Positions 1-64,000 of a stretch of 64,000 nt of DNA are shown here, piece by piece. Below the pieces are notes generated by a model. It searched no databases. It was given only the letters and a program-made list of their open reading frames with translations, and was not told the origin of the DNA. Each line of letters begins with the position of its first letter. Within the stretch, counting starts at the first letter, position 1. The stretch lies in NCBI GenBank assembly GCA_905235375.1, contig CAJOLH010000003.1, forward strand, positions 85,268-149,267. The letters are read 5' to 3'. The stretch comes from an uncultured Bacteroidales bacterium (GTDB lineage Bacteria > Bacteroidota > Bacteroidia > Bacteroidales > UBA3663). The position numbers and the translations under genes are program-made.

Positions 1-861
1 CCTACTGCCGACGACGTGAAAGCAAATGCGATACCCGTACTCAACGATGTTTGGGGCATCCTGGCCCGTGGCATCTATAACTGCCCCGTAGGCAACAACC
101 AGCAGGGGCCTCACGAGTCAATCTTCTGCTCGCGTCCTTCGCTCGACTGCTTCCAGTCCTCTTCATGGAGCAAGATGACTAATTACTACGACCCGACCTC
201 AACAGAACAGGCAGCCCGTCGTATGCTCTCAGTAGCAGACCAGATGAAAGGCAACAACAACTTCGAATACGACCTTGTCGATCTGGTGCGTCAAGCCATT
301 GCCGACCGTGCCCGCATCGTCTATAACTATGCCGTCGCTGATTTCAAGAGTTTCGACAAGAAGAGCTTCAAGAACCACACCGAGGAGTTCCTCCGTCTCC
401 TGCTGTTGCAGGACAAATTACTCGGCACACGTTCGGAGTTCCGCGTAGGACATTGGACCGAACAAGCCCGCAGCCGTGGCACCAATCAAGCCGAAAAGAA
501 TCAATATGAATGGAACGCGCGCGTACAAATCACTACATGGGGCAACGAATACTGCGCCAATACGGGAGGCCTTCGTGACTATGCCCACAAGGAATGGCAG
601 GGCATCCTCAAGGACTTCTACTATCCTCGTTGGGTGAAATACTTCCAGGTGCTGCAAGACGAACTGGATGGCAAGCTTCCCGTCCTCCCTGTCGGCAATT
701 CCTCGTGGCTCAAGAACAGCCAAGACAATCCTGCACTGACCATCAACTGGTACACCGTCGAAGAACCCTGGACGCTCGACCACACGCCCTATCGCGCTGC
801 TCCCGAAGGCGATCCCGTCGAAACAGCGAAGGAAGTATTCGGCAAGGCTTTCGCCAAGTGA
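1..861 (+). CDS. alpha-N-acetylglucosaminidase (GH89 / NAGLU-like), C-terminal part; the gene starts upstream of the window
   Basis: The frame is open from base 1. The translation (FEYDLVDLVRQA...WTEQARS...YEWNARVQITTWG...LRDYAHKEWQGILKDFYYPRW) matches the conserved C-terminal helical domain of NAGLU-type enzymes. Confidence 0.85.
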   Translation, partial: PTADDVKANAIPVLNDVWGILARGIYNCPVGNNQQGPHESIFCSRPSLDCFQSSSWSKMTNYYDPTSTEQAARRMLSVADQMKGNNNFEYDLVDLVRQAIADRARIVYNYAVADFKSFDKKSFKNHTEEFLRLLLLQDKLLGTRSEFRVGHWTEQARSRGTNQAEKNQYEWNARVQITTWGNEYCANTGGLRDYAHKEWQGILKDFYYPRWVKYFQVLQDELDGKLPVLPVGNSSWLKNSQDNPALTINWYTVEEPWTLDHTPYRAAPEGDPVETAKEVFGKAFAK

Positions 862-885
862 TACGCTTCTAATTGGAGTTTATTT

Positions 886-965
886 CGCAATTACGGTATA
901 ACGATAAAACGGAATAACGGTATTACGGAATAACGGAAAAATGGCATAACGTCATAACGATAAAC
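886..965. repeat. About 10 tandem 8-bp units (CGNNATWA type, e.g. CGGAATAA, CGGTATTA) ending 4 nt before the GH92 ATG
   Basis: Direct reading shows CG dinucleotides at 886, 894, 902, 910, 918, 926, 934, 950 and 958 (the unit at 942 reads TG), a strict 8-nt period. Confidence 0.7.
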
Positions 966-969
966 AATT

Positions 970-3312
970 ATGAAAACACTGCTTTCCCTGCTGCTGCTCC
1001 TTCTCACAACTGTTGCCAATGCTTGGGATCGAGAGCCTGCTATGGGCACCTACGTTGATCCAAGAATCGGCTCGGAAGGACTGGGACGCGTTGTAGTGGG
1101 TCCATCCTGCCCCTTCGGCATGGTCAAGCCCTCGCCCGACTGCACGGTCAGGCCCAACAGTGGCTGGCTGCCGATGCCTGCGCTTGTCAATGGCTTCAGT
1201 CAGACGCACGTCAGCGGCACAGGCGGCGGTCCCAAGTACGGTAACGTGCTCATCCAACCCTTCTGTTCGGGTATGGATCGCATCAGTCATCCGACATTGC
1301 GCAAAGACGAGGACATACGTCTGGCTTATTATGGTACTACGTTCGAGAACGGCATCCAGGTCGAGGCAACAACTGCGGAACGCGCTTCGCAATACCGCAT
1401 AACCTATTCTTCCGACTCGATGCAATGCCTGCTCATCGACGCAGGTTGGTTCCTCGGTGAACAGAACAAGCCCGATGCCCGCGAGGCGCAGAACTTTGTG
1501 GGTTCACAAATCCAAATAGTCAGCGAAACTGAAGTCCAAGGCTATACCCGCATTCGTGCTGGATGGAACGAAGGACGTGCCTACACGGTATATTTCTCAG
1601 CACAATTCGATAGACCAATTTCACAGTTCAAGACGTGGTCGGCCCCTGCTGCAGAATATGCCGACCAGATGGATGAGGAGACGCGCAATACCGTCATCAG
1701 CGATGCTCCTTATCAGGTGGATAACCAGCGCAAGACAGGAGCATTGCTATGCTTCAATCCATCAGAAGCAACGTCTGCACAAAGCAGTAGTTCTGGGCAG
1801 ACGAAACTCAACGTGAAGATTGGCATCAGTTTCATCAGCGAACTGAAAGCCCGTCAGAATGTGAAAGAGCAGATTCCTCATTGGGACTTCGACCAGACAC
1901 GTCAAGCCTGCATCGACAAGTGGGAGGCATTGCTGAGTAAGATTGAAATCGGCAACACTTCGAAAAAGGCTCTACCTGTATCCAATTCCCAACGTCGCCA
2001 GTTCTACACCGCCATCTATCATACCCTGCTCGAACCTGTCGATCGCACAGGAGAAAACCCGCTGTGGAGTGACCCAGGCGTTCCCTATTACGATGACTTC
2101 TACGCAATTTGGGACACCTATCGCACCTCGTCACCCCTCATCACCCTGCTCGACCCACAGCGCGAGACCGACATCATCAACTCCCTCCTCAATATCTGCC
2201 ATCGCGACGGCTACATGCCCGATGCACGCAGCGGCAACTGCAATGGTCGCACACAGGGCGGCAGCAATGCCGAGATTGTCATTGCTGATGCTTACGCCAA
2301 AGGGTTCACTGGCATCGATTGGGAGGATGCCTTGAAATGTATGCTCGTGGATGCCACTGTTCCTCCCGGAGGTGACCAAGAAGCCGAAGGTCGAGGCGGT
2401 CTTGTCGAATATCTCCGCTACGGATACATCCCCTACGGTATAGACCGCGCTGGCAACCGCACCGTCGAATATGCCTTCTGCGACTGGGCCATCGCACAAG
2501 TGGCAAAGGGGCTGGGCTACAACAGCATCTACGAGCAGTACATGAAGCAGTCGGAATACTGGAAGAACCTCTGGCGCGCCGACTACGAACACGCAGGCGT
2601 CCGTGGATTCATCATGCCACGTTCGGCCGAAGGCGAATGGCTCGACGAAGTACCGTTCGGACACTCCAAGAAGCAACGTCCCACATTCCTCTATACTCCC
2701 GTCACGGCTGAGAGTCCATGGTACACCCCGTGGTGGGGAACCTTCATGTACGAAGCCACCTCGTGGGAATATTCGCTCAGCATTCCGCACGACGTGCCCG
2801 GCCTCATCGAGCAATGCGGAGGTCCCGAACTGTTCCGCCAGCGCCTCGACACCTTCTTCGACGAAGGTTTCTACAATGTCAACAACGAGCCTTCGTTCCT
2901 CACCCCTTGTCTCTACCACTGGATAGGACGGCCCGACCTGACGGGAGAGCGTGTACGTCAAATCATCACCGAGAACTTCAACGACTCTCCACTCGGCCTT
3001 CCCGGCAACGATGATTCGGGTGCAATGTCCTCCTGGCTCGTTTTCCATTACATGGGGCTCTATCCGAACGCAGGCACCGACTACTATCTGCTCCATGCCC
3101 CGCTCCTGCCCTCCACGACCATTCATCTGAGCAACGGCAAGGATTTCACCATCGTCGCTCCCCGTCTTTCCGACAAGCGCCGCTACGTCCAGTCCGTAAA
3201 ACTCAATGGCGTAAATTACCCTTCTTCCTTCCTCTCCCACACCCAACTGATGGAAGGCGGTGTCCTGGAGTTCATCATGAGTGACAAACCCGGCGACTGG
3301 GGAACTAAATAA
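970..3312 (+). CDS. GH92 alpha-mannosidase, secreted
   Basis: 780-aa ORF with an N-terminal signal peptide. Carries the family-typical C-terminal block GNDDSGAMSSWLVFHYMGLYP and the GTGGGPKYG motif. Confidence 0.9.
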   Translation: MKTLLSLLLLLLTTVANAWDREPAMGTYVDPRIGSEGLGRVVVGPSCPFGMVKPSPDCTVRPNSGWLPMPALVNGFSQTHVSGTGGGPKYGNVLIQPFCSGMDRISHPTLRKDEDIRLAYYGTTFENGIQVEATTAERASQYRITYSSDSMQCLLIDAGWFLGEQNKPDAREAQNFVGSQIQIVSETEVQGYTRIRAGWNEGRAYTVYFSAQFDRPISQFKTWSAPAAEYADQMDEETRNTVISDAPYQVDNQRKTGALLCFNPSEATSAQSSSSGQTKLNVKIGISFISELKARQNVKEQIPHWDFDQTRQACIDKWEALLSKIEIGNTSKKALPVSNSQRRQFYTAIYHTLLEPVDRTGENPLWSDPGVPYYDDFYAIWDTYRTSSPLITLLDPQRETDIINSLLNICHRDGYMPDARSGNCNGRTQGGSNAEIVIADAYAKGFTGIDWEDALKCMLVDATVPPGGDQEAEGRGGLVEYLRYGYIPYGIDRAGNRTVEYAFCDWAIAQVAKGLGYNSIYEQYMKQSEYWKNLWRADYEHAGVRGFIMPRSAEGEWLDEVPFGHSKKQRPTFLYTPVTAESPWYTPWWGTFMYEATSWEYSLSIPHDVPGLIEQCGGPELFRQRLDTFFDEGFYNVNNEPSFLTPCLYHWIGRPDLTGERVRQIITENFNDSPLGLPGNDDSGAMSSWLVFHYMGLYPNAGTDYYLLHAPLLPSTTIHLSNGKDFTIVAPRLSDKRRYVQSVKLNGVNYPSSFLSHTQLMEGGVLEFIMSDKPGDWGTK

Positions 3313-3433
3313 CCAATCCAACACGAATTATCATGAATTTACATGAATTACTTAGAAAGATGTGTCATATACAAATATACTAATGAAAAATTTACGTTAA
3401 TTCGCGATAATTCGTGTTAAAAAAAAATAGATT

Positions 3434-3991
3434 ATGTTGAAGTGCATCATCCTCTATATGCTTTGCGTCTTTCTGGCATTTCCCGTTGTTGCTCTCAAGG
3501 CGCAAGCGAAGATTCCTGTCAAGAAGGCAAAGATTACGTTCGAACTGCATCGTCAATACCGAACATTCGACCTGACCTTTGCCGAGAAAGGCGATTCCCT
3601 GTCACTCCATTGGAGCATTACGCAGGACCTCAAGGAACGACACGGCAGTTATACGATGACACAAAAGTCCCGTCAGCATGCCTCGCAACTATGCTATGTG
3701 CAGCCCAATCACGGCCAGCATCTCACCCTGCCCGGCAGTCAAGCATTCTGCATGGCCTCAGCGGATATCATCAACGCTTTGCGCGAAGAATCTTCCGACA
3801 CCAAGCAGGTCATCTTCAACAAGACCTACTTCACCCTGCTCGACCGTGACGAGAAGTTCCGTGGCTTCCCGCTCTTCCACCTCAAGGATTACGAAGAGGG
3901 TGCAGAGATGTGGATCCTCGATGACCCCCAATTCCCCCTCATCGTCAAGATGCTCAACAATCCTGTCGAAATTAACTGGACAATTGAATAA
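3434..3991 (+). CDS. Hypothetical secreted protein (185 aa)
   Basis: Hydrophobic N-terminal signal. The stop overlaps the next ATG by 1 nt, suggesting translational coupling. I recognise no family. Confidence 0.5.
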   Translation: MLKCIILYMLCVFLAFPVVALKAQAKIPVKKAKITFELHRQYRTFDLTFAEKGDSLSLHWSITQDLKERHGSYTMTQKSRQHASQLCYVQPNHGQHLTLPGSQAFCMASADIINALREESSDTKQVIFNKTYFTLLDRDEKFRGFPLFHLKDYEEGAEMWILDDPQFPLIVKMLNNPVEINWTIE

Positions 3992-5079
3992 TGAAACAAC
4001 GCCTTTTATCCCTCGATGTCTTGCGCGGCCTGACAGTGGCAAGCATGATTCTGGTCAACAACGGCTGGGAGCATGATTCGTTCGAATGCCTGAACCATGC
4101 CAAGTGGAATGGGCTATCAATGAGCGACCTTGTGTTCCCCTTCTTCCTATTCATGGTAGGTGTATCAATCTATATTTCCATGAGCCGCCATGCTGGTGAA
4201 TCTGGGCTTATCCGCAAGATCCTGAAACGCACATTGCTGTTGTTTGTCATTGGTGTTGCACTCCATGCCTGGGATATGCTTATCTGGGGCGATGGTGCCG
4301 ACATTCCGTCTCGTCTGCGTTTCTGGGGTGTGTTGCAGCGAATTGCCCTCAGCTATTGTTTTGCCGCTCTGTTCTTCCACCTTGCGAAAGGACGTTACCT
4401 GTGGCATGCCATCGTCACGCTGCTCGTCGTTTACACCATCATCCTCATCGCTGGCAATGGCTACGCTGAGGATCCCGAACAAAACCTGCTGGCGCGCATC
4501 GACCGCAATCTCTTTGGCCAGCACATCTATCAGAAAGTTCTCGTTGGGCGCACGCCTGTCGATCCCGAAGGCCTCGTCGGTGTGATAGCTGGTGTGGCTC
4601 ATACCCTGCTCGGTGTGGTTTGCGGGCGCGCCATCATGACAGGGCGTGACACCAAAGAGCGCATCATGCAGCTGCTTGTCATCGCCGTCTCAATCGGACT
4701 GACAGGTTATATGCTCAGCTATGCCTTGCCGCTCAATAAGCGCATCTGGTCACCCTCCTTCACGCTGGTGACCTGCGGAATGGCAGCCAGCCTGCTCGGC
4801 ATCCTCACCTACGTCATCGACCTGCAAGGGCACAACCACTGGTGCCGCATCTTCCAGCAGTTCGGAATGAACGCACTCTTCATCTACATTGTCAGCGAAA
4901 TGCTGCCTTCGGTGCTGGGTGTTACCGGCATCAGCGAGGCTATCCACAACTTCTGGATTGCCATTTTCGGCAACGAACTCCTTCAGTATGCCAGTCTGTC
5001 CTATGCACTCACCATCGTTTCCGTCATGGCGCTACTGGCATGGTTGTTAGACAAATATAAAATCTACATAAAGATATGA
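3991..5079 (+). CDS. Heparan-alpha-glucosaminide N-acetyltransferase-like membrane protein (DUF5009/DUF1624 type)
   Basis: Polytopic membrane protein. Its N-terminus (RLLSLDVLRGLTVASMILVNNG) resembles the HGSNAT signature RxxSxDxxRGxxxxxMxxVN. Confidence 0.75.
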   Translation: MKQRLLSLDVLRGLTVASMILVNNGWEHDSFECLNHAKWNGLSMSDLVFPFFLFMVGVSIYISMSRHAGESGLIRKILKRTLLLFVIGVALHAWDMLIWGDGADIPSRLRFWGVLQRIALSYCFAALFFHLAKGRYLWHAIVTLLVVYTIILIAGNGYAEDPEQNLLARIDRNLFGQHIYQKVLVGRTPVDPEGLVGVIAGVAHTLLGVVCGRAIMTGRDTKERIMQLLVIAVSIGLTGYMLSYALPLNKRIWSPSFTLVTCGMAASLLGILTYVIDLQGHNHWCRIFQQFGMNALFIYIVSEMLPSVLGVTGISEAIHNFWIAIFGNELLQYASLSYALTIVSVMALLAWLLDKYKIYIKI

Positions 5080-6503
5080 CACACACAACTTCCCGTTCAC
5101 TGACCAAGGGCATTTGCAGCGTATTCGCCGCTTGTTCAGCCGCCCTTCTCCTCATCGCTTGCAACCAAACTTCCAACAATGGCGATGGCACCACCTACAA
5201 CGTGCTCAACTTCGGAGCCAAGGGCGATGGCATTACCGATGACGCTGCTGCTATCCAGAAAGCCATCGATGCTTGTTCAGCCCAAGGTGGCGGACAAGTG
5301 ATTTTCCCTGCTGGTCACACGTTCCTGAGCGGTCCTGTCGAACTCAAGTCCAACGTCGATTACCACCTCGAACCGAATGCCACTTGGTTGGCCAATCCCG
5401 ACGAGAGCATCTACAAACTGAGCGCCTTCAAGGAGAACGAGGGAGAAGGCATGATGTGGATATGGACACAAGACACCGAGAATATCTCCATCACCGGCCA
5501 GGGCACCATCGACGGCAACGGCATCAGCTTCATGGGCGAAGAACTGCTCGACAGCTACGAACTTAAACCTGTCGATAAGTTTGACCCACGTCCGCACGTG
5601 CTCACCCTCATTGGTGTCAAAAAGCTTCAGATTCGCGATGTCACCATCCGCAACGGTGCCTACTGGACCGTCCATCTTATCGGTTGCTACGATGCCTCTA
5701 TCATCGGTATCTCGCTGCTCAACAACCTCAAGATTCGCAATGGCGACGGCATCGACATCGACCACTCAAAGAAAGTGCGCATCGCCGACTGCTACATCAC
5801 TTCGGGCGATGACTGCATCTGCCTCAAGAACCGCCGCGAATGGGAGGAATATGGTCCCTGCAAGGACATTGTCGTTACCAACTGCGTCATGACAGGCCGC
5901 TCCTGTGCCATCAAGATTGGTTCGGAAAACATGGACAGCATCAGCGACGTACTTGTCCAAAACTGCGTCATCAAAGCTTCGAACCGTGGCATCGGCATCC
6001 AGAACCGCGACGAAGGCACCGTGACCAACGTCGTATTCGACAACCTCATCGTCGAGGGCTACTATTTCAGCGATGTCTGGTGGGGCAAGGCAGAGCCTAT
6101 CTATGTCACTTCCTATCCCCGCGCTTCGAGCAATCATAAGGACGGCAACTGGCGCTTCCCCAAGGGCAAGACCGAAGGCGAATGTGGTGAAGTCAGCGAC
6201 ATCTGGTTCCGCAACGTGGTCTGCACCTCCGAGAATGGCTCATTCATCGGTGGAGATGTTCCTGGCAAGGTTCACGACATCCACATCGTCGATAGTCAGT
6301 TCACCCTCGGCAAGGTGACCGATTATCCCGGTGGACAATACGACAAGCGCCCCTGTCAGGGCGAAGGCTTCGTCAACGGGCCCACTTACGGTTTCTATGT
6401 CGAAAATACTTCGAACATCGAAATCCGCAACTGCACCGTCAAGCAGGGTGCCGTGCCCATCAACAACTATGGCGGCGTACAGAAGTTTGTCAATGTGAAG
6501 TAG
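5076..6503 (+). CDS. GH28-like glycoside hydrolase (pectate-lyase-fold beta-helix), lipoprotein
   Basis: ATGA overlap with the upstream gene. Lipobox LLIAC. YNVLNFGAKGDGITDDAAAIQKAIDAC...GGGQVIFPAG is the typical N-terminus of GH28 / pectate lyase superfamily proteins. Confidence 0.8.
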   Translation: MTHTTSRSLTKGICSVFAACSAALLLIACNQTSNNGDGTTYNVLNFGAKGDGITDDAAAIQKAIDACSAQGGGQVIFPAGHTFLSGPVELKSNVDYHLEPNATWLANPDESIYKLSAFKENEGEGMMWIWTQDTENISITGQGTIDGNGISFMGEELLDSYELKPVDKFDPRPHVLTLIGVKKLQIRDVTIRNGAYWTVHLIGCYDASIIGISLLNNLKIRNGDGIDIDHSKKVRIADCYITSGDDCICLKNRREWEEYGPCKDIVVTNCVMTGRSCAIKIGSENMDSISDVLVQNCVIKASNRGIGIQNRDEGTVTNVVFDNLIVEGYYFSDVWWGKAEPIYVTSYPRASSNHKDGNWRFPKGKTEGECGEVSDIWFRNVVCTSENGSFIGGDVPGKVHDIHIVDSQFTLGKVTDYPGGQYDKRPCQGEGFVNGPTYGFYVENTSNIEIRNCTVKQGAVPINNYGGVQKFVNVK

Positions 6504-6560
6504 AAGATGTAATTCCGTTTCGCTGTTTTCGTTGTTTTCGGAATTAAAATAATAATCGTG

Positions 6561-8096
6561 ATGAAAATAATCAACCGCTCCATCCTTTTCGTGCTTGCTT
6601 TGGGCAGCCTGCTCCTGATGTCTTCATGTCGTCGGGCAGGTTCGACCAATGCCAAGGTGACGTACGATTATCCCGCAACCCTCACCGAAGCGCAGCTCCT
6701 TGCCAATCCGAATCTTTTAGGTGGCATTTATGCGGCTTATCCTGGCGCATCCGAAGAGAGTCTTACTCCCGTTCCCTATGGCTACGAAGCCTTCTACATC
6801 AGCCACTACAATCGTCACGGCTCGCGTTACCAGCCCAACGACAGCCGTTATGCCAACACGCTGAAGCGGCTTCAGGACGGACATCAGCGCGGCGTACTCA
6901 CCGAATATGGCGAATCGCTCCTCCCTCGCATCCAGCTGCTATGCGACTCCTGCTTAGGGCATGGAGGGCAGCTCAGTTCAGTGGGTGTGGAACAACTCGT
7001 CGGCATCGGAGCACGAATGGGGCGCAATTTCCGCGAAGTCTTTGCCCAGACCATACCCGAAGACAAAACTGCTCCCGAGACAAAACGCCGCAAATTCGTC
7101 AGTGCTCGCGCCAGTGTCGTGCCACGTTGTGGAGCCTCGATGCGCGCTTTCTGTGCAGGTTTGGAATCGACTTACTTCGATTGTTTCCCTGCCCTTGAAC
7201 CCAATGCCGTAGTCAAGACCGACAGCGCTGATATGGCCTACATTGCTTACGACAGTCCCGAAATGAAAGCACTCAGCAGCCGAAATGCCTCCTGGCAGCA
7301 AGATTATGACAAATTCAAGGTGGAGCACGTCAATCGCGACCGTTTCATCCAGGCCATCTTCAAGGATGCTACAGGTGTCGATACCTTGAACATGGCAATC
7401 GACCTCTACTGGCTCGTCGTGGGTATGCAGGATGTCGATGTGCCGGGGTGTGACCTGAGCGATGTCTTCACGCCCGAGGAACTTCTTCAGTGCTACCAAT
7501 GCGTCAACTACCGCATGTATATCTGCAATGCCAACTGCCCCCGCAGCAACAACATTCCAGCCCAAAGTGCCTCTACCCTATTGAGGAATATCATCGAAAG
7601 CGCCGATGCCGCCATCGCCACCGATACCATCGCCGCGCATCTTCGCTTCGGTCACGACAGCAACCTCCTGCGCCTCCTCGCCCTGATGCACATCCACAAT
7701 GCCGCCAACAGCGAAAGCGATCCCTCAAAGTATTGGCAGGCATGGCAGGAATGTACCCTATCCCCAATGGCCGCGAATGTGCAACTCATCTTCTATCGCC
7801 CCTCAAACCCCTCAAACCCCTCAAACCCCTCAAACCTCTCAAACCCCTCAAACCCCTCAAACCTCTCAAACCCTTCAAACCCCTCAAGCCCTTCAAACCC
7901 TTCAAACCTCTCACCCCCCTCCACCCCTTCCCCCATCCTCGTCCGAATCCTCCTCAACGAACACGAGACCTTACTTGATGCCGACCTCCAGCCCACCGAT
8001 GGCTGTTTCTACCGATGGTCAGACCTCCGTTCCTTCTGGTCCACACAGATTGTGGATAACGGAGCAGATGGGATCGGAACGGTGAACATTCAGTAA
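6561..8096 (+). CDS. Histidine acid phosphatase (branch 2, MINPP-like), lipoprotein, carrying a PSN-repeat insertion
   Basis: RHGSRY catalytic motif and a downstream HD motif (RFGHDSNLL). Lipobox LLLMSSC. The ATG at 6561 was preferred to the GTG at 6558. Confidence 0.75.
   Translation: MKIINRSILFVLALGSLLLMSSCRRAGSTNAKVTYDYPATLTEAQLLANPNLLGGIYAAYPGASEESLTPVPYGYEAFYISHYNRHGSRYQPNDSRYANTLKRLQDGHQRGVLTEYGESLLPRIQLLCDSCLGHGGQLSSVGVEQLVGIGARMGRNFREVFAQTIPEDKTAPETKRRKFVSARASVVPRCGASMRAFCAGLESTYFDCFPALEPNAVVKTDSADMAYIAYDSPEMKALSSRNASWQQDYDKFKVEHVNRDRFIQAIFKDATGVDTLNMAIDLYWLVVGMQDVDVPGCDLSDVFTPEELLQCYQCVNYRMYICNANCPRSNNIPAQSASTLLRNIIESADAAIATDTIAAHLRFGHDSNLLRLLALMHIHNAANSESDPSKYWQAWQECTLSPMAANVQLIFYRPSNPSNPSNPSNLSNPSNPSNLSNPSNPSSPSNPSNLSPPSTPSPILVRILLNEHETLLDADLQPTDGCFYRWSDLRSFWSTQIVDNGADGIGTVNIQ
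7799..7917 (+). repeat. About 13 tandem 9-bp units (YYTCAAACC) in-frame in the phosphatase, encoding (P/L)SN repeats
   Basis: Direct reading: cccctcaaacccctcaaacc...cttcaaacctctcacccc. Translated as PSNPSNPSNPSNLSNPSNPSNLSNPSNPSSPSNPSNLSPP. Confidence 0.95.
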
Positions 8097-8200
8097 CGCT
8101 CCGCCATCGCAATCTCATCCTGTCTTGTCCTGAAACAACTTAACCATTTCCTACCTCGAAGCATAGATTAGAAAGTCCTTTCTCACTCCATCAACACAAA

Positions 8201-8236
8201 CTGAAGGCGCGGCATCGTGTGGTGCTGCGCCTTCAG
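8201..8236 (+). terminator. Stem-loop downstream of the phosphatase gene
   Basis: CTGAAGGCGC (8201-8210) pairs with GCGCCTTCAG (8227-8236), a 10-bp perfect stem with a 16-nt loop. The U-tract after it is weak (TAGTTTAT). Confidence 0.45.
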
Positions 8237-8446
8237 TAGTTTATAAACAAGAAAATATAAGAATGCCTTAGAAATGAAAAGACATGCAGACGGTGAAGGA
8301 GTGGATAAACAGTCTTCCGTTGACGATGTCGTATTGACGTCGAAGGTTGGTGAGACAAATTAATGTAGAAACATCTATTACTCTCATTTCATAAATGTAT
8401 CAACAAAAGAAATCTTGCATTGCTTAGCGAAAAAAATCTTTATCGT

Positions 8447-10861
8447 TTATGACCCCATCGAAGGAGGTGCAGCCTCGGCAGATGTGCCTCGCTGCACGTT
8501 CGGCTCAGGTCTCATCACGACTTCAAGCACGCCACCAAGGGCGATGTCTTCGTGACGGAGGTAGTTGAGGTCGTAGGGCTTGCCGTTGAGGGTGACGCTT
8601 TGGATATAGACGTTCTGGGGCGAAGCATTTCGGACCGTCATCTTAAAGTCCTTGCCATTGGCGCCGTGGATTGTGAGCTGGTCGAAACAAGGAGAGCCTA
8701 ACGCATAATAAGGCATGCCGGGGCAAACAGGATAGAAGCCCATGGCCGAAAATACATACCATGCCGACATCTGACCTGCATCGTCATTGCCTGCCAAACC
8801 ATCGGCAGCCAGGCCATATTCGTCGTTCATGATTTGACGCACGCGCTGCTGCGTCTTCCAAGGCTGGCCCACATAGTCGTAGAGGTAGCTGATCTGATGG
8901 CAAGGCTCATTGCCGTGCCAGTAGCGTCCGCCTTCGAAGATGGTGTCCAGCTTGGCGGCAAAGGCTTCAGGACCACCCATCAGTTCGGCAAGACCAGCTA
9001 TGTCGTGAGGGACATACCATGTGTAGTGGCAGGGCTTGCCTTCGCAGATGTACTTCTGGAAACTGAACGGATCGCCATTGACCCAAGTGCCATCCTCATT
9101 GCGCCCATCGACCCAACCCAAAGCGGGATTATACACATTCTTATAATAGGCAGCACGGCGGAGCAAATCGTCGGCCACACTGTCGTGCCCCAATTCACGG
9201 GCGAAGAGCGAGAACACATAGTCGTCGTAGGCATACTCCATCGTGCGGCTGGTCTGTTCGTGCTTATGGAAAGCCTCTAATACCTCGTCCTGCACAGGGA
9301 TATAGCCATACTTGAGATAACTCGTCAAGGCGCGTCGTCCCTTGCCCTGCTCGTAGTCGGCAAAAGTGGCGGGCTGCTCGTAGGCATTCTTGCGAAGTGC
9401 CTCGTAGGCTTTGGCTACATCAAAGTTGCGAACGCCCTTGAAGTAGGCATCCACGGCCAGCGAAGCCACGTGGTCGCCTATCATCTCGGAGGTGTAACTG
9501 TTCCAGCACGGGAAGATGGGGAGCCAGCCACCATCGTCATACTTGTCGAGCAGTGACTGCACCATCTGTCCAGCTTTCTCGGGCTCGATGATACACATCA
9601 ATGGGTGCTGGGCACGATAGGTGTCCCACATCGAATAGTCCTCATAGTAAGTGCCGTCGGTGCTACGAATCTCAGTGCCACCTGCGTAGCTTGGATAGGA
9701 GCCATCGCAGTCGTTGAACTCGCGAGGCAGGAACGAGGCATGGTAGAGCGAAGTATAGAAACTGGTAAGCAACGCCCGGTCGCTGCTCTTGGCCTCGATG
9801 CGGCTCAGCGTCTGCTGCCAAGTGTCGGTCAATGTCTTCTGCAAAGCGTCGAAATCCCAGGCAGGAATCTCCTTGGCAAGATTTGCCTTGGCATGGGAAA
9901 CATCGGTGAACGAAGAGGCTGCCTTCACCAAAACCGTTTCTCCTGCCTCCACATGGAACTTCACGTAGGCACCCACTTCGTGCACTTCGGGTTCGGGCAC
10001 AAATTTGCGGTCATAGACGAGACCTTCGTTGGGGGTGTCGATGCGAGTCGTTCCCTCCAACTTGCCGTTGCAGTTATATACACCACCCTCCAAAATCTCC
10101 TTGTTCACCTTGACAACGAAATGTCCGTCGAAGCCGGCATATTCGCCCCAACCCTGATAGATGCGATGCACAGGATTCGAGCCCGTCATCTCCCCCGTCT
10201 CAGGGTCAAAGGCAACACGCCCCAAGCCCTCGTCGCTGTTGGGATTCATCACGAGATAGACATCGCCTGCCTCCCGATAGGTGAAACGGAAGATGGCCGA
10301 ACGTGGTGCCACAGTCATCTCAGCCTGTATGCCGTAGTCGGGCAGTTCCACGCTGTAATAGGCTGGCGTAGATACCTCCTTGTCGTGACTGAACTTCGAG
10401 CCACGCGCCAACGGATTGGTGATCAGTTCGCCGCCCAAAGGCATCAGGGTGAACGAACCGTAGTCCTGTGTCATGCCGCCCACAATCCAATGACTATTGC
10501 GGAAACCTTGTATCTCCTCGTCCTGATAGTAATAAGGCGAAATCTCCTTCTGCTCGGTGTCCTCGGTCTGAGCCACCCAGAAGTTCATGCCATGGGGCAC
10601 CAGCACTGCTGGAATACACTGCCCGGGATCGTGCGCCTGGTCGTAGCCTGCCATCGTTCCCTTCTTGCTCGTAGGGATGGGCTTCTGCTTGCGCTCCGTA
10701 CCCCAAAGGCTGGCAGCATCCTCACTGTAGTGCGCTCCCGTGCCGATCATCGTATCGACAAACTGCATGTAATCCTTTGACTCAGGTTGCTGAGTGCAAG
10801 ATATCAAGGCAGTCAAGCCCAAAAGCATAAGGCCATGATTCTTCAAGTTGTGTGTGTCCAT
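8447..10861 (-). CDS. GH92 alpha-mannosidase, lipoprotein
   Basis: 804-aa ORF. Signal plus Cys (LTALISC). Carries the GH92 block GNDDAGQMSAWYVFSAMGFYPVCPG. Confidence 0.9.
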   Translation of the reverse strand: MDTHNLKNHGLMLLGLTALISCTQQPESKDYMQFVDTMIGTGAHYSEDAASLWGTERKQKPIPTSKKGTMAGYDQAHDPGQCIPAVLVPHGMNFWVAQTEDTEQKEISPYYYQDEEIQGFRNSHWIVGGMTQDYGSFTLMPLGGELITNPLARGSKFSHDKEVSTPAYYSVELPDYGIQAEMTVAPRSAIFRFTYREAGDVYLVMNPNSDEGLGRVAFDPETGEMTGSNPVHRIYQGWGEYAGFDGHFVVKVNKEILEGGVYNCNGKLEGTTRIDTPNEGLVYDRKFVPEPEVHEVGAYVKFHVEAGETVLVKAASSFTDVSHAKANLAKEIPAWDFDALQKTLTDTWQQTLSRIEAKSSDRALLTSFYTSLYHASFLPREFNDCDGSYPSYAGGTEIRSTDGTYYEDYSMWDTYRAQHPLMCIIEPEKAGQMVQSLLDKYDDGGWLPIFPCWNSYTSEMIGDHVASLAVDAYFKGVRNFDVAKAYEALRKNAYEQPATFADYEQGKGRRALTSYLKYGYIPVQDEVLEAFHKHEQTSRTMEYAYDDYVFSLFARELGHDSVADDLLRRAAYYKNVYNPALGWVDGRNEDGTWVNGDPFSFQKYICEGKPCHYTWYVPHDIAGLAELMGGPEAFAAKLDTIFEGGRYWHGNEPCHQISYLYDYVGQPWKTQQRVRQIMNDEYGLAADGLAGNDDAGQMSAWYVFSAMGFYPVCPGMPYYALGSPCFDQLTIHGANGKDFKMTVRNASPQNVYIQSVTLNGKPYDLNYLRHEDIALGGVLEVVMRPEPNVQRGTSAEAAPPSMGS

Positions 10862-10890
10862 AATCTATCTATTTACGTTATTATTGAATT

Positions 10891-10928
10891 ACAAAAATGC
10901 TCCCTTGGGCAAAAAGACAGGGAGCATT
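10891..10928 (-). terminator. Rho-independent terminator after the DUF4954-like gene
   Basis: On the minus strand AATGCTCCCT...AGGGAGCATT forms a 10-bp stem followed by TTTTTG. Confidence 0.65.
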
Positions 10929-10964
10929 TATAAATGATTGAGGAAGAAGGAAAGGCTGACTGCA

Positions 10965-12554
10965 TTACAAATCAATGTTGCAGGCAACGATGTCCATTTC
11001 TCCATCTGCATCGAGTGCGGCATTCCAGGTTTCGGCAGCCGACTTGCCACCTTCAATCAGGCTCTCCTTCTCGGTGATGTCGAAGTGTGCAGCCAGCCAG
11101 TTGTACTCAAACTCAGGAAGTAGCGGGTGGAGGTCTTCGAACGACTTGCCTTCGCGCAAGGCTTCGAGCAGCTCCTTGCGTGGAACGAGCATACCGCCGT
11201 AGTCAGCCCAATCGCCAGTGCCGGCTTCTCCTGGTTCTTGTCCTAAAATGCCCAGATTCTCCAAAACCTGCAACTGCTGACCCACATACATATCGATAGC
11301 CTGCTGATAACGGTCCAACCCGCGCCTGATATGACGGGGATTGATGACGCCGCCCTGGAAATCGGTTTCACCTGTGTTCTTGAGTTTCCTGAGTATCTTC
11401 ATGCCACGCATGATATAGCCGATGCTGTAGGGATTGAAGAGCGTGAAATTGATTCTGTCACGGCGGGCACCCTCAATGTTCGAACGCTTGTCGCGCCTTG
11501 GCCACTTGTTGGCATCACGGCGTGTACCCACGCTGCCCAGATTCTGACCGGGCACGACGATGGTCTTGCCATTTCCATCTTCGGTGATGAGCGAGAAGGG
11601 AAGATCACGGAAATCCTCGTGTCCCGTATGATGACCGATGACCGTGCTGAACACACCCACCTGCATGGGCCAATAGACGTAGCTCGAACTACCCAGTTTG
11701 CAGCCACGCTGCAGTTGTCCATACTTGTTGGGGCCTGTCTTATAGGAGTGGTTGCTCTGATTGCTGACCGAACCGGCGTTGAAGAACGAGGTCATGCAGC
11801 CAATCATCAGGGTAGCCTTATGGTGACTCACGCTGTACGGGCCAGCGAAATAGGCGCAGGCCTCACCATTCTCGAAGAAACAGTTGGCGAAGAACAGCGA
11901 GTTGGCCGACGAGTAGAGGCGACCGATGTGGCATCCCTGTCCCACAAAACTGTTATCCATCTGCACGGCATCCTCCACCTTGCTGTCCGAGAGAATGATG
12001 ACATGCTCCAGAATGCAGCCGTCGCCGATGAAACTGGGAGCATCGGGAAGGCTGACGACGCTGACATCGACCAAACGCACAGCGCCAACCACCTTCGTAT
12101 TGGGGCCCAGATGAACATCCTTGATTTCGCGCACATCGCTCACGAAGCAACCTGCTTCAATGATGCTTCCGTCCGACCGAATGCCAGCAGCATACTTGCG
12201 AGCCTTCTCGTGCAGCTTAGCCACAAGTTCAGGTTCCTTGCGTGCCTCAATCACCTCAAAGGCAGCCTCCATCGAGGTCAAGCCGTCGTAGAGAACCACC
12301 TCAAGGCCACCATCTTCCTTCAGCACGCTGACCTCTATGCCATTGGCGAAGGTGGTATCGCCGCTTGTGCCAAGATTGCGTATATTGTCGAGGGTCACGT
12401 TCGTCCCCAAATAGACCTTTCCAGTGAAACGGACATTGCTTACCTGCGAAACGATGAACGGATCGGCAACCTGGATGTCAGCCCAATCCTTTGCGGCACA
12501 GCCCTGCTCCTGCAAGGCCTTGATTTCCGAAGTAGTTAGTGAACGGTAGTTCAT
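10965..12554 (-). CDS. DUF4954-like left-handed beta-helix protein (529 aa)
   Basis: The start was moved to MNYRSLTTSEIKALQEQGC, because the longer ORF runs into the promoter region. The sequence has a repetitive hexapeptide-like character. The family call is from memory of conserved Bacteroidota proteins. Confidence 0.65.
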   Translation of the reverse strand: MNYRSLTTSEIKALQEQGCAAKDWADIQVADPFIVSQVSNVRFTGKVYLGTNVTLDNIRNLGTSGDTTFANGIEVSVLKEDGGLEVVLYDGLTSMEAAFEVIEARKEPELVAKLHEKARKYAAGIRSDGSIIEAGCFVSDVREIKDVHLGPNTKVVGAVRLVDVSVVSLPDAPSFIGDGCILEHVIILSDSKVEDAVQMDNSFVGQGCHIGRLYSSANSLFFANCFFENGEACAYFAGPYSVSHHKATLMIGCMTSFFNAGSVSNQSNHSYKTGPNKYGQLQRGCKLGSSSYVYWPMQVGVFSTVIGHHTGHEDFRDLPFSLITEDGNGKTIVVPGQNLGSVGTRRDANKWPRRDKRSNIEGARRDRINFTLFNPYSIGYIMRGMKILRKLKNTGETDFQGGVINPRHIRRGLDRYQQAIDMYVGQQLQVLENLGILGQEPGEAGTGDWADYGGMLVPRKELLEALREGKSFEDLHPLLPEFEYNWLAAHFDITEKESLIEGGKSAAETWNAALDADGEMDIVACNIDL

Positions 12555-12597
12555 AGAGATATAAATATGGAAGATCAATAATTTATAAAATGACGCG

Positions 12598-12605
12598 CAA
12601 AGATA
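12598..12605 (-). promoter_or_regulatory. Bacteroidota -7 box (TATCTTTG on the minus strand) for the DUF4954-like gene
   Basis: CAAAGATA on the plus strand, 44 nt upstream of the ATG at 12554. Matches the TAnnTTTG consensus. Confidence 0.5.
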
Positions 12606-12741
12606 GAGATTCAAATGAAAAAAGCAAAATTTTTGGGCAATTTTCTGCAATTTTGCACCTAATCCTGATCATTTTATGCCAAATTTGCATTTTAGTCTTC
12701 ATATTTTTGTGCATTTTCTTGCACTTTTCCCCAAAAGACAA

Positions 12742-12749
12742 TACCTTTG
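12742..12749 (+). promoter_or_regulatory. Bacteroidota -7 box (TACCTTTG) for nnrD
   Basis: TAnnTTTG match 26 nt upstream of the ATG at 12775. Confidence 0.5.
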
Positions 12750-12774
12750 CACCAATCATAAAAAACAGAACGAC

Positions 12775-13638
12775 ATGACAAGAGTAATCACCGAAGAATA
12801 CCTGAGCCAACTGCTTCACCCACGCGAGCCTTTCAGCCACAAGAACAATTTTGGCAATGCACTGCTTGTCGCCGGCAGTCGCGGCATGATGGGTGCTGCG
12901 CTGCTTGCTGCCAGGGCATGTATGCGCAGTGGCGTAGGGTTGCTCACGGTGCGCACTCCCCGTTGCGGTTATGAAATCATGCAGTTGGGCTTACCCGAAG
13001 CAAAGTGCGAGACCGACAACCGCACCGACTATCACACCCACATCGAGTGGCGTAGCGGCATCGACGCCGTGGCTATTGGTCCCGGGTTGGGTCTGCAAGA
13101 AGAGACACAGGAGGCTCTTGTCGAACTGCTGCATCGCGGACTGTCAACGCCAGGAATGCCCGACACTGCCCTCATCCTCGATGCTGATGCGCTCAACATC
13201 CTTTCCCTCCATCCGCAGCTCTTGGACAAATTGCCCAAGGATACCATCCTCACGCCTCATCCCGGCGAAGCCAAGCGTCTGCTGAATGCCACAGGATGCG
13301 GCAACTGTCTGGTTATGGCCATGAAATATGGTGTAGTAGTTATCCTCAAGGATCATTACACCAACATCCATCTGCCCGATGGCAACGTATTTCGAAATGA
13401 GAACTTCGGCAATGCCGGCATGGCTGTCGGTGGTTCGGGCGACACATTGACAGGCATTCTTCTGGGTCTGCGCGCTCAAGGCTACACGACGCAGGATGCC
13501 TCCATCCTCGGCGTCTGCCTGCACGCCATAGCCGCCGACCTCGCCATCGAACGTGGAGGACAAAGCGAAGAATCACTCCTCCCCTCCGACATCACACATT
13601 GGCTCGGCGCCGCCTTCAAGGAACTATCTCCCTCTTAA
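12775..13638 (+). CDS. nnrD: ADP-dependent NAD(P)H-hydrate dehydratase (YjeF C-terminal type)
   Basis: SHKNNFGNALLVAGSRGMMGAALLAARACMRSGVG and a C-terminal GGSGDTLTG motif typical of the carbohydrate-kinase-fold NnrD. The start is set at MTRVITEE. Confidence 0.85.
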   Translation: MTRVITEEYLSQLLHPREPFSHKNNFGNALLVAGSRGMMGAALLAARACMRSGVGLLTVRTPRCGYEIMQLGLPEAKCETDNRTDYHTHIEWRSGIDAVAIGPGLGLQEETQEALVELLHRGLSTPGMPDTALILDADALNILSLHPQLLDKLPKDTILTPHPGEAKRLLNATGCGNCLVMAMKYGVVVILKDHYTNIHLPDGNVFRNENFGNAGMAVGGSGDTLTGILLGLRAQGYTTQDASILGVCLHAIAADLAIERGGQSEESLLPSDITHWLGAAFKELSPS

Positions 13639-13642
13639 CTCC

Positions 13643-15013
13643 TCAAACTCCCTTAACTCTTCTCAGCCTCCTCAGCTCACGCACCAGAAAGACGGCAGCC
13701 AGCATGAACGAAACGGCATCGCTGATGGGGAATGACCACCACACGCCATAGACACCCATTAGATGGGGAAGAATAATCAACATGGGCAGCAGGAACAGCA
13801 GCTGACGCGAGGTGCTGAGCAGAATGGCTATGCCTGCCCTGCGACTTGACTGGAAGAACGACATGGACATCATCTGCGGCCCCACGAGCGGGAACATACA
13901 CATGATGATGCGAAGCGCTGGAATACATTTCGACACCATGTCGGCATCGGTGGTGAAGAGCGAGGCAAGATGTTCGGGGAAGAGGTACACCAGCAGATAG
14001 CCCACTGTCATCACGGTAGTGGCACACGTTAAGGCAAACATCATGACTCCACGCACTCGACCATAGAGCTTTGCTCCGATGTTGAAGCCAACGATAGGCT
14101 GCAGCCCCTGTCCAAAGCCCATCACCATCATGACAATGAGCATCGATACGCGATTCACAATACCATAGACTCCTACATACATATCGCCATCGGCTCCACC
14201 GTATGAGATCAGCGAACGGTTGATGATGATCACAATCAGACAGTTGCAGAGATTGACACAAAAAGGTGAAAGGCCAATGGCAAGTATCTCACGGATGATG
14301 TCAATGCGCACCTTCAATCCGATACGGGCGAAATGCACAAAGTTGGTCTTGTCGAGGAAGAAACGGAACTCAAAAATCCAGGCACATACTTGTCCCAACA
14401 CGGTGGCAAAAGCCGCACCACGCATCCCCCATCCGAAACCGAAGATGAACAAGGCATCCAGGATGATGTTCATCACCACGGCAATAAGCTGGGCAGTCAT
14501 GGCCTTACGAGGATGACCTGTGGCTCGCAGTTGGTCGTTCATGCCCAGGAAGGTGTGGGTGATGATGTTGCCGGCAAGGATAATCTGCATATAATCATGC
14601 GCGTAGGGCAGTGTGGCTTCGCTGGCACCAAAGAGCCTCAGGATGGTGTCGAGAAACAACAAGCCAAGAACAGTAATCATCAAACCGATGGTGATGTCGA
14701 GGCGAAGCATATTGCCGAAAATCATCAGTGCACGTTGCTGGTTGCCCTCTCCCATCTTCACCGAAGTCTGTGCCGCCGAACCCACACCCAACATCGCACC
14801 AAACGCTCCGGAAATGTTCATCAATGGGAAAGTGATGGCAAGACCCGCTATGGCAAGCGGACCCGCTCCTCGCCCGATGAAGATGGAGTCGCAAAGGTGA
14901 TAGATCGAACTTGCCGACATCGCAATGATGCTCGGCGTCGCAAATTGTATCAGCAGTCGCCCAACGGGTTTGTTTGCCAGTTGGCGTTGTCTTTCGTCTT
15001 TATATTCTATCAT
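13643..15013 (-). CDS. MATE family efflux transporter
   Basis: 456-aa protein with 12 predicted TM segments. The N-terminus (PVGRLLIQFATPSIIAMSASSIYHLCDSIFIGRG) is typical of the MATE/NorM family. Confidence 0.85.
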   Translation of the reverse strand: MIEYKDERQRQLANKPVGRLLIQFATPSIIAMSASSIYHLCDSIFIGRGAGPLAIAGLAITFPLMNISGAFGAMLGVGSAAQTSVKMGEGNQQRALMIFGNMLRLDITIGLMITVLGLLFLDTILRLFGASEATLPYAHDYMQIILAGNIITHTFLGMNDQLRATGHPRKAMTAQLIAVVMNIILDALFIFGFGWGMRGAAFATVLGQVCAWIFEFRFFLDKTNFVHFARIGLKVRIDIIREILAIGLSPFCVNLCNCLIVIIINRSLISYGGADGDMYVGVYGIVNRVSMLIVMMVMGFGQGLQPIVGFNIGAKLYGRVRGVMMFALTCATTVMTVGYLLVYLFPEHLASLFTTDADMVSKCIPALRIIMCMFPLVGPQMMSMSFFQSSRRAGIAILLSTSRQLLFLLPMLIILPHLMGVYGVWWSFPISDAVSFMLAAVFLVRELRRLRRVKGV

Positions 15014-15133
15014 ACATATTTATATATATCACTTTCCTGTTCCCGAGGTTTTCGAATAACATTACATCCAAAATGACGTTGCAAAGATAATTATTTTTTG
15101 ACGAATTTTCGTTTATTTTCGCTAAAAAAATAG

Positions 15134-15169
15134 TTTTTTTTCTTTTTTTTGCTTTTTTTTCGCAAAAAA
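15134..15169. promoter_or_regulatory. Three phased T8 tracts plus an A6 tract upstream of the susC promoter (possible UP-like or bent DNA)
   Basis: T8 runs at 15134-15141, 15143-15150 and 15153-15160, then A6 at 15164-15169. Spacing is 9-10 bp. Confidence 0.4.
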
Positions 15170-15193
15170 TTTGGTTTTGACTTTTCAATTCCT

Positions 15194-15201
15194 TATCTTT
15201 G
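15194..15201 (+). promoter_or_regulatory. Bacteroidota -7 box (TATCTTTG) for the susC-like operon
   Basis: Perfect TAnnTTTG match, 96 nt upstream of the susC-like ATG. Confidence 0.55.
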
Positions 15202-15296
15202 CAGCGGATTAAGTATAAAATAACTTGATGCCGTACATTGTTAAACACAATCAACAGAGGCCCATCTTTTAACCAAATAAATAAAAACACTCTAAC

Positions 15297-18200
15297 ATGT
15301 TCAACAACCAGCGCATTTGTACGCCTTTTGTTCGAATTCTTGCCATTCTGTTCACGATTATGTGGAGCGGGAGCATGTTGTTCGGGCAAACTCGAACTGT
15401 GACCGGTCAGGTAATCGACCAGGCCACCGGTGAACCCGTCATCGGTGCCAATGTCCTCGTCAAAGGCACAACGACAGGCACCATCACCGATCTCGATGGC
15501 AACTTCTCGATCTCCGGCGTGACCGACAAGTCGGTGCTCCACGTCAGTTTCGTGGGATACACAGCCGAAGACGTACCCGTCAAGGGAAATACCCAGCTGA
15601 ATATCGTCATACGCGAAGATAACGACCTGCTTGAAGAAGTGGTGGTGGTAGGTTACGGTGTGCAGAAGAAACGCGACCTCACCGGTGCCATATCGAGCGT
15701 CAAGTCTGACGAAATCAAGGTGGCACCTGTAATGAATGCCATGGAAGGCCTGCAAGGCAAGATTGCAGGTCTCGACATCACCCGCGAGTCGGGTCAGGCT
15801 GGTCAGTCGCCCACCCTCCTGCTGCGTGGTAACCGTTCGCTCGACGGCTCAAATGCACCACTCTTCGTCATCGACGGCGTGAGCGGTGGCTCCATCGCCA
15901 ACCTTAACCCCAACGACATCGAGAGCATCGAGGTCCTCAAGGATGCCTCCTCGACCGCCATCTACGGTTCGGCAGGTGCCAATGGTGTCATCATCGTCAC
16001 CACCAAGCAGGGCACCAAGGGCAAGGTCAGCGTCGATTTCAATGCCTATATGGGCCTCAACTGCCTACCCGCCTATCCCGAAACCTACACAGGCGAGGAT
16101 TGGATCAACTACATGGCTACCGGATACGAAGGCTACTTCGGCAAGTCGGTATGGAACGAATACCCCAACCGCACCGATGCACTGTCCCGCCTTTTCAACG
16201 AATTCGGCATCTCGCAGGCTGGCATCGACTGCTACAATCAGGGTAAGTTCATCAACTGGAAGGACGAAATCCTGAAGACCGGCGTGCAGCAAAACTACTC
16301 TCTCTCTGTACGCGGCGGCAACGACAAGACGCAATCCTATGCCAGCTTCGGCTGGCAGAACGAGGAGGGCATGTACCGCAACGACAATTTCAAGCAACTC
16401 ACTTTCCGTGCCGGAACCAATTTCGAGGCCAACCGCTACATCACGATTGGTTTTCAGTCGTCCATTTCCTACACCGACCGCAACCGCCGCAACTCCCGTC
16501 TGTCGAAGACGCTGAATGAGGTGCCCCTCGGTGAAGTATATGAGGCTGACGGAACACTCAAATGGTATCCCACCGGCTCAAGTGACGACTACGTCAACAT
16601 CATGGCCGATGATATTCCCGGACAGTATGAGAACACCGTCCGCGCCACACGCTTCAACGTCACACCATTCGTCGAAATACGTCCCCTCAAAGGCCTTTCC
16701 TTCAAGTCGCTCGTCAATACCAGTGTCTCCACTTCTCGTGCTGGCAACTTTGACGGTCTTTATACCTACTACAAACTCACCGGTTCGAGCCAGGATGTCG
16801 GTGTCCGAACCGCCAGCATCAGTCACAACGACGGATGGTCTATCCAGTGGCAGAACATCCTCAATTATAACTTCAAGATCGGAAAGATTCATGACATCAC
16901 GGCTACAGGCATCATTGAGTACAACCGTTCGCACAGCGAATACGACTACGCCTACAACCGTGGCTTCGACTACGACAGCTATACATTCTACAACCTCAAT
17001 GCTGGTCTGCAGCCCTCAGTGGATTCGAACTACACCTTGACCAAGATGCTCTCCTACGCTGCCCGCCTCAACTATAGCCTCTTTGGCCGCTATCTCTTCA
17101 GCGCCACCATGCGCTGGGACGGTGCCTCGCAGCTTTACGACCAGTGGGACTCTTTCCCCTCTGCATCCATCGGATGGCGCATCAGCGATGAACCGTGGAT
17201 GGAATCCACTGCCGACTGGCTCGACAATCTCAAGCTTCGTGCAGGTTACGGCGTGACGGGCAACTCCAACATTCCGGCCTATTCGTCGAAGACACTCGTC
17301 GAGTCGTCCGCCAACTCACTCAATCTGGGTGGCGGTCAGGTGCAGAGCTACATTCTCACACAATCCGTTGCCAACTACAATCTGGGCTGGGAGAAGTCCT
17401 ACAACTTTAACCTGGGTCTCGACTTCTCCATCTTCAAGGGCCGTCTCGATGCCAGCATCGATTATTATAACACCGACACCAAGGGTGTGCTCTACAAGCG
17501 CCAGCTCCCCACGGCTTATGGTCTCTACAATGCCAAAAATCCATACACGATGATGTCCAATGTCGCACGCATCAAGAACGATGGCATCGAAATCTCGCTC
17601 AACACGCGCAACATCGTTACTCGTGACTTCACATGGACTTCCACCATCACCTTTGCGAAGAACAACGAACGGCTCACCAACATCGATCTGGGTAACGGCA
17701 CCTCCGTCGATGAACTCATCTCACTGGGTCTCTTCCTCGACAATCCTGTCAACACATATTATAATTATAAGAAGAATGGCATTTGGCAAAGCGGACAGGA
17801 AGATCAGGCTGCCTGCTTCGGCCTGCTTCCCGGACAAGTCAACATCGCCACCGACTCAAGCCTCAAGTGGGATCCTTCCTACCAATATACCGGTTATGTG
17901 AGCGACCGAATCACCAACCAATACACGGCTGTCGAGCGTCACGGTGCCTACTACATCGAGAATGAAGACGGTACCCGCACCTATTATCGCCAAGGCACCC
18001 CGCAGACCGAGGCGGATGGCAGTGTCACCATCGTCGATGAGAACCTCTACACCATCGGTGCCAACGACAAGGCCATCCTCGGCCACAAGACTCCCGACTT
18101 CACCATCGGCTGGACCAACAACTTTAAATATAAATGGTTCGACCTCTCCATCATGACTGTAATGCGCTGGGGACAGATGGTCAACGGCGACCTGCTTGGC

Positions 18201-18545
18201 TATGTCAGCGAAGTCAACCAGCCTACCGACTTCGATTATTGGACACCTACCAACCCGACCAACGCCTTCCCGTTGGCTAAGCTCGGCGTGAGCAACGAAG
18301 CCAAGACTGCGCTCACCTTCGTCGATGGCTCGTTCGTCAAGATCAAGAACATCACCGTGGGTTACACCGTACCCGTCAAGCTGCTTCGCAAAGCCCACAT
18401 GAGCCAGCTCCGTATCTACGGCACCGTACAGAACCCATTCATCTTCTGCAAGGACGATATGCTCAAGGGTCTCGATCCCGAAAACACCTCGTCTTCATTC
18501 CCGCTCTACAAGACCTTCGTATTTGGTATTAATGCTTCCTTCTAA
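15297..18545 (+). CDS. susC: SusC/RagA-family TonB-dependent outer-membrane transporter
   Basis: 1082 aa. N-terminal carboxypeptidase-regulatory-like domain (VTGQVIDQATGEPVIGANVLVKGTTTGTITDLDGNFSI), plug region, and a C-terminal beta-barrel ending in F. Confidence 0.92.
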   Translation: MFNNQRICTPFVRILAILFTIMWSGSMLFGQTRTVTGQVIDQATGEPVIGANVLVKGTTTGTITDLDGNFSISGVTDKSVLHVSFVGYTAEDVPVKGNTQLNIVIREDNDLLEEVVVVGYGVQKKRDLTGAISSVKSDEIKVAPVMNAMEGLQGKIAGLDITRESGQAGQSPTLLLRGNRSLDGSNAPLFVIDGVSGGSIANLNPNDIESIEVLKDASSTAIYGSAGANGVIIVTTKQGTKGKVSVDFNAYMGLNCLPAYPETYTGEDWINYMATGYEGYFGKSVWNEYPNRTDALSRLFNEFGISQAGIDCYNQGKFINWKDEILKTGVQQNYSLSVRGGNDKTQSYASFGWQNEEGMYRNDNFKQLTFRAGTNFEANRYITIGFQSSISYTDRNRRNSRLSKTLNEVPLGEVYEADGTLKWYPTGSSDDYVNIMADDIPGQYENTVRATRFNVTPFVEIRPLKGLSFKSLVNTSVSTSRAGNFDGLYTYYKLTGSSQDVGVRTASISHNDGWSIQWQNILNYNFKIGKIHDITATGIIEYNRSHSEYDYAYNRGFDYDSYTFYNLNAGLQPSVDSNYTLTKMLSYAARLNYSLFGRYLFSATMRWDGASQLYDQWDSFPSASIGWRISDEPWMESTADWLDNLKLRAGYGVTGNSNIPAYSSKTLVESSANSLNLGGGQVQSYILTQSVANYNLGWEKSYNFNLGLDFSIFKGRLDASIDYYNTDTKGVLYKRQLPTAYGLYNAKNPYTMMSNVARIKNDGIEISLNTRNIVTRDFTWTSTITFAKNNERLTNIDLGNGTSVDELISLGLFLDNPVNTYYNYKKNGIWQSGQEDQAACFGLLPGQVNIATDSSLKWDPSYQYTGYVSDRITNQYTAVERHGAYYIENEDGTRTYYRQGTPQTEADGSVTIVDENLYTIGANDKAILGHKTPDFTIGWTNNFKYKWFDLSIMTVMRWGQMVNGDLLGYVSEVNQPTDFDYWTPTNPTNAFPLAKLGVSNEAKTALTFVDGSFVKIKNITVGYTVPVKLLRKAHMSQLRIYGTVQNPFIFCKDDMLKGLDPENTSSSFPLYKTFVFGINASF

Positions 18546-18559
18546 ATCGTCAGACGTTT

Positions 18560-20608
18560 ATGAAAAAGATATCATATTTAGCTATCGCTGCTCTGCTCTC
18601 CTCCCTGTCGGCCTGCGACATCGACGAGGAATACAAGACACAGCTCGACCAAGATGTTGTCTATACCACCGCTGCCGGTTTCGACGGCCTGATCAATGCC
18701 TGCTACGAGAACATGTACTATATGTACGGCAAGGAAGACGGAATCCCAATGATGGAAATGGGCGACCTTTGGCAAAACGGAAGTGCCACCAGCGGAAACT
18801 GGAAAGAATGTGTCAACAACCTCGACTGGAACACCGAGACTGGCGTGAACCGTGTCATCTGGAACGCACTCTATGCCACCATCGCTTACTGCAACACCGC
18901 CATCTACTATCAGAACGAATGTTTGGAGTATGACGCAACTGCCATGAAGGCAAAGGTAGCCGAAGCTTACTTCATGCGCGGATTCTCCTACTTCCATGTC
19001 GTCGAGCAATGGGGCGGCGTCACCCTCACCACCACTTCGATGGCCGAAGAGGGTGCTCGCGAATACGCCTACCGCTCCACCGAAGAAGAGATCTACGACC
19101 AACTCATCTCCGACCTCATGGTGGCCTATCAGTACCTGCCTGTCACCCAGGGACAGGAACACGGACGTGCCACCAAATATGCGGCTGCTGCCATGCTCTG
19201 CAAAGCGTGGATCCAGCGTTCACGCCTCGAACGCGACTTTGCCGAGAATCCCGACGGACGTTCCAAATGGGCCAGTGTCATCACCAACGAGGGCAGTGTC
19301 AAATACTCCACCTCTCAATGCGCCGACTCGGCTTTCAAGTATGCGCAGATTGTCATCAATAGTGGTCGCTTCCAGCTCTATCCTTCCGACGAGACGTCCT
19401 CAGGCAGCACCAAGGAGTGGCTCGGCGACAACAACAAGGACAACTCCGAATTTATCTTCCTCGAAGCCATCGACCACGAAAATGGCTATAACCCCGAAGG
19501 CTGGAACCGTGGACGCACTCGCCAATACTACTTGATGAACATCGGCACGATGGCATCCAACTTCGGCGTACAGAGTGACGGCATCCGTTATGGCCGTGCC
19601 AACACCACCCGCGTGCGCCCCACCCTCTACCTGCTCTACGATTGCTTCGACCCCAAGCCAAGCGAGACCGATGTGCCAAGCACCGTCTATTGCGATGACA
19701 AGAACCGCGAATGGACTGCAGACACACGCTTCGACGACAGCTTCTACTACAAATACTTCATCTCCTCTGGTTCGTTCCCCGTGCCTTACTCCATCCTCAG
19801 GGCTTGCGGCAAAGACACCACCTACTTCTGGGATGCCTACCAGACCTCTGGTTACGAGTCGCGCTATACCATCACGGGCAACATCGCATCACCCGATCAG
19901 CTTAAGGCGAATTACGCCGGCTACAACTATTTTGCCGACAATGGCTCGATGGCAAGCACCGAAGTTATCGAACTCGAGAACCGTCCCGCTGCCCTTGGAT
20001 GCTACACTCCCAACTTCGCTGTCGATTCCGCATGGTGCGCCCGCAAGAAGTACCTCGTAGCAGGTCTGCCCAGCCTCGATGGCTCCATCAACACCGGCAT
20101 CTTCGCCTACCTACAGAACAACGGTTCTGTGGCCGAAGACGCCAACTATCGCTCCCTTGCACCTTCGCTCAAGAAGCTGTCACCGCTCAAGTACCTCATG
20201 ACCAACCAGCAGTCGCTGAACGACTTCCCCATCATCCGTCTCACCGACATCTACCTCCTTGCTGCCGAGGCATCGATCCTTTCAGGCAACAACAAGGGCG
20301 AGGGACTGGAATATCTCAAGACGGTGCGTCGTCATGCCGCCAAGTCAACCAACGAGGCCAAGATCCTCGAAGGTGTAGAGCTCACCATCGACTACCTTGC
20401 CAAGGAACGCGCCCGCGAGCTTTGCGGTGAGAACTGGCGATGGTACGACCTGAAGCGCATGGGTCTCCTCACCGCCGAGTACCTCAATGCACCCCGTCGC
20501 AACATCTATGGTCAGCCCTATCAGACCAAGTGGCGCGTGCGTCCCATCCCCCAGCAGATGCTCGACCAAATCGCCAACCCCGAGGAATACGGCAACAACG
20601 GCTACTAA
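18560..20608 (+). CDS. susD: SusD/RagB-family lipoprotein (682 aa)
   Basis: Sits immediately downstream of susC. Lipobox LSSLSAC. Has the typical SusD N-terminal helices (AGFDGLINACYENMY, AEAYFMRGFSYFHVVEQWGGV) and the C-terminal RARELCGENWRWYDLKRMG block. Confidence 0.9.
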   Translation: MKKISYLAIAALLSSLSACDIDEEYKTQLDQDVVYTTAAGFDGLINACYENMYYMYGKEDGIPMMEMGDLWQNGSATSGNWKECVNNLDWNTETGVNRVIWNALYATIAYCNTAIYYQNECLEYDATAMKAKVAEAYFMRGFSYFHVVEQWGGVTLTTTSMAEEGAREYAYRSTEEEIYDQLISDLMVAYQYLPVTQGQEHGRATKYAAAAMLCKAWIQRSRLERDFAENPDGRSKWASVITNEGSVKYSTSQCADSAFKYAQIVINSGRFQLYPSDETSSGSTKEWLGDNNKDNSEFIFLEAIDHENGYNPEGWNRGRTRQYYLMNIGTMASNFGVQSDGIRYGRANTTRVRPTLYLLYDCFDPKPSETDVPSTVYCDDKNREWTADTRFDDSFYYKYFISSGSFPVPYSILRACGKDTTYFWDAYQTSGYESRYTITGNIASPDQLKANYAGYNYFADNGSMASTEVIELENRPAALGCYTPNFAVDSAWCARKKYLVAGLPSLDGSINTGIFAYLQNNGSVAEDANYRSLAPSLKKLSPLKYLMTNQQSLNDFPIIRLTDIYLLAAEASILSGNNKGEGLEYLKTVRRHAAKSTNEAKILEGVELTIDYLAKERARELCGENWRWYDLKRMGLLTAEYLNAPRRNIYGQPYQTKWRVRPIPQQMLDQIANPEEYGNNGY

Positions 20609-20613
20609 TCCGG

Positions 20614-20700
20614 ATGGGGCCCACTCGCCCCATCCATCCTCCCTCCGTCGCCACCGTTCCCCTCGTCCCCCTTGTCCCCGTCGCAGCCAAGTTTGGCTGC
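20614..20700 (+). repeat. Composite intergenic repeat: hairpin GGATGGGGC-N6-GCCCCATCC, a 9-nt-periodic GTYCCCC tract, and the palindrome GCAGCCAAGTTTGGCTGC
   Basis: Direct reading. The palindrome lies at 20683-20700. GT starts fall at 20647, 20656, 20665 and 20674. Confidence 0.85.
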
Positions 20701-20734
20701 CCCCCATAAAACAACAACCATTAATTAAAAACCT

Positions 20735-21955
20735 ATGAAGAAATTCTTTACTCTTGCAGTCTCATTGCTCGTTCTTTCCGCCACCGCTCAGAACACGGTC
20801 AAGAATCTCGACAAGTCACTCGTCTTCTACCTCACCAACGACACCGTCTCCACCCAGATGGGCATCTATGAGGATCCCGACACCGGCGAAGAGGTCGAAG
20901 GCCTTGTTCCACGCCCATGGAATGGAGCATCCTGTGTGTCCGCCTTCAATGCCTGCGGCATCGGACTTCAGTCCGGCACCGATGATTTCGGACTGAACAT
21001 CACCATCAACAACAAGTACACCGACCCCGAGAACGGCTTCACCATCCCTGCAGGCGTCTATCGTGGTGTCACCCTCAACAGGGCACGTCTTGACATGTCC
21101 GGCCCGCTCAACGATGGCTCCACATTCAGAGCGTTCACCAACGTCAAGTCGATGATCCTCTACTTCATCCCCGTACCCACCACGTGGGTGAACGGAGGCA
21201 TCTCAATCCAGGACTTCCCCACAGGACGTATCGAAGCCCAGTATCTCAACCAGACCGACACGCTTGGCGAACTCTCCAACCTCGCCTATCGTGAGGTACA
21301 CATCAGCATGACCGCCGATCCTCTCGAAGACGAGAACCGCTCCATCAGGGGTGTCGATCTCGTTGGCTTCCAGCGCGACCCCGACGATCCCACCAAGATC
21401 TCCGTCAACCAGCCATTCAAGTGGACGGTCAATCTGCAGAACAAGAAGGACGCTTCGGAGTACGAGGCTATTTGGGCTGACCCCGAAACCAAGCAGGGTG
21501 AGTTCGTCAATTACGTTTGCTCCCCCGACGAGACCGAAGCTGCCATCGACTATTACTTCGGGCGCCTCGACGAATGTCGTGGCTACTACGACAACGAAAA
21601 GATCCAATCCACTGCCACCGGTTACAGTTGCTACGACCACAAGTGGTGCACCAAGACCCCATGGACTGCCGAAACGCCCATCGCTCTCAAGGTGAAATAT
21701 CGTATGTACCTTGTCGGCGTGGCTGTGATGTCGGCTACCGATGGCGCAGGTGTTCAGTACATGAACTCTTCCGATGGTGCCAAGGCCAGCTGGTCTGATA
21801 GCGCAGTCGCTTACGGAACTCATGGTGAGGAGGGCATCGAGACCATCACCGCCGATGCTGTAGCCACCCCTGCCATCTACAACCTCAACGGCCAGCAACT
21901 CCGCACCGCCACTGGCCTCTGCATTTCCGGCGGCAAGCTCATCTACGTTAAGTAA
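20735..21955 (+). CDS. PUL-encoded secreted protein of unknown function with a T9SS-like C-terminal tail (406 aa)
   Basis: Sec signal without a lipobox Cys (LSATAQN). The C-terminus is AIYNLNGQQLRTATGLCISGGKLIYVK. Confidence 0.6.
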   Translation: MKKFFTLAVSLLVLSATAQNTVKNLDKSLVFYLTNDTVSTQMGIYEDPDTGEEVEGLVPRPWNGASCVSAFNACGIGLQSGTDDFGLNITINNKYTDPENGFTIPAGVYRGVTLNRARLDMSGPLNDGSTFRAFTNVKSMILYFIPVPTTWVNGGISIQDFPTGRIEAQYLNQTDTLGELSNLAYREVHISMTADPLEDENRSIRGVDLVGFQRDPDDPTKISVNQPFKWTVNLQNKKDASEYEAIWADPETKQGEFVNYVCSPDETEAAIDYYFGRLDECRGYYDNEKIQSTATGYSCYDHKWCTKTPWTAETPIALKVKYRMYLVGVAVMSATDGAGVQYMNSSDGAKASWSDSAVAYGTHGEEGIETITADAVATPAIYNLNGQQLRTATGLCISGGKLIYVK

Positions 21956-21974
21956 GCCCATCCCCATGTCACGT

Positions 21975-21994
21975 GGCAGCCAAGTTTGGCTGCC
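21975..21994 (+). repeat. Second copy of the GGCAGCCAAGTTTGGCTGCC palindrome
   Basis: Exact inverted repeat, 20 nt after the stop of the 406-aa gene, flanked by C-rich sequence. Confidence 0.9.
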
Positions 21995-22046
21995 CCTCCC
22001 CCAAACAACTATCCCAAACCAAATACTAACCCTAAAAACAAACTGC

Positions 22047-25046
22047 ATGAAAAAGTTTATCTTACTTGCTGCTGCTGTGCTCATGAGCACCACAGCGTTT
22101 GCAGACTCTTACACTATCGTGTTCAACGACAACCCTGAAGGAGTGGATGGAACCATAGTCATCAGACCAGATGTTACGGCCGACTCCATCGCTGCTGAAG
22201 GTGCAGAGTTCATCGCCGACGTAGCCATCGGCACTGCTTCCACCACCTCACGTGCCTACTTTGGCCAGACTGGCTATGGTCTCAAGTTTGGCAACAGTTC
22301 CAACCCTGGAAACCTGCTCATTCACCTTTCTGCCAAAGGTCAGGTGAACGCCACCTCCATCGTCGTAAAGGCGGCTCCCTGGTGGAATACCGACTCTGGC
22401 AAGATCGACACTCCGCATGCCACCATCAATGGCTTCGAATATGCTGTCGATGACACCGAGACCGCACTGAAGGACTACGAAATCGTATTCGACGAGCCAC
22501 AGTTCATCGACACACTCTTCTTCAGCGGCACCGAAAAGGGACGCAGCTATGTCAAGAGCGTGACCATCAATTACGAGGCTGCTTCGTTCGACGCTTCCGT
22601 TGCCCATGCTCCACGTTACACCGAGGGCAAGGCTTTCGAAGTAGTGCTTGGTCCCGACCTCGTTCAAGGCGGATTCCCAAAGACTGCCGAAGATGGCACC
22701 GTAAGCAAGAAGTTCGGCATCTCCGAGAAGTACGACTGGGTAGAGTACATCAACCCAACCTCTACGCTCGACAATGGCAAGGCTGAGGTGCAGACCTCCA
22801 ACCGCTATACCAACTTCGACCCCAACTATGAGGATTACAACTATGGTGAAGGCAACAACTGGATCCAGGTTTATGGCAACAACGGTTCTGTCGACTCTCC
22901 TGTCCTCTCTGCTGCTTGGGGCAAGTACATGGTATTCTATGTAAAGGAGACCGCCAAGATGTCATTCCTCGGCGTAGGTTCTGCCGGCGGCTCTGCCGAG
23001 GACGGCAACTGCCTCCACGTCATCGCCCTCTCTGAGGATGGCGACATCATCGAAATCACCTCTACCCCAGGTGCTATCTACGGTAAGGGCACGGCTTCCG
23101 ACACCGTCAGCATCGCTCTCGATCCCGAGAAGACCTATCAGATTACCCTCAAGGGTGACGAAATCGCCCAGAAGGACATCATGATCGCCGGCATCCAGAT
23201 CTTCGGCGCATCCGAAGTTCCCGGCACCGCTCCCAAGGCACCCGAAGTTCCCAACTTCGCTTACTGGGAGACCGTCAAGGGTCCCGACATGCTGACCACC
23301 AAGACCAAGACTGCCGACGACGGCTCCGTATCCGAAAAGCCTGCCATTGCGCTCGATTGGATCGAATATGTCAACCCAACATCGACGCTTGACGACGGCA
23401 CAGCCGAAGTTCAGACCTCCAACCGCTATACTGACCTCGATCCCGAGACCGGCGAACACGGCGACTTCATTCAGGTTACCGGCGACAATGGATCGGTTGA
23501 CTCTCCTGTCCTTTCCGCTGCATGGGGCAAGTACCTCAAGTTCTTCGTACAGAACACCAAGAAGTTCACCGTTTATGCTGTCGGTTCATCAACCGGCTCT
23601 GCTGAAGACGGCAACTACGTTCTTGTTACTGCCAAGCCATTCAACAGCACCAACAATGTAGTGGCTCAGACCGAACCTGGAACCATCTACGGCAAGGGCA
23701 CAACTTCCGACTGCGTTTCTGTTGTGCTCGATCCTACCGAGAAGTACGAAATCGTTGTCGAAGGTGCTCCTGAGGTCAACAAGGACATCATGATTTCCGC
23801 AGTTACCCTCCAGGACGAGGCCACTGCCGACGCTCAGGAGGCAGGCAAGGGTACGCTCAACATTGCCATCGAGCAGGCTGCTTTCGATGCCGAGGCCAAC
23901 ACCTACAAGGTTGAACTCGTCGAAGGCAAGACCTACACCCTCGCAGGCGAGGCTCCTCTTGGCACCAAGAACGTTGACATCGTTGGTAACAAAGCACTCG
24001 TTGTCACCGCTGCCAACGGACAGATCACTGCCCAGACCGCGCTCAAGATCGAAGACGTCAACTTCGACTGCGCCGCTTCCACCGTGGCTCCTATCGCTTT
24101 CTCTGCTAATCCCGATACATCGCTCTACACCTACACTGAGACCACCGAAACGGCTGAGGATGGCACCGAAACCGTCGTAGGCACCTACAAGTATGAAGGC
24201 GCTAACCAGAAGGTTTACGAGGCTCAGGCCCTCAACATCGTAAAGACCAACTTCGCTAACCTCGGCGTTTCCCTGATCGATGCCAACAAGCAGCCTTGGG
24301 CTGTCCGCAGCCTCGTTATCGATAGTGTTATCGTCCAGAACAACAACGCCGAGGGCAAGGCTCTCATTCGCTTCGACGATGGCGGTAACAGCATCAAGAA
24401 CATCGACATCAAGAACTCGACGTTCTACAACACCAACGAGACCACAGGCTACTACTTCCTCCGCTTCTCGAACGCTTCCAACGCTACTGGAAACAAGGTT
24501 TGGGGCACCGAAGACGCTGCCATGACCTGGAACATGAAGAACAACACCTTCGTCAACAGCCCATCCAACCAGAACTTTGCCAACAACTACGTGAACAACA
24601 AGTGCGTCACCGCTGAGTGGACCGAGAACATCTTCGTCAACACCTATCGCCTCCAGAAGGCCATCGGCGGCAGCTGCGTTTACGTCACCGACAGCACCAA
24701 CTGCATCTGGGGCGGCATCAACGAGGTGGACAACACCGACGCTACCAAGTTCGCCGTGCTCGACTCGATGGATATCCAGTACGCTGAGCTTCCCGCGCTC
24801 GATCTCACCAACCCCGAGGCCCTCAAGGAGTACTTCGCTCCATTCGAGAGCAGCTACGCAGCTAAGGTTCAGGCCGGCGATCCTCGCTGGGCTGTAGAGT
24901 ATGTCGATCCAGTTCCTCCCGTTGCCATCGAGCAGATTGATGCCGAGACGATCGTCACCAACCGCGCTTACAACCTCAACGGCCAGCGCATCGAGAAGGC
25001 CCAAGGCCTCATCGTCCGCGACGGCAAGGTTCAGTACATCAAGTAA
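22047..25046 (+). CDS. PUL-encoded large secreted protein (999 aa): N-terminal domain, two tandem copies of an uncharacterised domain of about 175 aa, a beta-helix-like region, and a T9SS-like tail
   Basis: The start is set at MKKFILLAAAVLMSTTAFA. The internal duplication is visible as VEYINPTSTLDNGKAEVQTSNRYT...SVDSPVLSAAWGKY versus IEYVNPTSTLDDGTAEVQTSNRYT...SVDSPVLSAAWGKY. Parallel beta-helix-like repeats are present (IKNSTFYNT, MKNNTFVNS). The C-terminus is AYNLNGQRIEKAQGLIVRDGKVQYIK. Confidence 0.65.
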   Translation: MKKFILLAAAVLMSTTAFADSYTIVFNDNPEGVDGTIVIRPDVTADSIAAEGAEFIADVAIGTASTTSRAYFGQTGYGLKFGNSSNPGNLLIHLSAKGQVNATSIVVKAAPWWNTDSGKIDTPHATINGFEYAVDDTETALKDYEIVFDEPQFIDTLFFSGTEKGRSYVKSVTINYEAASFDASVAHAPRYTEGKAFEVVLGPDLVQGGFPKTAEDGTVSKKFGISEKYDWVEYINPTSTLDNGKAEVQTSNRYTNFDPNYEDYNYGEGNNWIQVYGNNGSVDSPVLSAAWGKYMVFYVKETAKMSFLGVGSAGGSAEDGNCLHVIALSEDGDIIEITSTPGAIYGKGTASDTVSIALDPEKTYQITLKGDEIAQKDIMIAGIQIFGASEVPGTAPKAPEVPNFAYWETVKGPDMLTTKTKTADDGSVSEKPAIALDWIEYVNPTSTLDDGTAEVQTSNRYTDLDPETGEHGDFIQVTGDNGSVDSPVLSAAWGKYLKFFVQNTKKFTVYAVGSSTGSAEDGNYVLVTAKPFNSTNNVVAQTEPGTIYGKGTTSDCVSVVLDPTEKYEIVVEGAPEVNKDIMISAVTLQDEATADAQEAGKGTLNIAIEQAAFDAEANTYKVELVEGKTYTLAGEAPLGTKNVDIVGNKALVVTAANGQITAQTALKIEDVNFDCAASTVAPIAFSANPDTSLYTYTETTETAEDGTETVVGTYKYEGANQKVYEAQALNIVKTNFANLGVSLIDANKQPWAVRSLVIDSVIVQNNNAEGKALIRFDDGGNSIKNIDIKNSTFYNTNETTGYYFLRFSNASNATGNKVWGTEDAAMTWNMKNNTFVNSPSNQNFANNYVNNKCVTAEWTENIFVNTYRLQKAIGGSCVYVTDSTNCIWGGINEVDNTDATKFAVLDSMDIQYAELPALDLTNPEALKEYFAPFESSYAAKVQAGDPRWAVEYVDPVPPVAIEQIDAETIVTNRAYNLNGQRIEKAQGLIVRDGKVQYIK

Positions 25047-25066
25047 CCCCTCCCCTCTTTAATAGC

Positions 25067-25098
25067 AACGAGCCGGCTCACTCCGGCTCGTTTTTTTT
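25067..25098 (+). terminator. Rho-independent terminator after the 999-aa gene
   Basis: CGAGCCGG-CTCACT-CCGGCTCG stem-loop followed by T8 (25091-25098). Confidence 0.85.
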
Positions 25099-25118
25099 CA
25101 TGTCCCCGTGTCCCCTCC

Positions 25119-25176
25119 GCAGCCGTCCTTGGCTGTCCACTCCCCACCTGTCCCAGTCGCAGCCAAGTTTGGCTGC
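25119..25176 (+). repeat. Degenerate (GCAGCCGTCCTTGGCTG) plus exact (GCAGCCAAGTTTGGCTGC, 25159-25176) copies of the palindromic repeat, with GTCCCC flanks
   Basis: Direct reading. Confidence 0.85.
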
Positions 25177-25218
25177 AAAAAAATCCCCGAAAAATTTGCA
25201 TCTTTCCCCAAAATCCCC

Positions 25219-25226
25219 TATCTTTG
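25219..25226 (+). promoter_or_regulatory. Bacteroidota -7 box (TATCTTTG) for the PL1/CE8 gene
   Basis: Lies within the block AAAATCCCCTATCTTTGC (25210-25227), 45 nt upstream of the ATG at 25271. Confidence 0.55.
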
Positions 25227-25270
25227 CACCAGCTAATAAGCATTGTCAACTAACCACAACCCGCACCCCT

Positions 25271-28200
25271 ATGAAATCCACCCTTTTCTCCACCCTGCTC
25301 TCGGCCGTTGTCCTCCTGTGCACACTCTCAACGCCAGCCCTTGCCGAACGCCAGCTCGCCTTCCCCGGCGCCGAAGGCTACGGTCGCTACGTCACCGGCG
25401 GTCGTGGCGGCGAAGTCTGCTACGTCACCCGCAACGACGATTGCTCGGACAACAACCTCGTCGAAGGCACCCTCCGTTGGGCACTCAACCACGACAACGG
25501 CGGTCGTCCCCGCATCATTCTCTTCAACACCTCGGGCACCATCTACCTTGAGTCAAAGCTCAGGTTCCGCTTCCCCAACGTTTCCATCCTCGGCCAGTCG
25601 GCCCCCGGCGGAGGCATCTGCCTCACCGGCTACAACATGTATATCAACAACGACAACATCATCATCCGTTATGTGCGTTTCCGTGCCGGCGACATCCCCA
25701 ACAAGTCGATGACCGGCCTTGACATGGAGAACTGCGAAGGTGTCATCCTCGACCATTGCTCCATGACGTGGAGCATGGAGGAGTGCCTCACCGCCTACGA
25801 CAGCGACTCCACCACCGTCCAATGGTGCATCATCGGCGAAGGCCTCTACAACTCCAAGAACTCCAAGGGAGCACGTGCCTACGCCACCCAATGGGGAGGT
25901 GAGCACAGCACCATGCACCATACGCTCATCACCAACAGCCACTCGCGCGCCCCGCGCTTCAATGGCGTACGCTCCGTGTCGAACACCAAGGGCGAACACG
26001 ATTACCAGGTCGATTCTGAGTTTGCCAACAACGTCGTCTTCAACTGGAGCGGTGCTACCAACCAGTATGGTGGCGAATACGACAAGGCCACCGTTGAAGC
26101 CCCCGCATGGGCTAAGGATGACCCGGGCTACGATCGCGTATATCTCATCGGCAACTACTACCGCCCGGGTCCCGCCACGCAGCGCAACACCTCCAGCGCC
26201 CGCTACTGGTGTGCCCCCTCCACACCCTACGGCCAATGGTATCTTAGCGGAAACAAGTTCGAAGTGAACAGCCGTTGGGCACCCCAGAACAGCACCGTCT
26301 GGAGCGAAACCGAACTTAACAAGGTCAATGCCGACAACTACTACGGAGCCCAGTCGGGCAGCTCCAGCCGTGGCATCAACCTCACAGGCTCCAACTTCAC
26401 TACCTACACCCTCACCGAACTTCCATACGCCCTCAGCGGTCTCGAATATGAAAGTGCCGACGAAGCCTTTGCGAAAGTCACCAGCCGCGCCGGTGCATCC
26501 CTGCCGCGCTACGATGAGGTCGATCAGCGACTCCTCGACGAAGCCGCAGGCCGCATCGATCCGCAGTATGCCGGTGCTTCCATCCCCAACGAGAAAGGCA
26601 TCATCGATGCACCCGACGACGTCCAGCTCACCGAGCACGACACCTACGTCGTCGATGGTGTCACCTACACCAACTTCCCCTTCCTCGGGATGCGCGAGGG
26701 CGACCGCTACATCATCGATGCTGATTGCGACGGAATGCCCAACGCCTACGAGGACGAGATGGGCTTCAACAAGAACGACCCCACCGATGGCGCAGCCCTT
26801 GCTGCCAATGGCTACACCAACGTTGAGAACTACCTCAACGGCATTGCCGATGGCACTCTCCAGAAGTCGCGCTACGAGACCTCCGACTACGCCATCACAC
26901 CCGGCCATGACATGACCGGCGACGTCCACTACACATTCACCACAGGTCGCGCCGACGGCGAAGCGCCCCAAGGCGGCACCCTGCCCTTCGCCTCGCAGTA
27001 CGTCATTCCACAGAACACCTCCCTCTACCTCGATGGATACACGCTCATCGGCTGGACCAGCCAGGGAAAGACCTATTACATCGGCGATGTCGTCACTCTC
27101 GTCGAGGACATGACCTTCGCGCCCGTCTTCCAGAAGAACACCATCTCGATCGACGACCGTCGCCACGACACCCGCTGGACGTGGGACTTCACCCTACCTG
27201 CCGCCCCTAAGCTAAATGCAGAGGACGAAGGCATCTACGTCAATCAGAACGAGGTCGAAGGCATCTCCATCGACACCTATATCGAATATTCAGGCACCCG
27301 CGTCACCCTGCCCTTTCGCACAGGAGCCACAGCCTTTGTCAACGACACCAAGGTCGAATCCGATGTAAGCCCCGACTCCACCCTAGCCTTTATCACAGTG
27401 CCTACCGATGTCGCCCTACGCACCATCACGGTCCTCTTTCCCTACGTTGAGCCCTCCCATGCCCAATCGGGCAGCGTCACCATCAGCTGGCCCTGGAACA
27501 CGGGAGCCTACGTAGCTGCTGCCACCTTCAGCGACGATGACTCCGCCCTTGCCTTCGCCTCAGCCACCGCCACCTACAACGAGAATTATCTCAGCTATAT
27601 GTCCAAGACCGACAAGGTCGATAAGGAGAACTGGGTAGCCTTCCAACCTGCCGAACAGATCTCGACACCCGACCCCAACTACGTGGTTGAGTTCCGCGTC
27701 ATCCCCGCCGCAGGCGTCAGCTTCACCCCCACGTCCGTCAGCCTCAATGCCATGCGTTTTGGCACCGACGGTGGCAAGCTCGACATCTACGCCGTCTATG
27801 GCGACGAGGAAGTGCTCCTCGACGAAGCCCTCGTCCCAGGTCGCGACAATGCCGGCAAGACCCCCATCTACCACGACCTCTCAAACCCTTCAAACCTCTC
27901 AAACCCTTCAAACCTCTCAAACCTTTCAACCCTTTCAAACCCATTCTCCCTCCGCATCTACATCTACAGCCTCGGCAACTCCAAGCAGGTAGGATTCAAC
28001 CACATCACCATCAACGGGGACTGGAGCGGCAGCTCCTCAGCCGAGCAGTATAGCGTCAGTGCCGAAGCCCTGCCCGCCGAAGGAGGCTCAGTGACCCTCT
28101 CTCCCGCAGGCGGTCTTTATCGCGAAGGCACGGTCATCACCCTCAAAGCCACGCCCAACGAAGGCTACAACTTCGTAGGCTGGACCGACGAGGATGAGAA

Positions 28201-29563
28201 CCTTGTCAGCAAAGATCCCTCCTTCGAACACACCGTCACCTCTGACGCCTACTTCTTCGCCAACTTCAAGGCTTACAGCGCCTACGACGAGATCTTCGAG
28301 CACTGCCGTCCCTTCGATGCCGCAGTCCGTACCATCGACGAGCTTCTTGTCGCCCTCGATGCAGCAGCCAAGCGGCCCTCCCCCGACCAGCGCTATCGCA
28401 TCTTCCTTTTCGATGGCACCTACGACTTCGGCACCACTGCCCTCACCAAAGTGCCCGGCAACACCTCGCTCATCGGCGAAAGCATGGAGGGCGTGCTTCT
28501 CATGAACGATCCTGGCACCGTCACAAAGTACCAGGACGAGACGCCCGTGCTCTTCATCGACCAGAATCAGAACGGCGTCTATATGCAGGATCTCACCATC
28601 CGCCAGGCACGCGACTGGGACAGCGGCCGCTCCAAGGGCCAGGCCATCGCCCTGCGCCAGCGCGGCAAGCAGGCAATCTACAAGAACGTGCGTCTGCAGG
28701 GCGTGCAGGACACCTACTATCTCAACAAGGCCGATGCCACCGCCTACTTCGAGGATTGCGACATCGCCGGCGAAGTCGATTTCATCTATGGCGACGGCAC
28801 GATGTTCTTCCAACGCTGTACCCTCCGCCCCCTCAGTTCTGGAGCCTGCATCACCGCCCCCAACACCCAGCCCGCCTACAAGGGCATCGTCTTCGACCGC
28901 TGCACCATCGATGGTGCCGAAGGCTATCGTCTGGGGCGTCCGTGGGGCGACTCACCTGCCAGCACCTTCCTCCACACCACCATGCGCTCCCTGCCCAATG
29001 CCGCAGGTTGGGGCTCAATGACGTCAGGCCTCGTCGTTCGCTTCCATGAGTTCGACTCGTGCGATGCCGAAGGCAATCCGCTCGACCTCAGTGCTCGCTC
29101 CATCAGCGCCTGCAATGCCGCCGCTACCTCCGACCCCTGCGTCATCACCGAAGAGCAGGCTGCCGACTACACGCTCGACAAGGTGTTCCCCAACTGGTAC
29201 CCGCAGAGCTTCACCGTACAACTCAGCACCGAAATGGTAATCGCCGACCGCACGCTCACCTGGGAATGTCCCGACACGGCCTTAGGCTTCGTCGTATGCA
29301 AGGACGGTCATCCCGTAGCCTTCACCACTGACCTCTCCTACACCCTGCCCGACGATGACACCGCCAGCACTTATTCCCTGCGCGTCATCAACGAGATGGG
29401 CGGTCTTGGCCCAGCGTACAATGCCGTCACAGGCATTCGTCAGCTATTCACCGACCGCATCCCCACCGACACCCCCACCACCTTTCACAACCTCCTCGGC
29501 CAAAAAGTATCCTCCAATTACCGAGGGATTGTGATCAGCAGCAAGGGAATCATGATGAAATGA
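25271..29563 (+). CDS. Multidomain pectin-degrading enzyme (1430 aa): N-terminal PL1 pectate lyase, Ca-binding-like and Listeria-Bacteroides-type repeat domains, C-terminal CE8 pectin methylesterase, and a T9SS-like tail
   Basis: PL1 evidence: AFPGAEGYGRYVTGGRGG, DHCSMTWSMEE, HSRAPRFNGVR. CE8 evidence: GQAIALRQRG, LQGVQDTYYL, VDFIYGDG, YRLGRPWG. The GYNFVGWTDED and YTLIGWTSQG repeats are present. The C-terminus is FHNLLGQKVSSNYRGIVISSKGIMMK. The start is set at MKSTLFSTLLSAVVLLC. Confidence 0.88.
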   Translation: MKSTLFSTLLSAVVLLCTLSTPALAERQLAFPGAEGYGRYVTGGRGGEVCYVTRNDDCSDNNLVEGTLRWALNHDNGGRPRIILFNTSGTIYLESKLRFRFPNVSILGQSAPGGGICLTGYNMYINNDNIIIRYVRFRAGDIPNKSMTGLDMENCEGVILDHCSMTWSMEECLTAYDSDSTTVQWCIIGEGLYNSKNSKGARAYATQWGGEHSTMHHTLITNSHSRAPRFNGVRSVSNTKGEHDYQVDSEFANNVVFNWSGATNQYGGEYDKATVEAPAWAKDDPGYDRVYLIGNYYRPGPATQRNTSSARYWCAPSTPYGQWYLSGNKFEVNSRWAPQNSTVWSETELNKVNADNYYGAQSGSSSRGINLTGSNFTTYTLTELPYALSGLEYESADEAFAKVTSRAGASLPRYDEVDQRLLDEAAGRIDPQYAGASIPNEKGIIDAPDDVQLTEHDTYVVDGVTYTNFPFLGMREGDRYIIDADCDGMPNAYEDEMGFNKNDPTDGAALAANGYTNVENYLNGIADGTLQKSRYETSDYAITPGHDMTGDVHYTFTTGRADGEAPQGGTLPFASQYVIPQNTSLYLDGYTLIGWTSQGKTYYIGDVVTLVEDMTFAPVFQKNTISIDDRRHDTRWTWDFTLPAAPKLNAEDEGIYVNQNEVEGISIDTYIEYSGTRVTLPFRTGATAFVNDTKVESDVSPDSTLAFITVPTDVALRTITVLFPYVEPSHAQSGSVTISWPWNTGAYVAAATFSDDDSALAFASATATYNENYLSYMSKTDKVDKENWVAFQPAEQISTPDPNYVVEFRVIPAAGVSFTPTSVSLNAMRFGTDGGKLDIYAVYGDEEVLLDEALVPGRDNAGKTPIYHDLSNPSNLSNPSNLSNLSTLSNPFSLRIYIYSLGNSKQVGFNHITINGDWSGSSSAEQYSVSAEALPAEGGSVTLSPAGGLYREGTVITLKATPNEGYNFVGWTDEDENLVSKDPSFEHTVTSDAYFFANFKAYSAYDEIFEHCRPFDAAVRTIDELLVALDAAAKRPSPDQRYRIFLFDGTYDFGTTALTKVPGNTSLIGESMEGVLLMNDPGTVTKYQDETPVLFIDQNQNGVYMQDLTIRQARDWDSGRSKGQAIALRQRGKQAIYKNVRLQGVQDTYYLNKADATAYFEDCDIAGEVDFIYGDGTMFFQRCTLRPLSSGACITAPNTQPAYKGIVFDRCTIDGAEGYRLGRPWGDSPASTFLHTTMRSLPNAAGWGSMTSGLVVRFHEFDSCDAEGNPLDLSARSISACNAAATSDPCVITEEQAADYTLDKVFPNWYPQSFTVQLSTEMVIADRTLTWECPDTALGFVVCKDGHPVAFTTDLSYTLPDDDTASTYSLRVINEMGGLGPAYNAVTGIRQLFTDRIPTDTPTTFHNLLGQKVSSNYRGIVISSKGIMMK
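27879..27941 (+). repeat. Seven tandem 9-bp units (TCTCAAACC/CTTCAAACC) in-frame in the PL1/CE8 gene
   Basis: Direct reading. Encodes LSNPSNLSNPSNLSNLSTLSNP. It shares the identical 21-mer ACCTCTCAAACCCTTCAAACC with 7861-7881. Confidence 0.95.
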
Positions 29564-29651
29564 GCCAACAATGTTGTCGCCCGACGAAGCGGAGAATCCC
29601 GTTTTTCCGCCACAACATTGTCATCCGATTCCTTATCTCCGCAAAATCCCC

Positions 29652-29659
29652 TATCTTTG
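29652..29659 (+). promoter_or_regulatory. Orphan Bacteroidota -7 box (TATCTTTG) with no downstream ORF
   Basis: Lies inside an 18-nt block (29643-29660) identical to 25210-25227. There is no plus-strand ORF of 60 aa or more before 30510. Confidence 0.45.
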
Positions 29660-29887
29660 CGCCAGATAAGAAATCAAGACAAAAGTAAAACGCTGATTGG
29701 GAGTGGCAGACCGTGAGGTTAGCCACTTCTTCGTTTTGTAGGGGACTAAACAATTGGGACTTGGCAAGTCGCGACATTTAGCGCATCAATCGACAGCTGA
29801 GATGCTTGCTGACAGCGGGAATGCAGAAAACTTTCTTAATTCGAGCGGATGGATGACAAGCCCAGCATCATCAGGCAGACGAAAAAA

Positions 29888-30330
29888 AGCACTCTGACGC
29901 GCAACAGAGTGCTTCCTCATTTTGCGCAAGCATCGCGACGGGCGACAGAGTGCTTGCTCCTATAGAATAGTGTACTCTGACGCGTGTCAGAGTGCTTGCT
30001 TCTACAGAATAGAGCATCGCGACGGGCGACAGAGTGCTTGCTCCTATAGAATAGTGTACTCTGATGCATGACAGAATGCTTGCTCCTACAGAATAGAGCA
30101 TCAGGACGCGCGGCAAAGTGCTTCCGCGATTAGATAGAGCATTCTGACGCGCGACAGAATGCTTACTCCTAAGGAATAGAATACTCTGACGCGCGACAGA
30201 GTGCTTGCTCCTACGGAATGAAGCATCACGACGCGCGACAGAGTGCTTCCGCGATTGGATAGAGCATTATGACGCGCGACAAAATGCTTGCTCCTACGGA
30301 ATAAAGCATTATGACGCGCGACAGAGTGCT
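29888..30330. repeat. Tandem array of 11 degenerate 41-42-bp units, each carrying inverted arms (G[C/T]ACTCTG-ACGCGCGA-CAGAGTGC)
   Basis: CAGAGTGC-type arms start at 29905, 29946, 29988, 30030, 30072, 30114, 30155, 30197, 30239, 30280 and 30322. The sequence between the arms is also conserved. Confidence 0.9.
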
Positions 30331-30513
30331 ATATGACAAAATAGATGGCGAATCTGAGTTTGAAACCTGCTTTCCGAATAAAGATAAAACCTTTTCAAAG
30401 AATTTGGAGAAAAATGATGAATTCGAAGGACAAGAAGGAAACCGAACCGCAATGGATAGAATGGAACGGCAAACGAATCTTTGAAATAATCGTTTAGCCG
30501 TCCCATTAAAAGT

Positions 30514-31696
30514 TTAACCGCGAGCCATGCGATAGATTTCTGCCATGTCGGTGGGCGTTAGCACCTTCAGGCAACCGCAGGTGGCAGTGTAGTCGCGACT
30601 GCATTTGCGTGTCATTTCGCAAATCTCGTCATCGGTAATCTCTCGGCCAATGAGTTCGCGAATGTTGATGGGCATTCCGATGGCATGATAGAAACGCTCC
30701 ATGGCTTCGATGCCCTTCAGTGCAGTAGACTCAGGGTCGGTGAAGTCGTTGGGCACATCCATCACATTCACCGCGAAGCGCACGAAACGACTAAGGTTCT
30801 GGTGCAATACATATCGTGCCCAACTGGGCCAGATGGCGGCAAGACCGGCACCATGTGTCACGTCGAACATTCCGCTCAGCTCGTGTTCCAGCTGGTGGGT
30901 AGCCCAATCGTCGCTCACGCCGCAACCCGTCAGTCCGTTGTGTGCAACACTGCCGCCCCACATGATCTGAGCACGCTGACGATAGTCCTCGGGATTCTTG
31001 AGCACATCGAAGATGGCGACCTTCATGCGACGCAGCACAGCTTCCGCCAAATCGGTGGTGAGGTCCATATCGTCGTCGATGGTGAAATAGCGCTCCATGG
31101 TATGCATCATCATATCGGTGACACCTGCTGCCGTCTGATAGGGCGGTAAGGTGAACGTGCGACATGGATTCATGATGGCGAACTTGGGACGTGACATATT
31201 GTTAGAATAGCCAAGTTTCACATCGCCATCCTCATTGGTGATGACACTTGCCTCGCTCATCTCGCTGCCTGCTGCAGGGATAGTCAGCACTGATGCCACT
31301 GGAAGCATGGATTCGGGTTCGGCCTTGCCCAGATAAATGTCCCATACATCGCCATCGAACCTAACGCCGTAAGCGATACATTTTGCACTGTCGATGACAC
31401 TACCGCCACCCACAGCAAGGATGAAGTCAATGCCTTCCTCGGCAAAGTTCAATGCCCTGCTTTGCCAACGACAGACGCGGATTGGGAACTACGCCACCCA
31501 GGGTAAATACTTCGATGCCACCATCGCGAAGGAGGTTGCACACCTTGTCGAGCAATCCCGAGCGAACCGCACTCTTGCCACCGTAATGAACCAGCACCTT
31601 GGTGCCACCATATTTCTTCACCAGTTGAGCCACCTGCTCCTCTGATTCTTTGCCGAAAACCACTTCGGTCGGCGCATAGTAATTGAAATCCTTCAT
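30514..31696 (-). pseudogene. Iron-containing (group III) alcohol dehydrogenase interrupted by a frameshift near 31440
   Basis: The N-terminal ORF (MKDFNYYAPTEVVFG...GVVPNPRLSLAKQGIELCRGRH*) and the C-terminal ORF (..EEGIDFILAVGGGSVIDSAK...) overlap in different frames. A 1-nt indel at TGCCGAGGAAGGC restores ELCR-EEGIDF. Confidence 0.8.
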
Positions 31697-31720
31697 TTTG
31701 TCAATTGATAAAAAATTGTT

Positions 31721-32476
31721 TTATCTGAATTCCCTCAACTTCTCGACATATCGCCAGAAGTAGATGAAGGGGTTGAATGCTATGCCGTGTTTGTGAAAGG
31801 CGCGGATATGGTCTTTCATGATTCGATAATGACTCTGCAAGCCTTTGGTTGTGGCTCCACCGATACGCATTGTCACCCAATCCTCCTCGACGTAGAGTGT
31901 CTTGATACGATTGAGATAAATGAGTCGCAGGAGGAACTCGAAGTCGGCTGCCACCTTATAATCGAGATCATAATAGCCGAACTTCTCCAAACATTCGCGT
32001 CGCAGATAGAAAGTAGGATGTGCCGGAATATAGCCCATCCGCATACGCTCAGGCGTAAACTTCTTGCTGCTATAGTAGCGCACAATCCGATTCGGATCCT
32101 TCGGCGAAACATAATGGACGTCGGCATAGACGGCATCCACGTCGGGATGCTGGTCGAAAGTGCGTGCTATGGTGGACAGGATATCGTTGCGCGTGAAGAA
32201 ATCGTCACTATTGAGGATGCCGATGACATCGCCCGTGGCACGAAGGCATCCACGATTGAACCCATCGTAGATTCCTTCGTCGGGACAACTCTCCAACTTC
32301 AACCGATTACCCAATCGGGAAGCGTATTCCTCGATGAGCTGCAATGTGCCATCGGTACTTCCCCCATCCTGTATGACCAGCTCGTAGTCATCGTAGTCTT
32401 GAGCCAACACGCCCTCAATGGTGCTACGCAATGTGCCAGCACTATTGTAGGTGGATGTCACGATAGATATTTTCAT
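31721..32476 (-). CDS. Family 2 glycosyltransferase
   Basis: MKISIVTSTYNSAGTLRSTIEGVLAQDYDDYELVIQDGGSTDGT is the classic GT2 N-terminus. Confidence 0.85.
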   Translation of the reverse strand: MKISIVTSTYNSAGTLRSTIEGVLAQDYDDYELVIQDGGSTDGTLQLIEEYASRLGNRLKLESCPDEGIYDGFNRGCLRATGDVIGILNSDDFFTRNDILSTIARTFDQHPDVDAVYADVHYVSPKDPNRIVRYYSSKKFTPERMRMGYIPAHPTFYLRRECLEKFGYYDLDYKVAADFEFLLRLIYLNRIKTLYVEEDWVTMRIGGATTKGLQSHYRIMKDHIRAFHKHGIAFNPFIYFWRYVEKLREFR

Positions 32477-32499
32477 CGATTGTCATGGATTTTCCGGTG

Positions 32500-32507
32500 C
32501 AAAGTTA
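32500..32507 (-). promoter_or_regulatory. Bacteroidota -7 box (TAACTTTG on the minus strand) for the GT2 gene
   Basis: CAAAGTTA on the plus strand, 24 nt upstream of the ATG at 32476. Confidence 0.5.
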
Positions 32508-32544
32508 CATATAATACTTGAGAATACAAAATAATTTGCAGGAT

Positions 32545-32579
32545 AATTAACAATTAACGATTAACAATTAACAATTAAA
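32545..32579. repeat. Five tandem 7-bp units (AATTAAC)
   Basis: Direct reading: aattaac aattaac gattaac aattaac aattaaa. Confidence 0.8.
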
Positions 32580-32601
32580 GAATGAAGAATAGCGCCAATA
32601 C

Positions 32602-32747
32602 AAAAAAACCGTCACCTGCCATTTGACTGACAGGTGACACGGGTTTGCTTTTCTTTTATCCAGTTTTTCTGGTATTAGATTTAAGGTCCCAAAGAAACTA
32701 CTTTTGTTGCGTTATTTAAGGTATTGTGTTATGGTTGTTTATTTAAG
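32602..32747 (-). ncRNA. Candidate small RNA (about 145 nt) bounded by a -7 box and an intrinsic terminator
   Basis: A minus-strand TATCTTTG box lies at 32754-32761. A terminator GUCACCUG-N12-CAGGUGAC followed by GGUUUUUUUG lies at 32602-32638. No ORF is present. ACCUUAAAU occurs three times in the transcript. Confidence 0.45.
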
Positions 32748-32884
32748 GTGGTGCAAAGATACATCATTTTTCAAACGAATCCAAATTTTCGTGAAACTTT
32801 TTTGCCGCGTAATCGGTTGCGCAAATACATTTTATTCTAAAAATATGTTATAGAACATGCTTTTTATGAAATAAGGAGAGGGAA

Positions 32885-33847
32885 TCAAGTGAAATTCCGA
32901 ACGAACGATAGAATTTTGTCAGCGTCAGCTGGATGGAACCAATGTATCTCCTGATCACGCTGGAACCAGGTCATCTGTTTTTTGCTATAGACACGGGAAT
33001 TATGACAAATACGCTCCTTGGCACGATCGAGCGTATAGACACCCGTGAAGTATAGCAGCAGCTCCTTCAGACCGACGGTATTCAGAGATGACGGCAAGAG
33101 ATTGGGGATAGGTTGCTTTTGCGTGGGTCCCGGATTACGAACGACCGAGGATAACTGTTCATCGACCGAAGACCGATAACGCTGATAGACGCGCCCTGCC
33201 TCCTCCACGATTCCTTGCTCGAACATCTGCGCTACCCTCAATTCGATGCGACGATAGAGCTCTTCCCTATCACGATGCAAGCCTATCTTGACCACACGGA
33301 AAGGGCGTTGCTTGCTCCGCCCCGTATGAAAAGTGCTGAAAGGCTGGCCGGTAGTCAGACACATCTCAAGACCATGAATGACGCGCTGTGGATTCTGCCG
33401 ATCGACCGAAGCATAATATACGGGGTCGAGCTGCTGCAGTTGTGCAAGAAGCGGTTGGAGCCCTTCAGCTTCATACTGCCTGCGCAGACGCTCGCGTATG
33501 GCAGGATCGGCCTGAGGCATATCGTCGATGCCTCTCGTCACTGCATCGATATACATCATCGAGCCACCGGAAAGAAGATAATCTTTTGGGCATATAGCAA
33601 AGAGCTGCATGACATCCGTCTCATACTGTGCAGCGCTGTAGGCATCCTCAAGGCCATGAGTTCCCACAAAGAAATGTTGCACCCGCGCCTGCTCCTGGGC
33701 CGTTGGTGCTGCTGTGCATATTGGTATCTCGCGATAGATCTGCCGCGAGTCACAATTGACAATCGGTACGCCCAACATCTCAGCCATCTGCAAGCTGAGT
33801 GCCGTTTTCCCGACAGCGGTGGGACCTAAAAGGACGAAAACAGTCAT
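32885..33847 (-). CDS. miaA: tRNA dimethylallyltransferase
   Basis: The P-loop N-terminus VLLGPTAVGKTALS, then NCDSRQIYREIPICTAAPT and the overall layout are typical of MiaA. Confidence 0.9.
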   Translation of the reverse strand: MTVFVLLGPTAVGKTALSLQMAEMLGVPIVNCDSRQIYREIPICTAAPTAQEQARVQHFFVGTHGLEDAYSAAQYETDVMQLFAICPKDYLLSGGSMMYIDAVTRGIDDMPQADPAIRERLRRQYEAEGLQPLLAQLQQLDPVYYASVDRQNPQRVIHGLEMCLTTGQPFSTFHTGRSKQRPFRVVKIGLHRDREELYRRIELRVAQMFEQGIVEEAGRVYQRYRSSVDEQLSSVVRNPGPTQKQPIPNLLPSSLNTVGLKELLLYFTGVYTLDRAKERICHNSRVYSKKQMTWFQRDQEIHWFHPADADKILSFVRNFT

Positions 33848-33897
33848 CTTTTGCTAAATATTTGGTCAAAAAAATTGGTAATTTGACAAAAATCCGT

Positions 33898-33905
33898 TAT
33901 CTTTG
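33898..33905 (+). promoter_or_regulatory. Bacteroidota -7 box (TATCTTTG) for the symporter gene
   Basis: TAnnTTTG match 54 nt upstream of the ATG at 33959. Confidence 0.5.
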
Positions 33906-33958
33906 CGACGTTTTTCTTTTCTTTTTTATCACGAATTTGCGAATTTGCGATTATTTGT

Positions 33959-35347
33959 ATGAACGAGATACTTACTACCCTCAACGGCTATCTATGGGGC
34001 TGGCCAATGATTGTACTGCTGGTAGGCACACACATCTTCCTGACCATACGACTGAAGTTCCCGCAGCGATACATTGGCAAAGCCATCCGACTGTCGTTCC
34101 AGCGTGATACGAACTCGAAGGGCGACGTTTCGCAATTCGCTGCTCTTGCCACCGGCCTTGCTGCGACTATTGGCACTGGCAACATCATCGGTGTTGCCAC
34201 GGCTGTCACCATGGGCGGACCGGGTGCCATCTTCTGGTGCTGGGTCACCGGTGTGTTCGGCATTGCCACCAAATACGCCGAAGGCCTGCTGTCGATCAAA
34301 TACCGCATCACGACGAAAGAAGGCAAGATGCTGGGCGGACCGATGTATGCCATCGAGCATGGCATGGGCTGCAAATGGCTCGCCATATTGTTCGCCCTCT
34401 TCGCTTTCCTTGCCACCTTCGGCATAGGCTGCACCATTCAGAGCAATGCCATCTCGACCATGGCGGCAGAGAGTTTCGGATGGGACACAACTTGGATAGG
34501 GCTCATCCTTGCCATCCTCATCGGCATGGTGGTCATCTTTGGCGTGAAAGGCATTGCCAAGGTCTGCGAACTCCTCGTTCCGTTCATGGCCATCTTCTAT
34601 GTTGCAGGTTGCATTGTCCTGCTGATTCACCAGAGCCAATATATCGGCGAAGCACTTGCGGTGATTCTGAAGAGTGCCTTCTCTGCGCAGGCGGCAACGG
34701 GCGGATTTGTCGGTTCGACCATCATGCTTTCGATGCGCTATGGTATAGCCCGTGGTCTCTTCAGCAACGAGGCGGGCCTGGGGTCCGCACCCATCGTAGC
34801 CGCTGCTGCCAAGACGAAGAATCCCGTGCGTCAGGCGCTGGTGTCGAGCACCTCGGTCTTTTGGGACACCGTCATCATCTGCGCACTCACAGGCCTCGTG
34901 CTTGTCACCACCATCCTGGCCGACAATGGTGTCGATTCGACGGCATCAGCGGCACTCACCCGACAGGCCTTCGAGCAGATTCCCATCTCCCTCGCCGGCT
35001 ATAATGTGGGCGGCGTTCTGCTGAGCATTGCCATCTTCACGTTCGCTTTCAGCACCATCTTAGGCTGGAGCTATTATGGGGAGAAGGCCTTGGAATACCT
35101 TTGCGGGAAGTACGGCAAGGCGGGCAGATACATCTTCCGCGTGCTCATCACAATCGGAACCTATTTTGGTGCAACAAATGCACTCGAAGCGGTGTGGAAC
35201 TTCGGTGATGCCGCCAATGCACTGATGGCCATCCCGAACCTTGTTTGCCTCCTCGTGCTGAGCGGTGTGCTCGTCAAGGAAACGAGGTACTACCTGTGGG
35301 AGGACCGTTTGGACGAAGAAGCCAGAGACCAGAACTCCACGAACTGA
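33959..35347 (+). CDS. Alanine/glycine:cation symporter (AGCS family)
   Basis: 462-aa polytopic protein. GDVSQFAALATGLAATIGTGNIIGVATAV and FSNEAGLGSAPI are AGCS signatures. Confidence 0.88.
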   Translation: MNEILTTLNGYLWGWPMIVLLVGTHIFLTIRLKFPQRYIGKAIRLSFQRDTNSKGDVSQFAALATGLAATIGTGNIIGVATAVTMGGPGAIFWCWVTGVFGIATKYAEGLLSIKYRITTKEGKMLGGPMYAIEHGMGCKWLAILFALFAFLATFGIGCTIQSNAISTMAAESFGWDTTWIGLILAILIGMVVIFGVKGIAKVCELLVPFMAIFYVAGCIVLLIHQSQYIGEALAVILKSAFSAQAATGGFVGSTIMLSMRYGIARGLFSNEAGLGSAPIVAAAAKTKNPVRQALVSSTSVFWDTVIICALTGLVLVTTILADNGVDSTASAALTRQAFEQIPISLAGYNVGGVLLSIAIFTFAFSTILGWSYYGEKALEYLCGKYGKAGRYIFRVLITIGTYFGATNALEAVWNFGDAANALMAIPNLVCLLVLSGVLVKETRYYLWEDRLDEEARDQNSTN

Positions 35348-36447
35348 CGTGCCACATCGTCCGCATTGTGATACTTGCGCACAAATGCCTGGCTGCTCGA
35401 CTGCAGTCGGGCTATTTTGTTTCTGTCGGTCAATGTTGTGCGCAGCACCTCGTAATTATGCACATCGTCGAACGGACGAAGGTTGATGATGCCGGATTCC
35501 TGTGGCCCGTCGATGAACCGCTGATATTCCGGCTCATAGCCGCTAATTACCACCTTCCCCTGCGCCATGCTTTCGAGGGCACCCATCGCTGGCGTAAAAC
35601 TGTAGAGCTGATCGACGACGACATCTGCCTCAGCCACAAGCCGCTGATACTCTTCGAAGGGAACCGACTCAATCTTGCGCAAGTCGATCACGTCGGGGAA
35701 CTCTTGGGAAAGTCTGTCGAACAGAGGTTCCAGTTGGTCGGTGCCCTTCATTTGTCCGCGAAGTTTCTGGGCTGCAAAGAGAAGGCGAAGGGGGGAAGAG
35801 GAGGAGGGAGTTGCGATGGCATCGCGACAGACGGAACGGGGGGAAGAGGGGGTGTTTACATCGATGGGCAAGGGGATGTAACGGAGGCGGGAGTGGAATT
35901 CGGGGGTGTCATAGACCTTCCAGTATTCGTAGAGGCATGGGACGAGACAATCGGCTTGCTGCATCACATATTGCGTCAATTCAGCTTTCGGTCCTTTGGT
36001 CCAAGCAGCGATACGACGACGATTCACGTCATGATCGATCACTCGGCCAGCGGCATAGAAGTCGGTATAAAGAAGATACTTGTCGTCCTGCATACGACTG
36101 ATGACGTAATAATCGTCGCCAAAGCAGCCCACCGACATGAGGTCATTGTTTCGCTTGAGATAGTCGAAGACCCACCTGTTCCATCGAGCCTTGACATCAA
36201 GGAAGATGGGATTGACGACCTGCACGACATCATACCCTCTCAGTTTGGGCAAAAGAGTGGCCAGCTTCGACAGATACATCAGGGAGCCGACAGGACCCGC
36301 CTTCGTGCGACGCAAATCGACATCGCGCGGATAATCCTTCCATCCATCACCATCGCTAATGAGCAGCACCTCATGCCCTGCGCGACGCAAGGCCTCGCAG
36401 AGTGTATGATGTACGTTGCTGTATTCGCCGAAGAGAAGGATGCGCAT
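35290..36447 (-). CDS. GT-B fold glycosyltransferase (group 1-like) carrying an in-frame repeat-element insertion
   Basis: MRILLFGEYSNVHHTLCEALRRAGHEVLLIS is a Rossmann-type N-terminus. The C-terminal half (KGTDQL...EADVVVDQLYSFTPAMGALESMAQGKVVISG) is typical of GT-B. The start is set at the ATG at 36447. The 3' end overlaps the convergent symporter gene by 58 nt. Confidence 0.7.
   Translation of the reverse strand: MRILLFGEYSNVHHTLCEALRRAGHEVLLISDGDGWKDYPRDVDLRRTKAGPVGSLMYLSKLATLLPKLRGYDVVQVVNPIFLDVKARWNRWVFDYLKRNNDLMSVGCFGDDYYVISRMQDDKYLLYTDFYAAGRVIDHDVNRRRIAAWTKGPKAELTQYVMQQADCLVPCLYEYWKVYDTPEFHSRLRYIPLPIDVNTPSSPRSVCRDAIATPSSSSPLRLLFAAQKLRGQMKGTDQLEPLFDRLSQEFPDVIDLRKIESVPFEEYQRLVAEADVVVDQLYSFTPAMGALESMAQGKVVISGYEPEYQRFIDGPQESGIINLRPFDDVHNYEVLRTTLTDRNKIARLQSSSQAFVRKYHNADDVARQFVEFWSLASSSKRSSHR
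35807..35841. repeat. Intragenic copy of the 35-nt palindromic repeat core (GGAGTTGCGATGGCATCGCGACAGACGGAACGGGG)
   Basis: 33/35 identical to 36512-36546. Flanked by G-rich tracts. Translated in-frame on the minus strand. Confidence 0.9.
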
Positions 36448-36584
36448 GGGGAGGAGGATGAGGGGGTTAAGGGCAGCCAAACATGGCTGCCATGGGGACA
36501 AGGGGGGGGATGGAGTTGCGATGGCATCGCAACAGACGAAACGGGGAACGGGAGGAACGGGGAACGGGAGGGACGAAAGTGGGC
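36448..36584. repeat. Composite intergenic repeat: palindrome GGCAGCCAAACATGGCTGCC (36472-36491), palindrome GTTGCGATGGCATCGCAAC (36515-36533), and GGAACGGG direct repeats
   Basis: Direct reading. It fills the whole space between the CotH-like stop and the GT start. Confidence 0.85.
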
Positions 36585-38072
36585 TTAGCGCTGGTGGCTG
36601 ATGACTCGCTTTCCCTGGATGAAGAGACCAATGGGGAGCTCGGTGGATGGGTTGAGCCTTCTTCCCAAAAGGTCGTAACAGGGAGATGGGGTTTGATACT
36701 TGTCTGTGGGGATGCTACGGATAGCATCGGGAGCAATATATCCATAGACCGAATCGAGATAAATGAGACGGTCGTGAATCCATCCGTAAATATACTCCTG
36801 TTCGAGGTCAGGGTCGCGAAGTTTGCAGTTGGAGTTGACCCATCGGTTCTGCTCACGTTCATACGCACCCGTCCGAACAAACAAGTCGAAGTAACGACCG
36901 AAGTAATTGCAAAGAGACTGCTCGGTCCAGAGACTGTCGCGCAATCCGGCATATCGGATTGACAAGGTATCGGCGTAACCCTTATAAAACTCCGACATAC
37001 GGGTGTTGAAATTGGTCTTGTTCCTCAATTCAGTGGTAGGATTGACGCGCACCCCAGTCACATCACGTCCCCACGACACGTCGAGGTCCCAAGGCGTGAT
37101 GCCCACACGCTGGTCGCTTGAACTTTGATCGTAGAACCAGCAATAGTAATTCTTGCCGACGTTGTCGTAGGCATAGAGCAAATCCAGCAGAAGCATGAAA
37201 TCGCAGAACACCGGAAGATCGAAATATTTGCCTACATAGTTGTAGAACGCCGTTCCCACATAGCCTGCAAGGTAATAGATATTCTTGCGCAAGGGTTCCC
37301 ATGTCCAGGGTTCGCCATCGTGGACATCGGGATATTCGCACTGAACGCCATCATAATAGGAGCTTTCCTCGTTAGGGACGTTCTGATTCCAATAAAAATA
37401 GGGCGTGCGCGTCTGGTTGCCATTGATGACCTTGTAGAGAAGTCCACGATGATGGGAGGTGCCATCCTCCTCGGTAACAAACTTCTTCAACTTGAGCTGT
37501 TTTCGATCAACGCGCTCCATCAAGCAGTAAAGTCCCATATACTGGCCGTTGGCATAAGCCTCGACATACTTGCCACGATAGCCATTGACGACCTTTGACT
37601 TCTCTTCCTGGTGATAGGGTGAATGAGAAAAATCGAGCCAAACATCCATCGAAACACGGTTGCGCATCTTAGAATGGTCGGGAGCCATGCCATCGAGAAT
37701 CCAGTTGTTGTCCTTTCGCATACCGAGGAAAGAGACATCAAGCGAATTGCCATCTTCGTCGAAAAACTTGAGCGCATAGTTCGGCTTGTCGTAGTCGAGT
37801 GACGTACCACCACGACGCCTAATGGTGCAACGGAACTTACGTGTGCTGTCGGTGCTGTGATAAACCACCTGACCCGGGATGAACGTATCGTGGTTGAGAA
37901 GAGCCTCGGTGTAGGTCAGTTCGATGACCGGAAGATCAGCCATCCAAGTAGTATCGACAGCTTGCCAGGCAGCAACAGTCTTCCCTTGAGCCATCACAGC
38001 CAAAGGAGACAGGCACACAGCTGACACCCAGGAAATCATTACAAGAAACAGCTTCAAAAAAGGAGTTTTCAT
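36585..38072 (-). CDS. CotH-like (atypical kinase fold) secreted protein
   Basis: Signal peptide MKTPFLKLFLVMISWVSAVC. The blocks DNNWILDGMAPDHSKMRNRVSMDVW and YVEAYANGQYMGLYCLMERVDRKQLKL resemble the CotH family. Confidence 0.65.
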   Translation of the reverse strand: MKTPFLKLFLVMISWVSAVCLSPLAVMAQGKTVAAWQAVDTTWMADLPVIELTYTEALLNHDTFIPGQVVYHSTDSTRKFRCTIRRRGGTSLDYDKPNYALKFFDEDGNSLDVSFLGMRKDNNWILDGMAPDHSKMRNRVSMDVWLDFSHSPYHQEEKSKVVNGYRGKYVEAYANGQYMGLYCLMERVDRKQLKLKKFVTEEDGTSHHRGLLYKVINGNQTRTPYFYWNQNVPNEESSYYDGVQCEYPDVHDGEPWTWEPLRKNIYYLAGYVGTAFYNYVGKYFDLPVFCDFMLLLDLLYAYDNVGKNYYCWFYDQSSSDQRVGITPWDLDVSWGRDVTGVRVNPTTELRNKTNFNTRMSEFYKGYADTLSIRYAGLRDSLWTEQSLCNYFGRYFDLFVRTGAYEREQNRWVNSNCKLRDPDLEQEYIYGWIHDRLIYLDSVYGYIAPDAIRSIPTDKYQTPSPCYDLLGRRLNPSTELPIGLFIQGKRVISHQR

Positions 38073-38096
38073 CGACGAACAAAGTATTTTTCGCTG

Positions 38097-38104
38097 CAAA
38101 GATA
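38097..38104 (-). promoter_or_regulatory. Bacteroidota -7 box (TATCTTTG on the minus strand) for the CotH-like gene
   Basis: CAAAGATA on the plus strand, 25 nt upstream of the ATG at 38072. Confidence 0.5.
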
Positions 38105-38147
38105 AGTAATTTTGTTCAAACCTTGTGCATCGAATCAATTTTTTTTG

Positions 38148-38155
38148 TAATTTTG
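38148..38155 (+). promoter_or_regulatory. Bacteroidota -7 box (TAATTTTG) for the GT2 gene
   Basis: TAnnTTTG match 21 nt upstream of the ATG at 38176. Confidence 0.45.
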
Positions 38156-38175
38156 CACCGTTAAAAGTTACAAAT

Positions 38176-39156
38176 ATGCTGCTAAGCTTCATTATTCCCG
38201 CCTATAATGTAGAGAAATACATCGTTGCATGCCTTGACTCCTGTCGGGCACAAGGCATCGATGACATGGAAATCATCGTAGTCGATGATGGCTCGACCGA
38301 TAGCACCCCTTCCCTACTCGACGAATATGCGCAGCAGCATCACTGCGTGAAAGTGTTCCACCAGAAGAACCAGGGACAAAGTGTGGCCCGCAACCTGGCC
38401 ATTGAGACGGCAATGGGTGAATACATCTACATGGTCGATGCCGATGACAAGATGATGGATGGCAAAGTGTTGCCTATCGACACGATGCGCAGCGGGAAAT
38501 ACGACATCATAGGCGTGCAGGTCATGTATCAGCTCGAAGATGGCTCACAACGTCCGTGGAGTCATCAGATGGAACGCTGGCCCTTCGACCACGAATACGC
38601 AACGGGCGCAGACTTTGTGCGAAGTCATAACATCGAGGGGCTGGTCTATGGATATCTGTTCAAGCGAAGCCTCTTTACCCAGAATCCGGCTTTGCGCTTC
38701 ACGCCCGGCATCTACCATCAGGACGAGGAACTTATCTTCAAGCTCTTCACGCTGGCAGGGCCTGTGGTCTATAAGCGCGGCTATACCTATTTATATTATG
38801 AACATTCGGGCAGCAGCATCAACACCCACACCGAAGCCCGTAAGCGCAAACTGATGGACGACACGATGACTATCATCAGCAATCTCATCCATTGGCGCGA
38901 TGAACACGGATTGGATGACATGATGCGATACAAATTGTCCTATTTGAGCATGGATGTTCTGCGCGTGCTCATCAGAAAGCAACATGATACGGACTATGCC
39001 CTGCAATGCATCGGAACATTGCGGCAACTGGGCCTTTACCCGCTGTCATGGATCAATGAACCGAAATACCTCGCAGTAAAACTGCTGACATGCACCGAGA
39101 GACTGGTCACATGGTGGATCAAGCATCCGCAGTTCAGCAAGAGAGTAGGATTCTGA
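38176..39156 (+). CDS. Family 2 glycosyltransferase
   Basis: MLLSFIIPAYNVEKYIVACLDSCRAQGIDDMEIIVVDDGSTD, followed by a DADD motif. Confidence 0.85.
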   Translation: MLLSFIIPAYNVEKYIVACLDSCRAQGIDDMEIIVVDDGSTDSTPSLLDEYAQQHHCVKVFHQKNQGQSVARNLAIETAMGEYIYMVDADDKMMDGKVLPIDTMRSGKYDIIGVQVMYQLEDGSQRPWSHQMERWPFDHEYATGADFVRSHNIEGLVYGYLFKRSLFTQNPALRFTPGIYHQDEELIFKLFTLAGPVVYKRGYTYLYYEHSGSSINTHTEARKRKLMDDTMTIISNLIHWRDEHGLDDMMRYKLSYLSMDVLRVLIRKQHDTDYALQCIGTLRQLGLYPLSWINEPKYLAVKLLTCTERLVTWWIKHPQFSKRVGF

Positions 39157-39170
39157 AGAGGTTATTTTTT

Positions 39171-39226
39171 CGGTATTACGGCATTACGGAATAACGTTAT
39201 TCCGGCATTTCGTTATAGCGAGACAA
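39171..39226. repeat. 8-bp-periodic CG-punctuated tract forming an imperfect palindrome of about 50 bp (core CGGAATAACGTTATTCCG) between convergent genes
   Basis: The units read cggtatta cggcatta cggaataa cgttattc cggcattt cgttatag. It could act as a bidirectional terminator. Confidence 0.6.
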
Positions 39227-39228
39227 TT

Positions 39229-40452
39229 TTATTTTGAAGCAAATTCCATCGTCCTCGCCGAACGATAAAGCACATCAAACTGCTTGGCAATGACTTCGGG
39301 GCTATGACGCTCGGCCACATATTGATGACGCTGAAGTGCCAACGTCAGGTCGGATAGCTGCACATCGGTCATCCGGCTCCGTGTCGCAATGAAGGCGGAC
39401 ATGACTTCCTGCAATTGAGATTTATCACCAGGTGCAACGGTTATGCCGCGATTCTGAGCCAACATAGAGGGAATAGTTCCGACCTTGGTAGCGATGACGG
39501 GAAGTCCGCAAGCGAGAGCTTCAAGTACCGAAACGGGCTGATTCTCGAAATTACTGAACATCAAGAGTGCATCATGCTGCTGGAGAGCCTCTGCCAAACC
39601 TTTACCTGTCTGCGACGGAAGGAATGACACCGTTTCGTCCAATCCAAGCTCCTTGCTGTAATCCATCAACTTAGGTTTATCGTTTCCCTCCCCAATGAAG
39701 TCGATGTGGAAGTCCTGACGCTGTTCCCTCAGCCTTGATGCGGTGCGAAGGATACCTGAGATGTTCTTCGAGTCATCGCGCATCCACGACACATGAACGA
39801 ATGTGACTTTGGGACCAGCGTTTACCTTTGGGGCAGGGACAAACATATCGGTATCGACAACATTGCCGATGCGCGTGTAATGACGATTGTCAAGCCCCCA
39901 CTTCTTCATATTTTGCTCAAGATTGAGGCTGACGGGACATACATAGGAAGCATCCTTTACGAAGCGTCGGCCCAGCCTGAGCTGCATAGCGCTGTCGGGA
40001 TAAGCCCCTTCACGGGCATAGCGTGACCAATGTTCGGTGATGATATATGGAATATGATGGAGTTTGAACAAGAGCCAGGGCAAACCTGCTGCACGCGTGA
40101 GAACATTGACATGGCACACCTCAGGCAGCTCCCCTTGCCAATAATTCTTCTTGATGAAACGATAGCCCTTGATGTAACCCATCATGAGCCAAAAGAGTCG
40201 CACAAGGCCTGTAATCAATGGTATCTCAAAACGAGTCTTGGGCACATAGACAAGAACCTCATGCAGTGATTTGATATTGCCTTCCGTCGGGCAAACTTCT
40301 ATCGACAAACCTCGGACAGCCAGATCGGTCTGCACCATCAACACAGCGACATCATTTAGACGAGCAACAGCCCTGGCGTGCTTCTGAATGAAGACACCAT
40401 CGCCCGCATCCTTGCGGTTAGGGTACCATGCTGTGGTGAAGAGAATGCGCAT
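39229..40452 (-). CDS. Family 4 (GT-B) glycosyltransferase
   Basis: MRILFTTAWYPNRKDAGDGVFIQKHA is the N-terminus. The C-terminal half has the EX7E-type region (FENQPVSVLEALACGLPVIATKVG). Confidence 0.85.
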   Translation of the reverse strand: MRILFTTAWYPNRKDAGDGVFIQKHARAVARLNDVAVLMVQTDLAVRGLSIEVCPTEGNIKSLHEVLVYVPKTRFEIPLITGLVRLFWLMMGYIKGYRFIKKNYWQGELPEVCHVNVLTRAAGLPWLLFKLHHIPYIITEHWSRYAREGAYPDSAMQLRLGRRFVKDASYVCPVSLNLEQNMKKWGLDNRHYTRIGNVVDTDMFVPAPKVNAGPKVTFVHVSWMRDDSKNISGILRTASRLREQRQDFHIDFIGEGNDKPKLMDYSKELGLDETVSFLPSQTGKGLAEALQQHDALLMFSNFENQPVSVLEALACGLPVIATKVGTIPSMLAQNRGITVAPGDKSQLQEVMSAFIATRSRMTDVQLSDLTLALQRHQYVAERHSPEVIAKQFDVLYRSARTMEFASK

Positions 40453-40453
40453 G

Positions 40454-41743
40454 TTACATTATATTATAATGATATCGGCAGAAGAGGATGTAGAGGATGA
40501 GGTCGAGGATGCCGCCAACAAAGATGCCCATGCCGATACCATCGAGACCACCAAGATAAAAACCCACGAGAACCACCATGATGTTTATCAGGCAACTTAG
40601 CCCTTCGAGAATAATGAAATGCAGACGCTTATTGAGCGCCAAGGGCAAATAACCCAAAGGAAGATAAATTGCCTTGAAAAGGATGGCCAGCACCGACCAA
40701 CGAACCATCGTGATGAGCGGCAGGAATTCCTCGCTCAATAGGATACGTATCACCCACGGGGCAAGAAGCCAGATAACGATTACCACGGGAAGCGCGATGA
40801 GGAACATGACGCGAATCTGACGAATCACTACGATGCGGCGACCCGCAATATCATCGTCGGCAACAGCAGAAAGACGTGGGAAATAATCGTTGGCCACACC
40901 CGAGAAGATCATGCTCGGATAGGTGAAGGCGCACTGATAGCCCGCTTTGAAGAGGCCGACGACCGTCAAAGATGCTGTGGTAGCCAACACCGACTGAAGA
41001 AACAAATCGCTGCCCTGCAGGAAAAGACCCGTAATGACAAAAGCCATGCCAGTACGAAGCATAGGCTGCGATGCTTCCCAGAACTGTTTCCAATCGGAGA
41101 ACTGGCCCAAGTCGAGACGGAAGGGATGCGTCTTGTGCCCTTGCCATAGGCAAATGACGGCAGAAGCAAGCGCACAGGAAACGATGGCAAAGATGACACC
41201 ACGTATGCCCAACCACCAATAGAAAGGAACAGTGAAGACCAAGGCACAGATGGCTGTCAGCAGCATACTGAAAGCCAATCGGACGGAACGTTGCAGACTG
41301 CGCATCACGCTCATCTCGATGTCGCAGACGATGAGCGCCGCCACACCCACGCCCAAGAGCATAAAATGTGGCACATAATGCAAGGTGTCGAAATAAAGCA
41401 GGCTGAGAAGCGGAGAAAGCAAGGCAAGGAGCACGATGGCAGCAGCACCGCAGAGGATAGCCCAATGGCGTACGCGGGTCACATGTCGGTCGATAAAGGC
41501 AAGATCATGGGTGGAATAGGCTTCGGACAAGGTCTTGACACTTCCCGTCGAAAGACCCAGACCAAGCAGTTGGTTCATGAAAAGTTGAACCGTATTGAAA
41601 AGTGCATTCAGTCCGACACCGGCAGTTCCCAAAAGCACAGCGGCAAACTTCGTACGCACCAGGGCAGTCAGGATATTGACTGCCTTGGCAGCTCCGAAAA
41701 TGCCAGCACCTTTGACAATGGATCTGTAGGATGGGACCTCCAT
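40454..41743 (-). CDS. wzx: Oligosaccharide flippase (Wzx / MOP superfamily)
   Basis: Polytopic membrane protein of about 430 aa in a GT cluster. The N-terminus IVKGAGIFGAAKAVNILTALVRTKFAAVLLG is typical. Confidence 0.75.
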   Translation of the reverse strand: MEVPSYRSIVKGAGIFGAAKAVNILTALVRTKFAAVLLGTAGVGLNALFNTVQLFMNQLLGLGLSTGSVKTLSEAYSTHDLAFIDRHVTRVRHWAILCGAAAIVLLALLSPLLSLLYFDTLHYVPHFMLLGVGVAALIVCDIEMSVMRSLQRSVRLAFSMLLTAICALVFTVPFYWWLGIRGVIFAIVSCALASAVICLWQGHKTHPFRLDLGQFSDWKQFWEASQPMLRTGMAFVITGLFLQGSDLFLQSVLATTASLTVVGLFKAGYQCAFTYPSMIFSGVANDYFPRLSAVADDDIAGRRIVVIRQIRVMFLIALPVVIVIWLLAPWVIRILLSEEFLPLITMVRWSVLAILFKAIYLPLGYLPLALNKRLHFIILEGLSCLINIMVVLVGFYLGGLDGIGMGIFVGGILDLILYILFCRYHYNIM

Positions 41744-41756
41744 AAACCGATGAATA

Positions 41757-42428
41757 CTAAACGTGACAATCGGGCGTAACGTCGGAAGCCTTGACTTCGG
41801 CAGGAACACCAGTTAAAAGTAGATGTCCTTCGGGATGCTCTGCGCTATAATCACGAGTGCAAACGGCACCACTGCCTATCACCGAATGAGGAGGGACGAC
41901 AGCACCACGCAGCACCATGGTGCGAAAACCGAAGTAACAGCCATCGCCGATAGTGATGGGTTTGGTCATGGGTTGCACGTCCTTACCATGCGCTACGCTA
42001 TGCCCTGCGCTGTCGCAGATATAGATCTCTCCAGCCAAAACATTATCGCCCACAACTACATGCTCGGCACATTCTATCTGGCTGTCGCGAGCGATAAAGA
42101 CATCCCGACCTGTGATGAATGTGGCTCCATGATGGATAAAAAGACTGCTATCAATCCCGATATGGATTTTACCTCTCACCTCCCAAGTTCCAAAGATAGA
42201 GAATTGTGCCTTTCCTGCCTCGGCCTTATAAGTCTCATGACGACTTCCCAACGTGATAGTAGCCTTAGCAGCTTCGTCTGGCAACACAACACGTGCCCCC
42301 TCTCCTATTTCGATGCGCAACGGACCCTCCACCACGATGGGCAGACGGCAAGCCTGATGCCAGGGAAGCAACTTGAGGTTGAGTTTCAACGTTGCCAACC
42401 AATTGGTGCGGAAGAAGGAATTGAACAT
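41757..42428 (-). CDS. Left-handed beta-helix (hexapeptide) acyltransferase
   Basis: Hexapeptide-repeat region: IGDNVLAGEIYICD...ITIGDGCYFGFRTMVLRGAVVPPHSVIGSGAV. Confidence 0.7.
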   Translation of the reverse strand: MFNSFFRTNWLATLKLNLKLLPWHQACRLPIVVEGPLRIEIGEGARVVLPDEAAKATITLGSRHETYKAEAGKAQFSIFGTWEVRGKIHIGIDSSLFIHHGATFITGRDVFIARDSQIECAEHVVVGDNVLAGEIYICDSAGHSVAHGKDVQPMTKPITIGDGCYFGFRTMVLRGAVVPPHSVIGSGAVCTRDYSAEHPEGHLLLTGVPAEVKASDVTPDCHV

Positions 42429-42486
42429 AAGAATGGTGGGATGGATGGGCTCAGATTTTTCGGAATAATCGGGGTATTCAGATTAC

Positions 42487-43597
42487 TCAGAATCTCCAAG
42501 CGTTTAACACTGCGATAACCTTTGAAACATCATCGTCGGTCATCGACTGATTGCAAGGAATCGACAACTCCTGAGCGGCTATCTTTTCGGTAATCGGGAA
42601 ATGCAAAGCATGCCACTCGTTGTAGGCCTTCTGCTGATGAGGTGCCAAGGGATAATGTATCTGTGTCTGTATTCCCTGCTCAAGAAGATATCTCTGGAGT
42701 TCCTCACGATGAGGACTCAGCACAGGATAAACATGAAAGACATGATCAGCCTTGGCTTTGGGCAAAACGAAGGACGGATTGGTGAACTCACGCAAAACGA
42801 TTCGCTATTGCCACACGTCGAGCATTGGCACGATCCAAGTCATGCAACTTGATGCGAAGTACGGCGGCCTGCAGTTCGTCCATTCGAGAATTAACGCCTT
42901 TGAAGCGATGCACATACTTCCTTTCACTGCCATAGAATGCCAACTGACGAATTACCGTGGCTAATGCTTCGTCATCGGTGGTCACCGCGCCTGCATCTCC
43001 CAATGCCCCCAGGTTCTTTCCCGGATAGAAACTCCAGGCACAAGTACCTTTTGCCTTAATGCCATGGCTTTGCGCACTGTCCTGCAATACCAGCAGTCGA
43101 TGCTGAGCCGCCAATCTATCGATGGCCTCCATCTCGCAGCGCTGTCCATAGAGATGGACGGGAAGAATAGCACGGATCGTGACATCCTTGGCAACAGGAT
43201 ATGCCGGCGAAGATTCGGGATCCTCCAAGAGTTGAGTAATCTTTCGAGGGTCAATCAGATAGGATTCCGGATCGGGCTCCACAGGAATGGGGACCAACCC
43301 ATTATCGCTTACAGCCAGTATGCTGGCAATGTAGGTGTTGGCAGGAACGATTACGCCATCGCCTCGCTTCAGATATCCCATCTCAATCCATGCACGCAGC
43401 ACAAGACGCAGCGCATCCAGTCCGTTGGCACATGCCACGCAAAAGCGCGCGCCATTATAGTCTGCCCATTCCTGCTCAAACGCAGCGACCTGCTGCCCGA
43501 ACAGATACCAGCCCGAGTCAACTACATCGAGCAATGCCTGCTTGATGTCCACCTCGTAAGGAGCATTGATGGTGTGTAGGTCGAGATAGGGAATCAT
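42487..43597 (-). pseudogene. DegT/DnrJ/EryC1-family sugar aminotransferase (FdtB-like) split by a frameshift at an A4/T4 run (42794-42797)
   Basis: The N-terminal ORF ends ...[10 protein letters not shown]. The C-terminal ORF continues (L)[11 protein letters not shown]...HVYPV. Removing one T gives ANRLREFTNP in frame. Confidence 0.8.
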
Positions 43598-43644
43598 GAA
43601 GAGCTATGATTATGAATGATGGGGGATTAATGATCTTTGAATCC

Positions 43645-44646
43645 TTAGAGACTATTAAAACTATAATAACTATGAGGACGATACAGTTTGAGGACGAACG
43701 TCTTATAAGCGATGCCACGTCCTCCGAAACCTTCCTTCTGGGCAATGAGTGAAGCATTGAGGACTTGCCCACCCTGTTCGTTGCTCGTCCCGAAATCGAA
43801 ATACTGGAAACCTTGGCTACGATACCGCTCCATCAACCGAGTATAAAGGAAGTCGAGGGCTCCATCGGCCTTGCCCTGCGACGTAGCATGTCCGTATTGA
43901 ACATGAACTGTCATCGGATTAGCCAGGAAGACAACGGCACCTGCCTGAGCCTCACCTTCGGAATCGACACAGAGGAAACACTGAATGTTCTGAGGGAAAT
44001 AGCCTTGGAGCAACTGCATTTCGGCCAAAGAATGGACAGGCGAAGCATCGTAGCGCTCTTGAAGGTTATTGACCATGATGGGCCAGAACTCTTCGAGCGA
44101 GGCATTCTCGACAAGTTTATAACCCGCCTCTCTGGCACGTACTACTCCACGACGACGACGACGTTCGAACGGTGGTTGCTGCGGAGTACCAGCGAGAGGA
44201 ACCGTGCACGAGATATTACAACCCTCCAAGGTGGCTCCATGACGCCACAAGGCATATTCATCTTCTTGCGACGGACACTGATGATAGATTGTGGGCATTT
44301 GCTTGTAGTGCCATGCTTCGAAACCTTCATTTCTCAGATAGGCGACAGTTTCGTCGAAAAGTTCCATGACCTGTTCAACCGTGTTTTTGGTCGAAAGGAC
44401 AAAACCACCATATGTCAATCCCTGATGACTATAAAGATGCAGCACTCCATCGCACTCCACCTCATTGGCGGGCATGAGGGCGACCAGACGACCCTTGTCG
44501 TCGAGGCACATCAGCGAATGGTCAGTGAAATGATCACGATGATAGTCCATATAGTCACGTTCGAAGAGGAAGGTTCCATTCTTCGAAGAGCGGACAAAGG
44601 CATCCCATGCCAGCTTGTCACTGTCCGTATAACGATGGATATTCAT
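43645..44646 (-). CDS. FemAB-like / GNAT-fold acyl(aminoacyl)transferase (333 aa)
   Basis: The size and the N-terminus (WDAFVRSSKNGTFLFERDYMDYH) resemble Acetyltransf_6/FemAB-type proteins. ATGA overlap with the upstream fdtA-like gene. Confidence 0.5.
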   Translation of the reverse strand: MNIHRYTDSDKLAWDAFVRSSKNGTFLFERDYMDYHRDHFTDHSLMCLDDKGRLVALMPANEVECDGVLHLYSHQGLTYGGFVLSTKNTVEQVMELFDETVAYLRNEGFEAWHYKQMPTIYHQCPSQEDEYALWRHGATLEGCNISCTVPLAGTPQQPPFERRRRRGVVRAREAGYKLVENASLEEFWPIMVNNLQERYDASPVHSLAEMQLLQGYFPQNIQCFLCVDSEGEAQAGAVVFLANPMTVHVQYGHATSQGKADGALDFLYTRLMERYRSQGFQYFDFGTSNEQGGQVLNASLIAQKEGFGGRGIAYKTFVLKLYRPHSYYSFNSL

Positions 44647-45056
44647 GCTTGGGCAAGGTATTTCAGATAATCATCGAAGTTGCGGATGTAGTCATCTTCA
44701 CTGTAATCATGGCTGGCAAGAACCAGACAAAGGGCACCCGTAGTGAATTCCTGCTCGTGAGCCCATACGCCAGGGGGGACAAGCAATCCCTGATAGGGAC
44801 GATTCAAGGTCACAACCTTTTCGGCGTGACCATCGTTGAGATAAACCTCCAAGGCGCCCGAGGCAGCGATGATGAACTGCCAGCACTGCTTGTGGGCATG
44901 AGCTCCACGATCCTTGCCGGCAGGCACATCGTAAATGTAGAAGACACGACGTATCTCGAAAGGAATCTGCACATTCTGATAGATATACGTCAGGCTTCCC
45001 CGAGGATCTTCCTCCTTGGGCAGATTGATGATCTTGCAGTCGTCTATTGTAGCCAT
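44643..45056 (-). CDS. fdtA: WxcM/FdtA-like dTDP-4-keto-6-deoxyhexose 3,4-ketoisomerase (cupin)
   Basis: 137 aa. DPRGSLTYIY...FEIRRVFYIYDVPAGKDRGAHAHK...LVLASHDYSEDDYI is the FdtA/WxcM signature. Confidence 0.85.
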   Translation of the reverse strand: MATIDDCKIINLPKEEDPRGSLTYIYQNVQIPFEIRRVFYIYDVPAGKDRGAHAHKQCWQFIIAASGALEVYLNDGHAEKVVTLNRPYQGLLVPPGVWAHEQEFTTGALCLVLASHDYSEDDYIRNFDDYLKYLAQA

Positions 45057-45083
45057 ACAGTCAAAGATTATCGAACGAATATG

Positions 45084-46757
45084 TTATCGCTTCAGCCAAC
45101 GCTCTGGATTGACAGCATTGGCATTCTGATAGATCCAGAATCGGATCTCGGCTCGATTGCTTTCAGGTTCGGTCTTCAAGGTGCCCAGCTGCTGACGCGT
45201 TGAAACTTTCTGTCCAGCTCGAACAAAAACATTCTGCAAGTTCATATAAACCGAACGATAATTGCCGTGTTGCACAATGATGGTCCATTCCTCGCTCGTC
45301 TTGAAACAGCTTTGAACGACACCCTCGTAGATAGCGCAGGCGTGCGCTCCGACACGGGTGCTAAGCACGATGCTCGAGTTACCGCTGCTTGGATTATAAT
45401 GATCGACAAAAGCAAACGTGGCATCCAAGGGATAAGGCAACTTTCCACGATTATCGGCAAAGCTGCCCGACAACCTGCGGAAAGCATCGTCCTTCTTCAC
45501 CGTTGCTGAATTGTGGGTCGTATTTCTGGAGGGAACGGTGCCAGACGACTTTGAACTCGAAGCGCCACCCGTCGCGCCCTTCGATGCTGTAGCAGCACCC
45601 GTGCTCTTGTTCTCGCCAGCCTTTTTGGCAGCAGCTTCCTTACGTCGGGCTTCTTCCTCGGCTTTCTTGCGCGCCTCCTCAGCCTTGCGTATCTCTTCCT
45701 CAATCATACGTTGAATGGTCTTCTCCACCTCTGCCATTCGCTTGCGGTCGCGATCCAATTCGGACTGCAGTTCCTTGTTGTGCTTCTGCAGATTGGCAAT
45801 TTGTGCCTGCTGCTCCTGCTGTCGCTGGTCGAGCGAAGCACGTTCCTTCTCCAGATCCTGCAGGACGTTCTCATGGTCGGCACGAGCCTGTTCGAGCGCC
45901 TGTTTGGCCTCGGTGGTGGCATTGCGCTGCTCCAACAGCAGTTCGGCCTGTCCCTTGCGCCACTCTCCATAACGACGCAGATAACGAACACGTCGCATAC
46001 CCTCGAGCAAATCCCTGGCCGAAACGACAAAGAGCAGTTCATCATAACCGCTACGCCACTTATAGAGATGACGCATTGCTGCGGCATACTTCTTCTGCGT
46101 AGCATTGTGCAGTTTCTCGAGGTCACGAATCTCGCGACGCAGACTGTCCTCTTCGGCAACGATGGACTCTATCTCACGATGCTTGCTGTTGATGAGCGCC
46201 TGACGTTTACGTATCTCGTCGGCACGAATCTGGATATCACGATTCTGGCTCTTGAGCGAATTATTGTTGTTGCTGATGAGTTTCTCGGTATCCTTTATCT
46301 GTCGCTGCAGATCCCGCTGCTGCTTTTCGTAAGCCTGACGACTCATTGGCTTGCTTTTCTTCTTGCTGCTTGTCGAACTCTGCGAGCCCGTCCTCTTGGA
46401 GGAAGACTGCGAAGACTTCTTTGCCGTGCTCTGAGCAGGTTTCTTCTGCGTAGTTTGTGCAGGTTTCTTCTGTGTGGTCTGCGCGGGCTTCTTCTGCGTG
46501 GTCTGTGCAGGCTTTTTCTGTGTGGTCTGCGCGGGCTTTTTCTGCGTGGTCTGCGCGGGCTTCTTCTGCGTGGTCTGTGCGGGCTTCTTCTGCGTGGTCT
46601 GTGCGGGCTTCTTCTGCGTGGTCTGTGCGGGCTTCTTCTGCGTGGTAGTCTTCGTCGTTGTGGACTTCTGCTGAGCAAAACCGACAACACCATCGGGACC
46701 TGCCATCAGCAAGACCGAAAAGACAACGACCACAAAATATCGAAAGAAACGCTTCAT
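45084..46757 (-). CDS. M23-family peptidoglycan endopeptidase / EnvC-like protein with a coiled coil and a QKKPAQTT repeat tract
   Basis: Signal peptide, then 9 copies of QKKPAQTT, a long coiled coil, and a C-terminal LytM-like domain (GVVQSCF...IVQHGNYRSVYMNLQNVFVRAGQKVSTRQQLG). The ATG at 46757 was preferred to the GTG at 46766. Confidence 0.8.
   Translation of the reverse strand: MKRFFRYFVVVVFSVLLMAGPDGVVGFAQQKSTTTKTTTQKKPAQTTQKKPAQTTQKKPAQTTQKKPAQTTQKKPAQTTQKKPAQTTQKKPAQTTQKKPAQTTQKKPAQSTAKKSSQSSSKRTGSQSSTSSKKKSKPMSRQAYEKQQRDLQRQIKDTEKLISNNNNSLKSQNRDIQIRADEIRKRQALINSKHREIESIVAEEDSLRREIRDLEKLHNATQKKYAAAMRHLYKWRSGYDELLFVVSARDLLEGMRRVRYLRRYGEWRKGQAELLLEQRNATTEAKQALEQARADHENVLQDLEKERASLDQRQQEQQAQIANLQKHNKELQSELDRDRKRMAEVEKTIQRMIEEEIRKAEEARKKAEEEARRKEAAAKKAGENKSTGAATASKGATGGASSSKSSGTVPSRNTTHNSATVKKDDAFRRLSGSFADNRGKLPYPLDATFAFVDHYNPSSGNSSIVLSTRVGAHACAIYEGVVQSCFKTSEEWTIIVQHGNYRSVYMNLQNVFVRAGQKVSTRQQLGTLKTEPESNRAEIRFWIYQNANAVNPERWLKR
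46431..46646. repeat. Nine tandem 24-bp units encoding QKKPAQTT
   Basis: Direct reading. The units differ only at synonymous positions (CTGTGC/CTGCGC, GGG/AGG, CTTCTT/CTTTTT on the plus strand). Confidence 0.9.
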
Positions 46758-46769
46758 GGGGAACACGGC

Positions 46770-47618
46770 TTACTTGGTCATACCCTTGATTCTATTGCCA
46801 ATATCCTTAATGGGGACCTTATTGAAATTGTCGGAGGTTTCGAAATCACGCCAAGTGCTTTCACCAAAGGAAGGATTGGTCAGCTTGAGACCCGCCGAAA
46901 TCTCCTTGTTATTGGCATTGGTGATGGTAATATATTCCTGGGTGGGCACCCACTGTCCATCCTCCACTTCCTGGTAGTCGGAGTATTCCCATCGTGCTGT
47001 CTTACCACCCACGGCGAGCAACGTGCTTACGAGGCGACCCGTCTCATCGATGGCATAGAGGATGCTATAATCCTTCCCCTCAAACAGTCCTTCGGAATAA
47101 CCCTGTTTGCCGTCGGCAAGCATAGGCGTAGTCCAAATGAGTTTCGTGTAGTCCTTGCTCGTTGCCTGTCCCTTGCCTGGGATATAGATACGACCGAGCA
47201 TGATGCACTCCAAGGCTTCCATCTCGTGACCTTTGATTTCCTTGATGTCGTAGAGATTGGAAAGTTCGAGGACCGTGTATATCTTGTCGTACTTATCGAC
47301 CAAAAGGACAGAGTCCTGACTGGCTTCTACACGAGCCACCTCGAAACCGATGATAGGAGCATTGACCTGCATGCAAAGACGATTGCCCGACTCCAGACAC
47401 ATCTTTCCGTTGAGGCTGGTTTTTCCCATCGAATACTTCACCTTCGACTGAAGGGCTTCATACTTGTAGTTGTTTTGCACAACATTCTCAAAACGAGCCT
47501 TCTCGGGATGAGCTCCCGTCAAGGTGCCAGTGACCACCTTGGTGGTGTGACAGGAAGTGAACACGAGGGAAAAGGCCAACAATGCAGCCGTATAAATATG
47601 CTTCAAGTTCTTGTTCAT
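46770..47618 (-). CDS. DUF4292-like outer-membrane lipoprotein (LolB-like fold)
   Basis: Lipobox VFTSC. It sits in the conserved Bacteroidota neighbourhood TPR protein / DUF4292 / M23 peptidase. The family call is from memory. Confidence 0.6.
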   Translation of the reverse strand: MNKNLKHIYTAALLAFSLVFTSCHTTKVVTGTLTGAHPEKARFENVVQNNYKYEALQSKVKYSMGKTSLNGKMCLESGNRLCMQVNAPIIGFEVARVEASQDSVLLVDKYDKIYTVLELSNLYDIKEIKGHEMEALECIMLGRIYIPGKGQATSKDYTKLIWTTPMLADGKQGYSEGLFEGKDYSILYAIDETGRLVSTLLAVGGKTARWEYSDYQEVEDGQWVPTQEYITITNANNKEISAGLKLTNPSFGESTWRDFETSDNFNKVPIKDIGNRIKGMTK

Positions 47619-47624
47619 TGCAAT

Positions 47625-49568
47625 TTAATTATTTAGAAGTGTCTCTGCACTGTCAATCTTCTTCTGTATCTTCTCGACGTCTTCAACGTCATCACATTCG
47701 AGGGCACGTTTCCACTGCTCGATAGCACCCTTGAGGTCATTGCTCTTGAGCAACATGTCGCCATAGTGGTCAAACAACGTGCTGTTGCCCTTGTCGTCCT
47801 TTGCCAGACAGTCGAGGGCATGCTGCTGATAGAACGTAGCCAAGGTATAGCTCTCTTCGAGGTAGAGAATCCAGGCGTATGTATCGAGATAGGTAGGATT
47901 GTCGGGGTACTTCTGAATCACCTTCAATGCCATGTCCTCAGCCTTATGAAGATCTTTTTTCTGCTGGCTCAGATAGTAGGCATAATTGTTGAGCGCATTG
48001 TAGTTCGTCGGGTTATACTTGACGGCCTTGTCGTAGCATTCGAAAGCCTCGTCCATACGGTTGTCCTGATAATAGATGTCGCCCATGCTTCCATAAAGGT
48101 TGCTGACCTTGTTGGCATCGGGTGGTGTCATGTTCTCGATAGCCAGGCGATATTGCTCGATGGCCTTTTCATGCTGATCCTCCTGAATGTAAGCCCATGC
48201 AGCGACGAGGTAGGCGGTCTGACTGGTGGGATGCTCTTTCAAAGCCTCCTGTGTCAGCTCAATGAGCTGGGGCTTGGGCATCCACGAGGTGCTGTAGTAG
48301 AGCAACTGGTCCCAATATTCCATCGATGTTGGCTTCAAATCGACAGCAAAACGCATACTCTCAGAGGCAAGACTATCCTGCCCCATCGCATTGCGCCAAT
48401 CGGCCTGCAACTTGTAAACCTCGTCGGAGGTAGGATGCATCACCACAACGGCGGTGAAGAGGGAATCCACATTGTGGAAAAGCGCCATCGTATCGAGGTC
48501 GGTAGTCACGTTGCCTTTCTCAATCTGGTCACGATAGGACGAAAGTTTGCGAAATGATCCCCTCAGATACTCTTCCATGACCTCCACCTTTGTATCGACA
48601 TCGAGATTGTTGTTAACAAGCGCAGAAGCGACAAGTCGGTCGGCAGCATCCTGATCGCCTGTCATGCTGTAGTAATTGGCTTGAGCGACCCACACATACG
48701 CATTGTCGGGCTCAACAGCAGCAGCGGCTTCGTAAGTCTCCTTGGCCTGAGGTATCTGTCCGTACTGCATCTGCAAATCGCCCAGCTGCACACGATAGCG
48801 CACATTATAGGGATAGCGTGCGATGAGCTTACGGTATTCGTCGAAACCCTCTTCGGTGCGCTTCTTGTCGCTGAGAATGGCAAATTTATAATGTGTGAGC
48901 TGTTCGTTGATGCCTTCTATCTCCTCAAGTCGGTTGAGCATTCCAAGACATTCGTTCACACTGTCAAGCCGCAGATAGATCTCCGACATATTATAGAGCG
49001 GTTCACTCTTGTCGGGATAGTTGCGCACCAGTCGTTCATAGCATAAACGAGCATCATCGATGCGGTTCAATGCGAGGAAAAGGTCTCCCTCAGCCTCTGT
49101 GTACCAATAGTTGACCGAGTCGATGGCAATGGCCTGTTCAATAGCCACTATCGCGCTCATGGCGTTGTTCTGCGTGCGATATTGGTTGCTAAGGAAAAAG
49201 TAGGCAGCAGCCAGGCCTGGCACCTGCGTGGTTGTCGGGTTCTTGACACCCTTCTTCGTCTCCTTGGGCTCTTCGGTAGGCAGCTTGATCGAAAGTTCAT
49301 ACCCTTGCGATGTCAGCACTGAATCGTAGAATGCTACCGCCTGCTTCATCAGCGTCACGGCCGAATCAGGACGCTCACATTGCCCTTGGGTCACTGCAAG
49401 GAAATAGAGGGAATCAAAATACTGCTGTTCGTCAAGGGTCAGCAGGGAAGTATCGCCTGACTGAGGATTCTTCTTTCGTGCTGACAATGTGGCGGGCAGC
49501 ACGACTGTCAGCAGCAGGAGAAGAAATATGTGATATCTTTGTTTATACATCAGTTTCGAATGTGCCAT
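47625..49568 (-). CDS. Tetratricopeptide-repeat protein (647 aa)
   Basis: Signal peptide. Multiple TPR-like A/Y/W-rich 34-aa repeats are present (e.g. AYLVAAWAYIQEDQHEKAIEQYRLAIE). Confidence 0.75.
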   Translation of the reverse strand: MAHSKLMYKQRYHIFLLLLLTVVLPATLSARKKNPQSGDTSLLTLDEQQYFDSLYFLAVTQGQCERPDSAVTLMKQAVAFYDSVLTSQGYELSIKLPTEEPKETKKGVKNPTTTQVPGLAAAYFFLSNQYRTQNNAMSAIVAIEQAIAIDSVNYWYTEAEGDLFLALNRIDDARLCYERLVRNYPDKSEPLYNMSEIYLRLDSVNECLGMLNRLEEIEGINEQLTHYKFAILSDKKRTEEGFDEYRKLIARYPYNVRYRVQLGDLQMQYGQIPQAKETYEAAAAVEPDNAYVWVAQANYYSMTGDQDAADRLVASALVNNNLDVDTKVEVMEEYLRGSFRKLSSYRDQIEKGNVTTDLDTMALFHNVDSLFTAVVVMHPTSDEVYKLQADWRNAMGQDSLASESMRFAVDLKPTSMEYWDQLLYYSTSWMPKPQLIELTQEALKEHPTSQTAYLVAAWAYIQEDQHEKAIEQYRLAIENMTPPDANKVSNLYGSMGDIYYQDNRMDEAFECYDKAVKYNPTNYNALNNYAYYLSQQKKDLHKAEDMALKVIQKYPDNPTYLDTYAWILYLEESYTLATFYQQHALDCLAKDDKGNSTLFDHYGDMLLKSNDLKGAIEQWKRALECDDVEDVEKIQKKIDSAETLLNN

Positions 49569-49577
49569 GAGTAATGT

Positions 49578-50360
49578 TTACGCAATGCTGACGTTGAAGC
49601 CCTCGGCAACGAGAGGGGCTACCAGCTGAGCCATCTCCTCTTTGGAAACCTTCACAAGATTGGGCTCTGGGGTCGGGCGATCAAGGCTATAAACCATTAT
49701 CTGGTGAGGCTTGATTTCGCGCATAAGGTCACACCAGGCATCGACTTCTTCGGGTGTAGTGTTATCAATCACCTTGCCGTCGTGCATGCCCCGCACAAAC
49801 ATCGTCTGGACGATGAGCTGGCCACGGAACGACTTCATGCCATCGACAATCTGACGCACACTGTAGTTCTTGTCGGTTGGCTGGTCAATGAGATGTATCG
49901 TCTGGTCGAAAGCTCCATCGATTTTGAGAATATTGTTATCGACCTTCAAAAGGGCGGTATAGACACTTGGGTCAGTCATGCGGGTAGCGTTGCTCAGCAC
50001 ACTCACCTTGGCCTGAGGGAAATACCGGTCACGGAGTGATATGGTTCGGTCGATGACCTCAGCGAACCGTGGATGAAGAGTGGGCTCTCCGTTGCCAGCG
50101 AAGGTGATGACATCGATCTTGCGGCCTTCAGCCACTTCTTCCTTGAGTTTGGCTTCGAGTTCCTCCATCACAGCATCTGCATCGGGGAAACGGCCTCCCC
50201 TATGATCCTTGTTCCATCCACACTCACAATAGATGCAATCGAAAGAACAGATCTTTGCATCCTTCGGCAGGAGATTCACTCCCAGGCTGATACCCAGTCT
50301 GCGACTATGGATAGGACCGATGATATTGTCATTGTAAATATTTGGTTTACGTTCTTGCAT
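49578..50360 (-). CDS. Radical SAM protein
   Basis: CSFDCIYCECG (CX3CX2C) cluster motif. The start is set at MQERKP because a minus-strand TAACTTTG box lies at 50388-50395, inside the longer TTG-started ORF. Confidence 0.75.
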   Translation of the reverse strand: MQERKPNIYNDNIIGPIHSRRLGISLGVNLLPKDAKICSFDCIYCECGWNKDHRGGRFPDADAVMEELEAKLKEEVAEGRKIDVITFAGNGEPTLHPRFAEVIDRTISLRDRYFPQAKVSVLSNATRMTDPSVYTALLKVDNNILKIDGAFDQTIHLIDQPTDKNYSVRQIVDGMKSFRGQLIVQTMFVRGMHDGKVIDNTTPEEVDAWCDLMREIKPHQIMVYSLDRPTPEPNLVKVSKEEMAQLVAPLVAEGFNVSIA

Positions 50361-50446
50361 CGTTGGGAAATGTATATATTTCGGGAGCAAAGTTACGAAA
50401 AAAACTTAACATGACAAAATCTATGCGCCAATTTTTCACATATTTA

Positions 50447-50480
50447 ATAAAAAAGGCCCCGAAACCAATGGTTTCAGGGC
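50447..50480 (-). terminator. Rho-independent terminator after ilvC
   Basis: On the minus strand GCCCTGAAACC-ATT-GGTTTCGGGGC is followed by CTTTTTTATT. Confidence 0.8.
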
Positions 50481-50526
50481 TTTGCAAAGTATCTTTACAC
50501 GTTGTGTAAAAGAGAGCTCCTACGAA

Positions 50527-51570
50527 TTAGTTGTTCTCTGGACGGAGCTTGCGCACGGTGACTGCTGTTTGCCACATCTCGCTTTCTCGCAGGGCCTTGA
50601 GTTCCTTCTCGAGTCCAGCACGATAGTCGGGCTTGGAGTTGGCATCGATGGAAATCTGAGCCTCATTGCCGAGCTTCACGCTCATGTAGAGCCACTGGCA
50701 GATAGGCTTGATGGCATCGTGGAAACGGGGATACCAATCGAGGGCACCGCGCTGGGCAGTGGTCGAGCAATTGGCATACATCCAGTCCATACCATTCTTT
50801 GCAAAGAGAGGCATGAGCGACTGAGTAAGCTCCTCAACGGTCTCGTTGAAAGCCTCCGAAGGAGAGTGTCCGTTCTCGCGAAGCACTTCGTACTGAGCGA
50901 GGAGGAGACCCTGGATAGCGCCCATCAACGAACCACGCTCGCCGGTGAGGTCTGAAGTAGCCTCGCGCTGGAAAGTGGTCTCGAAGAGGTAACCAGAACC
51001 TATGCCGATACCGAGGGCGATGGTGCGATCGTAGGCACGACCTGTAGCGTCCTGGTAGATGGCATACGAAGAGTTGAGGCCACGGCCTTCGAGGAACATG
51101 GTACGGAGTGAAGTGCCTGAGCCCTTAGGGGCAACCATGATAACGTCGATATCCTTCTGGGGAACACAACCTGTGCGGTCGTTCCATGTGATTGCAAATC
51201 CGTGCGAGAAATAGAGAGCCTTGCCTGGGGTGAGATACTGCTTGAGAGTAGGCCATACGCTCATAACAGCTGCATCAGAGAGCAGACACATCACGATAGT
51301 AGCCTTTTGGGCTGCCTCCTCGATGCTGAAGAGGGTCTTGCCTGGTACCCAACCGTCGCTGATAGCCTTCTCAAAAGTCTTGCCCTGACGCTGACCAACA
51401 ATAACGTTGAAACCATTGTCACGCAGGTTGAGCGACTGACCAGGACCCTGTACGCCGTAGCCAATAACTGCAATAGTCTCGTCCTTCAGGACTTCACGTG
51501 CTTTCTCAAGAGGATACTCCTCGCGGGTCACTACATTTTCGATGACGCCGCCAAAATTCAATTGTGCCAT
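50527..51570 (-). CDS. ilvC: Ketol-acid reductoisomerase
   Basis: MAQLNFGG...IAVIGYGVQGPGQSLNLRDNG is the Rossmann motif. The rest is an IlvC class I layout. Confidence 0.93.
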   Translation of the reverse strand: MAQLNFGGVIENVVTREEYPLEKAREVLKDETIAVIGYGVQGPGQSLNLRDNGFNVIVGQRQGKTFEKAISDGWVPGKTLFSIEEAAQKATIVMCLLSDAAVMSVWPTLKQYLTPGKALYFSHGFAITWNDRTGCVPQKDIDVIMVAPKGSGTSLRTMFLEGRGLNSSYAIYQDATGRAYDRTIALGIGIGSGYLFETTFQREATSDLTGERGSLMGAIQGLLLAQYEVLRENGHSPSEAFNETVEELTQSLMPLFAKNGMDWMYANCSTTAQRGALDWYPRFHDAIKPICQWLYMSVKLGNEAQISIDANSKPDYRAGLEKELKALRESEMWQTAVTVRKLRPENN

Positions 51571-51603
51571 ATTGATTATAATTAATGGGTTATTAAATAT
51601 TTT

Positions 51604-52431
51604 CTAGTCTTCTACCTTTTCATGATCTTCCTCTCGCTTGGTCAGATACTGATCCAAACGTTCGATACATGACTTGGTGATGGAGATGCGTCCGGAACGT
51701 ACGAACTGCAGGACGCAGCCCAGTTTGTTCAACTGGTTGAAGTTGTCAAGCACGTCGGCTGTGATGCCTGTCTTCTCGACGATGGTGTAGGTGGGATTGA
51801 CCTCCACGATATGGGCATCATGACGACGCACAATGCGCGAAACCTCGGGGTTGGCAAGGACCATCGGGGTAGCAAGCTTCAGGAGCGATGTCTCGAGAAT
51901 GAAAATCTCGTCATCGACAAAGCAGTTGGCCTGCAGCACATCGATACGCTTCTCAATCTGCTTGGTGAGCATCTCGGCCATCTCCTGCTTGCAATAGCAG
52001 GTAATCGTATATTTGTGGACGCCTGGTGTCGAAGAAGCACACACATTAAGTGTCTCGATATTGACCTGGCGACGTGTGAAGACGGCCGTAATCTGGTTGA
52101 GGATACCTGCGTAGTTCTCGGAATAGACAATGAGCGTGTAGTGCGTCAGACCCTCGTGCAAAGGACTCAGCAATGCTCCCTCCCTACCGGGAGTGGCAGG
52201 AGCATCGACAGCATTCTTTGAGAACCGTTCATGAAAGCCTCCATCCTTGAGGTCTTCCGACAGCGATGCTGAGCGTTCGCGAAAGAGGTTCTTTTCGTAC
52301 GAATTACGGTCAATGGCAGCGGCTGCCTTCACAGCCTCATCCAATGCCTGCAACGATGCCTGTGCCTCATCGCATTTGCCGCAAGTGTTGCAGTCGCCGC
52401 ACTCGCCACCATTTTTTACATGTTCTGCCAT
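51604..52431 (-). CDS. ilvN: Acetolactate synthase small (regulatory) subunit with an N-terminal extension of about 95 aa
   Basis: ACT domain HYTLIVYSENYAGILNQITAVFTRRQVNIETLNV. The ATG lies 1 nt after the ilvB stop. The extension contains CGDCNTCGKC. Confidence 0.75.
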   Translation of the reverse strand: MAEHVKNGGECGDCNTCGKCDEAQASLQALDEAVKAAAAIDRNSYEKNLFRERSASLSEDLKDGGFHERFSKNAVDAPATPGREGALLSPLHEGLTHYTLIVYSENYAGILNQITAVFTRRQVNIETLNVCASSTPGVHKYTITCYCKQEMAEMLTKQIEKRIDVLQANCFVDDEIFILETSLLKLATPMVLANPEVSRIVRRHDAHIVEVNPTYTIVEKTGITADVLDNFNQLNKLGCVLQFVRSGRISITKSCIERLDQYLTKREEDHEKVED

Positions 52432-52432
52432 A

Positions 52433-54130
52433 TCACAATATTTCTAATAGCATCTCATCCACGTTGGAACCTGGAGGAGTCATCGGTAAAACATTATCTT
52501 CTTCCTTCACAGCACATTGCAGAAGGAATGGACCCTTGGTATCGAGCATCTCACGAATGGCATCATCCAGATCCTCACGCTCCACAACGGTACGACACGG
52601 AATGCCATAACCCTGGGCTATCAACTCGTAGTCAGGATTCAGCATTGGAGTGAATGAGTAGCGTTTGTTGAAGAACAGATACTGCCACTGGCGCACATTG
52701 CCCAGGTAATTGTTGTTGAGCAAAATGATCTTCACTGGAGCCTGCTGCTCCATGATGGTGCCCAGTTCCTGGATGGTCATCTGCAGACCTCCATCGCCCA
52801 CAAACATACAGACAGTACGGTCGGGAGCGCCAAAGGTGGCACCAATCGCTGCAGGCAGGGCAAAGCCCATTGTGCCACAACCACCCGAAGTGACGATGGA
52901 ACGTTTTTTCGTGAACTTGAAATAACGGCATCCGAAGAGTTGGTTCTGACCCACATCGGTGACGAGGATGGCTTCATTGTTGGCTGCTTCGCTCACCTTA
53001 CGAACCACTTCGCCCATCAGCAATGGCCCCTCAGTGGGGTGCAATGCCTTGTCGATGACCTTGTCGTACTCCTTCTCTTCGTAAGGCTTGAAGCCTGCAA
53101 TCCACGAGCCATGCTTGACCTCATCAACATAAGGGATAAGGTCTGCCAGCGTCTGCTTGCAGTTGCCGAGTACGGCCAAATCGGCCTTCACGTTCTTGTT
53201 GATTTCCGATGGATCAATCTCGAAGTGGATGACCTTGGCCTGCTTGGCGTAAGTCTTGAGGTTGCCTGTCACACGATCGTCGAAACGCATACCCACAGCA
53301 ATCAACAGGTCGCACTGGTTGGTCATCACATTGGGGCCAAGGTTGCCGTGCATACCAAGCATACCCTTGTTGAGCGGATGGTCGGAAGGGATGGCTGAGA
53401 GGCCGAGCATCGTGCAGCCGAAAGGTATCTGTGCCTTCTCAACGAGTTCAAGCAGTTCATGATTGGCGCCAGCCAGCTCCACGCCCTGACCCACGAGCAT
53501 GAAAGGCTTCACGCTTCGGTTGATCATCTCGGCAGCTTTCCGTATCACTGACATGTCACAGGTAGGCTCTGGGACATACGAACGAATGAAGTTGACCTTC
53601 TGTGTCTCATAGTCGATGACTGTGGTCTGCGCATTCTTGGTGAAGTCGAGCACGACGGGACCTGGACGACCCGTACTTGCGATATAGAACGCACGAGCCA
53701 CGGCCCATGCCACATCCTCGGCACGTCGGATCTGATAGTTCCACTTGCTGATCGGCTGTGTCACGCCCACCACATCGACCTCCTGGAAGGCATCGGTGCC
53801 CAACATGGCTGCACCTACCTGTCCGCAGATGACGACAAGGGGTGTGGAGTCAATCATGGCATCGGCAATGCCGGTGATGGTGTTCATGGCACCGGGACCC
53901 GAAGTTACCAATACCACACCCGTTCGTCCGCTTACGCGGGCATAGCCCTGTGCGGCATGGACAGCTCCCTGCTCATGTCTTACCAGCACATGGTTGAGCG
54001 TGTCTCGATGATCATAGAGTGCATCGTAGGTCGGCATGATGGCACCTCCCGGATAACCAAAGAGTATGGTGACACCCTGATCCTCGAGGCTGCGCATCAG
54101 CGCTTCAGCACCAGATATTCTTTCTGACAT
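52433..54130 (-). CDS. ilvB: Acetolactate synthase large subunit (ThDP-dependent)
   Basis: GAEALMRSLEDQGVTILFGYPGGAIMP, then GPGAMNTITGIADA, and the ThDP-binding motif GDGGLQMTIQELGT...NNNYLG. Confidence 0.93.
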   Translation of the reverse strand: MSERISGAEALMRSLEDQGVTILFGYPGGAIMPTYDALYDHRDTLNHVLVRHEQGAVHAAQGYARVSGRTGVVLVTSGPGAMNTITGIADAMIDSTPLVVICGQVGAAMLGTDAFQEVDVVGVTQPISKWNYQIRRAEDVAWAVARAFYIASTGRPGPVVLDFTKNAQTTVIDYETQKVNFIRSYVPEPTCDMSVIRKAAEMINRSVKPFMLVGQGVELAGANHELLELVEKAQIPFGCTMLGLSAIPSDHPLNKGMLGMHGNLGPNVMTNQCDLLIAVGMRFDDRVTGNLKTYAKQAKVIHFEIDPSEINKNVKADLAVLGNCKQTLADLIPYVDEVKHGSWIAGFKPYEEKEYDKVIDKALHPTEGPLLMGEVVRKVSEAANNEAILVTDVGQNQLFGCRYFKFTKKRSIVTSGGCGTMGFALPAAIGATFGAPDRTVCMFVGDGGLQMTIQELGTIMEQQAPVKIILLNNNYLGNVRQWQYLFFNKRYSFTPMLNPDYELIAQGYGIPCRTVVEREDLDDAIREMLDTKGPFLLQCAVKEEDNVLPMTPPGSNVDEMLLEIL

Positions 54131-54200
54131 TCTATGGGTTGTTTCTGTTTTTTATCTTTATTAAACGTGATAAACACGTATTAATCGTGATTGGCAAGTA

Positions 54201-56003
54201 TTAATCGATGATACGCACACCGCCCTTGTCGGCTGAAGATACTGACTGGGCGTAGGCGCGCAATGCCTTGCTGACCACACGATGACGCTTCAGGGGCTGC
54301 TGCGGACGAGCAGCCAGTTCCTCGTCACTGAGCTTCACGTTGATCGAGCGTGTGGGAATATCAATGACGATGATGTCGCCGTCCTTGATCTTTCCGATGC
54401 TGCCACCTGCGGCTGCTTCAGGGCTGATGTGTCCGATGGAAAGGCCCGATGTGCCGCCTGAGAATCGTCCATCGGTGATGAGCGCACATTCCTTGCCCAG
54501 ATGCATCGACTTAATGTAAGAAGTCGGGTAGAGCATCTCCTGCATACCTGGGCCTCCCTTAGGGCCTTCATGAGTGATGACAACGCAGTCGCCTTTCTTG
54601 ACCTTGCCGCCAAGGATGCCTTCGCAAGCATCCTCCTGGGAATCGAAGCACACGGCAGGACCTTCGAAATGCCAGAGCTCGGGAGCCACGCCAGCCGTCT
54701 TGACGACGCAACCATCCTTTGCGATGTTGCCGAAAAGCACAGCCAGGCCTCCATCCTTGGTGTAGGCATGTTCGATGTCGCGGATACAGCCATTGGCACG
54801 ATCGGTGTCGAGCGTCTCCCACTGTGCATTCTGCGAACCCATCTTGATCGAGAACTTTCCGGCTGGAGCACTGTGATAGATGCGACTGGCCTCGGGGTCG
54901 ATGTTCTCCTTGAGGATGGAATACTTTTCGATGTCTTCACCGAGTGTTGCACCATTGATACGCTTGCAGCTAAGGTCGAGCAGATTGCCCTTGGCAAGTT
55001 CACCGAGGATGCCGAGGATGCCACCTGCACGATTCTCCTCCTGCACCGAATACTTCTGTGTATTGGGAGCAAGTTTGCAAAGGCAAGGCACTACGCGGCT
55101 TAGGCGGTCGATGTCCTTCATCTCGAAATCGACGCCACCCTCCTGCGCTACAGCAAGGAGGTGAAGCACTGTGTTCGAAGAGCCACCCATAGCGATGTCG
55201 AGCGTCATGGCATTGAGGAATGCTGCACGTGTGGCGATGCTGCGTGGCAACACGCTCTCGTCTCCCTCCTCATAATATTTCAATGCGTTCTTGACTATCA
55301 GCCGTGCTGCATCCTTGAAGAGTTGGATGCGGTTCACGTGAGTGGCCAGTATAGAGCCGTTGCCAGGCAGAGAGAGTCCGATGGCTTCGGTCAGAGAATT
55401 CATCGAATTGGCAGTAAACATACCAGAGCATGAACCGCACCCAGGGCATGCACAGCCTTCAATCTCTGCCATCTCCTCGTCGGTCACCGAAGGGTCGGCA
55501 CCCTTCACCATGGCGGTGATGAGGTCGGCATTCTCGCCACGCCACTTGCCAGCCTCCATAGGGCCTCCACTGCAGAAGACGGCAGGAATGTTGAGACGCA
55601 TGGCAGCCATCAGCATACCTGGAGTCACCTTGTCACAGTTCGAAATGCAGATCATCGCATCGGCCTTGTGTGCATTCACCATATACTCCACCGAGTCGGC
55701 AATGATGTCGCGCGAAGGAAGGGAATACAGCATACCGTCATGCCCCATGGCGATGCCGTCATCGACAGCTATTGTATTGAACTCAGCCGCATAGCAGCCG
55801 AGTTTCTCGATTTCAGCCTTCACAATCTGGCCAATTTCGTGCAGATGGGTATGACCCGGCACAAACTGGGTAAAGGAGTTGACGATGGCGATAACTGGCT
55901 TGCCAAACATTTCACGCTTCATTCCGTTGGCTACCCACAAGGCACGGGCACCAGCCATCCTGCGGCCTTCGTTGGTCTGAGCACTTCTAAGTTGAATCTT
56001 CAT
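54201..56003 (-). CDS. ilvD: Dihydroxy-acid dehydratase
   Basis: [18 protein letters not shown], then [12 protein letters not shown] and [17 protein letters not shown] are IlvD signatures. The start is set at MKIQLRS. Confidence 0.93.
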
Positions 56004-56114
56004 TTTGTCGTAAAAACTAACCAAATTAACACAATACACGAAAAGTGACTGCAAAAATACAGACTTTTTTCGAAATATCCTCATAAAAAGAAAAATAATG
56101 ATGTAAATTCTTGA

Positions 56115-56453
56115 TTATTTCTTCATTTTTTTACAAAAAAGCAACTTTAAACGGCAAAATAACGCATTACATACAAAATAAAATGTCTCGAATGCTACGA
56201 CGTTGCGAAACAAAAGCAAGAGGCCCATCCTAAAAGGATGAGCCCCAATACAATAAAGTCTATAGCACCTCATTTTGCCGCGCAATCTCCGAAACAAAAG
56301 AATCGAGCCCTCTACAAGAGCAAATGCAACGATGAATTCAAGCAAAGCATCAACAAAATCTGCGTGGAAACGAGAAATGAGCTGGTCGAAACATGCCGCA
56401 ATAAGCGCCAAAACCAACACCCTTGCGACGAAAAACAAAAATGGCTTCATCAT
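56115..56453 (-). CDS. Possible small membrane protein (112 aa)
   Basis: The ORF begins 2 nt after the nadC stop and has a hydrophobic N-terminal half. The 3' part runs into AT-rich promoter DNA. There is no recognisable family. Confidence 0.3.
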   Translation of the reverse strand: MMKPFLFFVARVLVLALIAACFDQLISRFHADFVDALLEFIVAFALVEGSILLFRRLRGKMRCYRLYCIGAHPFRMGLLLLFRNVVAFETFYFVCNALFCRLKLLFCKKMKK

Positions 56454-56454
56454 C

Positions 56455-57309
56455 TCACTTCACCGCCTTGAACGACATGTCGAGACCCTTCACCGAATGG
56501 GTCAGGGCGCCGAACGAGATATAATCGACACCGGCATTGGCGTATGGCAGCATCGTGTCGTAGGTAATGCCGCCAGACGACTCCGTCTCGCAGCGATGAT
56601 TGACAATCTGCACAGCCTTGGCAGTATCTTCGGGGGTGAAGTTGTCGAACATGATGCGATCCACACCCTCGGCCAATGCTTCATCAAGTTCCGTGAAATT
56701 GCGCACCTCCACCTCGATCTTGAGATTCTTTCCCTTCTCCTTGCAGTACTGCTTGGCACGGCTGATGGCATTGTGGATGCCGCCAGCGAAATCGACATGA
56801 TTGTCCTTGAGCAGAATCATGTCGAACAGGCCGATGCGATGGTTGCAACCGCCGCCGATCTTGACCGCCATCTTTTCGAGGATGCGCATACCGGGAGTTG
56901 TCTTGCGGGTGTCGAGCACCTTGGTGCCTGTGCCTTCCAAAGCCTTGACGTAGCGGGCCGTCATGGTGGCAATACCGCTCATGCGCTGCATGATGTTGAG
57001 CATCAGACGCTCGGTCTGTAGCAGGCTCTGCTCCTTGCCCGTCACGACGAATGGCACATCACCCGGCACGACATGCGTACCATCCTGCATGAAGACCTCC
57101 ATCTTGAGTTCAGGATCAAAAGCATTGAACACACGTCGGGCAATATCGACACCGGCCAGAATGCCCTCCTCCTTAATCAGGAGTTTCTGCTTGCCGATAG
57201 CATCGGCAGGGATGCAGCAGAGCGTGGTGTGGTCTCCATCGCCGATATCCTCGGCAAAACTCAGTTTGATAAGCTCCTCGATGAGCTCATTGACAATCAG
57301 TTCATCCAT
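56455..57309 (-). CDS. nadC: Nicotinate-nucleotide pyrophosphorylase (carboxylating)
   Basis: EDIGDGDHTT..., then TRKTTPGMR and LLKDNH are NadC motifs. The ATG at 57309 was preferred to the TTG at 57318. Confidence 0.9.
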   Translation of the reverse strand: MDELIVNELIEELIKLSFAEDIGDGDHTTLCCIPADAIGKQKLLIKEEGILAGVDIARRVFNAFDPELKMEVFMQDGTHVVPGDVPFVVTGKEQSLLQTERLMLNIMQRMSGIATMTARYVKALEGTGTKVLDTRKTTPGMRILEKMAVKIGGGCNHRIGLFDMILLKDNHVDFAGGIHNAISRAKQYCKEKGKNLKIEVEVRNFTELDEALAEGVDRIMFDNFTPEDTAKAVQIVNHRCETESSGGITYDTMLPYANAGVDYISFGALTHSVKGLDMSFKAVK

Positions 57310-57321
57310 GATATGCAAGTG

Positions 57322-58503
57322 TTAAGTCATAGGGACAAAGGTCGTATCCTGTTCTCTGATAAGCTTTTCCTTGTTAAATACAGGATTGCTGTACATGGTG
57401 AGCAGCATATCCCACAGATAAGCCTCATCGCGGTTAGGAATGTCAATCTTGGCGAGCTGTTCGTTCAGATAGGAAATTACCTTGTTCTTCTCAGCTTCAT
57501 TATACATCTTCTTGTAGCGATCGGTCTGATATTTGAGGTCGTATGCCACATAGTTGATCGGGAAGAGCACCATTGCCTCGTGCAGCATTTTGTCGATGGT
57601 CTCGCAGACGCAGTTGACCTGTGCGTTCCTGTCGTTGATCCAGGGATACTGGTCGAAGACACCATTTAGCTCCGAGGTGAAGGTATAGCGGATGCGGCCC
57701 TTGTAGCCCATCATGCCCGTTGCCATGCTCTTCACGTCGTCGGCCTTGGTCTTCTTCCATGCAGGATTATCGCGCTTGAGCTGGAACTCGGCCGCCTTGA
57801 GGTAGTCACAGGGGTCATACTCATAGCTGATGGCAACAGGGATGGTGTGCAGCGCACGGACGTTCTGCATGTGATCCTTGCTCTTGCCTCCCAGCGAAAG
57901 CATCTTGATGACCGAAGCCTGGGTATTGTCGGAGTTGTCCTTCGAACGTCCTTCACGCTGTGCCATCCACACGGAGCGCTTCTTCTCAACAATCTCCTGA
58001 TGGATATAGGACGACATCTTGATCGACGACTCGAGCAACTGTCGGCCAGTAAGGTCACGACGCACAACGAAACTCTTGTTCATCCTGACAAGATCCTCAA
58101 TCCATGGGGCAGCAAACAGGTTGTTTCCGATGGCAATCTCGGAAGTCTCCCTGCCGCTCTTGGCAAGCAGGACGTTGAGCAGCGCCGAATCGAGCACGAT
58201 GTCCCGATGGTTGGTCACAAAGAGGTGCCCATTGGTGGGGTCAATCTGGTCAATGCCATAAGCCTCCACGCCGTCGGTGCACTTTTTGCACAACATATCG
58301 AGGATGAAAATGATTACCTTGGTTTGAAAATCCTTCACCGTCTTGCAGTTCCGGATGAGTGCTTTCATCTGCTCCAGATCGACATCTGGGAATCCGGCCT
58401 TGATGGCGCCCAATATTTCGGGACGATCGGCCAGTGGCCAGAGCTTCGAAGGAATGTCTTCATCGTTGTAGCAACGAATGTCATCAAAATTGTATTCTGC
58501 CAT
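57322..58503 (-). CDS. PlsC-family (lysophospholipid/glycerol) acyltransferase
   Basis: HX4D motif NHRDIVLD. 393 aa. Confidence 0.65.
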   Translation of the reverse strand: MAEYNFDDIRCYNDEDIPSKLWPLADRPEILGAIKAGFPDVDLEQMKALIRNCKTVKDFQTKVIIFILDMLCKKCTDGVEAYGIDQIDPTNGHLFVTNHRDIVLDSALLNVLLAKSGRETSEIAIGNNLFAAPWIEDLVRMNKSFVVRRDLTGRQLLESSIKMSSYIHQEIVEKKRSVWMAQREGRSKDNSDNTQASVIKMLSLGGKSKDHMQNVRALHTIPVAISYEYDPCDYLKAAEFQLKRDNPAWKKTKADDVKSMATGMMGYKGRIRYTFTSELNGVFDQYPWINDRNAQVNCVCETIDKMLHEAMVLFPINYVAYDLKYQTDRYKKMYNEAEKNKVISYLNEQLAKIDIPNRDEAYLWDMLLTMYSNPVFNKEKLIREQDTTFVPMT

Positions 58504-58527
58504 AATGCTTGTAGGATTACAATTAAA

Positions 58528-59520
58528 TTATAAAGATCCAAACGTAATTACGTCATCCATGACATCCGAGATGTCAAGACCAGCTGCTCTAACCTCCTGT
58601 GGGATAAACGAGGTGGCCGTCATGCCAGGAGTCGTGTTGACTTCCAGAAGATGCGGGGTGTCGCCGATGATGATGTAATCAACACGGATGATACCCTTGG
58701 CGCCTACATATCCATAGATTCGCCTGGTCAACGCTTGTATCTTCTGGGTCATTTCGTCAGAAATGCGTGCAGGAGTTATCTCCTCCACTGCGCCATTATA
58801 TTTTGCATCGACATCGAAGAACTCCTTCTTCGAGACGACTTCCGTGATCGGCAAGGCACTCAGTCCGTTGCGGGAGGTATAGCATCCGCAGGTAACCTCG
58901 GTGCCTTGCATAAAACTTTCGATGATAACCTCGCCTGTCGCTTCCCGTTTGGCTGCTGCAATGGCGGGCTGCAGCTCCTCTGGAGTCTTCACCTTGGTGG
59001 TGGCATACGACGAGCCTCCGGCATTGGGCTTGACAAAGACGGGGAGACCCAGTTCGCTGACACACTGCTCAGTACCCACTTCCTCACCTGCACGCAGCAG
59101 GATGCTCTTGGCAACGGGGATGCCGAAGGTCGAAAGATAACGATTGCAAGTATATTTCGAACAAGTAAGAGACGCTGCCAGCACGCCGCAGCAGCTGTAG
59201 GGCATACGTATCATGTCGAAATATCCCTGCAGGATGCCATTTTCGCCTGGAGTGCCGTGGATGATGATATAGGCGAAGTCGAAGGTGAGCTTCACCCCGT
59301 CCTTCACCACCGAAAAGTCCTCACGATCGACAGGCCATGTCCTGTCCCAGTCGTACTGCTGGCCGTCATACTGCACCATTTTCCATTCGGTGCCCCTGAT
59401 GACGATGATACTCGTTTCGTATTTGTTGTGGTCCACGAAGCTCCAAATGCCCTGGGCACTGCGGAGCGAAACCACATATTCGCTGGAGTCACCTCCAGCC
59501 ACAATAGCTATTTTTTTCAT
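58528..59520 (-). CDS. ddl: D-alanine--D-alanine ligase
   Basis: MKKIAIVAGGDSSEYVVSLRSA, then an ATP-grasp region, then the C-terminal IRVDYII...LLEVNTTPGMT. ATGA overlap with rluD. Confidence 0.92.
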   Translation of the reverse strand: MKKIAIVAGGDSSEYVVSLRSAQGIWSFVDHNKYETSIIVIRGTEWKMVQYDGQQYDWDRTWPVDREDFSVVKDGVKLTFDFAYIIIHGTPGENGILQGYFDMIRMPYSCCGVLAASLTCSKYTCNRYLSTFGIPVAKSILLRAGEEVGTEQCVSELGLPVFVKPNAGGSSYATTKVKTPEELQPAIAAAKREATGEVIIESFMQGTEVTCGCYTSRNGLSALPITEVVSKKEFFDVDAKYNGAVEEITPARISDEMTQKIQALTRRIYGYVGAKGIIRVDYIIIGDTPHLLEVNTTPGMTATSFIPQEVRAAGLDISDVMDDVITFGSL

Positions 59521-60629
59521 CAATAGTTTCTGTTACTAACATATTCCCGCCACTTTTCGACGAGTCGGGCCATGTCGGCGGGTAATGGGGCCTCGAAGTC
59601 CATCTCCTCGCCTGTGCGGGGGTGGCGGAATCCGAGCGTCCCGGCATGTAATGCCTGTCGCGGACAGATGTCGAAGCAGTTACGCACGAACTGCGAATAT
59701 TTCGCGAAGGTGGTGCCTTTCAGAATCTGGTCACCTCCGTATGTCTTGTCGTTGAAGAGCGTGTGCCCCGCGTGTTTCATGTGGACACGTATCTGGTGCG
59801 TTCGTCCGGTTTCAAGCCGGCACTCCACCAGCGTGACGTACCCCAGTCGCTCCATCACACGATAATGTGTGACGGCGGGCTTGCCCTCTTCGCTTCCTTC
59901 AGGATAGTATTCCATCAGGGTACGGTCGCGCTTGTTGCGCCCGATATTCCCCACAACGGTTCCTTCATCCTGGTCCACATATCCCCAAACCAGGGCAGTG
60001 TAGAGGCGACGTGTCGTCTTGTGGAAGAACTGTCGGCTGAGCGAAGTGCCTGCATCTTCGTTCTTGGCAATCACCAACAGGCCGGAGGTCTCCTTGTCGA
60101 TGCGATGCACCAGCCCCAAGCGCTTCTGGAAGTCGGGCTTCTGCCCTGCTTCGCTCGCCTCAGCTCCTTCTTCGGCATCCTCGCCATCTTCGGCCTCTCC
60201 AGCCAAGTCAAGCTCTATGCCTTCCTGTAGGAAATGCCATGCGAGGGCATTGACCAGCGTCCCGGTATAATTACCATGCCCAGGGTGAACCACCATGCCG
60301 GCAGGCTTGTTCACCACCAGCAAATCATCGTCCTCATAAACGATGTCGAGCGGGATGTCTTCGGGTAAAATCTCGGTGGAATGACGCGGGCGATCCATCA
60401 TGACCTGCACCACGTCGCCGGGACGAACCTTGTAGTTCGACTTCTCGGGTTTGCCGTTGACAAGGATAAATCCGCCATCGGCAGCATTCTGGATGCGGTT
60501 GCGACTGGTGCCTACGATACGATCCACCAGAAACTTATCGACACGCAACGGCCCCTGACCTCTGTCGGCAACGAATCGGAAGTGCTCGAACAGTTCCTCC
60601 TGTCCTTTATCCTCGGTTATTCCAGCCAT
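59520..60629 (-). CDS. rluD: RluA/RluD-family 23S rRNA pseudouridine synthase
   Basis: S4 domain (RVDKFL...SRNRIQNA), the catalytic HRIDKETSGLLV motif, and the C-terminal TGRTHQIRVH. Contains an acidic insertion (EAEDGEDAEEGAEASEAG). Confidence 0.88.
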   Translation of the reverse strand: MAGITEDKGQEELFEHFRFVADRGQGPLRVDKFLVDRIVGTSRNRIQNAADGGFILVNGKPEKSNYKVRPGDVVQVMMDRPRHSTEILPEDIPLDIVYEDDDLLVVNKPAGMVVHPGHGNYTGTLVNALAWHFLQEGIELDLAGEAEDGEDAEEGAEASEAGQKPDFQKRLGLVHRIDKETSGLLVIAKNEDAGTSLSRQFFHKTTRRLYTALVWGYVDQDEGTVVGNIGRNKRDRTLMEYYPEGSEEGKPAVTHYRVMERLGYVTLVECRLETGRTHQIRVHMKHAGHTLFNDKTYGGDQILKGTTFAKYSQFVRNCFDICPRQALHAGTLGFRHPRTGEEMDFEAPLPADMARLVEKWREYVSNRNY

Positions 60630-61231
60630 TGCTCCTCGGATTCTTCGTTCTCGGGTTCCAGTTCCAGATTGCTGTTGCCCACCGAAATCACGACGTGCGT
60701 CCCAAAGGGATATTCAGCCCCCGGCACCATCTCTTCCTCACCAGAAGTAACGCTGAGCACCAGGTCGTGCATCTCAGAAGGCACCTGCCTCACCGAATCG
60801 ACCACAAATCCCAGCGAACGCAGTGTCGAGAGCGCCTGACGACTGCCGCCCTCGCGCACCTCCTGCATCTTCACCATGCGTACGCCAAGGGCATTGATGG
60901 TGAGATAGACGATACGTCCCTTCTTGACAGGAAGGCCTGCGGTCGGCAGCTGCTCAACCACAGCACCCGGCTGAATGTTAGCATAGACCGAATCGATAAT
61001 CATCGATTTCAGTCCGGCATTGTCGAGAATACGCTCGGCTTCGGGAGCAGGGATGCCCGCCAAACGGGGAACTTCGACACGCTCGTTGTGATGCGTGTAG
61101 GAGTTCATCCAAAGCGAAAGACACGTCAAGACAGCCACCGTGGCAACGATGATACCCAATATCGAGAGTCCTACCATTTTGCCGAAGTAGCCCCATTGGC
61201 TCTTGCGGCCATTATTTTCTTCTTGTGCCAA
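60617..61231 (-). CDS. PASTA domain-containing membrane protein
   Basis: N-terminal TM segment followed by PASTA-like repeats (VEVPRLAGIPAPEAERIL...GLKSMIID). The start is a TTG in the ORF track. A -7 box (TATCTTTG, minus strand) lies at 61262-61269. Confidence 0.6.
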   Translation of the reverse strand: MAQEENNGRKSQWGYFGKMVGLSILGIIVATVAVLTCLSLWMNSYTHHNERVEVPRLAGIPAPEAERILDNAGLKSMIIDSVYANIQPGAVVEQLPTAGLPVKKGRIVYLTINALGVRMVKMQEVREGGSRQALSTLRSLGFVVDSVRQVPSEMHDLVLSVTSGEEEMVPGAEYPFGTHVVISVGNSNLELEPENEESEEQWLE

Positions 61232-61363
61232 ATTTATACCTTATTAAATAAAATAACGGCGCAAAGATAGCGCTTTTTGTGAATAAAAACAAACAAAAGG
61301 CAAAAAAATCTGCAATATTTAAAAAAGTTGCAGTCAATTGACCCGTATTTCACAAAAAATACG

Positions 61364-61371
61364 TACCTTTG
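61364..61371 (+). promoter_or_regulatory. Bacteroidota -7 box (TACCTTTG) for the 61436 gene
   Basis: TAnnTTTG match 65 nt upstream of the ATG. Confidence 0.45.
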
Positions 61372-61435
61372 CGCCGCATTTGTGCCCTTCGCTATGCGCG
61401 AATAGCCCATCAGTCCGAAAAACATCAAGACAAAT

Positions 61436-62317
61436 ATGAAGAATAAGGTTATTATCATTGCCGCTGCCATCGTCCTCCTTGCCTTGCTGGGCGGTGGTGG
61501 CTATTACATCTGGCGTCAACAGCAGACCATCGAAGAGCTCACCGAGGGCTTTGCGCTCGAAAAGGAACAGCTCGAAGATGAATACACCCAGCTCGCCATC
61601 CAGTACGAAGGCTACAAGCTGCAGGTCAACAACGACTCGCTCGAACAGAAACTCGAGGATCAGCGCATCAAGATACAGCGCCTCGTCGAGGAACTGCGCC
61701 AGACCAAGGCACAGGATGCCCGCCGCATTGCCGCCCTCAAGAAGGAACTCGAGACGGTACGCGGCGTTCTCCGCTACTATGTCGCACAGGTCGATTCGCT
61801 CAACAAGGTCAACGATGCCCTCGTGGCCGAAAACCAGCAGATTCGCAGCGACATGCGCTCAGTGCAGCAGCAAAATCAGCAGGTGCGTCAGCAGAACGAG
61901 ACCCTCACCAAGCAGGTCACCGTGGCCGCTCAGCTCGCTGCCACCAACGTCTCCGTAACAGCCCTCGACCGCAAGGACAAGGTCGAGAAACGCAACCGCG
62001 TCGATAAGCTCGCCAAGTTCCAGATAAACTTCACCATCGCTGCCAACGTCACCGCACAGACCGGCGAGAAGGACATCTATCTGCGCATCCTGCGTCCCAG
62101 CGACGAAGTTCTCACCAACGGACAGAGCGGCAAGTTCAAGTACGAGAACGCAAAGCTCGACTACTCGGCTCGCAAAACCATCGAATTCGGAGGTGAAGAG
62201 ACTCCGGTAACCATGTTCTACAAACGCGGCGAGGCCCTCGATGCAGGCACCTATCGCGTGGAAATCTATGCCGATGGCAACATGATAGGCCGCGGCTCTA
62301 TCGCACTCAAGAAGTAG
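61436..62317 (+). CDS. Membrane-anchored coiled-coil protein of unknown function (293 aa)
   Basis: N-terminal TM segment (VIIIAAAIVLLALLGGGGYYIW), a long Q/E-rich coiled coil, and a C-terminal beta-rich domain. Confidence 0.6.
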   Translation: MKNKVIIIAAAIVLLALLGGGGYYIWRQQQTIEELTEGFALEKEQLEDEYTQLAIQYEGYKLQVNNDSLEQKLEDQRIKIQRLVEELRQTKAQDARRIAALKKELETVRGVLRYYVAQVDSLNKVNDALVAENQQIRSDMRSVQQQNQQVRQQNETLTKQVTVAAQLAATNVSVTALDRKDKVEKRNRVDKLAKFQINFTIAANVTAQTGEKDIYLRILRPSDEVLTNGQSGKFKYENAKLDYSARKTIEFGGEETPVTMFYKRGEALDAGTYRVEIYADGNMIGRGSIALKK

Positions 62318-62395
62318 TTCCATTTCCCTATATCCCGAATTGGGGAATGAGCGATTGTTGACGTTCAATCCGATAATTCGGGACATCCTAATGAC

Positions 62396-63799
62396 ATGAA
62401 CGAGATCTTCTGGCGCATCCGCCTCTTCTGGAGGTTTCTGAAGCACGACATCTGGAGTTACACGAACGAAGACGTCCGTGGCACCTACCTTTGGCTGATG
62501 AACATCTTCAAGGCGGTCTATTTGTCCATACGCTTCTTCCTCGCTCATCGCATCATGGAGCGTGCCTCGGCGCTCACCTACTATACGCTGCTCGCTCTCG
62601 TCCCCACCGTGGCGCTTGCCCTCGGCATAGGCCGAGGCTTCGGTATGCAGGAGATGTTCTACAACCTCATTACCGACGCCTTCCCCGGCCAAGTCGAGGT
62701 TATCGATTATATCAACAACTTTGCCGAGAGGTACCTCGAACGCGCCACCTCAAGCATCATCATCGGCATCGGCATAGTCCTCCTGCTCTGGGTCATCTAT
62801 TCGCTCATCAGCAACATCGAGGATGTCTTCAACGGGATATGGCAGGTGAAGGACGGTCGCAGCACCATTCGCCGCATCACCGACTACCTCAGCATCATCT
62901 TCCTCGTCCCCACCTTCCTCGCCATCAGCTCAGGAACGCAGCTCTTCCTCCAGACCTACATCTTGACTGACATGTACGACTACGTGCTCAGTCAGACCCT
63001 GCTCACCATCCTCCGCTGCATTCCCTCCGTCTTCACCATCCTGCTCCTGACGTTCATCTATATCGTCATCCCCAACTGCAAGGTGCGTTTTCTCAATGCC
63101 TTTGCAGCGGCTGTCATTGCCGGCTCGGCGTTTCTCCTCTTCCAGTGGCTCTATATCCACGGACAGATATGGGTCAGCAAGTACAACGCCATCTACGGCT
63201 CGTTTGCTGCACTACCGCTCCTCCTGCTCTGGGTGCAGATGTCGTGGATCATCTGCCTCTATGGCGCCGAGCTGTCATACGCCTCGCAGAACATCCAGAA
63301 CTACAATTTCGAGAATGTCGAAGAGAGACTCTCGCGCCAGGATCGCGACTTCCTCCTCGTCCTCGTGGCAGGCATCATCTACAACAGGTTCGCCAACGAG
63401 GTGCCTGCTCCCACCACCGAGGAGGTAGGACAGGCGCTCAAGCTGCCTGCCCGTCTGACGGGTAGCCTCATCCGCCAGCTCGCCGACATCAACGTCATTC
63501 GCGAAGCATATCCCACCAACAAGAACAAGCTCAACAACTGGATACCCGGCAAGGAGACCGACAAGCTCTCCATCGCCGCACTCTTCGAGCTGCTGGCTTC
63601 CGACGGCGAAAACCTCTTGAAGATCAACTATTCAAAATACTTCCCCAAAGAATACAGGGCCTGCGAGGCAATGCGCCAAGCGGCAATCCAACAGGGTCAG
63701 TCAATCCTCTTGCGCGACATTAACCTCGACCATTTTAAACCCTTGGCAGCTTCCCTTGTCAAAAAGAAAAAACAAAAGACCCCTAAAAACAATTTGTAA
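62396..63799 (+). CDS. YihY/BrkB-family membrane protein
   Basis: RASALTYYTLLALVPTVALALGI and WVQMSWIICLYGAELSYA are typical YihY blocks. There is an extra C-terminal soluble domain. Confidence 0.8.
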   Translation: MNEIFWRIRLFWRFLKHDIWSYTNEDVRGTYLWLMNIFKAVYLSIRFFLAHRIMERASALTYYTLLALVPTVALALGIGRGFGMQEMFYNLITDAFPGQVEVIDYINNFAERYLERATSSIIIGIGIVLLLWVIYSLISNIEDVFNGIWQVKDGRSTIRRITDYLSIIFLVPTFLAISSGTQLFLQTYILTDMYDYVLSQTLLTILRCIPSVFTILLLTFIYIVIPNCKVRFLNAFAAAVIAGSAFLLFQWLYIHGQIWVSKYNAIYGSFAALPLLLLWVQMSWIICLYGAELSYASQNIQNYNFENVEERLSRQDRDFLLVLVAGIIYNRFANEVPAPTTEEVGQALKLPARLTGSLIRQLADINVIREAYPTNKNKLNNWIPGKETDKLSIAALFELLASDGENLLKINYSKYFPKEYRACEAMRQAAIQQGQSILLRDINLDHFKPLAASLVKKKKQKTPKNNL

Positions 63800-63809
63800 T
63801 TTTTAAACA

Positions 63810-64000
63810 ATGAAACAGAAACTAATGTCCGCTGCCCTCGTGGCAGCCTTGGCTCTGCTCAGCAGCAGTTGCGTTACACAGAAGAAGTACTCGGAGCTAC
63901 AAGATGACTATGACCTCCTGATGAGTCAGTTTAACGATGCAAAGATTGCCCTTGCCACCTGCGAAACGAGCAGCAAGAGCATCGAAGAGCGCCTGGAAGA
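63810..64000 (+). CDS. Lipoprotein, N-terminal fragment (possibly OmpA-family); continues beyond the window
   Basis: MKQKLMSAALVAALALLSSSC is a lipobox, followed by a coiled-coil-like sequence. The frame stays open to the window end. Confidence 0.5.
   Translation, partial: MKQKLMSAALVAALALLSSSCVTQKKYSELQDDYDLLMSQFNDAKIALATCETSSKSIEERLE

Follow-up and report, generated by a model that had tools for sequence, protein, structure and literature searches.

The phosphatase gene and its repeat-encoded loop

The window, i.e. the whole stretch of 64,000 nucleotides of uncultured Bacteroidales DNA that was analysed, carries on its forward strand an open reading frame of 512 aa (6558..8096; the likelier start codon is the ATG at 6561) for a MINPP-type histidine acid phosphatase. 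Judged by sequence, the protein begins with what looks like a lipoprotein signal (..LLLMSSC). It scores 38.2 bits with the Pfam family His_Phos_2 (PF00328), for which the curated cut-off is 23.6, and none of the NCBIfam models matched it. The catalytic RHGxRxP motif is present as RHGSRYQP at residues 86-93, and R86, H87, G88, S89, R90 and P93 are invariant in the homologue alignment (A1); GHDSN is also present, and the HD proton-donor motif (G365-H366-D367) is invariant in the same alignment. The sequence matches the solved MINPPs of Prevotella sp. CAG:617 (7r5y) and B. thetaiotaomicron (4fdt), which share its fold and its RHGxRxP and HD motifs at an identity of only 22-26%. The AF2 model superimposes on these two structures with a target-normalised TM-score of 0.87 (best Foldseek match, E 4e-25). 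The neighbouring genes (GH28, GH92, HGSNAT) hint at a glycan-related substrate for the enzyme instead of inositol polyphosphates.

Inside this gene lies array 1 (7799..7921, forward strand), which comprises about 13 tandem YYTCAAACC units and is read by the phosphatase ORF as (P/L/S)-S-N, in PSN/LSN triplets. TRF describes it with a period of 9, 13.7 copies, 87% matches and a score of 183, and a single G occurs across 119 nt. A pattern search for two consecutive units with up to two mismatches gave 18 matches in the window, all within array 1 and a second array described below, where shuffled sequences would be expected to give 0.03. The earlier note, made from the sequence alone, had described a 9-bp array of about 13 units in frame in a histidine acid phosphatase, and TRF, the pattern search and Pfam bear out this description except for the label “microsatellite”; a repeat with a 9-bp unit is a short-unit VNTR (“long simple sequence repeat”). 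The list of open reading frames agrees that all three forward frames of the array are open (PSN, LKP and PQT), the other two as ORFs 7490..7978 (LKP) and 7699..8085 (PQT). One reverse frame is open as well (7793..7996, GFE). The folding energy calculated for the array as RNA is 0 kcal/mol.

The array lies between two β-strands. The β-strand that precedes it (residues 407-415, ..NVQLIFYR; 7776..7802) was assigned by DSSP on the AF2 model and is conserved in the homologue alignment, and the strand that follows it (residues 461-466, LVRILL; 7938..7955) is supported by the model, the homologue alignment and the alignment to solved MINPPs. Between them, residues 416-460 (7803..7937), which correspond to array 1 and a P/S-rich tail (SPPSTPSP), are predicted to form a disordered hairpin loop; residues 420-453 have a pLDDT below 50, and the strands on either side are confident. 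The solved MINPPs read FYRRKG-SDILVK and FYRDR..IWVKILLNE at this site, and their turn at the hairpin tip has 3-6 residues versus 46 in the window protein. The alignment to these structures breaks exactly between ..NVQLIFYR and ILVRILLNE, where the interruption had been proposed, and places the loop at the tip of a β-hairpin. In the AF2 model, array 1 sits at the tip of the last β-hairpin of the secreted phosphatase.

Unit number at the phosphatase site

Among relatives, the orthologous site holds 0, 1, 2, 3, 4, 5, ~9 or ~13 units. There are ~13 units in the window, ~9 in L122, five in L091 and L124, four in L119, L133 and L135, and none in L116 and L118; one-unit and two-unit alleles are found in P0125 and P0127. 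Within clusters of at least 90% identity the loop measures 9-33 aa and changes mostly in 3-aa steps, in agreement with the earlier claim that unit-number changes stay in frame. This series consists of the alleles of relatives, and a scan of metagenomes for the left junction TTCTATCGCCCCTCAAACC did not yield a strain-level series for the species of the window: nine of its 11 matches are unrelated chance contexts and two are related phosphatase alleles. A phase-variable contingency locus was excluded because the 9-bp unit keeps the frame, and every phosphatase allele seen is full length.

Array 1 would gain and lose whole units, most likely by replication slippage or by unequal exchange between units, and the allele series points to slippage. 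Because the unit amounts to three codons and its sense frames are free of stop codons, such changes would only make a disordered Pro/Ser/Asn loop longer or shorter, without harm to the fold. The comparison draws mostly on contigs of MAGs or metagenomes assembled from short reads, and the array or its length might instead be an assembly artefact that arose when low-complexity reads were collapsed, expanded or joined into chimeras. With 123 bp the array nears typical read length, so that any single assembly could indeed give a wrong unit number. However, an artefact is scarcely credible: many independent assemblies, from different assemblers and samples, place the array in frame and at an identical codon, alleles differ in length by whole units, orthologues have colinear flanks, and L085, a MAG contig whose “tig” name suggests a long-read assembly, has an internal array too.

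The tract is not an ancestral linker, as had been surmised. The orthologues P0006-8, at 76-79% identity, have a non-repetitive turn of 10 aa, and most homologues have 3-6 aa at the loop site, like the solved structures. In other lineages (P0009, P0014, P0015 and P0034 in the homologue alignment) the hairpin tip carries low-complexity inserts, which are unrelated in sequence rather than similar PSN-rich loops encoded by non-repetitive DNA. A long loop at this position may therefore be useful, and it could be argued that selection acts on the PSN-rich loop as protein, be it as a flexible spacer, as a surface loop that is glycosylated or resists proteases, or, on a surface lipoprotein, as a variable epitope or phage-receptor decoy; the repeat DNA would then be a mere means of tuning loop length. 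Against this stand the close relatives that have no array, and the free exchange of Pro, Leu and Ser at the two Y positions, as in non-coding copies. The loop also contains no Asp and therefore lacks the O-glycosylation sequon of Bacteroidota, D-(S/T)-(A/I/L/V/M/T). The frames in which the repeat is read elsewhere, considered below, also bear on this explanation.

The second array and a dispersed repeat family

Array 2 (27876..27942, forward strand; TRF and pattern search) contains about seven YYTCAAACC units between PIYHD and LRIYIY of a large secreted pectate-lyase/pectinesterase protein (25100..29563, forward strand; likely start at the ATG at 25271). The protein has Pfam Pectinesterase and Flg_new_2 matches, and its NCBIfam PelZ/PemA-like matches fall under the curated cut-offs. 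The array is read in the S-N-P/L frame, and its TC and CT variants alternate to give an 18-bp super-unit, versus a 9/27-bp periodicity in array 1. In relatives the site carries 2-4 units or a decayed array, with alleles of 12, 15 and 24 aa. The 21-mer ACCTCTCAAACCCTTCAAACC, whose recurrence in an unrelated gene the earlier note had reported, is located at 7861 in array 1 and at 27876 and 27894 in array 2. Units differ only at the two Y positions, so that any two arrays share two-unit words; the shared 21-mer is thus weak evidence by itself and speaks for membership of one repeat family, and its reading as a sign of recent copying was rejected. Sequences of the G-quadruplex type were also considered as a common cause. 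On the reverse strand of array 1 a regular expression (G3+N1-7 x4) finds two such motifs by sequence only, (GGGGTTTGA)x3+GGGG at 7799..7829 and a second at 7871-7900; since array 2 has none, the motif was rejected as a property of the family.

The repeat is widespread outside the window. A scan of species-representative genomes for YYTCAAACC found at least 115 stretches in at least ~57 assemblies, of which at least ~47 are Bacteroidota. These counts are a sample, among the matches listed, that comes mostly from MAGs and includes some orthologous loci (L055/L106, L026/L074), so the family statistics are inflated. Among the matches listed, G makes up 1.5% over 1070 units, a scarcity that may have a cause at the RNA level. 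In Bacteroidota, a single G-free 9-mer seems to be spread over genomes that range from Bacteroidales of the gut and rumen to Saprospiraceae. Matches on viral contigs are rare (five), and carriage by phages was left without support. In Rfam, the window and seven array-bearing loci gave no family, and no description of this 9-mer family was found in the open-access literature in either orientation, an absence that is weak evidence.

Arrays of the family occur both before and within genes. Among the matches listed, a long ORF starts at an ATG downstream of 45 arrays on the C-rich strand and of 12 on the G-rich strand, and 40 of the 45 lie within 50 nt of the ATG; internal arrays are C-rich in the sense strand in 21 cases and G-rich in two. 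A control with random positions gave 23% positives, which arise from internal in-frame ATGs, and the leader claim rests on the C-rich versus G-rich orientation and on nine verified N-termini: all nine downstream ORFs tested encode complete housekeeping proteins, with Pfam profiles that begin between residues 2 and 24. The 64-kb window holds the two coding arrays only, and leader-type copies were not found there.

In-frame arrays are found in PurM, DnaX, GltB, ResB-CcsA and BatD. The frames used are PSN, LKP/FKP, PQT/LQT, GFE and GLR/GLK, and at some arrays the reading frame switches within a single ORF. This use of every open frame, together with the predominance of untranslated leaders and the presence of arrays in the cytoplasmic housekeeping enzymes PurM, DnaX and GltB, argues against selection of the peptide as the origin of the loop. 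Since one and the same DNA unit is used in five reading frames and also in leaders, a peptide-level family of “PSN linkers” was rejected as the primary cause. Some observations do favour a role of the peptide. Both arrays of the window are in the S-N-P/L frame in apparently secreted proteins, and coding copies elsewhere use PSN (~11) and PQT (~8) more often than LKP, so that peptide-level selection acts at least as a filter. Taken together, these points make protein-level selection of the loop an improbable account of the phosphatase tract.

The arrays could also have been delivered by a mobile or recombination process, such as a REP/RAYT-like or MITE-like element or ectopic gene conversion, and then expanded locally, in which case the phosphatase array would be an insertion event and not an in-situ birth. 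The occurrence of the repeat at many loci per genome and in distant orders fits such a process. In PurM, which shows a length ladder of 384-415 aa, the empty site reads DAMR-HEI-HGM and the array is inserted exactly between the His and Ile codons of the otherwise conserved HEI tripeptide. The arrays of the phosphatase orthologue L121 and of the unrelated PurM gene L142 both contain, in frame, a non-repeat module of 30 nt, CTTCCCTCGGACGCGACC..GGGAGCAAC (CTTCCCTCGGACGCGACCNNNGGGAGCAAC), which is identical at 28 of 30 positions and absent from both window arrays; such sharing would favour exchange between arrays. In Saprospiraceae and Chitinophagales only, arrays abut REP-like hairpins (GTAC + CGGCGG-GTTTAG-CCGCCG). 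However, no terminal inverted repeats, target-site duplication or conserved flank were found at the window arrays, the orthologous phosphatase sites or the filled and empty PurM pair, and the two window arrays differ in their higher-order periodicity. The one-unit and two-unit phosphatase alleles fit stepwise growth as well as decay, and the few viral-contig matches also speak against delivery. A conserved hairpin in the 30-nt module is unsupported by folding, with z-scores of -1.8 and +0.3 and predicted structures that differ. Delivery is possible, if on the unlikely side.

The second array, with its polymorphic site, the stretches in other genomes and the module present in two genes agree with the earlier view of a spreading or recombining repeat, and the phosphatase repeat is neither constant in number nor confined to one gene. 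The phosphatase tract is probably best explained as a slippage-prone coding VNTR whose product, a disordered loop, the protein tolerates; it would be a side effect of a dispersed family of repeats and not a functional linker, and near-neutrality of the loop is an assumption of this explanation. The array is a coding-region member of a family, (YYTCAAACC)n, that is defined at the DNA level and dispersed through Bacteroidota genomes, where most arrays, with the C-rich strand as the sense strand, directly precede a start codon as part of the leader. Genic copies probably persist only where a frame-keeping unit length and open sense frames meet a permissive loop or linker site.

A bolder proposal, which must be considered doubtful, is that (YYTCAAACC)n serves as a cis element throughout the Bacteroidota, a leader that acts on translation or mRNA stability, is copied or exchanged between loci and invades ORFs, including those of essential genes. 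Bacteroidota are a phylum without Shine-Dalgarno pairing, and the proposal pictures a G-free, structure-free RNA leader directly before start codons. It takes the common non-repeat modules and the adjoining REP-like hairpins as hints of copying or exchange, and the copies in purM, dnaX and gltB as survivors in the form of length-variable disordered loops. The phosphatase array would then be one visible case of a tandem-repeat counterpart to the in-frame selfish elements of Rickettsia.

The phosphatase tract clearly illustrates, in a natural protein, how a hypervariable DNA repeat sets the length of a loop. It indicates that this hairpin of MINPP phosphatases tolerates ~40 extra residues, which is useful for the engineering of feed and gut enzymes. 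If the pattern holds in a full census, the family would offer a testable candidate leader element where translation-initiation signals are poorly understood, a source of rapid protein length variation and VNTR markers for strain typing of uncultured Bacteroidales. It also carries a warning, as gene callers can extend ORFs through YYTCAAACC arrays and the unit numbers given by short-read assemblies may be wrong.

Comparison with known repeat systems

Long simple sequence repeats (LSSR) of prokaryotes are tandem repeats of 5-11 nt units that are longer than chance allows, with slippage as the proposed cause (Mrazek, Guo & Shah 2007, via PMC4679880). LSSR units with a length that is a multiple of three are found inside genes because expansion and contraction then spare the protein from truncation. 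The LSSR-rich genomes named in this secondary account are those of Burkholderia, cyanobacteria, actinobacteria and Xanthomonas, and not of Bacteroidota (PMC4679880). As far as that account describes them, array 1 resembles LSSR and coding VNTRs in its beyond-chance copies, 9-bp unit, open frame and copy number that varies between relatives. Unlike LSSR as summarised there, YYTCAAACC is one specific 9-mer at many loci in distant orders of one phylum, almost free of G and with a strong sense-strand bias.

Direct repeats of the heptamer TAACTGA occur in Beggiatoaceae, cyanobacteria and five Bacteroidetes, mostly in forward orientation from a few to ~40 nt upstream of start codons (MacGregor 2015, PMC4679880). 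Their patchy distribution suggests transfer, without an evident mechanism, and RNA binders of the S1/Csp type have been proposed as their readers (PMC4679880). The leader-type copies of YYTCAAACC behave like these repeats in that one specific short tandem unit stands before start codons, although the units are 7 and 9 nt long and unrelated in sequence. TAACTGA repeats are essentially intergenic because the unit contains a stop codon, whereas YYTCAAACC is open in all sense frames and is also found inside ORFs. Since many members of the family are in leader position and the window arrays are internal, the family resembles the TAACTGA class and these two copies do not.

The Rickettsia palindromic elements (RPE), reportedly described by Ogata et al. 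in 2000, are said to be selfish DNA that has entered protein genes while keeping their reading frame. They are single palindromic units of 100-150 bp and are not length-polymorphic in unit steps. RPE and YYTCAAACC are alike as dispersed repeats in frame in unrelated genes, including housekeeping genes, at positions that the fold tolerates; unlike RPE, the window arrays are tandem and without palindromic structure. The Ser-Asp (SD) repeats of the staphylococcal Clf/Sdr surface proteins have an 18-bp unit, occur in several genes per genome and encode, with variable copy number, a disordered spacer in secreted proteins. In a single protein family and a single frame, they make up a functional stalk that is conserved and has its fixed place at a domain boundary, whereas YYTCAAACC is found in proteins unrelated to one another, where it encodes loops inside domains, is read in several frames and is also part of non-coding leaders.

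The array in the phosphatase gene

The phosphatase ORF at 6558..8096 (plus strand, 512 aa) contains a tandem array of the 9-mer YYTCAAACC at 7799-7921, referred to here as array 1, with period 9, 13.7 copies and 87% matches (TRF score 183). The earlier note had accurately described about 13 tandem 9-bp units in this gene, and only its term is changed here, the array being a short-unit VNTR and not a microsatellite. The two-unit pattern YYTCAAACCYYTCAAACC with up to 2 mismatches is matched 18 times in the 64-kb window against 0.03 expected from shuffles, with all matches confined to two arrays (7801-7917 and 27879-27941). Array 1 translates as PSNPSNPSNPSNLSNPSNPSNLSNPSNPSSPSNPSNLSPP.. in the ORF frame. 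The remaining two sense frames are open too (LKP and PQT), as previously read, and so is one antisense frame (GFE). The array RNA is predicted to have no structure (0 kcal/mol). On its antisense strand, array 1 has motifs with G-quadruplex potential; array 2 has none.

The host is a branch-2 histidine phosphatase (Pfam PF00328, 38.2 bits vs. a cut-off of 23.6) with the motifs RHGSRYQP and GHDSN and an N-terminus that reads as lipoprotein-like. Its closest solved relatives are the MINPPs of Prevotella sp. CAG:617 (7r5y) and B. thetaiotaomicron (4fdt and others). Alignment to both, as the earlier note had proposed for locating the loop, is continuous to ..FYR, skips the tract and picks up at (I/L)xV(K/R)xLLNE, the solved enzymes having just 3-6 residues at this position. 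An AlphaFold model (pTM 0.79; target-normalised TM 0.87 on MINPP structures) has strands at residues 407-415 and 461-466 and pLDDT <50 at 420-453 between them. From this alignment gap and the modelled strands around the low-pLDDT segment it follows that array 1 codes for a disordered loop of 46 residues where a beta-hairpin turns. Within 5076-10861 the neighbours of the phosphatase gene are GH28 (5076..6503) on one side and GH92 (8447..10861, minus strand) on the other, and orthologous loci also have an HGSNAT-like acyltransferase and an alpha-L-fucosidase close by. The neighbouring genes suggest a role in glycan processing rather than as a phytase.

Twenty phosphatase homologues were aligned and their DNA retrieved. 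Orthologues at 76-79% identity have KIGATTEDEV, a non-repetitive 10-aa turn, at the tract site, and one lineage has PISTPISPSPDS. In more distant lineages the same hairpin tip (alignment columns about 430-475, window residues 416-460) holds either a turn of 5 aa or low-complexity inserts of unrelated sequence (P0009, P0014, P0015, P0034), and is therefore a permissive site and a general insertion hot spot. These homologues show that the tract is not ancestral, and the earlier view that it is no ancestral linker stands. Other close orthologues carry the 9-mer at the identical codon, with ~9 units in L122, 5 in L091 (a related species, ~86% nucleotide identity), 5 in L124 and 4 in L119; the array of the L121 orthologue is interrupted, and JGI metagenomes contain two further 4-unit alleles. 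The unit number thus changes in frame, as had been anticipated, and among the alleles compared that of the window is the longest. Within clusters of at least 90% identity, loops measure 9, 12, 15, 16, 19, 21, 24, 28, 31 and 33 aa.

Array 2 (27876-27942; ~7 units, TC and CT variants alternating) lies between PIYHD and LRIYIY in a 1487-aa pectate-lyase/pectinesterase ORF and is read in the same S-N-P/L frame as array 1. Relatives of at least 90% mutual identity have LSNPSNPTTSFA, LSNLSNSSNPFA or LSNPSNLSNTSTPFA at this site, others have a decayed 24-aa version with degenerate units still visible in the DNA, and a homologue at 36% identity has a non-repetitive loop. The 21-mer reported to recur 20 kb away is present, with starts at 7861, 27876 and 27894, but recent copying between the arrays is rejected as its explanation, since the match reflects the small unit alphabet. 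The higher-order periodicity of the two arrays is unlike.

Dispersal and position of the 9-mer

The wider search for (YYTCAAACC)n suggested by the earlier note, made with three units as query against one genome per species, yielded at least 115 stretches in many frames, besides the second array of the window. About 57 assemblies account for the matches listed. Some 47 of these are Bacteroidota, namely Bacteroidales of rumen and gut, Prevotella, Paludibacter, Lentimicrobiaceae, Chitinophagales and Saprospiraceae, and several genomes have up to 12 loci each. Across the loci listed the units are read as PSN, (P/F)LK, (P/L)QT, GFE or GLR/GLK, and a 10-bp unit switches the frame mid-array in some ORFs. 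Since one DNA unit is read in many frames, the conserved object is the DNA unit and not the peptide. The units contain 1.5% G overall and vary mostly at the two Y positions regardless of frame. Four loci (L008, L035, L037 and L065) of QFQQ01, a MAG labelled Citrobacter freundii, have related arrays built of TCCCAAACC and TCTGGAACC units; in Enterobacteriaceae this is unexpected, and mis-binning or a distinct family may be the explanation.

Position was analysed for the 112 listed arrays that lie away from locus ends, a MAG-biased sample with a few orthologous pairs among them. On the C-rich strand (reading YYTCAAACC), 45 of the 112 lie upstream of an ATG opening at least 100 codons, 40 of these within 50 nt, compared with 12 on the G-rich strand; inside long ORFs, 21 have the C-rich and 2 the G-rich strand as sense. 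In all nine downstream ORFs checked (MqnA, two ABC ATPases, PurE, MurG, CydA, ornithine carbamoyltransferase, Obg and Cmk), Pfam profile position 1-2 aligned within residues 2-24, so the ATGs are true starts and the arrays leader sequences. In-frame internal arrays occur in AIR synthase/PurM, DnaX, GltB, ResB-CcsA and BatD (L002, L042, L055, L097, L106, L108, L026, L074). The empty PurM site reads DAMR-HEI-HGM, and filled alleles have the array between the His and Ile codons; homologues of 384-415 aa, with filled alleles at 395-415 aa, form a ladder of 3-aa steps. PurM thus repeats the phosphatase pattern in an essential cytoplasmic enzyme.

Hints on spread and other repeats

A 30-nt non-repeat module, CTTCCCTCGGACGCGACC..GGGAGCAAC, lies inside the arrays of L121 (phosphatase, 4234-4263) and L142 (PurM, 2347-2376), 28/30 identical and in frame in both genes (LPSDAT[E/N]GSN); another PurM allele, L144, has a decayed copy. 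This identity is beyond chance and suggests that the arrays exchanged sequence or drew on a shared source. Folding did not support the L121/L142 module as a conserved hairpin, and neither the window arrays nor the PurM site showed a target duplication, inverted termini or a conserved flank. In Saprospiraceae/Chitinophagales MAGs, the arrays often adjoin REP-like 'GTAC + hairpin' elements. A conserved hairpin, TCGGCGGCTAAACCCGCCGGTAC, whose reverse complement is the REP-like GTAC + CGGCGG-GTTTAG-CCGCCG, borders arrays at L005, L011, L022, L024, L032, L034, L044, L050, L069, L074, L102 and L114; a second hairpin, TCCCGGAATAnCATTCCGGGATAC, occurs at L005, L071 and L112.

The family loci also have many unrelated 7-, 8-, 10- and 11-bp arrays; proneness to short tandem repeats is thus a general trait of these genomes. 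In the window, an 8-bp AATAACGG-like array (889-959, ~9 copies) ends 10 nt 5' of the ATG (position 970) of a protein that has 780 aa and a signal peptide, a leader-type repeat with a unit unlike the 9-mer. A 42-bp array (29888-30330, 10.6 copies) occupies the gap after the pectinase gene, its unit forming a hairpin with a 9-bp stem, AGCACTCTG-ACGCGCGA-CAGAGTGCT (DNA fold -8.8 kcal/mol, z about -2); period-42 arrays of other sequences occur at L091 (3582-4001, just 3' of the phosphatase orthologue), L106, L055, L076 and L088. A coding VNTR of a second kind, with a 24-bp unit (46416-46646, 9.6 copies), encodes (KKPAQTTQ)n near the N-terminus of a 560-aa ORF (45084..46766, minus strand), the 7-mer AATTAAC is repeated five times at 32545-32578, 68 nt upstream of a minus-strand ORF starting at 32476, and an AACGGGG/AACGGGAGG array lies at 36540-36575.

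Interpretation and comparison with known systems

On the best-supported reading, array 1 is a coding VNTR that is prone to slippage and whose product, a disordered loop, is tolerated. It would be a by-product of a G-free repeat family that is dispersed, has a strand bias and is found chiefly in leaders before start codons. Phase variation is excluded for array 1 and an assembly artefact is very unlikely. Unlike 7- and 8-mers, 9-mer arrays can persist in genes because of the 9-bp unit and three open sense frames. The frames PSN and PQT are favoured over LKP, so selection on the peptide probably does no more than filter. The phosphatase locus alone is of moderate interest; should a full census bear out the family pattern, that would be of more.

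No description of the family was found in the open-access literature, and no Rfam family in the window and seven array-bearing loci. Array 1 belongs to the general class of prokaryotic long simple sequence repeats, in which the repeats located within genes have 3n units (PMC4679880). In Beggiatoaceae, cyanobacteria and a few Bacteroidetes the TAACTGA heptamer lies immediately ahead of start codons, with no explanation for its origin (PMC4679880). This heptamer is the closest specific precedent for the 9-mer family. Rickettsia palindromic elements invade housekeeping genes in frame, and the 9-mer arrays in such genes may be regarded as analogous. Staphylococcal SD repeats are a spacer-coding repeat in common between genes, which the 9-mer would resemble as a shared spacer-coding repeat.

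Follow-up and report, generated by a model that had tools for sequence, protein, structure and literature searches.

Head-to-tail REP-type stem-loops at intergenic sites in a pectin PUL and other loci of uncultured rumen and hindgut Bacteroidales

Introduction

To our knowledge, nearly all REP-type repeats on record come from Proteobacteria, little has been done to characterise them in Bacteroidota, and PULs are not known to contain any. The products of a PUL operon are required in very different amounts, SusC/D greatly exceeding the enzymes. In Neisseria, the elements termed NIME consist of dRS3 repeat arrays separated by RS spacers, and dRS3 is a phage or transposase integration target. Among known kinds, the repeats described here come closest to the CGTC-tagged REP superfamily (Di Nocera, De Gregorio & Rocco 2013, PMC3733652), which has been reported in Bacteroidetes and counts Neisseria dRS3 and Rickettsia RPE-4/6 among its members. 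The tag of this superfamily also occurs as TGTC and CCTC variants, its CGTC-1 units are clustered in Neisseria, and REPs in general are located chiefly between co-directional and convergent genes (PMC3733652). In E. coli, REP325 both stabilises the upstream mRNA and acts as a partly Rho-dependent attenuator (bioRxiv 10.64898/2026.03.23.713779).

Results

Repeat units in the window

The sequence analysed (the window) is a 64-kb stretch of DNA from an uncultured Bacteroidales bacterium that includes a pectin PUL. As reported in an initial annotation, the palindromic 18-mer GCAGCCAAGTTTGGCTGC was found three times in exact form, at 20683-20700, 21976-21993 (within the extended palindrome GGCAGCC...GGCTGCC, 21975-21994) and 25159-25176, together with a degenerate copy at 25119-25136 and a variant, GCAGCCAAACATGGCTGC, at 36473-36490. 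A search of the window allowing up to 3 mismatches returned 8 matches, both strands counted, as opposed to 0.08 expected by chance, and this number was attained in 0 of 100 shuffles. Covariance model R1 identified five units, all of them within intergenic regions (IGRs; four in total) and oriented as the flanking genes. Rfam covariance models gave zero matches across the whole window at the gathering threshold, and at E <= 5 the sole match in region 20550-25300 was a chance miRNA. The units and their surroundings are listed below.

20612-20635, plus strand: susD-proximal hairpin GGATGGGGC-CCACTC-GCCCCATCC, 9 bp, no U-tract, 4 nt past the susD stop codon
20636-20666, plus strand: C-rich, G-poor spacer with GTY motifs every 6-9 nt, leading into the unit 1 tag
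20667-20706, plus strand: unit 1, tag GTCCCCGTC, hairpin at 20683-20700 (exact 18-mer), tail CCCCCC
21960-21999, plus strand: unit 2, hairpin GGCAGCCAAGTTTGGCTGCC at 21975-21994, 38.3 bits
25067-25100, plus strand: canonical intrinsic terminator, 10-bp stem then T8
25103-25142, plus strand: unit 3, decaying, hairpin GCAGCCGTCCTTGGCTGT at 25119-25136, 35.3 bits
25143-25182, plus strand: unit 4, tag TGTCCCAGTC, hairpin at 25159-25176, 41.1 bits
25195-25226, plus strand: Bacteroidetes-type promoter TTTG-N20-TATCTTTG, called from sequence (repeat family D9)
36467-36506, minus strand: unit 5, tag TGTCCCCATG, hairpin GGCAGCCATGTTTGGCTGCC at 36472-36491
36515-36533, minus strand: second-family hairpin GTTGCGATGCCATCGCAAC, CGTCT 5' of the stem (repeat family D19)
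36534-36584, minus strand: C-rich tract with periodic GTTCCCC / GTTCCTCCC motifs, period 16, 2.2 copies

Unit 1 lies 34 nt 5' of the ATG of a gene encoding 406 aa and scored 51.2 bits in sense versus 18.7 bits in antisense orientation, while unit 2 is located between this gene and the 999-aa DUF4957 gene. The additional hairpin noticed after susD is real, but lies 2 nt away from where it had been placed; it falls outside the GCAGCC family. Folding of the post-susD IGR gave -31.8 kcal/mol (z -5.45), and the sense RNA of the spacer between this hairpin and unit 1 is predicted to be unstructured (IGR C 44%, G 15%).

U-tracts are absent 3' of the palindromes, where CCCC or AAAAAAA is found instead, and the repeat hairpins were therefore rejected as intrinsic terminators, in agreement with the initial annotation. 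The single canonical terminator near them is, as first described, a separate site (25067-25100); it closes the susC-to-DUF4957 transcription unit and is kept in all orthologs. On the 3' side of unit 4 come an A-rich tract and then the promoter at 25195-25226, which serves the 1430-aa pectinesterase gene and is context, not a component of the repeat. The copy at 25159 is flanked by the terminator on its 5' side and by this promoter on its 3' side, and is therefore outside any polycistron. Unit 5 (46.3 bits on the minus strand versus 17.9 on the plus strand) sits between a CotH gene and a glycosyltransferase (GT4) gene, 24 nt 5' of the start of the latter, and the flanking genes are also on the minus strand; the family is therefore not PUL-specific. 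The second-family hairpin next to unit 5 is CGTC-tagged and C-rich, like the main family, and the adjoining C-rich tract is downstream of the CotH gene.

The claim that a palindrome follows each gene of the PUL did not hold, as the repeat is absent 3' of susC, where the gap is only 14 nt, and 3' of the pectinesterase gene, a site taken up by a different 42-nt hairpin array. Of all IGRs in the window, just the four that bear copies are C-rich (sense strand: C 39-49%, G 12-15%), the remaining ones being AT-rich. The C-rich setting of the copies was thus borne out, whereas the 9-nt periodicity ascribed to it is merely approximate, with GTY motifs spaced 5-9 nt apart. The coding strands of this genome likewise contain more C than G, and equally strong C-rich tracts are frequent in coding regions, so that C-richness is not special to the copy-bearing IGRs.

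Unit architecture

Each unit comprises about 40 nt and is made up of a pyrimidine-rich 5' flank, an unpaired YGTC tag that is frequently doubled (GTY-N3-5-GTC), a GC-rich stem, a 4-nt loop (AGTT, TCCT, TCTT and others) and a CC tail. In 72 of 112 units (64%), GTC precedes the stem at a distance of 0-1 nt, and it abuts the stem in units 1 and 4 of the window; it was present as CGTC in 34, TGTC in 23 and AGTC in 14, the tag being CGTC or TGTC in 57 of the 112, none of which carried a GTAG tag. The tail begins with CC in 51 and with CA in 21 of these units. The stem is 7-8 bp long with the consensus GCNGCCR/YGGCNGC, and its form GCAGCCA/TGGCTGC provides 7 bp, extended to 8 bp where a flanking G-C pair exists.

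The first stem pairs are G-C followed by C-G in all 139 distinct sequences, and 99.2% of stem cells are paired. Other positions covary, with pair 3 represented by A-U (110), G-C (25) and C-G (3), and pair 7 is A-U (113) or G-U (25). Wobbles were distributed asymmetrically (G..T 27 versus A..C 0, with unit orientation assigned solely from the C-G skew of the flanks), meaning that G·T is confined to the C-rich strand. An alternative source of this asymmetry could be a small number of proliferating subfamilies, or folding as single-stranded DNA and not as RNA. The sense RNA is predicted to fold into isolated hairpins, with z-scores of -2.5 to -7.3.

Distribution in related genomes

The exact 18-mer was found at no fewer than about 79 loci from at least about 28 rumen or hindgut Bacteroidales MAGs, with at least 6-9 loci per MAG. 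Among the matches listed, about 30 came from unrelated phyla, for which about 17 were expected by chance. Scans of the relatives with model R1 covered about 8 kb around each copy, 611 kb of related loci in all, and yielded 173 matches. Roughly 104 of the 115 strongest units (~90%) are intergenic, though IGRs make up only about 12% of that DNA. Genes were called with our own codon log-odds caller, spot-checked against Pfam; naive longest-ORF calling was dropped because C-rich tracts without stop codons caused it to place units wrongly inside ORFs.

The units sit in gaps at the 3' ends of genes, and 25 of 82 arrays contain 2-4 of them. Where neighbouring units were no more than 120 nt apart, all 33 pairs were head-to-tail, with no inverted pairs. 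The small size of the arrays (1-4 units), their related C-rich spacers of variable length and the dispersal of copies over many IGRs led us to reject a CRISPR array. The genes flanking the arrays are co-directional in 51 cases (arrays sense in 40, antisense in 11), convergent in 15 and divergent in 2. Orientation tracks the local gene strand, flipping within 11 kb in the window and also in the related loci L029 and L030. In the 11 antisense arrays the units run opposite to both flanking genes, so that transcription in sense orientation cannot be obligatory; among these, Pfam matches confirmed the gene strand for locus L001 and, at L028, for the gene upstream of the array. A hairpin related to the units was also found inserted in frame within a GT4 gene.

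Orthologous PULs

In the orthologous PULs (L019, L113-L116 and L118) a unit is present at each of three sites, the number per site varying from 1 to 3, and PULs of at least 83% protein identity have units at matching sites in differing numbers. The position of unit 3 is occupied by 1-3 decayed units in the orthologs, and the distance from the unit 4 hairpin to the -33 element of the promoter is about 18-23 nt in all of them. Turnover was also seen in one array with 5 units in L029 versus 3 in L030 and L083. Within the IGR of unit 2, conservation across four orthologs is highest in the 22-nt hairpin block, which varies by a single loop change. A compensatory change was observed in the repeat stem of L115 (GCAGCC/GGCTGC to GCGGCC/GGCCGC), and the susD-proximal hairpin, which is kept in the orthologs, has a compensatory change to AGATGGGGC/GCCCCATCT in the same PUL. 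As an alternative to selection at the locus, gene conversion or replacement by family members could account for hairpin conservation.

No units were detected with the model at E <= 0.1 with filters off in L119 (79% protein identity) or in the more distant L120-L122. At both intercistronic sites of L119, unrelated strong hairpins without U-tracts are present (z-scores -6.1 and -4.1).

The lengths of the IGR among orthologs (126, 201, 182 and 122 nt) and the unit numbers differ by non-multiples of 3, which rules out conserved small ORFs, a possibility raised in the initial annotation. For a comparison of strains by presence or absence of the copies, also suggested there, three contigs encoding an identical 406-aa protein are uninformative, as their IGRs are identical too.

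Discussion

The palindromes are members of a lineage-specific, REP-type family of intergenic stem-loops in uncultured rumen and hindgut Bacteroidales. The REP-like identity proposed at the outset is well supported, as copies are numerous in related genomes, overwhelmingly intergenic, located at gene 3' ends and variable in number between orthologs. As for REPs in the broad sense, the unit is short, palindromic and multi-copy, and is extragenic and rarely found between divergent genes. With the CGTC superfamily it shares a short GC-rich stem-loop with an unpaired CGTC/TGTC tag at one end, a loop of 4 nt (4-5 nt in the superfamily), a short C-rich tail (CC/CA here, CCA there), a high copy number in gaps between co-directional or convergent genes and an occasional copy in frame within a gene. 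The superfamily has no associated transposase, and none was seen here in the loci of about 8 kb around the copies. What sets the present family apart is its stem sequence and the strict tandem order of its units. Its stem is 7-8 bp and starts with G-C and C-G, whereas that of the superfamily is 8-9 bp and starts with two A-T pairs; its units are solely head-to-tail, whereas in the superfamily head-to-head dimers dominate, head-to-tail pairs are negligible and clusters are rare. In addition, the tag is often doubled with AGTC as a common variant, the spacers are strongly C-rich and the hosts are uncultured rumen Bacteroidales.

The analogy with E. coli REP/BIME that had been drawn initially is imperfect. 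Extragenic palindromes at gene 3' ends and within operons, forming hairpins without U-tracts, are common to both, but the GTAG tag, the imperfect stems of about 35 nt and the inverted pairs (BIME/REPIN) of E. coli are replaced here by a YGTC tag and head-to-tail units, and no counterpart of the cognate Y1 transposase (RAYT) was seen within about 8 kb around each copy. NIME, by their description, resemble the present arrays in that a short CGTC-type repeat alternates with related spacers in IGRs, and differ in dRS3 sequence and spacers; no phage or transposase integration was seen here.

The reading that we favour, with a probability of roughly 0.6, is that a REP-type family spreads locally head to tail and serves as a barrier and attenuator on PUL mRNA. 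Units would multiply by local head-to-tail duplication into short arrays, decay and be replaced, which is shown in part; copy number would as a result differ between close species while position is kept. Transcription probably runs through the PUL units in the sense direction, yielding isolated stable hairpins, free of a U-tract, amid unstructured C-rich RNA. The units most likely work like E. coli REPs, of which the malE-malF REP and REP325 are the functional paradigms, by blocking 3'-to-5' exonucleases and thereby shielding the upstream cistron, and also as weak attenuators, possibly Rho-assisted, that reduce downstream gene expression; this is the dual role of stabiliser and partly Rho-dependent attenuator documented in E. 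coli. The combined outcome would be graded expression, susC-susD > 406-aa gene > DUF4957 gene. A role of the units in mRNA stability, processing or attenuation is plausible, and they may tune the expression of neighbouring genes.

Several observations bear on a role in mRNA. The sense bias of 40:11, the restriction of G·U wobbles to the C-rich strand, a hairpin conserved better than the rest of the IGR and the unrelated hairpin at the matching site in a family-free relative are in line with it. As a general rule, it is opposed by the 11 arrays that are antisense to both flanking genes and by unit 4, which is past a strong terminator and before a promoter, outside the operon transcript.

A competing explanation, which we regard as doubtful, is that the units are selfish or neutral elements acting as single-stranded DNA. 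The C-rich strand would fold, an HUH/Y1 (RAYT-like) or other transposase would recognise the hairpin and cut at the YGTC tag, and copies would be kept in IGRs through tolerance, with no role in PUL expression. The tag-hairpin-tail layout is like that of REPs, for which the E. coli RAYT cleaves single-stranded DNA at the tag (PMC3733652), and Bacteroidetes-specific RAYT subclasses exist (PMC6006769). One-sided G·T tolerance, units in both orientations relative to genes, lineage-specific presence with fast unit turnover and the related hairpin in frame within a GT4 gene would also be in keeping with such an element. However, a regular expression for HUH...Y applied to six-frame translations of all loci (about 8 kb per copy) found none in the approximately 700 kb of Bacteroidales loci around units, the sole match being in L012, an unrelated Pseudomonadales locus with a chance 18-mer match. 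Furthermore, CGTC-tagged REPs lack a known transposase (PMC3733652), the strictly tandem layout indicates local duplication and not transposition, and orientation follows the local gene strand, with the flips described above, and not one replication strand. The sense bias and the conservation of the hairpin in the IGR of unit 2 likewise argue against an element of this kind.

It is unlikely that the units are primarily Rho-dependent attenuators, with the C-rich, G-poor unstructured tracts as rut sites, the hairpin as pause site or end protector and a main function in terminating part of the transcription between PUL cistrons and at the ends of genes. IGR composition, predicted lack of structure outside the hairpins, location at gene 3' ends and in convergent IGRs and the missing U-tract would agree with this, as would the partly Rho-dependent attenuation by REP325 in E. 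coli (bioRxiv 10.64898/2026.03.23.713779). Against it, the 11 antisense arrays would yield G-rich RNA, unit 4 comes after an intrinsic terminator, and C>G tracts of equal strength are common within the coding regions of this genome, so that IGR composition does not discriminate rut sites; a rut site called from composition alone was set aside for that reason.

A double-stranded operator for a dimeric PUL regulator, for example centred about 66 nt 5' of the predicted pectinesterase transcription start, is very improbable despite the perfect 18-bp palindrome and the conserved hairpin-promoter spacing, as the same sequence recurs in dozens of unrelated genic settings as well as within tandem arrays, divergent (promoter-holding) IGRs are avoided, the stem covaries without its sequence being kept, the wobble asymmetry is unexpected for a duplex site and a full Bacteroidetes promoter lies within 120 nt downstream in just 4 of 115 units, all in the window PUL or its ortholog L019 (2 each). 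This last count also led to rejection of a promoter-linked element as a general property, and an integron attC site was rejected, as was the operator, on architecture and distribution.

A further reading can be offered only tentatively: the head-to-tail, YGTC-tagged arrays might be a Bacteroidales-specific operon punctuation, a mobile pool of ready RNA hairpins lacking U-tracts and recruited to intercistronic sites in PULs and other operons, selected in sense orientation and setting the ratio of SusC/D to downstream enzymes through 3'-end protection and partial attenuation. If so, what is conserved at the site would be the presence of a hairpin, with the repeat family merely its current supplier in this lineage, as is suggested by the 79% relative with unrelated hairpins at the same two sites. 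More generally, units inflate ORF calls because their C-rich tracts lack stop codons, are able to insert in frame into proteins and serve as markers for one clade of uncultured rumen Bacteroidales. Closely related rumen strains may also owe differences in regulation to them, and transcribed hairpins between PUL cistrons are a concrete candidate for tuning the unequal products of a PUL after transcription has been initiated.

Palindromes and C-rich intergenic regions at the pectin PUL

The palindrome family described in the initial annotation was confirmed by sequence search, apart from small changes to coordinates and scope: the exact copies at three sites, the variant and the degenerate copy were all present, the 18-mer giving 8 matches in the window (≤3 mismatches, both strands counted) against 0.08 expected from shuffles. 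Genes were called with a codon log-odds caller trained on long ORFs, which was used in place of longest-ORF calling because C-rich tracts lack stop codons; it reproduces the window gene map, with which the earlier gene map agrees, and doubtful cases were compared with Pfam.

Genes, palindromes and repeat units (covariance model R1) at the PUL and at 36.5 kb
15297-18545: SusC gene
18560-20608: SusD gene
20612-20635: additional hairpin after susD
20667-20706, + strand: unit, with exact 18-mer GCAGCCAAGTTTGGCTGC at 20683-20700 (+)
20735-21955: gene for 406-aa protein without Pfam match
21960-21999, + strand: unit, with exact 18-mer at 21976-21993 (+)
22047-25046: gene for 999-aa DUF4957 protein
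25067-25100: terminator
25103-25142, + strand: unit, with degenerate palindrome GCAGCCGTCCTTGGCTGT at 25119-25136
25143-25182, + strand: unit, with exact 18-mer at 25159-25176 (+)
25195-25226: Bacteroidetes promoter TTTG-N20-TATCTTTG
25271-29563: gene for 1430-aa protein with pectinesterase domain
36467-36506, - strand: unit, with variant palindrome GCAGCCAAACATGGCTGC at 36473-36490

The additional hairpin 3' of susD exists, slightly away from where it had been placed, and the separate true terminator downstream of the 999-aa gene was found as claimed. A copy does not follow each PUL gene, as had been proposed, there being none 3' of susC or of the pectinesterase gene, nor are all copies within a polycistronic PUL transcript, since the copy at 25159 sits between the terminator and the promoter 3' of it. 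The 36.5-kb copy, on the - strand, is flanked by a CotH-family gene and a GT4 glycosyltransferase gene; the family is therefore not PUL-specific. On the sense strand, 4 of approximately 25 intergenic regions (IGRs) of ≥30 nt are C-rich (39-49% C, 12-15% G), and these are exactly the ones with the palindrome, in keeping with the C-rich setting first described; the remaining IGRs are AT-rich. Coding strands are strongly C>G across the whole window (GC skew about -0.15 to -0.24 over plus-strand genes, 15-30 kb), so the C-richness of the repeat-bearing IGRs is in line with a genome-wide sense-strand bias.

A dispersed repeat family of rumen Bacteroidales

An exact-18-mer scan of one genome per species returned at least 109 stretches. 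Among the matches listed, about 79 came from about 28 Bacteroidales metagenome-assembled genomes (MAGs), with 6-9 loci per MAG, and about 30 were single matches in unrelated phyla, against about 17 expected by chance; many further copies thus exist in related genomes. Almost all of these Bacteroidales MAGs are of rumen or hindgut origin (RUG, RGIG and Tb.RUG series, horse, deer). R1, built from an alignment (A1) of 98 non-redundant units, gave 173 matches at E ≤ 0.01 in 79 Bacteroidales loci (611 kb) and exactly 5 units in the window, which scored 35-51 bits in sense orientation and 18-22 bits or no match on the opposite strand. The palindromes are a dispersed, structured and fast-evolving intergenic repeat family, which supports the REP-like interpretation made at the outset.

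The identical 18-mer hairpin was also seen in other, purine-rich flanks (AGACCGCTNCGCTCAAAGACAAAAGACC - hairpin - TCAAAGACAAAAGA), lying between a stop codon and the next ATG, in loci L046, L047, L049, L053, L055, L062 and L089 (UBA1216, RUG13802, a Paludibacteraceae MAG and RUG12873). The core is thus common across lineages, the flanks being lineage-specific.

Unit structure

Inspection of the flanks showed the palindrome to be the central part of a longer unit, which consists of a 5' flank rich in pyrimidines with GTC at its end (often GTY-N3-5-GTC), a stem GCNGCC(R)...(Y)GGCNGC, a 4-nt loop and a CC tail. Among 112 strong units with enough flank, 72 have GTC 0-1 nt 5' of the stem (CGTC in 34, TGTC in 23, AGTC in 14), the tag is doubled (GTY...GTC) in 68, and the tail starts with CC in 51 and CA in 21. 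Stem positions are paired in 99.2% of cells, the third pair being A-U in 110 units, G-C in 25 and C-G in 3, and the seventh A-U in 113 and G-U in 25. When orientation was set from flank C-G skew alone, the seventh pair was A..T in 89 cases, G..T in 27 (not independent, as subfamilies proliferate) and A..C in 0. The wobble pair is therefore tolerated on the C-rich strand only, which indicates pairing within that one strand, be it RNA or ssDNA, and not a duplex binding site. A duplex operator is very unlikely given distribution, covariation and this G..T asymmetry, and a promoter lies 3' of only 4/115 units, each of them in this PUL or in ortholog L019.

Sense RNA from the four C-rich IGRs was predicted to fold into isolated hairpins amid otherwise unpaired C-rich RNA (after susD, -31.8 kcal/mol, z -5.5; after the 406-aa gene, -15.4 kcal/mol, z -2.5; after the 999-aa gene, terminator included, z -7.3; at 36.5 kb, z -5.4). 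None of these hairpins has a U-tract 3', as had been noted.

Orientation, arrangement and evolution

Approximately 90% of strong units are intergenic, though intergenic DNA makes up about 12% of the loci, so that the expected intergenic enrichment was borne out. Between co-directional genes, 40 arrays are in sense and 11 in antisense orientation (binomial p ~1e-4), a sense bias; 15 lie between convergent and 2 between divergent genes. The antisense arrays are real, both flanking genes having been confirmed on the opposite strand in L001. Unit orientation changes along with gene strand inside an 11-kb stretch of the window, and likewise within L029 and L030, which argues against simple replication-strand dependence. 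Neighbouring units are head-to-tail in 33/33 pairs (spacing 40-117 nt), 25/82 arrays hold 2-4 units, and one array of 5 units in L029 has 3 in orthologs L030 and L083, a two-unit block having been duplicated; arrays thus grow in tandem.

Comparison of relatives copy by copy was uninformative for L110-L112, where the 406-aa protein and the IGRs are identical to those of the window. Units are present at the three PUL sites in L019 (82% nucleotide identity), L113-L116 (84-87% protein identity) and L118 (83%), 1-3 per site, with upstream units decaying and every unit in sense orientation. A compensatory stem change (GCAGCC/GGCTGC to GCGGCC/GGCCGC) occurs in L115, and after the 406-aa gene conservation is highest in a 22-nt hairpin block, which shows one loop change, indels falling in the flanks. 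L119 (79%) and L120-L122 (42-54%) have none at these sites, an R1 search with filters off giving no units at E ≤ 0.1; their IGRs are AT-rich, some with ordinary terminators and promoters. At both of the corresponding intercistronic positions, L119 carries strong hairpins that are unrelated to the family and lack U-tracts (z -6.1, -4.1). Family presence is thus lineage-specific, by acquisition, whereas some stem-loop at these positions would be the older trait.

Other repeats in the window

A tandem array at 29888-30330, with 10.6 copies of 42 nt or 5.3 of 83 nt, lies in the convergent IGR 3' of the pectinesterase gene, and its hairpin unit (AGCACTCTGACGCGCGACAGAGTGCT + TGCTCCTACAGAATAG) differs from the palindrome family; homologues in L070 (1021-1467) and L077 (6957-7302) make it a second repeat family common to these MAGs. 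Within ORF 35290-36447, the GT4 gene, a hairpin of a second CGTC-tagged family (CCGTCTGTCGCGATGCCATCGCAAC, 35800-35841, - strand) with C-rich flanks is in frame, encoding ...TPSSPRSVCRDAIATPSSSSP... between the N-terminal GT4 domain and the remainder of the protein; a sister copy is found between genes, at 36505-36546. The in-frame hairpin has the look of a REP-type insertion into a gene. In-frame 9-nt repeats at 7799-7921 and 27876-27942 (CCCCTCAAA x 13.7, ACCTTTCAA x 7.3) encode (PSN/LSN)n, one set in a histidine phosphatase, in its C-terminal part, and one within the 1430-aa pectinesterase protein, and the same 9-mer lies 3' of hairpin units in IGRs of L009, L032 and L051. Periodic 8-nt repeats (CGGAATAA / CGGTATTA; 889-959, 39171-39232) lie just upstream of the gene starting at 970 and in a 72-nt convergent IGR (39157-39228). 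A 24-nt repeat (x 9.6, 46416-46646) inside minus-strand ORF 45084-46757 is in frame, its period being a multiple of 3. An iron-containing alcohol dehydrogenase gene (30514-31720) is apparently split, probably by frameshift or as a pseudogene, as the match of ORF 30514-31308 is mainly to the C-terminal domain and a 412-nt upstream "intergenic" stretch looks coding.

Relation to known repeats and possible function

No Rfam family matched the repeat. Of the repeats described, the CGTC-tagged REP superfamily (Di Nocera et al. 2013, PMC3733652) comes closest. It is reported from phyla including Bacteroidetes, with an unpaired CGTC or TGTC tag, an 8-9 bp stem with A-T pairs first, a 4-5-nt loop, a CCA tail, no transposase, and sites between co-directional and convergent genes and occasionally inside genes; head-to-head dimers predominate there and head-to-tail pairs are negligible. 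The present family shares tag, loop, tail and genomic distribution and, within the ~8 kb around each copy, likewise shows no transposase (the Bacteroidales loci gave no HUH/Y1 motif), but differs in stem sequence and length and is exclusively tandem. The defining tag and inverted pairing of classical GTAG REP/BIME/REPIN elements are absent, and no RAYT was seen in these loci. It is best labelled a variant, not seen before, of the CGTC-tagged REP kind.

That the units are a purely selfish ssDNA element is a minority reading of some weight, for which the antisense arrays, an intragenic copy and precedent speak. Action chiefly as Rho-dependent attenuators is improbable: base composition fits, but does not discriminate, as coding strands here are equally C-rich. 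The mRNA function first proposed is reasonable and now better motivated. The best functional precedent is E. coli, where REP325 stabilises the upstream cistron and attenuates transcription, partly Rho-dependently (bioRxiv 10.64898/2026.03.23.713779, 2026 preprint). Units in this PUL would be transcribed in the sense direction and may then serve as exonuclease barriers and weak attenuators, which together would grade expression along the operon.

Follow-up and report, generated by a model that had tools for sequence, protein, structure and literature searches.

The closest known systems to the nonamer repeat reported here are the long simple-sequence repeats (LSSR), for example, the STRR heptamers of cyanobacteria and the TAACTGA repeats. 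The LSSR/VNTR loci of prokaryotes, reportedly described by Mrazek and colleagues in 2007, resemble the nonamer in comprising tandem units of 5-11 bp, in carrying the same motif at several loci per genome and in varying in copy number among close strains, for which slipped-strand mispairing has been invoked. In the present case, however, one nonamer is common to distant orders of a single phylum and turns up repeatedly in frame within enzyme genes, those with housekeeping roles among them. The STRR heptamers, which are said to go back to Mazel and colleagues in 1990, are likewise short tandem units dispersed at many, mostly intergenic sites and restricted to one phylum, but they have other sequences, are found in Cyanobacteria instead of Bacteroidota, and cannot expand in frame by a single 7-bp unit. 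The in-frame VNTR or contingency repeats of bacterial surface proteins also change protein length in frame through the repeat number and lie in exposed regions. They are usually gene-specific and longer, whereas the nonamer is common to non-coding DNA and unrelated cytoplasmic proteins and offers no on/off switch.

The TAACTGA direct repeats were found in marine Beggiatoaceae, Cyanobacteria, and five Bacteroidetes, with no transfer mechanism evident (MacGregor, 2015; PMC4679880). As with the nonamer, the same unit occurs in distant lineages, the arrays reach tens of copies in Bacteroidetes, some copies are intragenic, and other short repeats share the same intergenic regions; on the other hand, the heptamer has forward stop codons and, in the forward orientation, strongly favors positions immediately upstream of start codons (PMC4679880). 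The nonamer is open in five of the six frames, and its arrays have no fixed orientation to the neighboring genes as judged by a crude gene call. In Porphyromonas gingivalis, a minisatellite has been reported inside a MITE (PMC4596501), a case in which a tandem repeat of the Bacteroidota was dispersed by a vehicle acting on DNA; that minisatellite rides an element with inverted ends, while neither such ends nor conserved flanks accompany the nonamer arrays. Bacteroidota have a high density of STRs, coding sequence included (PMC12699852). Our literature search for the YYTCAAACC nonamer (repeat and peptide strings, nonamer-repeat terms, and STRR combined with Bacteroidetes) found no description of it.

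The window, by which we mean the whole 64-kb stretch of DNA analyzed, contains two nonamer arrays, each lying in a gene for an enzyme, and the two enzymes are unrelated.

6558 to 8096, forward strand: phosphatase host gene, a histidine acid phosphatase (Pfam His_Phos_2, Minpp-like)
7799 to 7921, forward strand: nonamer array 1, about 13 units, mostly CCTCAAACC, with a degenerate 3' end, translated as PSNPSNPSNPSNLSNPSNPSNLSNPSNPSSPSNPSNLSPPS
25271 to 29563, forward strand: pectinase host gene, secreted and multidomain, with a pectate-lyase-like N-terminus, a beta-sandwich middle domain, a Flg_new_2 repeat, and a CE8 pectinesterase
27437 to 28066, forward strand: middle domain of the pectinase, a predicted beta sandwich (CBM-like; AlphaFold2 model m226bf014a27d, pLDDT 91.3)
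27879 to 27941, forward strand: nonamer array 2, seven YYTCAAACC units with an 18-bp super-unit TCTCAAACC-CTTCAAACC, translated as LSNPSNLSNPSNLSNLSTLSNP

Direct reading of array 2 gave the unit order TCTCAAACC CTTCAAACC TCTCAAACC CTTCAAACC TCTCAAACC TTTCAACCC TTTCAAACC. Tandem Repeats Finder detected both a period of 9 (7.3 copies, 80% matches, score 90) and a period of 18 (3.7 copies, 91% matches, score 113). The latter values indicate that the super-unit is real, and the seven alternating units of the original prediction are thereby confirmed. The units are contiguous and no spacer separates them, so that a CRISPR array was dismissed. Array 1, found with 13.7 copies by the same program, lies in frame in its ORF approximately 20 kb upstream of array 2, and the two arrays share the strand and the codon phase (CCC/CTC TCA AAC), as had been noted. 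When YYTCAAACCYYTCAAACC was searched for with up to two mismatches, all of the 18 matches in the window fell inside the two arrays (0.03 matches expected from shuffles). An Rfam search of the window returned no match, and no inverted repeats bracketing either array were found nearby.

The pectinase ORF spans 25100 to 29563 on the forward strand when delimited mechanically, but the true start is likely the signal peptide beginning with MKSTLF at 25271, and orthologues with lengths of 1415-1443 aa span 95-96% of this ORF. Pfam placed Flg_new_2 at residues 990-1058 and Pectinesterase at residues 1094-1309, while the N-terminal part matched the solved pectate lyase 9buj (E 6.7e-46). The predicted structure of the middle domain showed weak fold matches to CBM4/27/61-like modules. 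As originally proposed, array 2 is in frame within this beta-rich domain: its peptide, flanked by GKTPIYHD and FSLRIYIYSLGN, occupies residues 148-169 of the modeled fragment, a loop that joins the predicted strands 142-147 and 170-179 and over which the pLDDT falls to 74-76, and the loop is variable in the alignment of the orthologues. Array 1 encodes an insertion of approximately 40 aa in a beta-hairpin turn. In the AlphaFold2 model of the phosphatase (m488bc68165f6, pLDDT 88.7), residues of about 416-460 form a coil at pLDDT 48-54 between strands 407-415 and 461-466. Comparison with PDB structures related the protein to Minpp-type phosphatases, and the alignment with 7r5y breaks at query residues 417/458, which correspond to the adjacent chain residues 363/365, indicating a clean insertion. 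Both tracts thus lie inside domains, in loops between beta strands. This position and the use of one codon set set them apart from the protein-level low-complexity linkers (PT/ST boxes) of CAZymes.

The nonamer extends far beyond the window. An exact 26-mer of the repeat was found in six GTDB species genomes, all Bacteroidota, against a chance expectation of approximately 3e-4 in 596 Gb by our own arithmetic. These six loci include non-coding DNA, the xSN frame, and the opposite-strand FEG/FER frame. Scanning metagenomes recovered at least 120 loci with 152 arrays of 4-34 units each, and 123 of the 152 arrays (approximately 80%) were outside long ORFs. The two window loci are therefore not sole copies that resemble each other by chance, an outcome that the original prediction had set against its own interpretation. 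Coding arrays occupied five different frames on both strands, being read as LKP/FKP, SQT/PQT, FEG/FER, GLR, or xSN, so that the idea of one strand and phase for all intragenic copies does not hold; the xSN phase common to the window copies is unremarkable because it is the most frequent one. The genuine array-bearing ORFs include those for FolP, CarA, PurF, AroA, GH78-like and GH2-like enzymes, the linker of a two-component sensor, and a phosphoribosyltransferase; in CarA, the array adds 21 aa as a clean insertion when aligned with the E. coli protein. In a related contig, a GH2-like hydrolase is the third host, also in the xSN frame, and the three hosts of this lineage are secreted, glycan- or phosphate-scavenging enzymes. 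Secretion, which figured in the original prediction, thus applies to both hosts in the window but is no requirement, as the cytoplasmic FolP, CarA, PurF, and AroA carry arrays as well.

Regarding taxonomy, exact cluster look-ups labeled the neighbor of one metagenome locus (L039) as Bacteroidota and the host of another (L052) as Bacteroidales, and NCBIfam scans of the flanking ORFs recovered generic families only. A few loci appeared non-bacteroidotal, namely L043 (GC 0.21) and L023 and L089 (eukaryote-like ORFs). As most metagenome loci carry no taxonomic label, the designation of a Bacteroidota family rests on the six GTDB matches and a few labeled relatives. A protein-database search with a synthetic PSN/LSN peptide gave 17 matches, none better than E 0.02, under a HMMER low-complexity correction that suppresses such queries.

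Several functional assignments were considered and rejected. The nonamer is no cyanobacterial STRR, as its 9-bp unit differs from the STRR1-3 heptamers and all labeled hosts are Bacteroidota. Neither is it a TAACTGA-type repeat: the unit is different and the orientation of neighboring genes is mixed, with 25 upstream-sense, 25 upstream-antisense, 15 downstream-sense, and 34 downstream-antisense cases within 150 bp, and no fixed position relative to start codons was found, both according to the crude gene caller. On its reverse strand, the repeat offers a TTTG in each 9-bp unit, and a distance of 27 bp fits the spacing of the -33/-7 promoter of Bacteroidetes; promoter mimicry was rejected on inspection of the sequence, since it has no TA that could form the -7 element. 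By inspection, the complementary strand has G-quadruplex potential in the CCTCAAACC and CTTCAAACC units but not in TCTCAAACC and TTTCAAACC, so that this potential is not the unifying property of the units. A role in RNA structure was discarded, as the sense RNA is predicted to be wholly unstructured (0 kcal/mol). A phase-variable contingency locus was also excluded: the unit length is divisible by three, the repeats sit mid-gene, every allele observed is in frame, and a 1-bp deletion in one relative (L134) is compensated later, yielding LQTFE.

The comparison with orthologues, suggested by the original prediction, dated both tracts. They were present in the orthologues of 77-87% identity and absent from those of the sister species (71-75%) and from all more distant homologues, in which unrelated loops of 9-10 aa were found. 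This distribution suggests a recent gain, with both arrays placed on the same short branch. At the junctions, a loop of 7-9 codons was replaced, and neither target duplication nor clear microhomology was detected relative to the tract-less orthologues. Among relatives of at least 90% identity, the phosphatase loop ranged from 8 to 45 aa and the pectinase loop from 11 to 27 aa, mostly in 3-aa steps, and the loop of the GH2-like host measured 14, 17, 20, 23, 29, or 32 aa within 90%-identity clusters. On these comparisons between assemblies, the pattern is VNTR behavior. Unit variants were spread blockwise (TTTCGAACC three times in L139 and HSN three times in P0321). The orthologues retained the TCA AAC codons while the tract decayed, and not the divergent, non-repetitive codons that had been named as evidence to the contrary. 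Altogether, we assign the nonamer to the LSSR/VNTR class: a short unit is repeated head to tail far above chance, the copy number varies among close relatives in all three hosts, and the motif occurs at several unlinked loci in coding as well as non-coding DNA.

An origin of the arrays at the DNA level, as opposed to convergent protein evolution, is strongly supported by the sequences, because one rare Ser codon is used throughout and the same unit occurs in non-coding DNA, in other frames, and on the other strand; on this point the original prediction stands. We consider it probable that array 2 is one locus of a dispersed satellite (YYTCAAACC)n of variable length, which is driven by slippage and forms an inert spacer in the protein. 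The satellite would exist mainly as non-coding tandem arrays in Bacteroidota genomes, and copies would have taken hold in at least three genes in the ancestor of one narrow lineage of Bacteroidales, i.e., those for the pectinase, the histidine phosphatase, and the GH2-like hydrolase. Replication slippage or unequal exchange would then lengthen and shorten the arrays, and the reading frame survives such changes because the unit is 9 bp. Arrays would persist where the peptide falls in a surface loop or a linker; in the commonest frame this peptide is a hydrophilic P/L-S-N repeat with a G-free coding strand. In the protein, the tract is most likely an inert, disordered spacer, and its length polymorphism would be a by-product of DNA instability. 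Arrays that stop turning over would decay through point mutations and small indels. We infer that replication slippage is the mechanism of length change, that the tract is neutral in the protein, and that all loci share a common seeding process. Some room is left for selection, as the three hosts of this lineage are all secreted scavenging enzymes and all their arrays are in the xSN frame.

The seeding process itself may be active and sequence-specific, the work of a dedicated or semi-dedicated mechanism. Arrays already present could be copied through template switching or gene conversion while DNA is replicated or repaired, a polymerase or reverse transcriptase could synthesize new ones from a short template, or a very small mobile element could carry them. 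Such a process could account for the gain on one short branch of two arrays separated by 20 kb plus another at a different site, with the window arrays missing in the sister species, for the identical unit in genomes of GC 0.33-0.65 and distant Bacteroidota orders, for contigs with several arrays (e.g., in the adjacent CarA and PurF genes in different frames, and as an inverted pair within one ORF), and for the absence of a local proto-repeat in the tract-less orthologues. Nevertheless, we regard it as unlikely. Terminal inverted repeats, target duplications, and conserved flanks are all lacking, which speaks against a MITE or small transposable element, and no evidence was found for the tiny mobile element of the original prediction; across loci, the search for conserved non-repeat flanks found only further simple repeats or one locus assembled again. 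No candidate enzyme for seeding was identified in the window. The repeat is scarce on viral contigs, whose scan yielded five short arrays of 3-4 units each, located in unrelated contexts, and thus gives no hint that phages carry it. In addition, the arrays are neighbored by other, related short repeats, as ordinary satellite drift predicts. We give only a small chance to the stronger version, in which a sequence-specific process of Bacteroidota deposits (YYTCAAACC)n at breaks or stalled forks across the chromosome, coding regions included. The window tracts would then be datable traces left when this process was briefly active in a single Bacteroidales lineage of the rumen or gut. The deposition could be templated synthesis by a polymerase or reverse transcriptase of an unrecognized kind, or else a programmed switch of template to arrays already in place.

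Alternatively, the arrays may be kept as adaptive hypervariable loops, rapid length change in exposed loops of secreted or surface enzymes that degrade glycans being useful, e.g., for evading recognition by phages, antibodies, or proteases or for tuning substrate access, with the DNA repeat generating the variation. The extreme length polymorphism among near-identical proteins, the export of the three lineage hosts as enzymes of polysaccharide-utilization-type loci, and the position of the pectinase tract in a CBM-like domain are in line with this idea. However, the same arrays are found in the cytoplasmic housekeeping proteins named above and, for the most part, outside coding sequence, the gene persists in many alleles whose tract is decaying or almost gone (P0123, P0262, and P0302), and steps of 9 bp are unable to switch expression on or off. 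Adaptive maintenance is therefore improbable in our judgment.

It is very improbable that each array arose independently by on-site slippage of a chance duplication, with the shared unit reflecting mutational or compositional bias toward a C-rich, G-poor coding strand. The coding strand of the window is indeed C-rich (GC skew of -0.15 to -0.24 over 16-30 kb), CCC, CTC, and AAC are preferred codons in its genes, and both host loops are length-variable and of low complexity in other lineages as well. Nonetheless, TCA is rare here, accounting for 10.5% of the 854 Ser codons in the window genes, and the nonamer recurs in genomes of low as well as high GC, outside coding sequence, and on either strand, with the 26-mer shared by six other genomes far beyond the chance expectation.

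It is hardly credible that selection acted convergently on the proteins to produce Ser/Asn/Pro-rich linkers and that the likeness of the nucleotides is secondary. Both tracts are flexible hydrophilic loops, and S/T/A/P-rich insertions occur at the phosphatase loop of P0129, P0134, and P0149 in other lineages, but these insertions are non-repetitive. The single codon at the Ser position of the unit (TCA in 20 of 20), the reading of the same DNA in four other frames elsewhere, and the mostly untranslated copies effectively refute this explanation. Finally, an assembly or sequencing artifact deserves practically no weight, since, despite many matches from short-read metagenome assemblies with arrays often near contig ends, dozens of assemblies produced independently in different studies have the tracts at identical codon positions, where the variants are inherited and the reading frames intact.

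How identical short tandem repeats come to be dispersed along bacterial chromosomes has, to our knowledge, been a standing question ever since the STRR heptamers were described. The nonamer family is unusually tractable in this respect: it persists inside genes, tract-less orthologues date each intragenic gain, and the loop position of the tracts reports both DNA turnover and protein tolerance. The tracts inflate apparent protein diversity, splitting 90%-identity clusters, and the arrays break short-read assemblies, many lying where contigs end. For uncultured gut Bacteroidales, the tracts could also be of use as strain-typing markers.

The pectinase gene and the phosphatase gene of the window each harbor an array, i.e., a tandem run of the 9-bp unit YYTCAAACC (hereafter the nonamer), as follows.

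27879-27941, + strand: pectinase array, read directly as TCTCAAACC CTTCAAACC TCTCAAACC CTTCAAACC TCTCAAACC TTTCAACCC TTTCAAACC
7799-7921, + strand: phosphatase array, 13.7 copies, chiefly CCTCAAACC, by Tandem Repeats Finder

The in-frame repeat in the pectinase, on which the original prediction was built, was recovered by direct reading, Tandem Repeats Finder, and pattern match. Tandem Repeats Finder assigned 7.3 copies with 80% matches to a period of 9 and 3.7 copies with 91% matches to a period of 18, and the better fit of the latter indicates that the alternating super-unit is real. The array keeps the frame of ORF 25100-29563 (+; 1487 codons), and its peptide, LSNPSNLSNPSNLSNLSTLSNP, is flanked by GKTPIYHD and FSLRIYIYSLGN. 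The phosphatase array, of which the 3' end is degenerate, is in frame in ORF 6558-8096 (+). As had been predicted, the two arrays share one strand and one TCA-AAC phase (the xSN peptide frame). When two mismatches at most were allowed, an 18-mer pattern matched the window, the 64 kb of the source genome covered here, 18 times, always inside the two arrays (0.03 expected from shuffles). No inverted repeats bracket either array, and an Rfam search of the window gave no match. The sense strand of the arrays is almost G-free, its only G being located in the phosphatase array, and its predicted fold is 0 kcal/mol; in either host, this strand is the coding one. In positions 1-30000, where genes lie on the + strand, the GC skew has strongly negative values (-0.1 to -0.24), and in positions 30000-64000, where genes lie on the - strand, it is near zero, indicating that C is in excess on the coding strand and that the replication strand has an effect as well.

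In the pectinase ORF, Pfam identified a pectinesterase domain along with a Flg_new_2 repeat, and the N-terminal part of the ORF matched a solved pectate lyase (E 6.7e-46). The gene is located downstream of SusC/SusD genes and that of a DUF4957 protein, and is thus part of a polysaccharide-utilisation locus. The phosphatase belongs to His_Phos_2 and is a relative of Minpp-type phosphatases, with GH92, GH28-like, and acetyltransferase genes as neighbors. The nearest named relatives are MAG proteins of rumen or gut 'Bacteroidales bacterium'. The phosphatase was modelled by AlphaFold2 with confidence overall (pLDDT 88.7); its tract (approximately residues 416-460) is coil with a pLDDT of 48-54, lying between strands 407-415 and 461-466. 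The alignment with the solved phosphatase 7r5y splits at query residues 417/458, which correspond to adjacent chain residues 363/365; thus, the tract is a clean insertion of ~40 residues in a hairpin turn. The middle domain of the pectinase was predicted to be a beta sandwich (pLDDT 91.3 for the modelled fragment) with weak fold matches to carbohydrate-binding modules (TM-scores ~0.45-0.55), and the tract forms the loop that connects strands 142-147 and 170-179 in this fragment.

We compared loop lengths among proteins clustered at ≥90% identity. The loop ranged from 8 to 45 residues in the phosphatase and from 11 to 27 residues in the pectinase, mainly in 3-residue steps, and the longest phosphatase array among those compared was that of the window. 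Metagenome locus L052 encodes a 998-residue GH2-like protein that bears a third in-frame xSN array, and the cluster of this protein contains a MAG protein from the accession series of a pectinase orthologue. Loop lengths in this cluster were 14, 17, 20, 23, 29, and 32 residues, with an amplified HSN variant in one allele. This pattern is that of a variable-number tandem repeat (VNTR) and provides the strongest available support for slippage, which would alter the tract length and, with a unit of 9 bp, preserve the frame. The tract would be tolerated in the protein as a disordered spacer and is presumably neutral, albeit adaptive variation of the loop retains an appreciable probability.

Among pectinase orthologues, the loop is a decayed remnant, SLLNLSEPILTSLNNPEGGLPF, at 86-87% identity, SHPSNPSNSSNPSF at 83%, SNNSNLSNLQTFELSN... 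at 77%, and an unrelated 10-residue loop (TPRATNEPF) at 74-75% and beyond. Phosphatase orthologues of 79-84% identity bear xSN tracts of differing length, and those of 71-74% bear KIGATTEDE. The closest tract-less species for both genes came from one study (SRR151452xx; L135, L136, L140, and L141; GCA_024712465.1), with the gene order unchanged; therefore, both arrays were apparently gained on the same short branch, and we regard that they were probably gained together after the split from the tract-less species. We found no tract conserved in protein but scrambled in codons: the carriers L133, L134, and L137 retain TCA AAC, and L132 has decayed at the DNA and protein levels alike. L134 shows a 1-bp deletion followed by restoration of the frame, and L139 possesses three copies of a mutated unit, TTTCGAACC. 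The tract would decay once its turnover stops.

One exact 26-mer from the tract matched six GTDB species genomes, all of Bacteroidota (two Saprospiraceae, one Chitinophagaceae, one Chitinophagales, and two Bacteroidales), against ~3e-4 matches expected by chance in 596 Gb by our own arithmetic. The contexts were an ORF in the xSN frame, arrays that are apparently non-coding (including one of >16 units and another immediately 5' of a start codon), and opposite-strand insertions in the FEG/FER frame in a nitroreductase-like protein and a dihydropteroate synthase. A four-unit pattern retrieved at least 120 metagenome loci, and the matches listed comprised 152 arrays of 4-34 units on contigs with GC of 0.21-0.65. 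Among these matches, 123 arrays were outside long open frames and 29 were in open frames (note that the latter include some duplicates or repeat-only frames), read as xSN (14), LKP/FKP (6), SQT/PQT (5), FEG/FER (3), and GLR (1). Thus, a common strand and phase is not a rule of the family. Neither is a secreted host required, as the genuine hosts include FolP, CarA, PurF, and AroA, besides GH78-like and GH2-like enzymes, a hybrid two-component sensor linker, and a phosphoribosyltransferase. In L070:5416-8663 (metagenome contig JAEEGL012143714.1), the neighboring housekeeping genes CarA and PurF each carry an 8-unit array, in the LKP/FKP and SQT/PQT frames; the CarA tract, compared with E. coli CarA, is a clean insertion of 21 residues that immediately precedes the catalytic GICLGHQ active-site strand. 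The FolP insertion precedes DPGFGF. An 892-aa hydrolase-like ORF (L047:3976-6654) contains a head-to-head inverted array pair (FEKFER...PSNPSN) reading FEKFERFEKFEKF then PSNPTNPSNPSNPSNLSNPSNLSN; a third, non-coding array lies 1.1 kb downstream on this contig. A few metagenome loci look non-bacteroidotal, with taxonomy assigned for a minority of the loci.

The flanks of non-coding arrays often hold other short tandem repeats (GAACACG, AATTAACC, GAAACCC, CTTTAAACC, and CATCAAACC), and arrays inverted head to head occur there in some cases. Such mixtures are as expected for a drifting library of related satellites. No fixed orientation of the non-coding arrays to neighboring genes was found with a crude gene caller, and the repeat was hardly present in the viral contigs scanned. 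The independent loci compared shared no non-repeat flank, except a 47-bp left flank of 94% identity containing GATTTTGR repeats in L012:~960-1010 and L041:~370-420, of which the arrays are from one sample but in different gene contexts. A common seeding step may lie behind the nonamer loci, and active, sequence-specific seeding has an appreciable probability.

TCA accounts for 10.5% of 854 serine codons in 22 window genes but occupies the serine position in 20/20 nonamer units, and the nonamer elsewhere is untranslated or read in other frames. The DNA-level origin originally proposed is therefore upheld, and convergence at the protein level has no appreciable probability. The alternative that the window holds the only two copies was contradicted by the many further copies in GTDB and metagenomes. 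Independent local origin of the arrays and an artefact likewise carry no appreciable probability.

Other repeats were detected in the window, as listed below.

46416-46646, - strand gene 45084-46766: 24-bp unit in near-perfect tandem (9.6 copies; 88% matches), located in frame within the linker at the N-terminus of a Peptidase_M23 protein (about nine KKPAQTTQ units)
889-959: imperfect AATAACGG-type 8-bp repeats, ~9 copies, filling intergenic space and stopping 10 bp short of the GH92 gene ATG at 970
32545-32578: intergenic AATTAAC 7-bp repeat, 4.9 copies
29888-30330, 3' of the pectinase gene: 42-bp unit in ~10 tandem copies, every copy with a hairpin AGCACTCTG-loop-CAGAGTGCT; super-periods 83 and 125 bp
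36540-36575: short AACGGGG / AACGGGGAACGGGAGG repeat where convergent ORFs meet

The 24-bp repeat is a second in-frame VNTR, unrelated to the nonamer. The 42-bp stack looks like terminator-like stem-loops or a REP-like array. A unit akin to AATTAAC, AATTAACC, adjoins nonamer arrays in metagenome locus L036.

The closest known kinds to the nonamer arrays are prokaryotic long simple-sequence repeats and VNTRs, and the features tested among those that define a dispersed simple-sequence repeat and VNTR are shown by the nonamer. Cyanobacterial STRR heptamers and the TAACTGA direct repeats are also among the closest, but the nonamer does not share the defining features of either. The latter, described in Beggiatoaceae, Cyanobacteria, and five Bacteroidetes, form long arrays, are accompanied by heptamer repeats, rarely lie within genes, and show no evident mechanism of transfer (PMC4679880); the repeats at 889-959 resemble the start-codon-proximal heptamers of that study. 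Bacteroidota were recently surveyed to have a high short-tandem-repeat density, coding sequence included (PMC12699852). The defining features of a MITE, a contingency switch, a CRISPR array, or a protein-level linker were not found in the nonamer, and we found no published description of the motif. Altogether, the pectinase tract is best regarded as a single locus of a nonamer satellite dispersed in Bacteroidota, which would have settled in several genes of one Bacteroidales lineage, at loops that are permissive. The useful property of the nonamer is that its in-frame copies have datable gains.
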